A stretch of 40,280 bases of DNA from NCBI GenBank assembly GCA_048941015.1, contig JBHLNZ010000027.1:3334-43613 (forward strand). The letters are read 5' to 3'. This stretch comes from Promethearchaeota archaeon. Its GTDB lineage: Archaea > Asgardarchaeota > Lokiarchaeia > Sigyniarchaeales > SOKP01. A model generated the notes under the pieces. It worked only from the letters and a program-made list of their open reading frames with translations. It did not search any database and was not told where the DNA came from. Made by a program: the position numbers and the translations under genes. Shown here piece after piece: positions 1 to 40,280 of the stretch (its first letter is position 1; each line of letters opens with the position of its first letter).

Positions 1-123
1 TGGGAAAAAATAAAATCCATGAAAATTCAATTAATGATTAAAAATTCAAAAGATAATAAAGAAACCGAAGAATTACGCTTAGAGGAATTGAAAAAAATTC
101 GGGAATTATTAGAGAAATTATAA
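1..123 (+). CDS. 3' end of a gene running in from the left edge (partial, hypothetical)
   Basis: Frame 1 is open from base 1 to TAA at 121-123 (WEKIKSMKIQLM...LEELKKIRELLEKL*). Confidence 0.55.
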   Translation, partial: WEKIKSMKIQLMIKNSKDNKETEELRLEELKKIRELLEKL

Positions 124-269
124 AATTCTGAAGTTTATATAATCTGAAACAACAATCTCCTAATTAATTAATTCTGTTAAGGGTATTAGTCATTTTTTTT
201 ATAAGATATAAAAAGAAGCTTTTTGATTATTATCGCTTTCTTTAGACTAAAAGGTTATAGTGAAATAAT

Positions 270-773
270 ATGACAACATTAACAGAAGAAGAAGTAAAAA
301 AATTACCAACTCAATATGAGACAGTCCCTTATAGTACTTTCTTCAAAGTATGGTACGCGTTACAGAAGGCTATTCCTCATGAGAAAAAGGGAGAGATATT
401 TACAAAAATCGGGAGAACAATTGGAAATGAATTTGATGAGGAAGGAATAGAAACTATTGATGAATTTCTTGATCACCTGCAGCAATTCTTAGAAAAAGAA
501 TGGGCTATAACTGACAACGCCAAAGTTGAATTTCAAAAGGATCAAAACGGTAATGTCATAAAATTACTTGCAAAACAAGATAGTTGTAAAATGTGTTATG
601 CTAATACCTATTATAAGTTTCATGATTCTGGAGCTCCATCTTGTATGTTCCCTCAAGTTATTATGGGTATCCTCAATAAAGTAAGAAGAAAATTCGGATT
701 CAAAAATTTACGATTCGAAGGGGTTCAAAAAGGGGGAGTAGGAGAATGTGCTATGACTTGGAATTTAAAGTAA
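270..773 (+). CDS. V4R/Bet3-like fold protein, probably metal-binding
   Basis: 'FTKIGRTIG' helix followed by C..CY, 'PSCMFPQVIMGIL' and terminal 'ECAMTW', matching the V4R cysteine pattern. Confidence 0.55.
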   Translation: MTTLTEEEVKKLPTQYETVPYSTFFKVWYALQKAIPHEKKGEIFTKIGRTIGNEFDEEGIETIDEFLDHLQQFLEKEWAITDNAKVEFQKDQNGNVIKLLAKQDSCKMCYANTYYKFHDSGAPSCMFPQVIMGILNKVRRKFGFKNLRFEGVQKGGVGECAMTWNLK

Positions 774-824
774 TTATGAATCTATCAGTATAATCTAAAT
801 TTTTGTTTTTCCTTTATAAAAAAA

Positions 825-865
825 TATTCGTGAAACAAGTCTTTCACGAATAATTTTCGTGAAAA
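825..865. repeat. Three alternating TTCGTGAAA boxes forming overlapping inverted repeats between convergent genes
   Basis: TATTCGTGAAA-caagtc-TTTCACGAATA (825-852) overlaps TTTCACGAA-taatt-TTCGTGAAA (842-864). Confidence 0.7.
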
Positions 866-883
866 CGGAAATTTTTCTATACT

Positions 884-1981
884 TTAAATTGCTACTTGTG
901 CTGCTATAATTGTAATTCTCTCGATAATCCAATTAATTGCTTTACGAATCTCATCATCGTCAGAGGCAGTGATAGTAATGTATTTGATAATTTTATTCTC
1001 GTCCTCATCAATCCTTAAATCTTTTATAAATTTATGAACTTTAGGGTGATCAGTGTTTGCTTTATCAACTAGAATTAGCGAGGGTATAAAAGCAAATTCT
1101 GGCAATTTGAAAATTAAATCCAGGGTGATTTCTGCCACTCTAAACAAAATATTATCACCTATATCAATCACAAATATCAAACCGTCTTGATTTTTTAATT
1201 GCAATATGAGAAATTTATTAATTTTCAATGGTTTCGATATAGATATAGAATACTCAGAGATTGAAATTTTATTATAAAGAAGACTGGATTCTTCAGATTG
1301 GTGCTTATAATACTGACCGGTAGAAATAAATTCTCCAAGAATTTTTGCGATTTGAGATTTATCACCTTTGCTAAAATCAAACATTGTTAGATTTATATCT
1401 CTTGGTTTCATAAAGACAGTTTCTTTTGGAAAAGAATCATATACTTTATATAATAAATCTTTAATTTCAGTATATATTTGATGACTTTCCTTGATTTCTT
1501 CTTCTATATAAAATCCCTTAAACGAGTCTTTTATTTCTTTTAAATCATAAACAAATTGTTCCAATAATCCTTGAAAAATTCTAGGATCCACATCTTCTTC
1601 ATCCTTTAAAACAATCGAAATCATAAGAGTTTCTATATCTCCCCTTGCCCCGGGACTTGGGATTGTGAATATTAAATTAGAACTCTTTAGTTCACCAAAC
1701 TCATGAATGAAGAAACCCTTTTCATAGAAATCCATTAAAAGAGGAATATGAGCTAATAAAATTTGAGGTTTTGATTCTGGTACATTTAAAAATAACTTAG
1801 GACCAACTTTAACATCAAAACGACTCAAAACCAAAACTTTAATTAAAATTACACCCTCTTTTAACAAAAATTTCTCTTCAGAAATTATATAATAATTTAT
1901 TTTATATCTTAATAAATACTTCTCCAGTCTATATTTCGCGAATTTTTTTGAAGCTATTTTAAGTACTGGTGAATCTAACAA
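884..1981 (-). CDS. Longin/uDENN-like N-domain fused to a degenerate Arf-like small GTPase domain; true start probably near 1843
   Basis: N-terminal 'LSRFDVKVGPKL'; C-terminal 'DGLIFVID' and 'PSLILVDKAN' resemble the Arf GIIFVVD and NKxD motifs; no intact P-loop; SD-like GAGGGTG lies just upstream of 1843. Confidence 0.6.
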   Translation of the reverse strand: MLDSPVLKIASKKFAKYRLEKYLLRYKINYYIISEEKFLLKEGVILIKVLVLSRFDVKVGPKLFLNVPESKPQILLAHIPLLMDFYEKGFFIHEFGELKSSNLIFTIPSPGARGDIETLMISIVLKDEEDVDPRIFQGLLEQFVYDLKEIKDSFKGFYIEEEIKESHQIYTEIKDLLYKVYDSFPKETVFMKPRDINLTMFDFSKGDKSQIAKILGEFISTGQYYKHQSEESSLLYNKISISEYSISISKPLKINKFLILQLKNQDGLIFVIDIGDNILFRVAEITLDLIFKLPEFAFIPSLILVDKANTDHPKVHKFIKDLRIDEDENKIIKYITITASDDDEIRKAINWIIERITIIAAQVAI

Positions 1982-2093
1982 AACGGATTTTTTAATTTAA
2001 TGATACAAAATCATTTGAAGTATTAAAGTAATAATTCTGCTAGAAAACTTAAACTATAATTCAAATATTATTGAATTTTAATAACATTAAAAA

Positions 2094-2125
2094 GATTTCA
2101 TGAAATCTCATTTATGAGCGATAAA
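2094..2125 (+). repeat. Intergenic repeat family R2, copy 1
   Basis: GATTTCATGAAATCTCATTTATGAGCGATAAA, near-identical to 3609-3642. Confidence 0.65.
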
Positions 2126-2251
2126 AGAATTACTGTGTTTATAACAAAATATTCCCACTTATATTTTTGACTAAAAAAATTTTTAAACTTAAGTTTGAAT
2201 ATTAGGTTTATAAGATCATTGTTTCCATAAAAAGTATAGAGGTGCTTAATA

Positions 2252-3115
2252 ATGAGTACTTTTTCACAAAAAGATTTTCCTTCGAATCCTTTGGAAAAAC
2301 AAGGATATATTCTTGAATTTCATGATGAATTTAATAATTATTCTCTCAATATGGATAAATGGGTTCCCTATTATCTACCTCATTGGAGTTCAAGAGTTCA
2401 ATCAGCACCAAATTATCATCTTGATGGTAATAATTTAATTCTACAAATTAAGAAAGAACAACAGCCTTGGTGTCCTGAATTTGATGGTGAAGTAAGGTGT
2501 TCCTCTATTCAAACGGGAGAGTTTGCAGGTCCAATTGGAAGTAAGATAGGACAACATCGTTTCAGTGATGTTTTAATGGTTCGAGAAGCGCAAGAGAATG
2601 TTCGAAAATATACTCCTCAATATGGCTATTTTGAAGTCAGGGCAAAAGGGCTCAAAAGTAGTGCGAATCACGTTTCTTTATGGATGATAGGCTATGAAGA
2701 TACTCCAGAAAAGTCTTCTGAAATTGCGATATTTGAACAAGTGGGTTCACACTCTAGTTCTTCTTCTACTGGAATTCGATATGGAGTTCATCCTTGGGGA
2801 GACCCTAATATAGTTGATGAATTTTACGAGGATTTTATGAATATCAATCCTTTGCAATATCACCTCTACGCAGTAGAATGGACACCTACGTATCTCGATT
2901 TTTTTTTCGATAATGAACTAATTCGTACGATCAAACAATCACCAAATTATCCCATGCAATTCATGCTCAGCATTTACGAGCTTAGATTTGAGGGTGCGTG
3001 GACAGGTCCATATGATCCAAAAAGACCTTATCCTATATCGTTTACAATTGATTATTTTCGAGCTTATCGTCCCAAAGACAATTATGGGATAAAACATAAA
3101 GAAAATGAAAAATGA
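2252..3115 (+). CDS. Glycoside hydrolase family 16 protein
   Basis: 'FHDEFN...KW', 'YGYFEVRAK', 'SLWMIG', E-I-A-I-F-E catalytic segment, 'YHLYAVEWTP', 'IDYFRAY'; SD GAGGTG upstream. Confidence 0.85.
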   Translation: MSTFSQKDFPSNPLEKQGYILEFHDEFNNYSLNMDKWVPYYLPHWSSRVQSAPNYHLDGNNLILQIKKEQQPWCPEFDGEVRCSSIQTGEFAGPIGSKIGQHRFSDVLMVREAQENVRKYTPQYGYFEVRAKGLKSSANHVSLWMIGYEDTPEKSSEIAIFEQVGSHSSSSSTGIRYGVHPWGDPNIVDEFYEDFMNINPLQYHLYAVEWTPTYLDFFFDNELIRTIKQSPNYPMQFMLSIYELRFEGAWTGPYDPKRPYPISFTIDYFRAYRPKDNYGIKHKENEK

Positions 3116-3347
3116 ATAATTTTAATCCCAACTCATTATTATAACCGATAAAATAAAAAAGAAGGACTTTTTGCATAATATAGTCCAAATTATTTAAAGC
3201 GATAGGATTTTATAATATTGAATTCATACTTTTTTTATAAAAAGCATTTTTTCATTTTTGATTCCGTTTTAAGGGCAATGATTAGTTGTTCTAAGACGAA
3301 AATTCTAATATATTGTTGTTATATAGATATTTATTTACAGTTTCAAT

Positions 3348-3575
3348 ATGAGGTTGTTTTATACGATTAAATGTGAGATATGCGGAGAAGAGTATAAAAA
3401 ACGCTATTTTAGATCATTTATATTGGAAATCCGTGAATTATGGGGATTACCACAAAAATTAATTGATCCAATAAAAATAAAAATATGTTATAAATGTTAT
3501 AAAGAAGGTCAGAAAATACTAGATCGATTTAAAACATTATTGAATAATGTGAATGAAACTAGAGATTTAGTTTAA
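3348..3575 (+). CDS. Small Zn-binding protein (two CxxC)
   Basis: CEIC ... CYKC in 75 aa. Confidence 0.55.
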   Translation: MRLFYTIKCEICGEEYKKRYFRSFILEIRELWGLPQKLIDPIKIKICYKCYKEGQKILDRFKTLLNNVNETRDLV

Positions 3576-3608
3576 ATTCTCCCTTTTAAGCTAACATTTT
3601 TTAAAGAG

Positions 3609-3642
3609 GATTTGATGAAATCTCATTTATATAAGCGATAAA
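3609..3642 (+). repeat. Intergenic repeat family R2, copy 2 (weaker third copy at ~3131-3152)
   Basis: GATTTGATGAAATCTCATTTATATAAGCGATAAA. Confidence 0.65.
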
Positions 3643-3701
3643 GTAAAAAAGGAGTATTTTCTACCTTAATAAACAAGGAAATAATTTATAAAACACTTTT
3701 C

Positions 3702-4646
3702 ATGGATTTTTTCACTCATTTGATATTTGGAGCACTAATGTACATGCTTTTCCTAAAGGAGATTACATTAGACTATTTACCAATTGCAATTTTTTTTGCA
3801 GTTTTACCAGATTTGGACATATTCATTGCTCCATTAAAACGAATTTTCAAATCGAATTATCTCACACATCGTTCTGGTTCCCATTCATATGTAATTGGAA
3901 TAATATTGTCAGGGATTATAGGGATTATATATTCAATCCTAACACAAAGATCATTTATCATCGTTTGGATAATTGGGATAATCTTTTATGGAATTCACGT
4001 ATCCCTTGACTTACTCACTACCACTAAAATACCATGTTTTTATCCTTTGTCTAAAAGGGAGTATTGTTTCTATGTTGAAAAGGCAGGTAGCTCGTTTACA
4101 TTAGTTACTTCTTGGATTTTCATTACAATCTTTTTAATAGTCTTTATGTATTTTCCTGCAATCTTCTTTCTTTTATTAGTAATCAATATTTATACTTATT
4201 TTACTATATTTTATTATTTATATCGAATTTTCGCGAAAATCTGGATTACCGTTCATCTTCAAGATAATCAAAAATATTTTCCTGGAGTTTTACCCTTTTA
4301 TTTTTACACTTTTAAAAAAGAAATTACTCAGAATACTTTCTCCTTTCTTATAGAAAAAAAGGCTCATTTTTCGAGATCTAAGGTTATCTATAAGAATAAT
4401 GCAATGCTAAACTCAGCAGAAATGGAACTTTTCGAGAAAGGAATGAAACTGGTCACATCAGATTATTATTATGCAAAGTGGACAGTTCTACCAATTTTTC
4501 TTAGAAATGAGGGCGTGTTTTCAATAAGATTCTTCTTTATGGAGCCTATGGTAAGAGCACGGGCAATGTATATTCAATATGATTTTAGTATGACTTCTAA
4601 ACAAGAAATAGGATATCATCAGAGCTTTGGTCGCATCCAATCCTGA
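3702..4646 (+). CDS. Membrane-bound metal-dependent hydrolase (YdjM-like)
   Basis: 'MDFFTH', 'LPDLD', 'HRSGSHS', 'HVSLDLLT' motifs plus TM helices. Confidence 0.85.
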   Translation: MDFFTHLIFGALMYMLFLKEITLDYLPIAIFFAVLPDLDIFIAPLKRIFKSNYLTHRSGSHSYVIGIILSGIIGIIYSILTQRSFIIVWIIGIIFYGIHVSLDLLTTTKIPCFYPLSKREYCFYVEKAGSSFTLVTSWIFITIFLIVFMYFPAIFFLLLVINIYTYFTIFYYLYRIFAKIWITVHLQDNQKYFPGVLPFYFYTFKKEITQNTFSFLIEKKAHFSRSKVIYKNNAMLNSAEMELFEKGMKLVTSDYYYAKWTVLPIFLRNEGVFSIRFFFMEPMVRARAMYIQYDFSMTSKQEIGYHQSFGRIQS

Positions 4647-4661
4647 AAATATTTTTCAGGA
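4641..4661. terminator. Perfect inverted repeat over the stop codon, between convergent genes (possible terminator)
   Basis: TCCTGAAAA-TAT-TTTTCAGGA. Confidence 0.35.
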
Positions 4662-4693
4662 AGCTTTAGATAAACTTTTAATTAGGTGAACTA

Positions 4694-4768
4694 TCATACA
4701 CCTTTCGGAGCATCGTCATCTACATCTTCAAACTCATCTAATTCCTTTTGATCATGAAAATAACAACA
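4694..4768 (-). pseudogene. Start-less 3' remnant paralogous to the microprotein at 6840-7001
   Basis: Translates as CCYFHDQKELDEFEDVDDDAPKGV*, versus CCYFHDQKELNEFDDIDDDNPKDL* at 6840-7001. Confidence 0.65.
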
Positions 4769-4781
4769 CTCAACAACAGAT

Positions 4782-6719
4782 TCAGTTTAACCATACTCCG
4801 AAAATCTTGCTAACTACTTCTGCAATTATAGGAGAATTATTTACAGTTAATTCCTGAGAAGTTTTAGCTGCCTTATTTATAATATCCCAGATCTCTTTTT
4901 TATTTTTAATAGAATCTGAAAATTTATTCAGTTTCTTTATAGCAGGATATGACTGCCCTTTACTAACGTAGCAAGCTATAAAGGGTTCAACTGGTTTTAC
5001 AAAGATTATATTATCCCCAATTTTAATACGATCAATAGTTTTTGCAAAGATCTCAGAACTAAATGTGTTGAAAGCTGAGATAAAAGAGCTAAAAAGGTCG
5101 CTGTGATCCCAATCTTTTATGAATGTATGATTGAAATAAGGTTTTCCAGCTTTGCTCATTATTATAAGTAATATAGGATCTTCATCAACCAAATCTGGTG
5201 GCTCTATCATCTTTTTACCCTTTATATGATCTATAGTTTTGTCTATTTCAACGAATTTTAATCGTTCTGATATAGGTGATTTAGCTTTTCGCAAATTTTC
5301 CCATTTTTCTAGCTGTTCTAAAAGTTTATCATGTTCAGTTGAGATTGTTCTTGCTAATAAGTGAAGTCCATGTTCATCGGCTATATGCTCAGCTTTTGTG
5401 AATAACTGTCTTGCATCTCCTATATTCACTTGAATTAAAGCCAGCTTGCCTTGCAAGAGATAGATTTCTGCAAGCAAACGAAAAGATCGTTGATTTTTAG
5501 CAAAGTCAGATAAACGATTAATAAGAAGATAAATCTTATGCAAAACTTCTTGCTTATTGAATGTTTGCCATTCAACCAAGTAAAGATCGCATAAATGAAG
5601 GAGTGCACGCTCGGTGAATTCCCAATAAACAATTTCTTCTTCAACGAGCTGTTGAAGTATCTCCTTAGCTTCTTTTTGATCGTATGAATTTGAACTTATT
5701 TTTAGTAATAAAGCTTTATTTACACGGCACGCTACATCTGAAACTTTATCTTTTAATTCTTTATTGATATGTAGCATTTGCAGTAAATATTGCTCTGCTT
5801 GTTTAAGAGAATTAGCATCTAACGAAACAATAAATAAAGAATCTAGACCACCTATTAAATTCATTTTATCATCGAGTTCTTCCCAAATCTTAAGATTTCG
5901 CTCAAGAGCGTCCATAGCAAGATCTAAATTCCCTTTCTGTCGGTATACTAATGAAGAATTGTTAAGACATTGTGCGATATAACGCTTATTGCCTATTTCT
6001 TCGGCAAGTGCTAAGCCTTGCTTAGTATATTCTAAAGCAAGGTCTAATTTACCTATTATTCCATTCAATACTCCGAGATCTTTACATACTTTCCAATCAT
6101 CTTTTTTACGGTAAGTCCTTTGGACTTTCAAACACCTTTCCATATAAGTTATAGCTCGATCTAAATCTCCAATGGCAAAATAAACCCAACTGTTAATTTG
6201 TAACGCTAGCGTGATTTCCTTATAGTTGCCGTATTTCTCAGATACTTTTAGAGCTTCTTCCCCATATTTCAAGGTTTTATCTAAATCATGGCTCTTTTTA
6301 AGAAAAAATTCACTTTTGATTAATTTAAGGAGAGAATCTCTTTTTGCATGTTCTGAACGCGGTACTATAGCAAGTTGTTTAAGTAAATCCACTCCTTTTG
6401 ATACTAAATCTAAAATTGCATCAAAATCTCCTAAATCCAATAAAGCCCAAGCTTTAGAAATATAGCAATCAATTAGTAGTATTTTTTTCCCGTGTTCTCG
6501 GCTTACATTACACGCCTGTTCAGCGAAATCGAGAGCCTTACTAGAATTCCCAAGCTCATAAAAAATATTACTCTTTAATAAATGAGAAAGGATTTGATCT
6601 TGGGGAGCGAGATCTATTTTTTGTTCGAAATCATTTAAAGCATCAAGAGCTTTAAAATACAAACCTTCATTAAAAAGTTGTTCTATAGCCTGAAATTTTT
6701 TACCAATTAAATCTGGCAT
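4782..6719 (-). CDS. TPR-repeat protein with C-terminal longin-like domain
   Basis: Multiple TPR helix pairs (e.g. 'GDLDRAITYMERCL', 'GKLDLALEYTKQGL'); C-terminal 'PILLIIMSKAGKPYF...FSSFISAFNTFSSEIF' is longin-like. Confidence 0.8.
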   Translation of the reverse strand: MPDLIGKKFQAIEQLFNEGLYFKALDALNDFEQKIDLAPQDQILSHLLKSNIFYELGNSSKALDFAEQACNVSREHGKKILLIDCYISKAWALLDLGDFDAILDLVSKGVDLLKQLAIVPRSEHAKRDSLLKLIKSEFFLKKSHDLDKTLKYGEEALKVSEKYGNYKEITLALQINSWVYFAIGDLDRAITYMERCLKVQRTYRKKDDWKVCKDLGVLNGIIGKLDLALEYTKQGLALAEEIGNKRYIAQCLNNSSLVYRQKGNLDLAMDALERNLKIWEELDDKMNLIGGLDSLFIVSLDANSLKQAEQYLLQMLHINKELKDKVSDVACRVNKALLLKISSNSYDQKEAKEILQQLVEEEIVYWEFTERALLHLCDLYLVEWQTFNKQEVLHKIYLLINRLSDFAKNQRSFRLLAEIYLLQGKLALIQVNIGDARQLFTKAEHIADEHGLHLLARTISTEHDKLLEQLEKWENLRKAKSPISERLKFVEIDKTIDHIKGKKMIEPPDLVDEDPILLIIMSKAGKPYFNHTFIKDWDHSDLFSSFISAFNTFSSEIFAKTIDRIKIGDNIIFVKPVEPFIACYVSKGQSYPAIKKLNKFSDSIKNKKEIWDIINKAAKTSQELTVNNSPIIAEVVSKIFGVWLN

Positions 6720-6839
6720 TGGATTTAATTTCTAACTTATTTAAAGTTAAATAAAAAGAAGGAAAATTTCTTTAAATAAATTTTTAAGAAATATACATTC
6801 TTGCCTTTAAAATCTTAATTTTGATTTCAAATTTAATTA

Positions 6840-7001
6840 CTATAAGTCTTTTGGGTTATCATCATCTATGTCATCAAATTCATTTAATTCTTTTTGATCA
6901 TGAAAATAACAACACCCGTTTGAAATGTGGTAGTCATCTTCCTCAGCAATTTCCTGAGGATCATCCCCATTTTCAATTAAAATTTTTTTCCATCGTTTCA
7001 T
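6840..7001 (-). CDS. 53-aa acidic microprotein or truncated gene (below ORF-track cutoff)
   Basis: MKRWKKILIENGDDPQEIAEEDDYHISNGCCYFHDQKELNEFDDIDDDNPKDL*; C-terminus conserved at protein level in the copy at 4694-4768. Confidence 0.5.
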   Translation of the reverse strand: MKRWKKILIENGDDPQEIAEEDDYHISNGCCYFHDQKELNEFDDIDDDNPKDL

Positions 7002-7271
7002 TGTTCATCAATCAAAGTTGTAGAATTACCTTTTTAAAGGTCATCTTTTATAATTATTAATTATTGGTATGATTCATTGTATTTTGATAATTATAAATCT
7101 AAATTTCTTAATTTAGTTTAATTTTAACTTTATATAGCTATGATATGAAGAAAAATAAATAAGTGTATTATAGACTAAAGCCATAAAATCTAATAAGTTA
7201 TTAAGCTAATATTTACATTATTGGTAATAGATCTAAGTTATAACATTAAATTCTAACTAAATAAAGAAACT

Positions 7272-8066
7272 ATGTCAATGATATATTTTACCAAAAATCA
7301 GGATAGAAAAAAGTTTGTAGCATCATTAATACCAAGATTTAGGGATGACATTAAAGGAAAGGTTCTTATAAAAGTTAATCTTGTGTCATATAATCCATAC
7401 CCTACAACAACTCATCCTGAAATGATTGAAGCTGTATATGAACAAATTAAATCAATCGCGTCAGAAATAATTTGTGGAGATGGTCAGAGTTTGGATTTAT
7501 CAGCTAAAAAGTTAGAAAATCATCCAATTATAAACAAATGTGAAGAATTAGGGATTCCTTTTGTTAACTTTTATGACCATTCTTTTAAAAAGATTAAGAC
7601 TATCCGAGGATTTAACTTAAAAGTATCAGAAATTCCATTTCAACAAGATTTTATAATCTCACTTCCAATTTTAAAGGATCACTCCACTGTAAAACTAACT
7701 AATGCGCTGAAAGATAAGTTTGGATATTTAGCAAAGACCGAAAGATTAAAGATGCACACAAAAATCAAAGATATTAATAAAGGAATTGCTGAATTAAACT
7801 CAATATTTAAATCTAATTTGATTATTTGTGATGCACTGAAAGTTATGGTTCAAGCTCAAGAATTTAGGCATGGAGGAAAAGAAAAAAATTTGGGTTATCT
7901 ATTTGCAGGAACAGATCCTATTGCTTTAGATTATTATGGTTATAATTTACTGAAACCAATTTCAATAAAATTAAAAGAGATAGATGATCCATTACAAATA
8001 AAATATATTAACTATGCTTTGGATTATGGAGTAGGGTTTAAGGATAACAATATTGAAGAAATTTAG
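7272..8066 (+). CDS. DUF362 family protein
   Basis: 'VLIKVNLV', 'TTHPE', 'IISLPILKDH', 'LTNALKDKFG', 'GTDPIALD'. Confidence 0.85.
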   Translation: MSMIYFTKNQDRKKFVASLIPRFRDDIKGKVLIKVNLVSYNPYPTTTHPEMIEAVYEQIKSIASEIICGDGQSLDLSAKKLENHPIINKCEELGIPFVNFYDHSFKKIKTIRGFNLKVSEIPFQQDFIISLPILKDHSTVKLTNALKDKFGYLAKTERLKMHTKIKDINKGIAELNSIFKSNLIICDALKVMVQAQEFRHGGKEKNLGYLFAGTDPIALDYYGYNLLKPISIKLKEIDDPLQIKYINYALDYGVGFKDNNIEEI

Positions 8067-8199
8067 TGTTAAAACCATTAAAGCAATTTCATGAATTTTG
8101 TTAAGCCATTTTCTAATTGTTATCATGCTTAATTGATCTCCCCTAATCGTAGTTCTGATGTCTCAACCATTTTATATATAAAAAATGGGAAGATTTTAT

Positions 8200-9186
8200 T
8201 TACCAAATATGATGAACTGTCTTTTTAAAATATTTTTCATAAATTTCTTGGATTTGAACCATTTGATCATTTGATAAAGGCTCTAAATTTGAAGCTTGAA
8301 CGTTTGATTCGACATGAGATACCCGACTTGCACCAGGAATGATGCAAGACACAGCATCAAACATCAAGATCCATCGTAATGCATAAGGAGCAAGATTTTC
8401 AGGATTTCCAAAGATTTGTTTTATTTCTTGAACAGCTTTTAATCCTAATTCATAATCTACTCCTGAAAACGTTTCACCTTTATCAAATGCTTGTCCATTT
8501 CTGTTAAAATTTCTATGATCTCCTTCTTTAAATACAGTATCTTTGGTGAATTTTCCCGTAAGTAATCCACTTGCTAACGGAACTCGAACGATAACACCGA
8601 TATTTTTCTTTTTAGCTTGTTCAAAAAACAATTCGCTTGGTCTTTGACGAAACATATTAAAAATAATTTGTACAGTTGATAGATTTGGAAATTCTATAGC
8701 CTTTAATGCCTCCTCAACTTTTTCCACACTTACTCCATAATTTTGAATTTTTCCTTCATCTTTCAAGGAATCTAAAATATCAAAAACCATTGGTTTATAA
8801 TATACTGCCGTTGGAGGACAGTGAAGTTGAAGTAAATCAATTGTTTCAATTTCCATATTCTTTAAACTATCATCAACAAATTTTCTAATATTTTTATCGT
8901 TATATCCTTCAGTATTATGAGGATTTAATCGTCTTCCACATTTGGTAGCAACATAAACTTTTTCAATAGCAGATTTTGAAAAAATACCACAAAATTGTTC
9001 ACTTAAACCCTCTTTATAGACATCAGCAGTGTCAAAGAAGTTAACCCCATTTGAAAATGCTGCAGCTAGTGTATTTTGAGCTATATTTTTATCGAATGGT
9101 TCTCCCCATTTACCTCCTAATTGCCATGTTCCAATTGATATCTCTGAAACTGAATATCCCGTTTTTCCTAAAATTCTATATTTCAT
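8200..9186 (-). CDS. Aldo/keto reductase
   Basis: MKYRILGKTG start (ATG 9186, SD GAGGT), 'FFDTADVY', 'IDLLQLH', 'PLASGLLTGK', 'IIPGAS'. Confidence 0.93.
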   Translation of the reverse strand: MKYRILGKTGYSVSEISIGTWQLGGKWGEPFDKNIAQNTLAAAFSNGVNFFDTADVYKEGLSEQFCGIFSKSAIEKVYVATKCGRRLNPHNTEGYNDKNIRKFVDDSLKNMEIETIDLLQLHCPPTAVYYKPMVFDILDSLKDEGKIQNYGVSVEKVEEALKAIEFPNLSTVQIIFNMFRQRPSELFFEQAKKKNIGVIVRVPLASGLLTGKFTKDTVFKEGDHRNFNRNGQAFDKGETFSGVDYELGLKAVQEIKQIFGNPENLAPYALRWILMFDAVSCIIPGASRVSHVESNVQASNLEPLSNDQMVQIQEIYEKYFKKTVHHIW

Positions 9187-9534
9187 AATAATAACCTCAA
9201 GACATTTAAGCATTGAATAAAATGAATTTCGAATATTAAAAGTTTATGTAAGGAAGTTTTTTTAACATACTAAAAAGAAAAAAACGGCTCTAACCTTGTG
9301 TCTTTTAAAACGGAGGAAAATACTTAATCTAATTTTGAATTCTTTATCAACAATTTTCTAATTTAATTCAAATTAGCAGATTTAAACTAATTACTGATAT
9401 ATTGTTGCAAATTGAAATATTACTCAATAATGCTGTTTAAATTAACTATAAAGCATTATATTTATATAAAATCACTCCAAATTTATATATATTTGAATAA
9501 ACGATATTATTTAAAATAAAAATAAAAATTTACC

Positions 9535-10575
9535 ATGATTAAATATTCTATTAAAAGAATTTTAGTAGCAATTATTATATCCATAATGATTCCTAATGTA
9601 ATTTTTGGATATTACATTTCTCATCGCAATTATAAATCAGATGTGATTTCTTCGGAAAATAATATCTTTTATAGTTATGCTTTACAGGATTCAACCAGAT
9701 TAACAAAACAAAATTTGAATGATCTGGGGGAGATTGATTCTTTAGATCTTACGGTGTTATCGGACAATTATCCCAATGGCGAGCTTTCAACTCAGTGGGG
9801 TTTATCTATATTAGTAGAGACTAATAATTTGACTGTTTTAATCGACACTGGACAATCATACTCCACTTTGAGTGAGAATTCTCTTTCATTAAACAAAAAT
9901 TTAAATGAAGTTGATTTTGTGGTAATATCGCATCAACATGTGGATCATATAGGCGGTTTGTCATATGTCGCAGAAGTAAATCCAGGGGTGACTGTTTATG
10001 TCCCCTACCTTATAGACAATCAAATTTTCAATAGTATCAACCAATCAAATCTAAATGTCATAAAAATTAATGAAACAACTATAATACAACAGGGTTTTGC
10101 AATTTTAGGGGAGTTAAATGGTCCTCCTTATGAACAAGCATTAGTAGTGAATGTGAAAGATGTGGGACTTGTAAGTTTTGTAGGATGCAGTCACCCAAGA
10201 GTGGAAAATCTTATCGAAAAAGCTTCTACTGACTTAGGGTATAATCCCTATATAGTGATAGGAGGTTTTCATATGCTTGCTGCAAATGAACAACAAATTA
10301 AGGATACGATTGAAAGACTTTTCGAACTCGGTATAAAAAAGATATTCCCAATTCATTGCAGTGGAGACCTCTTTCGTGAATATATGTCAGAACATTATCC
10401 TCGACAGTATGGAAAAGGAAATGTTGGATTTCAGTTGACGATTAATAAACTCACTATGAATCCAATAGATCCTCTTCTGATAACATATTATATCTTAATT
10501 CCGGTTATCATTATTGTATTAACAGTTCTGACTGGATGGTTTATACGAAAGAAAATTGTAGTAAAAAGAGCCTGA
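9535..10575 (+). CDS. MBL-fold metallo-hydrolase with N-terminal signal/TM and C-terminal TM anchor
   Basis: 'LIDTG', 'SHQHVDHIGG', 'GCSHP', 'GGFH', 'PIHCSG'. Confidence 0.88.
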   Translation: MIKYSIKRILVAIIISIMIPNVIFGYYISHRNYKSDVISSENNIFYSYALQDSTRLTKQNLNDLGEIDSLDLTVLSDNYPNGELSTQWGLSILVETNNLTVLIDTGQSYSTLSENSLSLNKNLNEVDFVVISHQHVDHIGGLSYVAEVNPGVTVYVPYLIDNQIFNSINQSNLNVIKINETTIIQQGFAILGELNGPPYEQALVVNVKDVGLVSFVGCSHPRVENLIEKASTDLGYNPYIVIGGFHMLAANEQQIKDTIERLFELGIKKIFPIHCSGDLFREYMSEHYPRQYGKGNVGFQLTINKLTMNPIDPLLITYYILIPVIIIVLTVLTGWFIRKKIVVKRA

Positions 10576-10614
10576 ATTTAAGGAAATCACATGATTAAGA
10601 ATTATAATTTTAAT

Positions 10615-10662
10615 AATTTCCATAGAATTTTCATGGAAATCAGACTCTAAATTTACCTTTTC
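10615..10662 (+). repeat. Dispersed intergenic repeat R1, copy A
   Basis: AATTTCCATAGAATTTTCATGGAAATCAGACTCTAAATTTACCTTTTC. Confidence 0.85.
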
Positions 10663-10676
10663 TAAAAATAAATTTT

Positions 10677-11342
10677 TTAATAAAGAAAGGGTAATAATCT
10701 TTTAGTTTTCCTTTTATATTCTTCAAATTCTTGGCCAAACTTCGCTAGTAAAATTCTTTCTTCTTCTATAATACGCATTCTATAAATCAAGAAAGTATAG
10801 ATAAACATTATAATAAGAGTAATAATACATCTAAAAATTAAGCAGAATCCAATCGTAGCAATTAAACCACCGGAATACATGGGATTTCGAATATATTTAT
10901 ATACACCCTGAGTAAAGAGTTGATGATCCTCTTCGGTACTTAACTCCGCAGTTCCAAATCGCCCTAAATGTGCTCGTGAGACAAGTGTAAGTATAGCTCC
11001 GATAAGATAAAAAATAAATCCTAAATAACTAATAATAATATTATCCCATATAGGAAGTATTTGGGATATGAGCAGTGTATTTTCAAGATAGGCTCCTATT
11101 AAGAAGAACGGAGAAAGTAAAAGCATCGTTAATATTAAGATATCGTATATTTTTGAGGCGCTTTTCTCTTCTGGAAGAGAACGAATCAACGTATCTGCAA
11201 GGGTGAACATATATGCAGTAAGTAAATAAATAACATAAATAGGAATTGAGTATACTTCTGGTACAAGAATAATGTAGAATATGTTCTGATAAATGAGGTA
11301 AACAAAAATGAAAAGTAAAAGCTTCTTTATAAGATCTTTCAT
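10677..11342 (-). CDS. Isoprenylcysteine carboxyl methyltransferase (ICMT/Ste14) family protein
   Basis: 'HQLFTQGVYKYIRNPMYSG', 'EEERILLAKFGQEFEEY', multi-TM. Confidence 0.9.
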   Translation of the reverse strand: MKDLIKKLLLFIFVYLIYQNIFYIILVPEVYSIPIYVIYLLTAYMFTLADTLIRSLPEEKSASKIYDILILTMLLLSPFFLIGAYLENTLLISQILPIWDNIIISYLGFIFYLIGAILTLVSRAHLGRFGTAELSTEEDHQLFTQGVYKYIRNPMYSGGLIATIGFCLIFRCIITLIIMFIYTFLIYRMRIIEEERILLAKFGQEFEEYKRKTKRLLPFLY

Positions 11343-11456
11343 TTTAATATTATATCTTTTTTAATTATTTATATTAATTTTATATATAAATATTTTTAAT
11401 GTCCCTACCATTTGAAATTTTATAAATGCTTTTAAGAATGTTTCTAGTGTGAAATC

Positions 11457-13193
11457 ATGCGTTTAATAATGAAACTTGGTTACCTTTTTGCACCTTTTAT
11501 TAGATTAGGTAATTTAGTTAAAAGAACTGTATCATCCTACATTAGCAGATTACGCGCATTAAAATCATCTAATACTACCTTCAAACTGGGTTCATGGAAT
11601 AATAATGCTCTTATCCAAACTAAGTATGGTTTGATATCTGGTTTTTCAGATAAAAATTGTTGGTGTTGGAAGGGAATTCCCTATGCAAATCCTCCGGTAG
11701 GTCCACTTCGTTGGAAAGCACCAAGTGATCCAACACCTTGGATTGGAACTCGTAAAACAAAAAAGTTTGGGAACTCTGCAGCACAAGTAATGCCTATAAT
11801 AGGGCCAACTGGTTCAGAGGATTGCCTTTACCTCAACATTTGGCGTCCTAAAACACCAGAGGTAAAATTACCAGTTTATCTATACATCCATGGAGGGGGG
11901 AACTCAATCGGAACATCTGCAGATAGATCTTATTATGGTAATGCGGTTGTTGAGAAGTCTAACTTGTTGTATATCTCAGTTAATTACCGTCTTGGAGCAA
12001 TGGGTTGGTTTATACATCCTGCAGTAACAAATACTGGTTCTCCTGAAGATAAAAGTGGGAATTTTGGCACTCTTGATCTAATAAAAGCCTTAGAATGGGT
12101 AAGAGCCAATATTGAAGCATTTGGTGGCGATCCTGATAATATTACGATCGCGGGTGAATCTGGCGGGGCTTTTAATGTTCTCTCACTCCTAATATCTTCT
12201 GCTGCAAAAGGATTATTCCATCGTGCTATCGCTGAAAGTGGAATGTCTTTTATTTGGAGTACTAAAACTGCTGAAGCTCAAAGTATCAATCTTCTGATAG
12301 CACTCCTCATTAAAGATCGTAGAGCTAAGAATCAAGAAGAAGCTCGCCAAATTATCGATCAAATGTCGGAAAAAGAAGTTAATGATTACTTTCATTCAAA
12401 ATCTGCGTTTAAGATAATTAAAAGTATCCCTACTATAGATTTTGGAATGGCAGATTGGCGAGCTATTTTTACCGATGGTACTGTAATACCAAAAGAAGGA
12501 TATACAATTTTTTCAACTGGAGAGTGGGCAAATAAAGTACCATTAATTATTGGTTGTACTAAGGACGAATTGAAGCTTTTTGGTTATTTTAGAAAAGATC
12601 CCCCCCATAGGACAAGAGAATATGACTTGATTTGGGGTTATCGTTCCCTACTCTGGCGTGTGAGTGGTCTTGATTCTTTAGTATGTCAAATGACTTTGAA
12701 TTCTAATATACCTATTTATGCGTATCGATTCGATTGGGGAAGTCCAGATAATCAGGGTATGAGTGTTCTTCCGAAAAAAATGGGAAGAGATTTGGGTGCT
12801 CACCATGCTGCAGAAATTCCTTTCTTTTTAGGAACGGGTATGGGTAGTATATCTCTGATTTTAGGAAAAACCCACACTAAGCGTAATCGAATTGGTCGGG
12901 AGAAATTAACAGATTTATGTATGAGTTATCTTGCTAATTTTGCGCGAACAGGAAATCCAAACCGAGAAAGTATACCTCATTGGTCACCTTGGGATAATAC
13001 TGAAGGAAAAAACAAGATTCTTGTCCTTGACGCTGGATTTGAAGACTTGAGACTTTCATACATAAAGGATATAATCACTCTTCAAGGTGTTCTGGATCTC
13101 ATCAATTTTGAACTCAAAGAACCTGAACTAGGGAGGATACTAACGATTCTTGATGAGATGATGCCCTTTGGAGTAAATAAACATGAGGGATGA
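11457..13193 (+). CDS. Type-B carboxylesterase/lipase
   Basis: 'KGIPYA.PPVGPLRWKAP', 'SEDCLYLNIW', 'HGGG', 'GESGG' nucleophile, 'AHHAAEIPF'. Confidence 0.93.
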   Translation: MRLIMKLGYLFAPFIRLGNLVKRTVSSYISRLRALKSSNTTFKLGSWNNNALIQTKYGLISGFSDKNCWCWKGIPYANPPVGPLRWKAPSDPTPWIGTRKTKKFGNSAAQVMPIIGPTGSEDCLYLNIWRPKTPEVKLPVYLYIHGGGNSIGTSADRSYYGNAVVEKSNLLYISVNYRLGAMGWFIHPAVTNTGSPEDKSGNFGTLDLIKALEWVRANIEAFGGDPDNITIAGESGGAFNVLSLLISSAAKGLFHRAIAESGMSFIWSTKTAEAQSINLLIALLIKDRRAKNQEEARQIIDQMSEKEVNDYFHSKSAFKIIKSIPTIDFGMADWRAIFTDGTVIPKEGYTIFSTGEWANKVPLIIGCTKDELKLFGYFRKDPPHRTREYDLIWGYRSLLWRVSGLDSLVCQMTLNSNIPIYAYRFDWGSPDNQGMSVLPKKMGRDLGAHHAAEIPFFLGTGMGSISLILGKTHTKRNRIGREKLTDLCMSYLANFARTGNPNRESIPHWSPWDNTEGKNKILVLDAGFEDLRLSYIKDIITLQGVLDLINFELKEPELGRILTILDEMMPFGVNKHEG

Positions 13194-13300
13194 ATAAAGC
13201 AGCTAATTTTTTCAAATTCAACCTGACTCAGAAATAAATATTCGTTTCACTAAAGTATAAAGCTATTTATTACACATTTTGGTTCTAATGGTTATTATAA

Positions 13301-13492
13301 TTATTTTGATGATAACAACATTATTATTAATCCAACTAACACAAGAATTAATCCTAAACTTATAGCAATAATAACTGTGATTATCCTCAAATCAAGAGCC
13401 CAGTGACTATAACCCCAATATACAATACCACCAATAAGGAAGATCAACCCTAAGACTAAAATGCCTAAACCAATTATTTTACGATTTTCTAT
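13301..13492 (-). CDS. Small two-TM membrane protein (~63 aa), apparently with a non-canonical (ATA/ATT) start
   Basis: (M)ENRKIIGLGILVLGLIFLIGGIVYWGYSHWALDLRIITVIIAISLGLILVLVGLIIMLLSSK*; no ATG/GTG/TTG between the upstream in-frame stop and TM1. Confidence 0.55.
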   Translation of the reverse strand: MENRKIIGLGILVLGLIFLIGGIVYWGYSHWALDLRIITVIIAISLGLILVLVGLIIMLLSSK

Positions 13493-13591
13493 ATTCCTTC
13501 CATGTTTACTTAAAATAATACTTCTTACTCGTATTTATAATTTTTTATTAGTCTTCTGAACTATAATTACGATTTAAGATTATTTTTTGCG

Positions 13592-13642
13592 TTTAAATAG
13601 AATTTTTATGGAAATCAGACGCTGAATTTACCATTACATCCA
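13592..13642 (+). repeat. Dispersed intergenic repeat R1, copy B
   Basis: TTTAAATAGAATTTTTATGGAAATCAGACGCTGAATTTACCATTACATCCA. Confidence 0.85.
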
Positions 13643-13846
13643 TATAAGAAAAAATGTGAAACTAAATTCTTCGCACACGGAAATACTCCTTTCGCCTTCT
13701 TCTTAAATCTCCGCTCAAGATACTTCTCCACAAATTATATATATTCAAGTGTCTTTTATGTTGATCAACACATTCTTTCCAAAAATCTAAAAATATATCA
13801 TTAGAATTGCTTAGTAATCAAATTTTTAAAATAAGGAGGAGTTAAT

Positions 13847-14206
13847 ATGGAAAAGATAAATAAAATACAAGTAAGTGCCAATATAAAGATTCCAGAGGGT
13901 AAACTAGAAGAATTTAAGCAACTAGCGATCGAGTGTATGAAACAGACAAGAGATAAAGATAAAGGAACGCTTAGATATGACTGGTTTATTAGCAGAGACC
14001 AGACTGAGTGCGAAGTTCGTGAAGAATATAAAAACTCAGAGACTTTCATAGAACATATGGTTAATCTTGGCCAAATTCTAACAAAACTTTTTAATGAATT
14101 TCCCATGGATCGTTTGGCGGTGTATGGTGACCTTTCAACACAGCTTCAAGAAATGATTAAGAGATCAGAACCAAAATTATATTCTTTCTTTCAGGGACTT
14201 GAGTAA
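13847..14206 (+). CDS. Antibiotic biosynthesis monooxygenase (ABM)/putative quinol monooxygenase family protein
   Basis: 'IKIPEGKLEEFK', 'GTLRYDWF', 'EEYKNSETFIEH'; SD AGGAGG. Confidence 0.85.
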   Translation: MEKINKIQVSANIKIPEGKLEEFKQLAIECMKQTRDKDKGTLRYDWFISRDQTECEVREEYKNSETFIEHMVNLGQILTKLFNEFPMDRLAVYGDLSTQLQEMIKRSEPKLYSFFQGLE

Positions 14207-14317
14207 GGTTTTATATGAGAACGTTTTAAATTTTTTTAGACTTTCTTTAATTTTATTAGATAGGCGCAATCGTGAAGGATTTTCCTCATTCTTATTTTTT
14301 TATTAATTATCTGTTTT

Positions 14318-14386
14318 ATTTCAAAGGAATTCTCATTGAAATCAGACGCTGAATTTACCTTTTCATTCAAATTCGTATGAAAATTT
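14318..14386 (+). repeat. Dispersed intergenic repeat R1, copy C
   Basis: ATTTCAAAGGAATTCTCATTGAAATCAGACGCTGAATTTACCTTTTCATTCAAATTCGTATGAAAATTT. Confidence 0.9.
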
Positions 14387-14460
14387 ATTGATTTTATTTC
14401 AAAAATTCTTTCTTGATGAATATGGTGGACTTTTTTTTCATATTTTTATCAATCCTTTTT

Positions 14461-15297
14461 TCAAAATTTTATAGATTCTAATCTTAAATATTGGTCATAA
14501 ACTTGCTGAGGATCGCCAGCGAACATCTTTTTGAATTGTGGTTTTAATATTAAATTAATTAATCCCGCGATAATGCTCTTAAAGATTCCTATTCTAGTGT
14601 CGTAATAATATTGCTTATCATCTTCCAGCCATCCTTGTTCAAACCAATATTTATAATCGGCATTAGTTTCATCTATTGCTATCTTATGTAGTGCTTTTCT
14701 TATTTTAAATCCAAGAACAACTCCTAAACTTGGTTTTTGATACCTTTTCCCGTTTAATGCCTTGATGAATATTTTACATGCAGTCTTTATTTTCTTTATT
14801 ATCTTTTTTTCTGCTCCTCCAATGGGTATTGTCCGTACCTCTAATCGGTGGACGAAATTAAATCCCCAAGAATTAGCTACTTGATTGAAATACTTTGTTA
14901 TCTTCTTTGCATCTGCGATACCTTCATTACACACACCTATAGCAATTTTTCCGAAAAAACAAGGTCTATGAAAAATATATGCAAACCTGTCAAAAAAATT
15001 TTTCATGAGTGCAGGAACATGCAAGGCATAAGCAGGAGCCATGAAAATTACACCATCCGCTTGATTAATTTTGTCAAAAATATTATTCCGATCGTCATTT
15101 CCTACCGGGCACTTATCTTCCCCTTTAAAAAAGCAATTTAAACACCCTCTACATGATTCTAGATTAACATCTTTAAGATATAAGTATTCAAATTCAACTT
15201 CCTGAAGCAATTTTAATTCAAATTCCAACTTTTCCATGATTATGGTTCCATATCCTTTTCTAGGACCACCCATTATCGTTAAGACTTTCATCTTCAA
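14461..15297 (-). CDS. Flavodoxin-like / NADPH-dependent FMN reductase (iron-sulfur flavoprotein-like)
   Basis: 'GGPRKG', CxxCxxCx6C 'CRGCLNCFFKGEDKC', 'APAY', 'MKNFFDR'. Confidence 0.88.
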   Translation of the reverse strand: MKMKVLTIMGGPRKGYGTIIMEKLEFELKLLQEVEFEYLYLKDVNLESCRGCLNCFFKGEDKCPVGNDDRNNIFDKINQADGVIFMAPAYALHVPALMKNFFDRFAYIFHRPCFFGKIAIGVCNEGIADAKKITKYFNQVANSWGFNFVHRLEVRTIPIGGAEKKIIKKIKTACKIFIKALNGKRYQKPSLGVVLGFKIRKALHKIAIDETNADYKYWFEQGWLEDDKQYYYDTRIGIFKSIIAGLINLILKPQFKKMFAGDPQQVYDQYLRLESIKF

Positions 15298-15610
15298 TTC
15301 GTTATATTATTTTATTGAGGATTTTAACCTAACCTGAACTATACTTTTTCAAATTCAAATTTGATTAAGACTGTTTCAAAGGTTAAGCAAACTTCCCGTT
15401 GATTAATATAATATAATAAATTTTCATATTTAAACTTGTTGGATCTACATAGTCTTTGTCAATTCAACATAGTCACAAATATTAATTCTTGGAAAAGAGA
15501 GCCTTTATTCGATTGAAGAACATTTCTTGAGGGTTTTTTTTTAAGAAAGCTTTTAATTCAATGAGATTTAAATGTAGAATATTGTTTGACAAAATGAGGA
15601 ATTTTATGCG

Positions 15611-15847
15611 ATGTTTCAAATAGAAGAAGCACCCACTGGCACCACTAAATGTGATTGGTGTGGAGAGCTTATTAAAAAAAGCACACTTAGGCTTAGATTT
15701 GCCCCACAAAAAGGTTATAATTATTATTGGCATCAAGATTGTGGGATAAAATATTTGGAAGGTCTAAAAATTTTGCTACAAAATGGCGAAAAAGGTCATA
15801 TTGGTCGAGCAGAAGCAGATAAAGCTCGCAAAGATGCGGGGTTATAA
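15611..15847 (+). CDS. Stand-alone PARP-type zinc finger protein
   Basis: 'IEEAPTGTTKCDWCGELIKKSTLRL...WHQDC' fits the CxxC...HxxC zf-PARP pattern. Confidence 0.7.
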   Translation: MFQIEEAPTGTTKCDWCGELIKKSTLRLRFAPQKGYNYYWHQDCGIKYLEGLKILLQNGEKGHIGRAEADKARKDAGL

Positions 15848-15920
15848 ATTAGTGGCTTTGCCAGTTTTACAATAAACAAAATTTTGATAAAATTCGAATG
15901 AAATCAAAAGGAGAAATAAA

Positions 15921-16955
15921 ATGAGTGGTGTGAATCTGATTATTAAAAATATTAAGGAAGAAATTACAAACCCAAAACCATCCAGTAATCGCATTATAAC
16001 CTATTTACATGATTTACGGACTAAAGAAGAGTATCAATCGCTTTCTAATGTAGAATTTTATGATATTGTAGGAGAGACTTTCAAATTAAATCCTGAGTAT
16101 TTTATGAAACGTATTTATGGAAAATATTTTCATAATAGGGAAATGGAAAAATATATTATTAGAAAATTTTGCTTGTATGATGGAGAACAAATAATCTATG
16201 AATGTGATGGGAGTATAAGACAAAGAAATCAGGATAATGTAAAAGTATCAGTACTTGGAAGAATTTATATAACTAATTATAGAATCATTGCTCAAGGTAC
16301 GCTTTCAGTAAGCGGAGGACGATTAAGTGGGGGTGGAAATTTATTGGATTTGGTAATACCCCTTATGACAGGACGCCGTAAAAGGACTAAAAGCAAGAAA
16401 GGGCTTATTGAAGGTTCTACATATCAGGAATTACCCTGTTATGGATATCAGTTCCCAATTAGAAATCATGTAAAATTGAAGAAAAAAGGCGATGGGATAA
16501 GATATATTGTGACTCCTCAACTCTTCTTTAAGTTGAGGAATGTGTTTAAAGTAATTCAAATATCACTCGGATATCCATTAGAAGATAAAATAAACAAACT
16601 CTTTCAAGTATTATCTAAGGATGTGAATCAAATTATAGATTCATTTAGAGAATTACATGAAATGGGATTAAATCGAAGATCTAAAAAGAAAGAATTTATA
16701 TATAGATTACGCCAATTATGGAAAAGTGAAGAGTATCAGCAACTTTTTGATTCAAATTATTTAGATGTTGTAATAAGAGTGTATGAATTAGATCCTGAGT
16801 TTTTTATGACTTCAATTTATCCAAAAATGATGTCCTGGAAATTTCCATCATTTGTAAGAGTGAAAGAAGAAATAATATCACTTATTGATAAGTTAAACAG
16901 CGAATTTGTTCCTTCTAAACCAGAAACAGACGAAAACAACGATTTAGATGATTAA
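15921..16955 (+). CDS. Hypothetical protein: central PH/GRAM-like domain flanked by a duplicated helical module
   Basis: 'LYDGEQIIYEC...GRIYITNYRII'; internal repeat EEYQSL...LNPEYFMKRIY / EEYQQL...LDPEFFMTSIY. Confidence 0.6.
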   Translation: MSGVNLIIKNIKEEITNPKPSSNRIITYLHDLRTKEEYQSLSNVEFYDIVGETFKLNPEYFMKRIYGKYFHNREMEKYIIRKFCLYDGEQIIYECDGSIRQRNQDNVKVSVLGRIYITNYRIIAQGTLSVSGGRLSGGGNLLDLVIPLMTGRRKRTKSKKGLIEGSTYQELPCYGYQFPIRNHVKLKKKGDGIRYIVTPQLFFKLRNVFKVIQISLGYPLEDKINKLFQVLSKDVNQIIDSFRELHEMGLNRRSKKKEFIYRLRQLWKSEEYQQLFDSNYLDVVIRVYELDPEFFMTSIYPKMMSWKFPSFVRVKEEIISLIDKLNSEFVPSKPETDENNDLDD

Positions 16956-17123
16956 TAATTCATAAATTAGAAACTCAGATACTATATTTTTTCTTTTAAT
17001 TGTTAAGGGGATCAGACAGAGTTTACCTATATTTTGACCGATCATGGGTTCCAAATTATTGAGATTATGTAATTCATTTTAGGCTTTCATCTTTAATTGT
17101 GAGAAAAACTATTTTTTCTCTCA

Positions 17124-17192
17124 TTTTTTCACTAAATTTTCATTGAACTTGGACGCTGAATTTACTTTTCCAACTTAATTTCAAAGGAAATT
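17124..17192 (+). repeat. Dispersed intergenic repeat R1, copy D
   Basis: TTTTTTCACTAAATTTTCATTGAACTTGGACGCTGAATTTACTTTTCCAACTTAATTTCAAAGGAAATT. Confidence 0.85.
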
Positions 17193-17224
17193 TACTTTTG
17201 TGTTTAAATAGATTTAAATATAAA

Positions 17225-17280
17225 ATTGATCATATTGATCATATTGATCATATTGATCATAATGATCACAATTAGATCAA
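17225..17280 (+). promoter_or_regulatory. 9-bp tandem repeat (ATTGATCAT x4 plus 2 degenerate units); probable operator of the adjacent RHH gene
   Basis: Perfect units at 17225, 17234, 17243 and 17252, then AATGATCAC and AATTAGATCAA; ends 6 nt before the RHH ORF. Confidence 0.7.
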
Positions 17281-17286
17281 TATTAA

Positions 17287-17670
17287 GTGTTTAAAATGAA
17301 GGATGAAAAAAAAGAGAAATTTATTAAAGTCATGGTATCCGAAAAGCTATACAAAAAAATAGACAGATATTCACACTTACAACTACAAACTAAGTCCGAA
17401 TTTATTAGATCTGCAGTAAGGAAAAGGATTGCTGAAATTGATAAATCAATCTATCCTAACAAAACAGATCCACAGTTTAAAAAGAATAATGTTCTTAGAC
17501 ACGATATCCTGAAAGAACTAAAAACCTCGCAATCCGCTCACGAGAAAGGAGCATTTCTAAAGAAACCAAGTGAGCAAGAACTCAAAGAACGAGAAAAATT
17601 GCTTCAAAAACGGAAGAGGGAATTAGAAAAGGAATTAAATAACATAGAAAATGCATTAACAAAACAATAA
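17287..17670 (+). CDS. Ribbon-helix-helix (CopG/MetJ/Arc-like) protein with C-terminal coiled coil
   Basis: 'FIKVMVSEKLYKKIDRYS...TKSEFIRSAVRKRI' is an RHH signature; alternative ATG at 17296. Confidence 0.8.
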   Translation: MFKMKDEKKEKFIKVMVSEKLYKKIDRYSHLQLQTKSEFIRSAVRKRIAEIDKSIYPNKTDPQFKKNNVLRHDILKELKTSQSAHEKGAFLKKPSEQELKEREKLLQKRKRELEKELNNIENALTKQ

Positions 17671-17803
17671 TCAATTTAATTTATCAGATATTTATATTGA
17701 ACCTTGAACTCGTCTTTCGAGTACTACACACTCGCGTTGTTAAGGAAATGAAATATCAAATAATTTACTAAACCTAATCCTTATCTTTCTTTTCTATTTC
17801 GTG

Positions 17804-17871
17804 TTTTCAATGGAATTTTCATTGAAATCAGACGCTGAATTTACCTTTCCTATCCAATTTCACAGAAAATT
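17804..17871 (+). repeat. Dispersed intergenic repeat R1, copy E (closest to consensus)
   Basis: TTTTCAATGGAATTTTCATTGAAATCAGACGCTGAATTTACCTTTCCTATCCAATTTCACAGAAAATT. Confidence 0.9.
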
Positions 17872-17977
17872 GGGACAATATTTAAAAAGATTCGAACTTA
17901 GAATTTATTAAGACGGAGAAATATACAGGATTAACTTTAAAATAGTAATATAAACCAAGGCAAATTACATAATTTTA

Positions 17978-19264
17978 ATGAAAATTGAACTATTAAATCC
18001 TATAGGTTTTGAAAGATTATCACGTGAATTTCAGAGTTATATAGATGATAATAAAACTGGCTGCATTCTATGTGCAATTTATCATCAAAATAAACTTGTG
18101 TATTGTAATAAATTTGGTTGGAAAGATAAATTCAATCAGATTCCAATTGCTTTTGATGATATCTTCCGAATATATTCGATGACAAAACCAATTACTTGTT
18201 TGGCTGCATTAATTCTTTATGAACAGGATAAATTTGATTTAGATGATCCACTTGAAAATTATCTTCCAGAGTTTAAAAATCTCAAAGTATTGAAATCTTA
18301 TGATGAGGAAACTGGTGAAACAGAATTAAAGGATACTGAAAATCCGATCACTATTAAACAGCTTTTTACTCATACATCTGGGCTTAGTTATGGTGATGAT
18401 CCAGAAGAAGTCCCAGTTGATAAGCTGTATGGAGAAGAATTTGGCTTTACTGGTGAAAATAGGTTAAAATCAAAACTAGAGATGTTCCCCATAATGCCAC
18501 CGTTAGAAGAATTTAGCAAACGTTTAGCAACTCTTCCACTTGTTTTCGAACCAGGAACCCATTGGTGGTATGCTTTTAGTCATGAAATTTTGGGCTATTT
18601 AATAGAAAAACTATCAGGAAAGAAATTAGATGTGTTTTGTAGAGAGGAGCTTTTTGATAAATTGGGTATGAATGATACTGATTTTTATGTTCCCAAAGAA
18701 AAATGGAAAAGATTAACAAAAGTATACACTAAAGATCAAACTGGCAAACTAATCGAAGTAGAAGGGGATATTTATGAAGGATTCAAACATAAAATCCAGT
18801 ACCTATCAGGTGGAGGGGGCCTTGTATCCACTTTAAAAGATTACATGAAATTTTGCTTAATGATGCTAAATGGAGGGAGATATCAAGACATACAAATTGT
18901 ATCTAAGGATATAATCAAACTGATGACAACCAATCAATTACCGAATAATAAAAATTTTCTAGATATGCAATATATAAAATATGAAGATTCTGAATCAATA
19001 AAAAGAAACGAAGGATATGGTTTTGGATTGGGTGTAATGGTGAAAATAGCCGAAAATATGTCAAGAAGTGGAATTGGAGATTTTAGTTGGGGCGGAGCTT
19101 TTAATACATTCTTTGAAGTAGATCCTGCGAATCAAGTAATTTCAATAGTTTTAACACAATATTGTCCAGAAGACAGTGATTGGATATTTCCTATTGATTG
19201 GGTCAGAATAGGCAATTTGGTTTACGAGGCATTAGAAAAAACAAGTAAAAGCAAGATAACATGA
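17978..19264 (+). CDS. Serine hydrolase, beta-lactamase class C/esterase family
   Basis: 'FRIYSMTK' (SxxK), 'LFTHTSG', 'FEPGTHWWY', 'GGGGLVST', 'FSWGG'. Confidence 0.92.
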   Translation: MKIELLNPIGFERLSREFQSYIDDNKTGCILCAIYHQNKLVYCNKFGWKDKFNQIPIAFDDIFRIYSMTKPITCLAALILYEQDKFDLDDPLENYLPEFKNLKVLKSYDEETGETELKDTENPITIKQLFTHTSGLSYGDDPEEVPVDKLYGEEFGFTGENRLKSKLEMFPIMPPLEEFSKRLATLPLVFEPGTHWWYAFSHEILGYLIEKLSGKKLDVFCREELFDKLGMNDTDFYVPKEKWKRLTKVYTKDQTGKLIEVEGDIYEGFKHKIQYLSGGGGLVSTLKDYMKFCLMMLNGGRYQDIQIVSKDIIKLMTTNQLPNNKNFLDMQYIKYEDSESIKRNEGYGFGLGVMVKIAENMSRSGIGDFSWGGAFNTFFEVDPANQVISIVLTQYCPEDSDWIFPIDWVRIGNLVYEALEKTSKSKIT

Positions 19265-19291
19265 AACAGAACGGATGAGGAAATTATTTCA

Positions 19292-19347
19292 TTTTTTCAA
19301 TAAAATTTTCATTGAAATCAGATCCTGAATTTACCTTTTCTGAAATT
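19292..19347 (+). repeat. Dispersed intergenic repeat R1, copy F
   Basis: TTTTTTCAATAAAATTTTCATTGAAATCAGATCCTGAATTTACCTTTTCTGAAATT. Confidence 0.88.
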
Positions 19348-19558
19348 TAATTTAATAAATAGATGGTAATAATTATATTCCAATTTACTGAATTGATTAG
19401 TTGATTGATCAGTTTTTTTATTTGAAAGTAAAAAAATAATTATTTTTATTATTCAATTTTTGGTGATTTTTCTTCTAGAGGTTGAACTTGGAATTAAATG
19501 AAATTGAATTCCTTAATTTTATTAACTTTAATCAAATAATAGTAAGGAGTTTGAAACT

Positions 19559-19801
19559 ATGCAAGTAATGAAAATGTTGAAAAAAATAATCTTTTTTACT
19601 ATAGCAATAGCTTTGTTATTAAGTGGATTCACATTAAGTATTATGACAATCCTTCCAGACACTGCGAGTAAACCTTGTCTATTAGGTTATTATGCTCATT
19701 GTTCTTTTGCGCCAATAAGCTCAATTATTCTCTTCACTTTCGGACTTTTAGGATTATTTCTTTTAATAAAGCTCGTGAAATCAGGTAAAAAAAATAAATA
19801 A
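19559..19801 (+). CDS. Small two-TM membrane protein with a Cys/His loop
   Basis: Two hydrophobic helices around 'ASKPCLLGYYAHCSFAP'; SD AGGAG. Confidence 0.7.
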   Translation: MQVMKMLKKIIFFTIAIALLLSGFTLSIMTILPDTASKPCLLGYYAHCSFAPISSIILFTFGLLGLFLLIKLVKSGKKNK

Positions 19802-19880
19802 AGTAATTTCAAATTTAACCAAAAAGAAATTATAAATTCTTAATCTATAAATATTTTTTTTTCTTCTTTTTAAACTATAT

Positions 19881-20801
19881 ATGGATGCAATCGACTTAAA
19901 AATAATTCAGATATTGATTATTAATTCAAGGTTGTCCTATAGAGAACTTGCGAGTCATTTAGACATAACTCTAAATGCAGTTTATAAAAGAGTTCAAAAA
20001 CTTATCGATTTAGGCGTCATTCGATGGTTTACTTCAAAAATTAATGCCTATGCAATTGGTGCATTTTATGCCTTTATTTTCGGCAAGAGTGATGCTCATA
20101 ATATAGACAAAGTCATGTTAGAGCTACAAAAGAATGAGAATACTACTCATCTTGTACTTACAAGTAGAAATTATTTATATATTGGCGCTTTTCTAAGAAA
20201 TGTTCATGGACTCGGAGATTATAGTTCTTTCATTTCTAATACTGCAGAAATTAAATCACCCATAGTTGGATTACGTGATGGCTCTTATCATTCTTCTCCA
20301 GTAGATCTTATCTATCCTAAATCCAATGTATTAAACATTGATAAATTAGATCTATCTATCATTCGAATGCTCCAAAAGGACTCCAGAAAACCAATCTCAG
20401 AAATTGCTGATGATCTTGGTAGTACTCCTAATACTATTCGCCGAAGATTATCACGTTTAATAAATGAGGGTATAGTTGAATTTACCCTTGATTTTCATCT
20501 TGAGGCTTCTGATAACCTATATTCCATTTTAATAATAGATTTAAAACCATCTACAGATAGAATTCAAATTGCAAAGATTTTAAGCAATAAATACCAACCT
20601 TTTATTATATTTTGTTGGACTTTTAGTAATCTGCCAAATAAACTCGTTTGCTTTGTTTGGAGTAGTACAATAAAAGAGCTCAATGATCTCTTAGAGAATA
20701 TTAAAAGTGAAGAAATAGATTCAGTTGTTACTGACATCATCAGAAAAGCTTTGTTTCTAGACACATGGTTGGACGAGTTGGTACATAAAAAAGAAATATA
20801 A
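19881..20801 (+). CDS. Lrp/AsnC family regulator with duplicated HTH+RAM units
   Basis: 'MDAIDLKIIQIL..NSRLSYRELA' and a second unit 'DKLDLSIIRMLQKDSRKPISEIA'. Confidence 0.9.
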   Translation: MDAIDLKIIQILIINSRLSYRELASHLDITLNAVYKRVQKLIDLGVIRWFTSKINAYAIGAFYAFIFGKSDAHNIDKVMLELQKNENTTHLVLTSRNYLYIGAFLRNVHGLGDYSSFISNTAEIKSPIVGLRDGSYHSSPVDLIYPKSNVLNIDKLDLSIIRMLQKDSRKPISEIADDLGSTPNTIRRRLSRLINEGIVEFTLDFHLEASDNLYSILIIDLKPSTDRIQIAKILSNKYQPFIIFCWTFSNLPNKLVCFVWSSTIKELNDLLENIKSEEIDSVVTDIIRKALFLDTWLDELVHKKEI

Positions 20802-20926
20802 TTTCTATTCGAGAATTTATATTTATGTTACTCGCAAAAAAATAACGATTTTTGAGTAATCTTTCTTTTTAAAGATAATAAAAAAAGAAAAAAAAATGTA
20901 ATTCCTTTTTAGTAATCTGTTTAACA

Positions 20927-21640
20927 TTAGAAAAGTAATCCTAATCGTAAATAGCCCCATAAAATGTGCCAGAATAAATAATAAACTAATCGAAATAAAT
21001 ACATGGTAAAGAAATCGTAGCGTTTAAAAATAAATAATTGGAGGAAATTGAACAGGTATAAATGAAATCCAAAAAAGATTACAATCCATAAAGGAAAATC
21101 AGAAGGAGTACCAAAAATCATCTGAAAAACCGGCTCTAATAATGAAACGATGAAAATACTTATCCATATAATCTTCTTTTGCTTTACATTTTTAAAAACC
21201 GATGTAAGAACAATTAAGAGAAGAGAAAGGGGGACTAAATGAAATAAAATTTCAACAACAAAACCCATTGTTGGATAGAATAACAAAGAATAAGGAAATA
21301 AAACGTTAATGTTCTCAGGATATACAAAATTTATATCAATAAGGATCGGAGTCATTACTAATAAAGAAGCTGGAATAGAAATAATCGCTATTCCTCTTAG
21401 ATTTCGCTTGTAAATATTGAACCAACTATAAGAAATGCCAACAGAAAATAGAACAAAAGCTAAAATGATAATAATAAATATCATCAATAGGGGATTAATA
21501 TCTCCAAAATACCTTCGAAATGAGAGAGGATTTGTTAAACATAGAATTATGCTGAATCCAATTATCAAAAAAGATAAGATAAGAAAAAATGTATACTGAA
21601 TCCGTTCCCTTGATATGATTTTTTTTAATTCAGTTATCAA
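20927..21640 (-). CDS. Multi-pass membrane protein (possibly divergent CPBP-like)
   Basis: About 7 TM helices; 'VEILFH' and 'YYLFWH' motifs. Confidence 0.7.
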   Translation of the reverse strand: MITELKKIISRERIQYTFFLILSFLIIGFSIILCLTNPLSFRRYFGDINPLLMIFIIIILAFVLFSVGISYSWFNIYKRNLRGIAIISIPASLLVMTPILIDINFVYPENINVLFPYSLLFYPTMGFVVEILFHLVPLSLLLIVLTSVFKNVKQKKIIWISIFIVSLLEPVFQMIFGTPSDFPLWIVIFFGFHLYLFNFLQLFIFKRYDFFTMYLFRLVYYLFWHILWGYLRLGLLF

Positions 21641-21946
21641 TTTTTATGACCAAAATATATAATTTTATTTAATTTCAAAAAGAATTCATCAGCATATAAC
21701 TCTAAGTTTAACTCTAAGTAGAAAAACACATAATTCAAACATAAAAAAAGAATACATTTTTGATTAATTGATAAAAAAATGAATCATTAAGTTTATCAAT
21801 TTTATTTCCTAATTGCTGTAATCATTAAGATAGAGGGACTATAATAATGTGGTTTTTGCTTGTATTTTAAACTTAGTTTTAAATCTAGGCCTCAATTTCT
21901 CTTATTTAACAAAATGATTACCTAAATAAAAATAACAAAATGAAGT

Positions 21947-22759
21947 GTGAATAAATTGAATATTAATTCTGAAAGTTCTGAAATTAAAAATAGTCCACAA
22001 AGAAGATTAACAAGGTTTTTTGGTCTGCTTTTGTTGATTTCAATACCAATCTGGATAATATCGGCTTTAACAAAACAATTTATTCCTGAAGGATTGCCAA
22101 TAAATCACATTGGTTTTATATTGGTATTTGCTCCAGCAATAGTAGCCTTTATTCTTAACTACAGAGACTACGGAAAAGAAACGGCAAAAAAACTATTAAA
22201 AAGGGCATTTGACTATAAGCGAATTGAACACAAGATTTGGTATCTACCAATCTTATTTCTATTACCAATTATGTCTTTCTTAACATTAGGATTAATAATA
22301 ATCTTAGGGATGCAATTTAATGAAAACTCAATAACCTTTGAAATATTGCCCTTATTGTTCATAGTTTTTATAATTTTTGCTATAGGGGAAGAAGTTGGAT
22401 GGCAGGGATATGTTTTTGATGCAATGCAAACTAAGTGGAAAAATCTGAACTCTGCAATAATTTTAGGCATAATTTGGCCGATTTGGCATATCCCATTGTT
22501 TATCATTCAAGAGCCTCCTGCTGGTTTAATATGGATTTTAAGTCAATGCTTATACATGGTAGTTCTACGGGTTCTAATCGTTTGGATATTCAATAATACA
22601 AACAGAAGCATTTTTGGAGCGATATTGATTCATGCTATATCTAATCTATGTACAATGATACTGCCGATATATAGCATACCGTTAGCAACATTGATCACTA
22701 GTCTGATGATAATTATTACTCTGATTATAGGTATATCCTTGAAGAAAATTAAAAAGTAG
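21947..22759 (+). CDS. CPBP (CAAX/Abi) family intramembrane metalloprotease
   Basis: 'GEEVGWQGY', 'WPIWHIP', 'AILIHAISN'. Confidence 0.92.
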   Translation: MNKLNINSESSEIKNSPQRRLTRFFGLLLLISIPIWIISALTKQFIPEGLPINHIGFILVFAPAIVAFILNYRDYGKETAKKLLKRAFDYKRIEHKIWYLPILFLLPIMSFLTLGLIIILGMQFNENSITFEILPLLFIVFIIFAIGEEVGWQGYVFDAMQTKWKNLNSAIILGIIWPIWHIPLFIIQEPPAGLIWILSQCLYMVVLRVLIVWIFNNTNRSIFGAILIHAISNLCTMILPIYSIPLATLITSLMIIITLIIGISLKKIKK

Positions 22760-22768
22760 TTCTAATAT

Positions 22769-22836
22769 ATTTCACAGGAATTTTCATTGAAACCTGATTC
22801 TGAATTTGCCTTTCCATTCCAATTTCAAAGGAAATT
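22769..22836 (+). repeat. Dispersed intergenic repeat R1, copy G
   Basis: ATTTCACAGGAATTTTCATTGAAACCTGATTCTGAATTTGCCTTTCCATTCCAATTTCAAAGGAAATT. Confidence 0.85.
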
Positions 22837-23043
22837 GAAAGGATCTTTTTTATTTTTCCCTTTTTTAAATTTTATTCCCATAAGTTATTATTACCGACAC
22901 ATCAACCGGAAAAAAAGTAAATTAAAAATTTTGCAGAATTTCATCTATAGATGTAAGGAAAACTATTTCTCTCCTACTATAAAGCAGAAATCATAATTAT
23001 TAAATATAAAATCAATCTAATTATAACACTAAACAAATAAAAT

Positions 23044-24132
23044 TTGGATGAGATCAGATTGAAATCAAATCGAAAAATAAAAATATTACTTCTAATAATT
23101 TTAGGAATCTTTTGTGCTTTCTCACCAATAATAACCACTAATCTCAATTCAGAATTTAGCACTGGTGTTGACTTAGATAAGGAAAATGTAAAAATCTCAA
23201 AAGTATGGGGAAAAGTTCACATTGATGATGCTAATCCAAGTATGAACTGGTCTGTCGCCAAAAACGATGAAATATGTACGGGAAATGGCACTTATTCTGA
23301 TCCTTATGTTATTGAAGATTTAGTAATAAATGGCGGCGGTTCAGGAGATTGTATTTTAATAGAAAATTCTAATGTATACTTTAGGATTGAAAATTGTACG
23401 GTCTACAATTCAGAGATTTACACTGATATTGAAAACTGGTGGTATAACTTGTGGAACCATTTTGCAGGAATCCGATTATCGAATGTAAACAATTCTTTAT
23501 TAATTGATAATGATTGTTACTCTAACAATGATGGGATACATGTAGACGGTTTTAATAACACCATTTCTGGAAATACTGCAAATAACAATATTAATGGGTC
23601 TGGGATATCTGTAGGGGGTTATAATAACATAGTTGCGGGAAACACTGCAAATAACAATGATTTTCCTGGGATATTGTTAAGTGGGTATAATTCTACTGTT
23701 TCAGGAAATATTGCAATGAATAATAGTTGGGCAGGTATTGGGATTGCGTTAATGAGTGGTTTCTATAACAATGTTTCGGGAAATACCGCAGCTATACAAT
23801 TATTTTATAGCGATTATAACACTATTTCGGGAAATACTGGAGTTGGAATAGCCTTGCTTGCTAGTAATTATAACACTATTTCAAGAAATACTGCAAGTTG
23901 GAGGATAATTTTAGATGATAGTGATTATAATATCGTTTCTGGGAATGATGCCTGTTGGGAAGAACGTGGTGACTGTGAAGGAAACGTATTTAGTGACAAT
24001 AATGGGCCTTGTCCTAAAGGAGATGATTTTCCAGTCGAACTGATTGTTTTAATTTCGGTTATTAGCGGAGGAGCAGTGATAGGGATAGCAGCCTTCCTAT
24101 TAATTAGACGTAAAAGGAAAAGAATAGAATAA
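23044..24132 (+). CDS. Secreted right-handed beta-helix (NosD/PbH1) protein with C-terminal TM anchor
   Basis: Signal peptide, 'GNGTYSDPYVIE', repeated 'NNTISGNTANNN', TM plus RRKRK tail. Confidence 0.88.
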   Translation: MDEIRLKSNRKIKILLLIILGIFCAFSPIITTNLNSEFSTGVDLDKENVKISKVWGKVHIDDANPSMNWSVAKNDEICTGNGTYSDPYVIEDLVINGGGSGDCILIENSNVYFRIENCTVYNSEIYTDIENWWYNLWNHFAGIRLSNVNNSLLIDNDCYSNNDGIHVDGFNNTISGNTANNNINGSGISVGGYNNIVAGNTANNNDFPGILLSGYNSTVSGNIAMNNSWAGIGIALMSGFYNNVSGNTAAIQLFYSDYNTISGNTGVGIALLASNYNTISRNTASWRIILDDSDYNIVSGNDACWEERGDCEGNVFSDNNGPCPKGDDFPVELIVLISVISGGAVIGIAAFLLIRRKRKRIE

Positions 24133-24133
24133 G

Positions 24134-24298
24134 TGGGGACTGAGGGAATCCCCCTAGGCTTAGAATCTAAGCCTAGATTTGAACCCCCGATTAACAGGTG
24201 TCAGCTCACACAATTTTGCTTATAGGATCTGGAGCCTGTTGTGTTCGGACACTGAAGCCGTAATATCTTCAGATACTACCGGGCTACACTAAGTCCCC
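24134..24298 (-). tRNA. trnW: tRNA-Trp(CCA) with three introns (D-loop ~24245-24276, 37/38 at 24200-24228, 59/60 at 24148-24177)
   Basis: Acceptor GGGGACT/AGTCCCC+A; D-stem GTGT/ACAC; anticodon stem ACAGG/CCTGT with loop CT-CCA-GA; T-arm GGGGG-TTCAAAT-CCCTC; removing the inserts leaves a 74-nt cloverleaf. Confidence 0.9.
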
Positions 24299-24383
24299 AG
24301 TGTTAAGATAATAATTAAGATGAAATAAAAAATATATATTTTACTTTATTAGGATTGATATTAGGTTGTAAATCAAATTTAAT

Positions 24384-25022
24384 GTGATTCATATTTCGAT
24401 AATTTTGGAACGATTAAAAAAGTTGAAAAATTTAATTATGAAAAGAATAACGATCGTTCAATTAACGATTGCGACGTTAATTTCTTTATTATTTCAATTT
24501 GTATTTCCATTTTGGTGGCAACCCTTACATTTTTACAATGGTGGGACAACTTATCAGCACGGCGATCCAGGGCTTAATCTTGTTATTTTTACGATAAGCC
24601 AATGGTATTTTTCATTGTCCGCAGCTTGGTTCATAAATCGTGAGAACAAATATCTAAATAATTTTCTTGCATATTCAATAGTACCCCTATCTTCGGTTCT
24701 TATTCCGGAGTTCTTTTTATACGGTTTATATTACGATTATATTCATATCTTTCCATTTATTGTGGCTATATATATTGTTTGGAAAAAGAGAGAAACGTTA
24801 TATGAAAAATTTGTTATTCCTAATTTCATTTTTGTATCTATTTGGCTTTATGTTGTTTATTTATGTAAGTTGGCATATTATCAAGGTCCATTTTTAACGT
24901 TCTTCTTTAACTGGTCTATAATTTCGATTTTAAATTTCATTTTTAGTATTTTTATACGATTTCTTAAGCGAAGAGATAATTTAAAGGAGAAATTGGGTGA
25001 GACTAAATTAAGAGCAATATGA
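24384..25022 (+). CDS. Multi-pass membrane protein, paralog of the next gene (alternative ATG at 24438)
   Basis: Shares 'QWYFSLSAAWF..R.NKYLNNFL' and 'YYDYIH' with 25090-25689. Confidence 0.8.
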   Translation: MIHISIILERLKKLKNLIMKRITIVQLTIATLISLLFQFVFPFWWQPLHFYNGGTTYQHGDPGLNLVIFTISQWYFSLSAAWFINRENKYLNNFLAYSIVPLSSVLIPEFFLYGLYYDYIHIFPFIVAIYIVWKKRETLYEKFVIPNFIFVSIWLYVVYLCKLAYYQGPFLTFFFNWSIISILNFIFSIFIRFLKRRDNLKEKLGETKLRAI

Positions 25023-25089
25023 CAAAAAAGTGAGTAATATAAGCTGTTAATTCAAAAACTAATAAAATGGTTATGAATTTTATAGTTAA

Positions 25090-25689
25090 ATGAAGAAGCT
25101 AAATGAATATAGTTTAAGAACTATAACATTAATTCAAATTGCGATAGCTACTTTAGTCTCATTAATTTTTCAATTCATAATTCCTCTAAATTGGCAACCA
25201 CTGGATGTTTATACTTTAGGGCCAGACGTTAAACATGGATATCCCGGCGCGAATATAGTTATATTTGCCTTAAGTCAATGGTTTTTCTCATTATCGGTAG
25301 CTTGGTTTGTATATCGTGATAATAAATATTTAAATAATTTTCTAGTATATGCCCTTGTTCCCACAACCACCATTATTTTTGCTGAATTTTTTGAGTTATT
25401 CCTCTATTATGATTATATCCATCTACTTACATTTTTAGTATCATTTTATATTATAATCAAAAAGAAGAAGGAGCTTATCCCAAAATATGTTATTTTTTAC
25501 CTATTAATTGCTACTCCTTGGTCATTTATTGACTATTTCTTTAAACTTGCTTATTATGATACAACTTTTTCTGAATTTCTTTTTAGTGGGATAATGTTTT
25601 TGATATTTACGATTATTCTTTCGTTTGTCATTAAGCTTTCAAAAATTGTAACTATTTTTCATAGAGAGAAAGGTTCTAAATTAAACTAA
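25090..25689 (+). CDS. Multi-pass membrane protein, tandem paralog
   Basis: 'QWFFSLSVAWFVYRDNKYLNNFL', 'YYDYIH'. Confidence 0.8.
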   Translation: MKKLNEYSLRTITLIQIAIATLVSLIFQFIIPLNWQPLDVYTLGPDVKHGYPGANIVIFALSQWFFSLSVAWFVYRDNKYLNNFLVYALVPTTTIIFAEFFELFLYYDYIHLLTFLVSFYIIIKKKKELIPKYVIFYLLIATPWSFIDYFFKLAYYDTTFSEFLFSGIMFLIFTIILSFVIKLSKIVTIFHREKGSKLN

Positions 25690-26184
25690 TTTTGAACCGC
25701 AATACTCACAAAATCTAAGATTTTCAGCATTTTTTAGACTGCTGCCACATGTTGGACAAAAATTAGGTTTTGCAGGGGCGGGGTCTCCTTTTTCAACAAT
25801 TACATATTGTGGAGTCTCGGTTACTTTTTGAAAGGATTCAAAAGTATAACCACAATTCCTACAATAATTAAGTTTAGGATTAAGAAATTTATTACAATTT
25901 GGGCACTTTTTAATTAATTCTAATCCACAATTTCTACAATATTCAGCATAAATGCTAACTGGAATATTGCATCTCGGGCAGTATTTTTTAGGCTCCCAAG
26001 AATACCGAATTATTATTAATGCTGGAACTAAAACTGCTAATATTAGAATTATAATGATAATAGCGAAATTTAGTCCAGTAAAGTATGAACCAATTAATAA
26101 TAATAGAATAAGGCAGAATAAAATAAGAATACAGATGAGCGAGATACTTTTAACACGATAATTAATTTGACTCATATTACTCAT
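25681..26184 (-). CDS. Membrane-anchored multi-zinc-ribbon protein
   Basis: Two TM helices followed by six CxxC motifs. Confidence 0.85.
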   Translation of the reverse strand: MSNMSQINYRVKSISLICILILFCLILLLLIGSYFTGLNFAIIIIILILAVLVPALIIIRYSWEPKKYCPRCNIPVSIYAEYCRNCGLELIKKCPNCNKFLNPKLNYCRNCGYTFESFQKVTETPQYVIVEKGDPAPAKPNFCPTCGSSLKNAENLRFCEYCGSKLV

Positions 26185-26270
26185 AATTTAATTATAAATA
26201 TACATTTTTATATTATTGGTTTTATAAACAGACAAATTATCCCTATTTTATAAGAGAATAGAATAGATTC

Positions 26271-26450
26271 TCATTTTAAAGCAGCATCTTTTTCTATTTG
26301 TTTCGTATTGCAATATGGGCATATTTTTGTGCCAATAGCAATTTGCTCTCCGCAAGCAAAGCATGTAGTTTTATTCTCACCATACTGAATTTTCTGTTCC
26401 TCAACTTTACTTGAATTCTGCAAATTATTAGTTGGATTTTTTCTTGACAT
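26271..26450 (-). CDS. 59-aa zinc-ribbon microprotein (below ORF-track cutoff)
   Basis: MSRKNPTNN...KTTCFACGEQIAIGTKICPYCNTKQIEKDAALK*. Confidence 0.75.
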   Translation of the reverse strand: MSRKNPTNNLQNSSKVEEQKIQYGENKTTCFACGEQIAIGTKICPYCNTKQIEKDAALK

Positions 26451-26647
26451 AATCGTTCAAATTAGTAATTTGTTTAAAGTCCTTTTCCATCTTAAAGAAA
26501 AGTAAAAGAATCTATAAAAAAAATGGAGTCCAATTTTTAATCATAAAAGAATTAAATCTAATATTCTTAAACAGTAAAATTTAAGAATTTTAATAGATTC
26601 TTTCTATTTATAAAAATAGTAATTAAAAGTAAAGGAGCTGATAAAAA

Positions 26648-26851
26648 ATTCCTGGTTCGCACGGTTCACTTACGAAAGCTGGTAAGGTAAAAATGCAAAC
26701 ACCTAAAATCGAAAAAACAGGTGTAAATTCAGAAAAGAAGAGGCCTCCAAGAATGCGATATAGAAAATTATACCTTCAAAGAATTGAAAAAGGGAGGTAT
26801 GGAGGTCAAAAAGAGTCTCTTGGTGCTAAAAGAGCTCAATTTTCCCGTTAG
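26648..26851 (+). CDS. rps30e: 30S ribosomal protein eS30 (S30e), apparent ATT start
   Basis: (M)PGSHGSLTKAGKVKMQTPKIEK...PPRMRYRKLY is the eS30 signature; SD-like GGAGCTGA at 26634-26641; in-frame TAA two codons upstream. Confidence 0.92.
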   Translation: MPGSHGSLTKAGKVKMQTPKIEKTGVNSEKKRPPRMRYRKLYLQRIEKGRYGGQKESLGAKRAQFSR

Positions 26852-26872
26852 TATAATAAATTTCTTTTTATT

Positions 26873-28771
26873 TTAGTCAAATACTCCAATCTTTTTAAGT
26901 TGGTTTATGAAAATTTGGCTTTGTTTATAATAATAATTTGATTTACTACTATCTTTAGCGATCATATCATTATAATCGCACATTAGGAGGTTCCATCTGA
27001 TAGCTCTTCGCATACCTGGAATCTCTTTAACATTTTGTGATAATCGATTTTCCACACTTTTTAATAAAAACATAGCTTTCTTTGAATCAATCCTATGATG
27101 AATATAAAATTCAGCTAATTCTAAAACAATATCATAAAAGAGATATACATATTTTTTTTCTGCAAAGTCAATTCCCACGGTATCAATTGCTGTTCTCAGC
27201 AATTTCTGAGCTTGAGATAAATTCCCTCTTGTTTTATAATCTTTTGCGCGTAATAGATGGTAGCTTAGTTTTACTTTGATGGAATTACTTCCTAATTGAA
27301 AAGCCATCTTAAAGTGGTTTTTAGCTTGAACTAGTTTAGCATTTTCTTGACTTATGAATCCCATATAAAGATAGGCCATCCCTAAATATTCATCTTTATT
27401 AAGAGATGTTTCTTCTTTTTCTAAAAAATTAATAATGATATTAAAATGATTTTCTGCTTTAACCAATTCATTTGATTCAAAGTATAATTTTCCTAATTTA
27501 TGATGTATTTTTACAATATATTTAATTGGAACGTCTCCAGCTTTAGTTACTCCTAAAGCAGATTCTAAATAATTAATTCTAATATCTTTTTGATTTAATA
27601 ATGATGCTATTTTTTCTAATTTCAATAATATTGAAACAACAACTTTCCTCTGATGATTTTTATTAAAAACTTTTAGGGAATTATTTAATATTTCAGCAGC
27701 TTCATTAAATCTATAATTTTTTATTAGTTCTTCTGCTTCAGTATAAGCTTGAATTGTTTCTATTACTTCAAAATTGGTAGGTGGTGAATTAAAAAGATCA
27801 TTATGAATTTGATATAACTCTCTCTTTGCTATTGAGCTTTCATAATGGAGCGCTGAAAAAGGGAAGTTGTTTTGATCTAACTCAAAATCATTGGATTCCA
27901 ATTCGCGTTCTGGTTTAAATTGAATGAAGTCATTATGGTTAATATCAGCTAAATTTATGATTTCAATTATCGAATTGAGAATTAATCGCGTAAATTTAAT
28001 CCAATTCTCTAAATATACTTCTAATTTAAAATCTGTTTCGTTAAATAACTTAGTTAAAACATAAGGCGTGTATGAATCAAATGAGGCTCGAATGTAAAAT
28101 TTATTATATTCTAAATCTTTAAAGTAAGAAATATAACCTTTTTCAAATATGAAAAATTCATCGAAAGGTTCATCATTTGAAAAAAATAAGGTTTCAGAGG
28201 TTCTTATTTTGGGAACTCCCTGCTTTAATTCCCATGGAAGTCTAAAAGTTGGTTGTAGTCCAATCTTCCTTAATACATCTACGATTTGAACAATATAAGT
28301 AGAATCAAATTGTTGTAGTTTATCTCTTTTATTCATTAAGGAAATTCTTATCCGGTTCAACCAAGTGCTTTCAATTTCATCCCTTATAGGCTCAGGCATG
28401 AGAATATTTAATAATTCTAATAATTCACTTTCTTTTCCTTTAATAGGGAAGTTATGTTCTATGGTTAATTTCAATTCTAGATCTCTAAGCATTTTAATAA
28501 AGTAAAGAATAATTTTATTTGTATTTGGATTTAAATACCATAATTTAAAAGAAATGCAAAATCTAAAATTTACTATTTCAAAAGGGATATTAAGTCTAAG
28601 TGGTAGTAAAATAGGGAATTTAATTGTAAATAATATTAACTTGTCTTTTTTAATACTATATCTAAAATAATTTTCAATATTTGCTGAAATGTTCCATCCA
28701 TTTTTTTCAATAATTTCTCTTAAGTTTTCAATTTCAAAAGAAGAAAACGGCTTTATCGACATATATAGCAA
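26873..28771 (-). CDS. Large hypothetical protein with C-terminal TPR repeats
   Basis: 'HHKLGKLYFESNELVKAENHF', 'AYLYMGFISQENAKLVQAKNHFKMAF'. Confidence 0.8.
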   Translation of the reverse strand: MLYMSIKPFSSFEIENLREIIEKNGWNISANIENYFRYSIKKDKLILFTIKFPILLPLRLNIPFEIVNFRFCISFKLWYLNPNTNKIILYFIKMLRDLELKLTIEHNFPIKGKESELLELLNILMPEPIRDEIESTWLNRIRISLMNKRDKLQQFDSTYIVQIVDVLRKIGLQPTFRLPWELKQGVPKIRTSETLFFSNDEPFDEFFIFEKGYISYFKDLEYNKFYIRASFDSYTPYVLTKLFNETDFKLEVYLENWIKFTRLILNSIIEIINLADINHNDFIQFKPERELESNDFELDQNNFPFSALHYESSIAKRELYQIHNDLFNSPPTNFEVIETIQAYTEAEELIKNYRFNEAAEILNNSLKVFNKNHQRKVVVSILLKLEKIASLLNQKDIRINYLESALGVTKAGDVPIKYIVKIHHKLGKLYFESNELVKAENHFNIIINFLEKEETSLNKDEYLGMAYLYMGFISQENAKLVQAKNHFKMAFQLGSNSIKVKLSYHLLRAKDYKTRGNLSQAQKLLRTAIDTVGIDFAEKKYVYLFYDIVLELAEFYIHHRIDSKKAMFLLKSVENRLSQNVKEIPGMRRAIRWNLLMCDYNDMIAKDSSKSNYYYKQSQIFINQLKKIGVFD

Positions 28772-28907
28772 ACAATTTTTTTTTTAAAATATTTCTAGTT
28801 AACTAATAAAAATCTCCAATTTTAACTTTTACACAATTCGATAGAAATTTTATATACTTGAATTTATTTGTTAAAATTGAAAATTAAAAAAATTATAAAA
28901 TTACGTT

Positions 28908-29552
28908 ATGGATATCGCAAAATTTAACAAAGAGTTAAGTTATAGAGTTGCGAAAGCTAACGGCTTCGAAAAAAATAATAAGATTCCAGAAGCAATCTCA
29001 GAATGGGTTGCAATCTCTGAAATGGTGTTAGCAGCAACTAAAGATCCTAAATTAGAATTTTCATTTAGATCTATGCTCATAGAGAGAACTAAAGGAATTA
29101 TCAATCATATAAAAAATTTAAAGTTAAAAATTGAAGTACCTAAAATTCAAGAAATATCAGAAAGAGAAGACTATCTTGAAGAGGAAGATTTGCTAGAATC
29201 CAAGGAAACACCAATAGATAAAAGTGTTCTAGTCGAAGAAAAATCACTGAATAAACAAGAAATTAAAGCTATTGATAAAAGCGAATTCAAAAATTTACCA
29301 AAAGGTTTCAAAGAAATAAAACCTTCAGATGAGTTTGAAATTATCACACCTCATGATAAAGATTATGTTAAGAAATTGATAAGCAAAGATGTAGATATGA
29401 GCATCTTTAAGCATGAAGATCAAAATATTAATCCAAAACTCGAATTAAACCAACCTTCAAATGGTAAGACGATATTCTGTTTTGCATGTGGTGAAGAATT
29501 ACCTATTTTAACAAAAATATGTCCTAAATGCGGTACCACTCTAAAAATGTAA
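28908..29552 (+). CDS. MIT-like N-terminal helical domain, acidic linker and C-terminal zinc ribbon
   Basis: 'VAKANGFEKNNKIPEAISEW...IERTKGIINHIKNLK' three-helix pattern; CFACG...CPKCG. Confidence 0.65.
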   Translation: MDIAKFNKELSYRVAKANGFEKNNKIPEAISEWVAISEMVLAATKDPKLEFSFRSMLIERTKGIINHIKNLKLKIEVPKIQEISEREDYLEEEDLLESKETPIDKSVLVEEKSLNKQEIKAIDKSEFKNLPKGFKEIKPSDEFEIITPHDKDYVKKLISKDVDMSIFKHEDQNINPKLELNQPSNGKTIFCFACGEELPILTKICPKCGTTLKM

Positions 29553-29570
29553 AGATTATTCTTTTTTTAA

Positions 29571-30254
29571 TTAAAAATTATAAAATTTCCCAGCATCTTC
29601 CAACTTAAAAATACCAAATCGCTCAGATCTTTTTCTCTTTAATGTTTGCCAACCTAATCTTGTATCTTTAAGAGCTAATTGAGTTTTATAACATTTCATT
29701 ATTTCATATACTCTTTCTCTATATTCAGCCATTTTAATTTTGATTTGTTTTTCAATCGGAGCCTTCATGACGTTATATATTGCATAGACATAAAATTCAA
29801 TGTTATTTAGCTTAAGTTCTTTCGCTGCTGTTTTAGCAATTAGATGTGTTGCTTGATGATCAGAATGATTATTATTATCACTTGGAAGAACTATTCTATC
29901 TGCATCCTTAATTAATAATTTTGCTAATTTTATACCAGTGTCAATCTGATTCATCGCATCTTGATCATGAAATTTAAAAAGATGGATATTATTTTTAGGA
30001 AATCCAAATGATTTAGCTGCCTCCTCCGCTTCTTTGAGACCAATTATTCCGATTTCTTCTTCAGACAGACTTAAAAATTCTTTAGCTTCTTCTTCAATAA
30101 GTTGGTTATGCTCCCTCCCCCACGTAATTAAAACTCGGTTGTCTGTGACATAAGTTATATGGAGTTCATGACCTTCTTCCATCCATCTTAATATACTCCC
30201 ACCACATCCATAAATTTCATCGTCGGGGTGAGGAGCAAATATTATAATCTTCAT
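29571..30254 (-). CDS. PIG-L/LmbE family deacetylase
   Basis: 'APHPDDE..GCGG', 'HSDH', 'YKTQ'. Confidence 0.92.
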   Translation of the reverse strand: MKIIIFAPHPDDEIYGCGGSILRWMEEGHELHITYVTDNRVLITWGREHNQLIEEEAKEFLSLSEEEIGIIGLKEAEEAAKSFGFPKNNIHLFKFHDQDAMNQIDTGIKLAKLLIKDADRIVLPSDNNNHSDHQATHLIAKTAAKELKLNNIEFYVYAIYNVMKAPIEKQIKIKMAEYRERVYEIMKCYKTQLALKDTRLGWQTLKRKRSERFGIFKLEDAGKFYNF

Positions 30255-30301
30255 AAGTAATTTATTTTTATTAAATAAGTTATTTAATTATTTACTTTTT
30301 A

Positions 30302-30994
30302 TTATATTTGGATTAATATATCAAAATAAGAATCCTTTTTCTCTTCAGCGACATAGATTTCTTTTACTGTACATAAAACATCAGTTTTTAATTCACGGCT
30401 AAGAATACCCTCAGTTATTCCACACATTATATATATATGGTAAATATGGTCTTCTGAATCTTCTAAGAATACAGAATTTTGAAATCTAAAAGTAGCATTT
30501 TTACCCTTAGGATCAATATTAATTATTGAAATCTCAATATTCGGTTGAAAAATATCATAAGCAGGATAAAAACTTTTAAAACTTTCAATATGTATCCGTG
30601 AGATGGGGTGATCTTTTAAAGCTTTCATTTGTTTGTAAATGGCGGGATCAAAAGTAAATTTTATATCCTTTACTGCTTCTTTCCCAACCTGTTTTGCTAT
30701 CTCTTCTCGATTAGGAAGATACTTTTTAAATTTAGATATTAGTGCTTTATAATAAGAAATTGCTAGGTCAAAAGGAATATACCGTTTTTTAGTAGCAAAA
30801 AATAAAGTGTATACTCCAATTTTCTTTGGAAACACTTCTTTTTTAAGTTCTAACAGAGATACATATTTTGAAATGGTGTTTCTTGAAAAGCCTGTAACTT
30901 TAGCGATGTCTGTGACAGTTATACCTCCAGGATGGCTTCTAATACATTCTAAAATCTCATTTTCATAATCTTTTTTTTGTTCATTTTTTGGCAT
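30302..30994 (-). CDS. Winged-HTH regulator with C-terminal V4R-like domain
   Basis: 'GITVTDIAKVTGFSRNTISKYVSLL'; 'AKQVGKE...CGITEGIL'. Confidence 0.8.
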   Translation of the reverse strand: MPKNEQKKDYENEILECIRSHPGGITVTDIAKVTGFSRNTISKYVSLLELKKEVFPKKIGVYTLFFATKKRYIPFDLAISYYKALISKFKKYLPNREEIAKQVGKEAVKDIKFTFDPAIYKQMKALKDHPISRIHIESFKSFYPAYDIFQPNIEISIINIDPKGKNATFRFQNSVFLEDSEDHIYHIYIMCGITEGILSRELKTDVLCTVKEIYVAEEKKDSYFDILIQI

Positions 30995-31082
30995 AACCGA
31001 TACCTAGAGGTGATCTATTAAAAATGGTCTATTACCTTTCAAAAGAAATATTTATATATTAATTTATCAAATATAAAAATAT

Positions 31083-31114
31083 ATTGATCAGCAGTGATGC
31101 GCTGCATTGATCAA
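31083..31114. promoter_or_regulatory. Candidate operator between the divergent regulator and membrane protein
   Basis: TTGATCA-GCAG-tgatgcg-CTGC-at-TGATCAA, a GC-rich dyad in an AT-rich intergenic region. Confidence 0.45.
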
Positions 31115-31137
31115 AAAAAAATTAAATTGTATCTTTA

Positions 31138-32778
31138 ATGTCTAGAAGGGTTTTAATCGCGTCTATCTGTATGATAGCATTAGGCTCTGGTTTGATCCCT
31201 AGTGGAATGTTAATCAATAACTCAATTAATAATATAGTTGCGAATTCTGTTGATGAGGGTTTATTAGGAATTCAGGAAGAAGCTATACCATTGGTGGAAG
31301 ATATGATTGCTGAACTAGGTATTCCAAGAGCTTTAAGGGATATTAGAGAAGTCGGATTGGAAGAGACAGAGGCTATTGTTAATGCAACATTTTTCATGTT
31401 CTTAATTAATATGACTCTACACGAACCCCCCGTATTAGGAGTTGTGCCCTTGGAATTACTATTCGATAGATGGATACAATGGATTTTGATTATTCCTGTT
31501 ACATATAGTTCTGCGCTTCAGAATATGGGTTATCCACCTATTAAAGGGATCTCAGAGTATCATCAGCAAAATCTTTGGTATGGGAATGCCAAGTATGTTT
31601 TAATTGAAGGGAATGGTACTTTGCCGGGTTTAGTAGGGAATAATACACTAGGATTAGGAGTTTTGGAATATTTAGAATTATATGATCAAGCAAATGGAAA
31701 TACAACTTTAGAGCAAGAACTAGCATGGGGATATAATACTACTTGGAATAAATTAACCAAGTTAACGGATTATTATAGAAATTATTTTGTTCCCGTGGCA
31801 ATTCCAATGTTAGTATCTAGTTTAGATACAATTATGCCCGAATATTCTGGAATGGATACAAAAGCTATTGCAGAAATGTATTTCTTTAATCAATGGGCAA
31901 ATTGTACTATGTTTGAAGGGGGCATTGACTTCAGCACGATGATTGATGACATCGAAGAACCTCTATATGGTTTTGAAGTTGGCAGAATGACCCCTTCAAA
32001 CATTACACACAATTCCACTGATTTATTATGGGACGACAATAATCCGAAATCACTTACAAATGATACGGGAATTAATGAATGGATAATAGCTAGAGATAAT
32101 ATTACAAAGCAAGAAGAATTAATAAGTGAATTTAATTTAGAGGAATATCAATTAGAAATGCTCTTAGATTGGTTATGGGTTGAATCATTTAAATGGAATT
32201 TGATTCCTGTGCTTATAACACTTCCACCACCATTAGGAGAAGGTATGAGCTTATCTGTATATGCAAGAGTTATATTTTTAGAAGTATGGACGAATGGAAC
32301 TGCTGAAGGTAGAGCATTATATCCATATGGATTTCCACTTACTTTAAAAGCAGGAACGGTGTATGGATTTGAAATAGGTTATCAAGATCAATTCAATCCA
32401 ATTATATCTACCAACATCTCATTATCCTCCGCAGAATCTCTTTGGAATGTATCAAATCCATACTCTTTAGTAAACAAACAAGGACTTCAGGATTGGTATG
32501 ATGCTGTAGAAAACCCAAATTCTGCTGTTGCTTATGGATTAATGAATGCAAACAATTTAGAAAACACTCAAATGGAAATGATTCTCACTTGGTTACCAAA
32601 ATTTAAAGACGAAGTAATGCCTTTTCTGGCACAAGAAGATAGAAATCTCCCAACTGACTCAAAAACTTTGGGTAATACGATTCAGATTTGTACATCCATT
32701 ACAGGAGGGATTTGTATTGGACTTTCGGTTATAGGTTTAATTGGAAATTCTATTAAAAAGAAAAAGCTTAGAAGTTAA
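31138..32778 (+). CDS. Two-TM protein with a large, internally repeated, probably glycosylated ectodomain
   Basis: TM helices at both termini, many NxS/T sequons, repeated QWAN/VWTN...YGFE(V/I)G...LW units. Confidence 0.75.
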   Translation: MSRRVLIASICMIALGSGLIPSGMLINNSINNIVANSVDEGLLGIQEEAIPLVEDMIAELGIPRALRDIREVGLEETEAIVNATFFMFLINMTLHEPPVLGVVPLELLFDRWIQWILIIPVTYSSALQNMGYPPIKGISEYHQQNLWYGNAKYVLIEGNGTLPGLVGNNTLGLGVLEYLELYDQANGNTTLEQELAWGYNTTWNKLTKLTDYYRNYFVPVAIPMLVSSLDTIMPEYSGMDTKAIAEMYFFNQWANCTMFEGGIDFSTMIDDIEEPLYGFEVGRMTPSNITHNSTDLLWDDNNPKSLTNDTGINEWIIARDNITKQEELISEFNLEEYQLEMLLDWLWVESFKWNLIPVLITLPPPLGEGMSLSVYARVIFLEVWTNGTAEGRALYPYGFPLTLKAGTVYGFEIGYQDQFNPIISTNISLSSAESLWNVSNPYSLVNKQGLQDWYDAVENPNSAVAYGLMNANNLENTQMEMILTWLPKFKDEVMPFLAQEDRNLPTDSKTLGNTIQICTSITGGICIGLSVIGLIGNSIKKKKLRS

Positions 32779-32787
32779 TTTATTTAT

Positions 32788-33342
32788 TTAATATTTCTTC
32801 TTTCTATCTTTTTTATACTTCTCATATTTTTCTATAGCTTTTTTTCGCCAAACAGTCTGCCATTTTTTAAAACCAGATTTTACATATTTCTCCCGATTAT
32901 AAAAATCTCTACTAAGCCAATTAAATAAAACAAAATAACGTTTAGCTCCACTTTTCTTCGTTAAATTCTTGGATCTAATTCCTAAATCATATTTTAAATG
33001 TTCAATTAGTTTTCCCTCAACAGCATCTTGGAGATATCCATCGATTATAGCAGGTTCATAATTTATACCTTCTTCGTCAAAATAAGCTCGAACATCATCA
33101 AAAATATTACCCCGACAAATAAGGATTTTTTCTTTATCTTTATTGAATTTAAGTTCTTTTAACGCTTCTTTGACTTTATCTACAGCCACTTTTAGAGGGC
33201 ACTTTTCATTCCAATTATCTTCGTTAAACAATTCTAATGGAAGTGTTTTAAAAATTAATTCTTCCGTTTCTTTTCTCAGAAATCCAATAAATGCATCTCC
33301 TACTAAATCTCCAGTTCCGCTATCGTCGATTTCAATTGTCAT
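32788..33342 (-). CDS. RNase HII-like fold hypothetical protein
   Basis: N-terminal 'IEIDDSGTGDLVGD' resembles the RNase HII 'GIDEAGRG..GP' motif. Confidence 0.6.
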   Translation of the reverse strand: MTIEIDDSGTGDLVGDAFIGFLRKETEELIFKTLPLELFNEDNWNEKCPLKVAVDKVKEALKELKFNKDKEKILICRGNIFDDVRAYFDEEGINYEPAIIDGYLQDAVEGKLIEHLKYDLGIRSKNLTKKSGAKRYFVLFNWLSRDFYNREKYVKSGFKKWQTVWRKKAIEKYEKYKKDRKKKY

Positions 33343-33499
33343 TTTAATATTGAATGTATAATTTTAACAATTAGTAAGTAAAATAATGATAAACCTAATA
33401 TCAAATTTTCTGAAATGAGAAATTCAGAAAGATAAATAGAAATAATAAATTTTATATTAATAAGATAAGTTTGGTAACAGTAATTTTGATGAATAAATT

Positions 33500-34291
33500 A
33501 TGGATGTTGAGTTCTTAATCATCGGGAATGAAGTTCTTATAGGTAAAACAAAAGATACAAATTCAAATTGGATGGCAAAAAGGATTACTAAACAAGGTCA
33601 TAGACTTAGAAGAATCACAACTGTCGGGGATGAATTAGATGAGATTTCTGATGCACTGAAAGATATTCTTTCTCGAAAACCTGATTTGATCATTACTTCT
33701 GGTGGACTTGGCCCTACATTTGATGATATGACCTTAGAAGGAATAGCTAAAGGTTTAGGGAGAAAAATAGAGAGAAATGAACATGCTTATAATATGATAA
33801 AGAAGTCATATGAAAACGCTTATAAGAGAGGAATTTTAAAACTAGAGGGAATGACAAAAGAGAGAGAGAAAATGGCTTACTTGCCTAAAGGATCTACTCC
33901 TCTTAGAAACCTTAGAGGAACAGCTCCAGGTGTTAAACTCATTGAAAAAGATAGTATCATTTTCTGCCTACCAGGTGTCCCTATGGAGATGAAAGGAATG
34001 TTTAATGATAGTGTTATTGAAATTTTAAAAGAAAGAAAGGGAAAATTTATTGAAAAAGGATTTGTTTTTTCAGGTATCGGTGAAAGCCAGATTGCCGCTT
34101 ACACAAGCGAAATTGAAAAGAAATATCCAGAACTTTGGATTAAAACTCATCCGAGATTAGGTGAATTCTTATCAGAGATAGAATTATCGATTACTGCTTT
34201 AAATGTTGAAAATGGGGAAGAATTAATTGAAAAGGCTATAACTGAAATTAGAGAGATTGTATTAAAACTTAAAGGCGAAATTAAAGAGTAG
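33500..34291 (+). CDS. CinA-like molybdopterin-binding-domain protein
   Basis: 'IGNEVLIGKTKDTN', 'VGDE', 'SGGLGPTFDDMT', 'GTAPG', 'LPGVPMEM'. Confidence 0.9.
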   Translation: MDVEFLIIGNEVLIGKTKDTNSNWMAKRITKQGHRLRRITTVGDELDEISDALKDILSRKPDLIITSGGLGPTFDDMTLEGIAKGLGRKIERNEHAYNMIKKSYENAYKRGILKLEGMTKEREKMAYLPKGSTPLRNLRGTAPGVKLIEKDSIIFCLPGVPMEMKGMFNDSVIEILKERKGKFIEKGFVFSGIGESQIAAYTSEIEKKYPELWIKTHPRLGEFLSEIELSITALNVENGEELIEKAITEIREIVLKLKGEIKE

Positions 34292-34297
34292 TATTTT

Positions 34298-34370
34298 TGA
34301 TGCCGTTGGGCAAACGGAAATCTTGATAAGTACTCACAATAATGTGTTTTTACTTATTTCATTGACATCA
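34298..34370 (-). ncRNA. Eukaryote-like SECIS element in the selD 3' UTR
   Basis: Helix I UGAUGUC/GGCAUCA; core AUGA...GA; helix II AUAAGUA/UACUUAU; apical AAAA plus mini-stem CACA-UUAU-UGUG. Confidence 0.85.
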
Positions 34371-35402
34371 CTAAATTTTTGTAATTTCCATGTTTTCAAC
34401 GTTCTCTGAAACCCTAACAAACTCAGGTTTCACATTATCAATAGTTCCAACAATCCAATTAGAAATTCCTTTGCTTAATAATGAATTTGAAAAGTCATCA
34501 ACTTTTAGGGGATCTATAGCAATTAACATGCCACCAGCCGTTTCAGAACATAAACAATCATCAAAGCTGTAACCTAATTCAGCAGATAATTCCTTTGAAA
34601 ATCTTATTGAAGGCGTTTTTTCTATTAATGCTGAAAGTTTAGAATTTTGAAGCATTTCTTTTAAATGTCCAGCTAAACCAAATCCTGTAACGTCACTCAT
34701 AGCGTGAATAAATGAAAAATCTTTATATGAGTGTATAGTATGAACTACGTCTTGATTTGGCGTTGTCATAATTTTTATTGCAAGATTTATAGATTCTCTT
34801 AATTCTTCTTCAGAATAAGCCTGCAACATTTCAGGAAAGTCTCTTAAAGCTCGGTATGCTGCCATTACTCCTTGAAGTCCAATAGGTTTAGTTAAAATTA
34901 ATTTGTCTCCCAACCTAACTCCTTGCTTTCGAATGAGAGATTTTTTCTCTACAAAACCAGAAGCCTCGCCACCGATTAAAGGCCATTCACTGAATATAGT
35001 ATGGCCCCCTACTACTTTTGAATTAATTTTTTTTTCTATGAAATATTTGATTCCCTTTAATATTCGTTCAGCGATTTCCATAGGCATACTAGTATTCATT
35101 GCCAAAAAAACTAGCATTCCTGAGATTTCGGGAACATTCATAGCAAATACGTCATTTGTTACATTACAAGCAGCAATCTGGCCCATTAATTCCGGCTCGT
35201 CTACAATTGGCGTTAAAATATCAATATTTTTCACATGAACTAATTCTGAATTCGGAACGGGAATAATAGCAGCATCTTCAATATCTCCACGTAATCCTGT
35301 ATTAATTAGTAATTCTTCTAATTGATTGGAACCTAACTTACATGATCATCCAAAGATTTTTACTTGCTTTGTTAAACGATATTCTTGCTTTTTTTCGTTC
35401 AT
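34371..35402 (-). CDS. selD: Selenophosphate synthetase, selenoprotein form (343 aa, Sec at codon 19)
   Basis: ATG 35402 with SD TGAGGTGA; MNEKKQEYRLTKQVKIFG-U-SCK...EDAA...NDVFAM...GGHT...LTKPIG...DVTGFGLAGHL...ETAGG; TGA at 35346-35348. Confidence 0.95.
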
Positions 35403-35625
35403 TCACCTCACTTTAGAAATATTATTTATAATTAATTTAATAGAGATTTATATTTAATGTTAAAAAAATTCTTGTTTAAATACGATAAACTGAATATTTG
35501 GTTATTTATTAAATCTTTCGATAATTATCTATCGATTTTTTAGATAGATCAGAAAAAAGCAAATTATATAATTTTTAAGTAGTCAATACTTAATTCTCTT
35601 TATTAATTTTTCGGAGGATCCATTC

Positions 35626-36516
35626 GTGAATGAGACACGGATTCAATGCTTTGTTATTATGCCTTTTTCAAAAAGTAGCGAAAATCATTCAGAAGAATAT
35701 TGGACTGAGCACTATAATAATTTTTTAAAGCCATTAATAGAAGAAGTACCGGGAATTGAAGCTCATAGGGTTGATGCACTACGTGGCGATATTTTACGGC
35801 AAATTATTACCAATCTTGTAGTTTCTCATATTGTTGTTGCTGAACTTACTGATCATAATCCTAATGTATTTTGGGAACTTGGAGTTAGGCAAAGCTTTAA
35901 GCATAACACAATAACAATAGCTGAAGAAGGTGTTCAGCTTCCATTTGATATAAGCAGTAAGGCAACTCTATTTTATAATCTTAATAATGATTCCCGGTTA
36001 GAAGAATTTAAAGAGAGATTTAAAGCAGCAATAAAAGATTGTATTCAAAACCCAAATAGACCAGATAGTTATGTTTTAGAAACAATATCAGGTAGAGGAT
36101 CTTTATTTGAAATAATGCGACTGGACGAAGCCAAAAGACGAATAGAAGCTTTAATTTCAGAATGCAAAACGAATTATAATGTTTGGTTAGATGTAATTGA
36201 AATTTCAGATGATATAGAGGCGTTTTTAAATACTAGATTTGTGTTCCTAACTAGCGCTATCGAATCATTAGTCATTAATCGCTATATCGATGAAGATGTG
36301 AGATTTTATAATAATGCTGAAATGTTCTTTAGATTATTAAAAAATATGACCACTCGAGTAAATAGATTAAGGGATTCGAAGGATTATTTAAGCTGGGATT
36401 TCTTAAGGAAAAGAAAACAGTCTATTGGTAAAATGATTAAAGCTATGATAGATAATTTCGAAAGAATTCATAAAAATCTAACTAAAAAGATGAGTGCATT
36501 CTCAAGTAACTTTTAA
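35626..36516 (+). CDS. Nucleoside 2-deoxyribosyltransferase-like domain protein with helical C-terminus
   Basis: 'CFVIMPFS', 'IVVAELTDHNPNVFWELG', 'LPFDI'; SD GGAGG. Confidence 0.75.
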   Translation: MNETRIQCFVIMPFSKSSENHSEEYWTEHYNNFLKPLIEEVPGIEAHRVDALRGDILRQIITNLVVSHIVVAELTDHNPNVFWELGVRQSFKHNTITIAEEGVQLPFDISSKATLFYNLNNDSRLEEFKERFKAAIKDCIQNPNRPDSYVLETISGRGSLFEIMRLDEAKRRIEALISECKTNYNVWLDVIEISDDIEAFLNTRFVFLTSAIESLVINRYIDEDVRFYNNAEMFFRLLKNMTTRVNRLRDSKDYLSWDFLRKRKQSIGKMIKAMIDNFERIHKNLTKKMSAFSSNF

Positions 36517-38237
36517 TGATAAAGATATAAAAATCGTTCCATATAGTAAAGAAAAATCTGGTTATAATAGCCCGAGAAGTAAAAATCACAAGCGTGACCA
36601 CCTAATAACATCCATATAATCGAACATTCACGATTTCCTTGAGCTAAATAAGTATTTTTTATAGTATTTACAATTCCAAAGTAATTAATTATATCATGAG
36701 TCCCTTGAAAAATTAAGCATGGAGGACTATTACTTTCAATCATCATTTCAGGATTTAAAAATTCCTCTTTTCCACTAATTCCAAAAAAGTTTAAAAGACC
36801 ATTAGCTGGGTAAAAAGGTATGTATCCCCTAATATTCAAGTCTGGACTGAATAAATCAGGGTAAGTCCCACATGTTGCTGCTAAGGACACTGCACATGTG
36901 AGGTGCCCTCCCGCAGATCCCCCACTAAAAAAAACAGAATCTAAATTTGCACCATATTCAACGGAATGATTAGAGAGATATTTTGTAAAAATTCCTATAT
37001 GTCGTACCATATCATCTACATTAAAATCACCTGCTTTATATTTAGGTGTAATTATGCTATCTCGTAAGCCATACTGAATGTCAAATACTACATACCCTTG
37101 TGCTGCGAAATATTTATTCATTTCAAGCATATTGAAGGTTCCTTTATCTCCCATAATCCAACTACCCCCATGAATTCGAATTATTACTGTATTTTGACCA
37201 GGAAGACTCTCTCCCCCTCCCAAAGGCATATAGGCATCGAAATATAAATTTATCCCTTCACCGCTATAGAATAATATGTTTCTTTCGATAAGACATTCCT
37301 TTGTTTGAATTCCTAAGAAATAACTTGGTGTAGTAAAAGGTGTTTTTAGAAAATATTGCTCTACTTCAGTCGGAATATTAGTTTTCCATCCTTCTCCGAA
37401 GGTGGCTGTAAAATTTTTTTCTGCATTATAAATTGTAATATTTGTTAAAGCTAAAGGCATAACCAATAAAAAAGAGACGAGTGTGCCAGTAATTGCATTT
37501 CTAACAAATTTTTTTCGATTTAATTTTGATCCTTTTAACTTTAAAAATAAGAGTGTATTAGCAAAAAAGATTAAAGAGAAAAAAATTCCAAATTGAGCAG
37601 ATATTATCGCAATAAATGTCGTTAGGATTTCGAATGACCCAAAAACAATTACTATACCAAAAAGGATTCCAATAATAAATGTAAATCTGGTTAGAATTGT
37701 TAATATCCTTCTTAAACTCTTTTTAATTCTAAAAGTTCTCAGATTTTGTATGCTTTTAACTTTTTTAGATAGACTCCAAAGAGTCTTATTCTTAATGTTT
37801 TTAATATTTATTACTGAGATCGAAAGTGCAAATACCAGAATTCCAAAAAAGCAGAAGTTAATAATAGTAAAGGCTCCTAAGTTATCAATTAGTCGGTATG
37901 AAAATGAAGATGAAAGAAGTAAGTTTCCAATAATCATACATAAATAAGCCATAATTGTAAAGAGCATATTGATATAACAAATAAAGTTTATTCGATTTCC
38001 TAATTTGGTTGATTTATTAACTCTTACAGAAGTTAAATAAGCTAAAAATAAGTTTTCAAAAAGAGTTATAGACAAAAGAATTCCGAATATATCCCATAAA
38101 TGAGTATAAGTTGGTATTATAAGATATATTATCCCTAAGACGATGCAAAATGAATTTAAGTTAAAACTGAAAATGCTTAGATTCCTTACATTGACACAAT
38201 TCCTAAGTTTACTTAAGATATTCTTTTGTATTATCAA
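36513..38237 (-). CDS. Multi-TM protein fused to an alpha/beta hydrolase (esterase/lipase)
   Basis: About 7 TM helices, then 'IHGGSW', 'GGSAGG', 'FQGTHD', 'GHACD'. Confidence 0.88.
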   Translation of the reverse strand: MIIQKNILSKLRNCVNVRNLSIFSFNLNSFCIVLGIIYLIIPTYTHLWDIFGILLSITLFENLFLAYLTSVRVNKSTKLGNRINFICYINMLFTIMAYLCMIIGNLLLSSSFSYRLIDNLGAFTIINFCFFGILVFALSISVINIKNIKNKTLWSLSKKVKSIQNLRTFRIKKSLRRILTILTRFTFIIGILFGIVIVFGSFEILTTFIAIISAQFGIFFSLIFFANTLLFLKLKGSKLNRKKFVRNAITGTLVSFLLVMPLALTNITIYNAEKNFTATFGEGWKTNIPTEVEQYFLKTPFTTPSYFLGIQTKECLIERNILFYSGEGINLYFDAYMPLGGGESLPGQNTVIIRIHGGSWIMGDKGTFNMLEMNKYFAAQGYVVFDIQYGLRDSIITPKYKAGDFNVDDMVRHIGIFTKYLSNHSVEYGANLDSVFFSGGSAGGHLTCAVSLAATCGTYPDLFSPDLNIRGYIPFYPANGLLNFFGISGKEEFLNPEMMIESNSPPCLIFQGTHDIINYFGIVNTIKNTYLAQGNRECSIIWMLLGGHACDFYFSGYYNQIFLYYMERFLYLYH

Positions 38238-38412
38238 TTTACCGTTTATCTTAATGAGATTGAGATTGTATTATATAAATTCTTACCTAACCCTGCTAAG
38301 AATACTACCCCAGAGTACTTAGCTAAAATCTTTATAAAAGAACTTTTATAAAAATTTTTACTTTCAGTAAATAATTTGATTTTTTATATAAAAATTACAC
38401 AAAATTACTTAA

Positions 38413-40280
38413 TTATGGTAATAAAAGATCAATTTTTTTAGTGGTGTTTCTAGTAGTTCCAAATGGATCCATATAGTAAAGATTAAGATTGATTTCATCT
38501 GCAGAAGGATCAGCGAGATTTTTTTCAATATTTTTCTTTAATTTTAAAACATAATTAAATTTAAAGACATTTCCCGGTTTTATCTCCTTTAGAAATAAAT
38601 ATTTCGGAAATGACTCTTTTTTTAAAAAAGTTAAATAAGAAGGTATTTTAAGTGAGATTTGTAAATCTTTATAACTGAGATTTGTTGGATTATTTAACTT
38701 GAAATTAAGATATATTTTATTTCCAATAGTTTTTATATTTTTAAAGAATAAAAGATCTTTTACTTCAATAAAATCGTCTCCAATTTTAGGTGAATAGAGG
38801 CTATCATTTACAACCTTAGCATTTAATTTTTTTTTATGAATAAATTTTAAAAGTAAGTCTTTTAGGATATCTATATCTAAATCCATAAAAGAAGCAAGAC
38901 TTTCTAAATTGATTGGATTCATTACTCCTAAGTAATATTTAATGTGACTTAAGTTAAGCTTATTATAACATTTCTGATTGAATGCTTTCAATTTATTAAT
39001 TAGCAATTCTTTTGTAGAGATAAATTTAGTTATATAAGGCCTTATATATAAGTTAAAAACATTGTTCTCTTCAGTTATTCTTCCTATAATATTATCTATT
39101 TGAGTTTCATATTCAAGAATAAAATTTTGTATTTGCTTATTATGCATCTCTATTAATTTTTTAGCATCTGAAAACTCGTTTCTTTGGAGTAAAACTTCTA
39201 ATTTCGAACTTAATTTGTCAAAATTATCATTAAACCTTTTAAAACCTTCAATACTCTGAGTTATTATTGATTGAACATTTCCTTGAAAAAGTTGAAAGCC
39301 TAATTCATTTTTAATGTCATTTACTTTTTGATCTTCTATTGCAATTTTTGTAGTTTCAATAAAGTAATTGATAAGCTTATCATTCATTAATTTGATTTTC
39401 TTATCTAGATTGCTTAAATATTCTTGAATTTCAATTTTAGTTTCAACCCAAGTCTTTAACAAATCTTTAAAGATCTCATCAAATTCTACATTATTGACTA
39501 GTATATCTCTTATATCATCGTCTAAATTAAATAAATAATTTCTTAATTGAGTAATTGTAGTAAACTTTTCTTCTAATTCTTCATTATGAATTTGACTGGA
39601 TAAAAAGTTATCAAGATCTTCTGGAAATTTAAAATCCTTGACATAATCAAATTGTGCTTTCAAAATGTTAATTCTATCTTCTAAAACTTTAATTTTTGAT
39701 TTTAGAGATTCGGTAAATTCTGCTTTTTTCTCTTCAAATATGTCAGAAATGAAACTTTTTATGATACTTAGTTCATCAATTATTAATACTTTAGTTTCTT
39801 GCCAATCCTCTATCAAGTTAAAAGCAAGCCGTTTATATTCAAAATGATTAAGGTTTTTGTTGAATTTTTTTACTTTTTTGAGGATATCTGAATATATCTT
39901 ATCTAATTTTACTTCCGTATCATGAAATTTGAATTCCTTTATGTAGGAGTTCATTTTTTCTCTAAATTGTGAAGGAATTTTTTGAAATTCACGGATTTTA
40001 TTTTGAAATATTTCTAATTCTTCATTTACTTTACTTATAATTTCATTTATATCTGTAAAATTGTTTTCAAAACTTTTTAGTGAAAAAATAATCTCTTCTT
40101 TCACATCAGGATCTTTTTCTTCTTTAAGGATTTTTTCTAATTCTATAAAGACCCAGACAGCCACTTTTTTACTCTCTAAAATAAAACAGATATTTCTAAG
40201 TAAAACTATTGCTTTTTTTCTTTCTCTCCAATATTTCGATTCTAATTTATATAAGTTTTTAGTAATTTCATTTTCAATCT
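38413..40280 (-). CDS. Large protein, 5'-partial: HEAT-like, coiled coil, PCI/wHTH-like and Ig-like C-terminus
   Basis: Frame stays open from 40164 to the window edge (…WRERKKAIVLL…); 'INLESLASFMDLD...LLKFIHKKKLNAKV'; beta-rich terminal domain. Confidence 0.75.
   Translation of the reverse strand, partial: IENEITKNLYKLESKYWRERKKAIVLLRNICFILESKKVAVWVFIELEKILKEEKDPDVKEEIIFSLKSFENNFTDINEIISKVNEELEIFQNKIREFQKIPSQFREKMNSYIKEFKFHDTEVKLDKIYSDILKKVKKFNKNLNHFEYKRLAFNLIEDWQETKVLIIDELSIIKSFISDIFEEKKAEFTESLKSKIKVLEDRINILKAQFDYVKDFKFPEDLDNFLSSQIHNEELEEKFTTITQLRNYLFNLDDDIRDILVNNVEFDEIFKDLLKTWVETKIEIQEYLSNLDKKIKLMNDKLINYFIETTKIAIEDQKVNDIKNELGFQLFQGNVQSIITQSIEGFKRFNDNFDKLSSKLEVLLQRNEFSDAKKLIEMHNKQIQNFILEYETQIDNIIGRITEENNVFNLYIRPYITKFISTKELLINKLKAFNQKCYNKLNLSHIKYYLGVMNPINLESLASFMDLDIDILKDLLLKFIHKKKLNAKVVNDSLYSPKIGDDFIEVKDLLFFKNIKTIGNKIYLNFKLNNPTNLSYKDLQISLKIPSYLTFLKKESFPKYLFLKEIKPGNVFKFNYVLKLKKNIEKNLADPSADEINLNLYYMDPFGTTRNTTKKIDLLLP

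Follow-up and report, generated by a model that had tools for sequence, protein, structure and literature searches.

The window, the whole 40,280-nt stretch of Lokiarchaeial DNA that was analysed, contains a series of accessory genes separated by seven direct plus-strand copies of a single repeat family. In the repeat search the copies start at 10617, 13592, 14319, 17126, 17805, 19295 and 22770. Together with the genes between them, assigned by Pfam except where another basis is given, they form the following array:

10616–10663, +: core copy A, candidate 47–48 nt junction site with its anchor G at 10636 (repeat search, alignment and pattern match)
10664–13590: cassette 1, PEMT/ICMT-like methyltransferase (10677–11342, −) and carboxylesterase (11457–13193, +)
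13591–13638, +: core copy B (repeat search and pattern match)
13639–14317: cassette 2, ABM monooxygenase (13847–14206, +)
14318–14365, +: core copy C (repeat search and pattern match)
14366–17124: cassette 3, FMN reductase (14461–15297, −), small zinc-finger-like ORF (15611–15847, +), 344-aa protein of no assigned family (15921–16955, +) and degenerate partial core (17011–17029; from the sequence)
17125–17172, +: core copy D, the most diverged (repeat search and alignment)
17173–17803: cassette 4, 9-bp tandem repeat (17212–17281) and small putative RHH/coiled-coil protein (17287–17670, +)
17804–17851, +: core copy E (repeat search), followed by an optional hairpin module to about 17885
17852–19293: cassette 5, beta-lactamase-family serine hydrolase (17978–19264, +)
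19294–19341, +: core copy F (repeat search and pattern match)
19342–22768: cassette 6, small membrane protein (19559–19801), double Lrp/AsnC-type HTH regulator (19881–20801), membrane protein (20927–21640, −) and CPBP/Rce1-like protease (21947–22759)
22769–22816, +: core copy G, the final copy of the array, followed by an optional hairpin module (repeat search and pattern match)
23044–24132, +: beta-helix (NosD-like) protein gene directly past copy G

An initial annotation of this DNA had described at least seven co-oriented intergenic copies at these positions, and the repeat search agrees. All seven copies are intergenic, and a search with a 22-nt core pattern, allowing at most 3 mismatches, gives 6 matches in the window, all on the plus strand, against 0.02 expected from shuffles; copy D lies outside these six. 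Pfam likewise bears out the description of the intervals as holding one to four unrelated genes on either strand, and on inspection of the sequence the reported partial copy at 17011–17029 is present as a degenerate remnant. The tRNA-Trp gene placed beside the array was not confirmed: ARAGORN with and without introns, Rfam at the gathering threshold and Rfam at E ≤ 5–10 all find no tRNA gene in the window. A plus-strand gene precedes each of the seven copies, and rightward of 22816 the window has no further copy. The 3.59-Mb host genome carries 11 copies, 7 of them within 12 kb. For the cassette 4 protein, Pfam gives just a sub-threshold CdvA coiled-coil match, and the RHH fold is a putative reading of its sequence. 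The window also contains a pair of duplicated host sequences, at 4689–4769 and 6835–6915.

The conserved unit is a polar core of 47–48 nt that extends from −20 to +27, counted from the G of GAAATCAGA; conservation stops sharply at both positions, the sequence is nearly invariant across genera and the dyads are internal, not terminal. A third box, AATTTC..GAAATT, which had been counted as part of the repeat, does exist, though as an optional module in ~27% of copies and outside the conserved unit. The compensatory hairpin change reported for copy A turned out to be an isolated case: in a set of 296 distinct copies, breaks in the first dyad are frequent, with three positions unpaired in 40–60% of copies, double changes are rare and compensatory changes absent, the core shows no covariation, and G-U single changes do not clearly outnumber A-C ones. 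Without covariation the core is therefore not a structured RNA; an Rfam search gave no match to the repeat, and we found no published description of it in the literature. The absence of attC cores, already claimed in the initial annotation, was confirmed, as the trinucleotide GTT is missing from both strands of the 47-nt consensus and of the optional module, which makes a GTTRRRY box impossible.

The motif occurs in 102 of the 154 genomes of the order, all of them in family f1 of the Promethearchaeia (Lokiarchaeia), where about three quarters of the genomes carry it; a reversed control pattern gave zero matches. In the large set of 524 copies at 303 loci, pairs of neighbours share an orientation in a ratio of 211:2 and lie a median of ~1.1 kb apart, and the corresponding ratios are 98:1 in a smaller set and 47:0 on metagenome contigs alone. 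Copies are spaced 0.4–3.4 kb apart with genes between them, and a single ORF occupies 64 of 98 intervals. The copies are thus clustered as attC sites in CALINs are (two or more sites in one orientation, spaced by less than 4 kb, with short ORFs between them), and the random genome-wide scatter that had been named as evidence against a cassette system does not apply. Genomes carry several arrays each, and one hotspot, directly past the rps13-rps4-rps11 operon, is shared by at least seven genomes. On the closed chromosome of G060, the orientation flips between arrays 50–130 kb apart and does not follow the replichores. Repeat copies are frequent at contig ends.

The strand of the genes is independent of that of the repeat. 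In single-gene cassettes, the gene lies on the repeat strand in 35 cases and on the opposite strand in 29, with a gap of 106–126 nt on its 5' side, and most cassettes appear to consist of one gene, on either strand, with its own promoter. Family-wide, the gene upstream of a repeat is on the strand of the repeat in 90 of 154 cases, gene pairs flanking a repeat are convergent in 49 cases versus divergent in 28, and at 1.21 Mb of G060 a whole array has its repeats antisense to every gene. The commonest gene family adjoining the repeat in other genomes is the NosD-like beta-helix, with 41 members at 35 loci and a median distance of 51 nt.

Across genomes, the same packets of genes turn up between repeats beside differing neighbours. 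The esterase gene of cassette 1 also lies between two repeats in G111, G102 and G049, each time beside other genes, and the esterase cassettes of G049 (genus g12) and G111 (g1) share 92.5% identity. G049 and G141 have a three-gene luciferase-like cassette in common at 91% identity, and an AOR cassette is 88–91% identical in G141, G076 and G088, its neighbours differing each time. A 93% identical copy of cassette 4 sits between two repeats of G134:C59, and the cassette recurs in G078, which belongs to another genus. Matches to two segments of cassette 3 lie on separate contigs (FMN reductase, 91% identical, in G132:C40; zinc finger, 96%, in G136:C142), and homologues of the window's cassettes are dispersed over different contigs in congeners. 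Two observations count against a junction role of the repeat: some homologues in relatives have no detectable flanking repeats (e.g. G132:C40 and G104:C10), and gene order relative to G132 also differs in one repeat-free part of the window. The genes delimited by the site encode hydrolases, oxidoreductases, acetyltransferases, regulators and surface proteins, with ~90% identity between genera, and most cassettes consist of one metabolic gene of ~1 kb without a trace of element backbones. Whereas the core synteny around xerA is only 70–75% identical when the window's genome is compared with four g12 genomes and one g1 genome, shared cassettes are 88–95% identical across lineages; cassettes being far more alike than core DNA, horizontal transfer is indicated.

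The junctions were compared in 21 cassette families that occur in a different context on both sides (an earlier version used 10). For the upstream site, resemblance to the counterpart begins no earlier than +25 (0.63 vs 0.47, P = 0.001); for the downstream site it extends no further than about −11 (0.69 vs 0.58, P = 0.01), and the left flank of the downstream site gives 0.52 vs 0.34. The similarity of shared cassettes therefore ends within the core on both sides. The crossover would lie somewhere between core positions −10 and +24; a hint of a crossover at the 3' edge of the core, seen with 10 families, was not reproduced with 21. The flanks to the left and right of the element assort independently.

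From these observations we conclude, with a probability of roughly 0.6, that the repeat serves as a junction site in double-stranded DNA, where self-contained cassettes of accessory genes are cut out, inserted and reshuffled within the chromosomal arrays of this one family. Cassettes would be exchanged when two cores recombine: deletion between direct copies would yield a circle with one core, and recombination of this circle with any chromosomal core would insert it between two direct cores, a topology that would explain the co-orientation of the copies. A site-recognising protein acting in trans, a putative factor that would be encoded elsewhere, probably catalyses the reaction. On metagenome contigs there was no circular signature, and a circular cassette, an excision junction and an empty site were likewise not observed.

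The initial annotation had combined non-attC cassette units with a recombinase encoded elsewhere; genome comparison supports the former, while the latter was not found. A phmmer search with XerA, which a very divergent integrase family could escape, detected no linked recombinase among 1466 ORFs or 814 further ORFs of metagenome contigs (303 loci, ~520 copies). The Y1 HUH transposase (PF01797) is absent from G000, G076, G088, G060 and G136; in the five copy-rich genomes tested, IS110 and Cas1 are absent and serine recombinases are rare. IntI was found neither in the array nor in the genome, where the sole common tyrosine recombinase is XerA-type and none lies near the arrays. The window's own genome and most g1 and g12 genomes have one PF00589 protein of this type (~310 aa), remote from the arrays; contigs with extra tyrosine recombinases in five genomes carry no repeat copy, and 2.9 million viral contigs gave no match to the motif. 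The one classical recombinase shared by nearly all these genomes is a single XerA, but the core is unlike a dif site, which has two 11-bp imperfect inverted arms and a 6-bp (4–10) spacer (PMC2958812). The best 11-bp arms with a 6–8 bp spacer in the core reach 6/11 matches, equalled by 488 of 500 shuffles. The XerA-type gene occurs throughout the order, and the motif in only part of one family.

The lack of a recombinase linked to or co-distributed with the motif would be natural if no dedicated enzyme existed and RadA homologous recombination at the 47 bp of identity, using DNA from relatives or sister copies, deleted, inserted and swapped genes. We regard this as unlikely, if deserving of real weight, and equally so its corollary that the motif is kept since motif-retaining cassettes go on spreading. 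The crossover is not localisable within −10 to +24, circle insertion by homologous recombination likewise yields co-oriented direct repeats, and the duplicated pair at 4689–4769 and 6835–6915 is in keeping with such exchange. However, a sharp-edged, near-identical core across genera whose core DNA is 70–75% identical is hard to explain without sequence-specific recognition, and 47 bp is short for efficient RadA-type exchange.

It is improbable that the units are decayed small integrative elements accreted in tandem, with the core as att site, the integrase lost and intact members on unbinned plasmids or viruses. Each module is indeed flanked by direct repeats, and the hotspot past the rps13-rps4-rps11 operon recurs in at least seven genomes, but no integrase lies beside any of the ~520 copies, the 2.9 million viral contigs hold no match, and modules are mostly ~1 kb single metabolic genes in which element backbones are not seen.

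More improbable still is the insertion between genes, in a preferred orientation, of a selfish MITE-, REP- or PATE-like miniature element. Both flanks change at the element instead of staying syntenic, terminal inverted repeats are absent, as are Y1/RAYT, IS110 and Cas1 from the five copy-rich genomes, and the orientation flips in G060 do not follow replichores; such an element would share with the repeat its short length, intergenic position, copy number, internal dyads and frequent location at contig ends. An RNA-level element (3'-UTR, terminator, processing signal or small structured RNA gene) is largely refuted. The plus-strand gene before 7/7 window copies and the excess of convergent over divergent pairs (49 vs 28) speak for it, but the terminator alternative of the initial annotation is opposed family-wide by the strand counts (90/154 upstream genes, 35:29 in single-gene cassettes) and by entire antisense arrays, and RNA structure by the broken first hairpin, the missing covariation and G-U excess, and the Rfam search. 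Least probable is an operator of a transcription factor for an accessory-gene regulon. The conserved double-stranded sequence with dyads and the HTH and putative RHH regulator genes in the array would fit it, but 49 copies are flanked by convergent genes and have no promoter beside them to regulate, and strict co-orientation whatever the gene strand and context switching at the site are left unexplained. A SECIS element was rejected, in-frame TGA read-through being absent, and so was a CRISPR array, given the spacing of 0.4–3.4 kb with genes, no Cas1 and no short-period arrays in the genome.

For the junction site, a more specific reading, tentative and a little short of even odds, is that a Lokiarchaeial family has its own gene-capture system, in which a 47-bp non-attC, non-dif site and a putative trans-acting recombinase or XerA stack and shuffle self-expressed single-gene cassettes at several chromosomal arrays and move metabolic genes between genera. 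No known organisms are more closely related to eukaryotes than Asgard archaea, and their ways of acquiring genes are relevant to the assembly of the eukaryotic gene set. Since about three quarters of the family's genomes carry the site and cassettes move at ~90% identity, it looks like a main route of accessory-gene flow in its lineage. Long, invariant and searchable, it offers a direct means of cataloguing the mobile gene pool and of finding the enzyme; should that enzyme prove new, it would add another type of tool for site-specific recombination. The sole cassette system so far described in Asgard archaea is the classical attC integron, in ~8% of genomes (PMC9668308).

Among known systems, REP/BIME elements with RAYT and IS200/IS605-derived PATEs are also short intergenic repeats with dyads, but the genomes tested here have no Y1 HUH transposase, structure is not conserved, and the copies bound independently assorting gene units. 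MITEs would show terminal inverted repeats, target-site duplication and syntenic insertion, whereas the dyads here are internal and the flanks assort independently. Tandem accretion and CIMEs at one att site similarly place direct att-like repeats between stacked modules, and the end of the rps11 operon is a comparable hotspot; here, however, none of the ~520 copies has an integrase-bearing member, backbones are absent and each genome has many array locations. A cognate integrase, expected beside some att repeats of CIMEs, was found neither in the 303 loci nor on the extra-recombinase or viral contigs.

In IMEX arrays at dif and in Acinetobacter pdif modules, a short site also bounds modules that encode no recombinase and the host Xer would act in trans; a host XerA-type recombinase is present in 143 of the 154 genomes. 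The Lokiarchaeial core lacks the 11-6-11 inverted-repeat architecture, though, its copies are all direct where pdif sites alternate in orientation, and XerA extends across the order, the motif over part of one family only.

Sedentary chromosomal integrons and CALINs, including archaeal ones (Ghaly et al. 2022, PMC9668308), differ in that attC sites keep a hairpin structure with variable sequence and carry R'' (RYYYAAC) and R' (GTTRRRY) boxes at their ends; the Lokiarchaeial site has neither core box, keeps its sequence instead of a folded structure, and often leaves its first dyad unpaired. Its genes occur on both strands (35:29 in single-gene cassettes, with a gap of 106–126 nt on the 5' side of the gene) and appear to carry promoters of their own, unlike the mostly promoterless, singly oriented genes of attC cassettes; IntI, attI and Pc are absent, and there are several arrays per genome in one archaeal family only. 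What the two have in common are arrays of short co-oriented sites ~0.5–3 kb apart, mostly without an adjoining integrase, with mostly one accessory gene per unit and with cassettes reordered across genomes and lineages.

A repeat search of the window, with the hits aligned, returned one family of seven direct plus-strand copies, every one of them intergenic. At up to three mismatches, a 22-nt core pattern gave six matches, all on the plus strand, against 0.02 expected from dinucleotide-preserving shuffles; copy D, which is more diverged, was picked up by a profile search. These results bear out the seven co-oriented intergenic copies of the initial annotation, and the partial copy that it had listed is present as a degenerate remnant. 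The tRNA gene that it had placed beside the array was found neither by ARAGORN, with or without introns, nor by Rfam down to E=5-10 anywhere in the window. The copies, and the mutually unrelated genes that they separate, are as follows.

Repeat copies and intervening genes in the window
Start 10617, plus strand, copy A
Start 13592, plus strand, copy B
Start 14319, plus strand, copy C
17011-17029, degenerate remnant of the repeat
Start 17126, plus strand, copy D
Start 17805, plus strand, copy E
Start 19295, plus strand, copy F
Start 22770, plus strand, copy G
15921-16955, 344-aa protein without Pfam match, cargo of cassette 3
17287-17670, small putative RHH/coiled-coil protein, without Pfam family above threshold
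Between copies, PEMT/ICMT-like methyltransferase
Between copies, carboxylesterase
Between copies, ABM monooxygenase
Between copies, FMN reductase
Between copies, small zinc-finger-like ORF
Between copies, beta-lactamase-family hydrolase
Between copies, small membrane protein
Between copies, double Lrp/AsnC regulator
Between copies, membrane protein
Between copies, CPBP protease

All copies were aligned on the G of GAAATCAGA as anchor. Information content rises abruptly at -20 and drops abruptly past +27, and these sharp edges define the unit as a core of 47-48 nt with the consensus TTTTTCAAAGGAATTTTCATTGAAATCAGAC(T/G)CTGAATTTACCTTTCCA, in which no inner position but +10 varies freely. In 118 of 440 distinct copies a second module, made up of a short hairpin and then GGGAC, adjoins the core on its 3' side; in the window this module is full after copies D, E and G and partial after C. 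The core holds two imperfect dyads (9-7-9 and 9-3-9) and no 11-6-11 arrangement, the best such arms matching at 6 of 11 positions, no better than in shuffles. Across 296 distinct copies, several positions of the first dyad are unpaired in 40-60% of copies, double compensatory changes are essentially absent from the dyads, and single changes in the second show no clear bias of G-U over A-C. The compensatory change noted earlier in copy A as a structural sign is thus no general property of the repeat, and the broken first dyad together with the lack of compensatory changes places selection on sequence rather than on a fold.

The window's own genome (3.59 Mb in 144 contigs) carries 11 copies: seven in a 12-kb stretch, two on contig C93 and one each on C58 and C88. 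A 29-nt pattern with up to three mismatches was present in 102 of the 154 genomes of the order, all of one family and chiefly of two genera (37 of 41 and 52 of 54 genomes), with 1-36 copies per positive genome; its reversed control gave no match in the 154. The copies cluster, with five within 2.5 kb on the closed chromosome of genome G060, seven on one contig of G049 (C392) and ten on one of G076 (C15). Arrays are often located at contig ends; all genomes are MAGs, and their assemblies are broken by arrays. In at least seven genomes an array begins directly downstream of the rps13-rps4-rps11 operon (loci L043, L020, L034, L059, L159, L168 and L202), which marks a conserved hotspot. The assembly of the window's genome lacks rps4 and rps11, and contig C137 begins inside rps13; the positions concerned are G000:C137:3-467 and the end of C58. 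This pattern suggests that the corresponding array broke the assembly there.

For neighbouring copies up to 6 kb apart, the first data set gave 98 co-oriented cases out of 99, metagenome contigs 47 out of 47, and all 524 anchored copies (303 loci) 211 out of 213. Their median spacing is 1.1 kb, and with ORFs called by a simple longest-ORF rule, 64 of 98 intervals contained exactly one. On the closed chromosome of G060, arrays separated by 50-130 kb point in opposite directions, so polarity is a property of the array and not of the replichore.

The same units recur between repeats in different company. The window's carboxylesterase gene lies between two repeats in G111, G102 and G049, and a 2.5-kb aldehyde:ferredoxin oxidoreductase (AOR) unit does so in G141, G076 and G088, with different neighbours each time. 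A three-gene luciferase-like unit of 3.7 kb is common to G141 and G049, between which the order of common units has changed while their orientation relative to the repeats is preserved. The putative RHH unit that separates copies D and E recurs at 93% identity on a contig of G134 (C59), there too between two repeats, and is also found in G078 of the other genus; homologues of the remaining window units are spread over numerous contigs in congeners. Identity among shared units is 88-95%, between-genus pairs included, and that of the syntenic core region around xerA only 70-75% (the window's genome against five others, four from the other genus and one from its own). By this comparison of sequence identities, the shared units appear to have moved by horizontal transfer.

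Other features of the window were recorded alongside. Directly upstream of the putative RHH gene, at 17212-17281, a 9-bp unit (TCATATTGA / ATTGATCAT) is repeated five to six times in tandem and probably forms that gene's own operator; tandem repeat and gene travel as one cassette (93% identical in G134 and present in G078). The 344-aa protein contains the motif EEYQ..L..N..D(I/V)V....(L/E).PE(Y/F)FM..IY, internally repeated at both ends. Two 81-nt direct repeats, 79% identical (4689-4769 and 6835-6915), bracket a TPR gene (4782-6719); the closest relative (G132:C128) has the TPR and DUF362 genes in exchanged positions, not inverted, and carries no 47-nt repeat close to them. The 3.1 kb at 124-3257, with an unknown ORF, a possible small-GTPase-like ORF (weak, sub-threshold Arf match), a GH16 gene and a CGTGAAA dyad, are missing from the otherwise collinear G132:C128, and thus form an indel between congeners. 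Inside a 690-nt gap of the ORF list, at about 26640-26850, we read in translation (...GSLTKAGKVKMQTPKIEK...) a short gene for a putative eS30-like ribosomal protein.

We located the change of context within the core using 21 cassette families found in at least two loci with different context on both sides; flanking sites were scored position by position against random pairs. Each family contributed a single pair; cassette pairs drawn from related genomes are only partly independent. For the site that precedes a shared cassette (upstream), similarity stayed at background across -50..+24 and rose only from +25 (0.63 versus 0.47, P=0.001). At the downstream site it was high in the left flank (0.52 versus 0.34) and in the variable 5' core part, -20..-11 (0.69 versus 0.58, P=0.01), and at background from +13 onward. 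The two flanks of each core therefore assort independently, with the switch inside the core, between about -10 and +24. An earlier analysis of 10 families had hinted that the whole core moves with the 5' cassette; the larger set backs this for -20..-11 only and did not reproduce it for 0..+24, and a crossover at the core edge is not claimed. Two truncated copies end in or beside the central palindrome (in G111 after ...GACGCTG, in G076 before ATC...), which might reflect nothing more than decay.

A repeat that is the recombination or junction site of a cassette system fits the comparative evidence, and we assign this reading a probability of roughly 60%. Two direct cores would recombine to excise a circle with one core, and recombination of the circle with any chromosomal core would insert it between two direct cores. 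Such excision and insertion would explain co-orientation, one-gene units, permutations without inversion and transfer between lineages. The main rival, itself unlikely, is exchange by the general homologous-recombination machinery with the repeats serving as short homologies; in its favour, no linked enzyme was found and the mapping narrowed the crossover no further than to about -10 to +24 of the core. Within the cassette reading, a sequence-specific trans-acting protein is favoured, since a sharply bounded 47-bp block is near-invariant across genera whose core identity is 70-75%.

No recombinase gene is encoded in the window. The only PF00589 protein of its genome is a 306-aa XerA-type enzyme on another contig, with XerA placed at C129:13903-14421, and each of five copy-rich genomes likewise has a single XerA, at a distance of tens of kb or more from the arrays. 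A XerA-type gene is present in 143 of the 154 genomes of the order, most of which have no other tyrosine recombinase; in five genomes, contigs with an extra one carry no motif copy. Searches with XerA by phmmer gave no match among 1466 ORFs from 280 loci, and none in another 814 open frames taken from 120 metagenome loci. The two motif-rich genera seldom have serine recombinases (5 of 41 and 5 of 54), which occur more often where the motif is lacking; the Y1 (IS200/RAYT), IS110 and Cas1 families are absent from five copy-rich genomes, and no viral contig carried the site. A linked recombinase was rejected once the 1466 ORFs next to the repeat had been clustered and the 20 families recurring most often scanned with Pfam, which returned cargo only: beta-helix surface proteins, alpha/beta hydrolases, esterases, TPR proteins, GNATs, luciferase-like oxidoreductases, AOR, HdrA/MvhD-like proteins, flavodoxins and transporters (ABC, MFS). 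Arrays built by tandem accretion of integrase-bearing elements are accordingly improbable, and we think it more doubtful still that the co-oriented copies are MITE/REP-like elements. The enzyme of the cassette system, if a dedicated one exists, would act in trans, with XerA the only classical candidate by elimination; the site itself is not dif-like. A chromosomal dif was also rejected: on the closed chromosome of G059 the only copy is situated halfway along the sequence (50%), yet it adjoins a hydrolase typical of the cargo and resembles a solitary cassette.

Of note, a perfect dyad, CGTGAAA-N6-TTTCACG, occurs at 829-848 (G000:C48:4162-4181). Sites of this kind number 13-14 in the window's genome, no two of them with the same 6-nt spacer; five are no more than 500 nt from a contig end, and one is 3 kb away from xerA. 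Of the 154 genomes, 137 contain the dyad, and a reversed control pattern is almost without matches. The sites represent either an operator family or a second candidate family of recombination sites.

In the window each copy has a plus-strand gene upstream, as a 3'-UTR or terminator would, but the pattern fails family-wide. When an RNA/terminator ALTERNATIVES was tested on 154 classifiable copies, the upstream gene shared the strand of the repeat in 90 and lay opposite in 64, with 49 copies between convergent and 28 between divergent genes. In 64 single-gene intervals, gene and repeat had the same strand in 35 and opposite strands in 29, and at 1.21 Mb in G060 three plus-strand repeats alternate with exclusively minus-strand genes. 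The repeat matched no Rfam family, and reading TGA as Sec, as a SECIS or selenoprotein 3'-UTR element would have it, lengthens no ORF meaningfully. Together these results reject a 3'-UTR, terminator, SECIS or structured RNA as a general explanation, and we give an RNA element very little credence. ATTGAAAT/AATCAGAC presumably resembles archaeal CRISPR repeats; a CRISPR-derived repeat was rejected, short-period arrays and Cas1 both being absent from the genome. Despite its dyads, the core is least credible of all as an operator.

We found no paper on the motif or on such arrays in Lokiarchaeia. Xer-dependent module systems are likewise without a module-borne enzyme, but the Lokiarchaeial site lacks the dif architecture (PMC2958812). 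The closest known behaviour is that of the sedentary integrons and CALINs reported in Asgard genomes from attC models (PMC9668308). In contrast to these, the Lokiarchaeial system has no IntI and its site no R''/R' boxes, the site is conserved in sequence and not in structure, and the cassette genes occur on either strand, each with an upstream region of its own.
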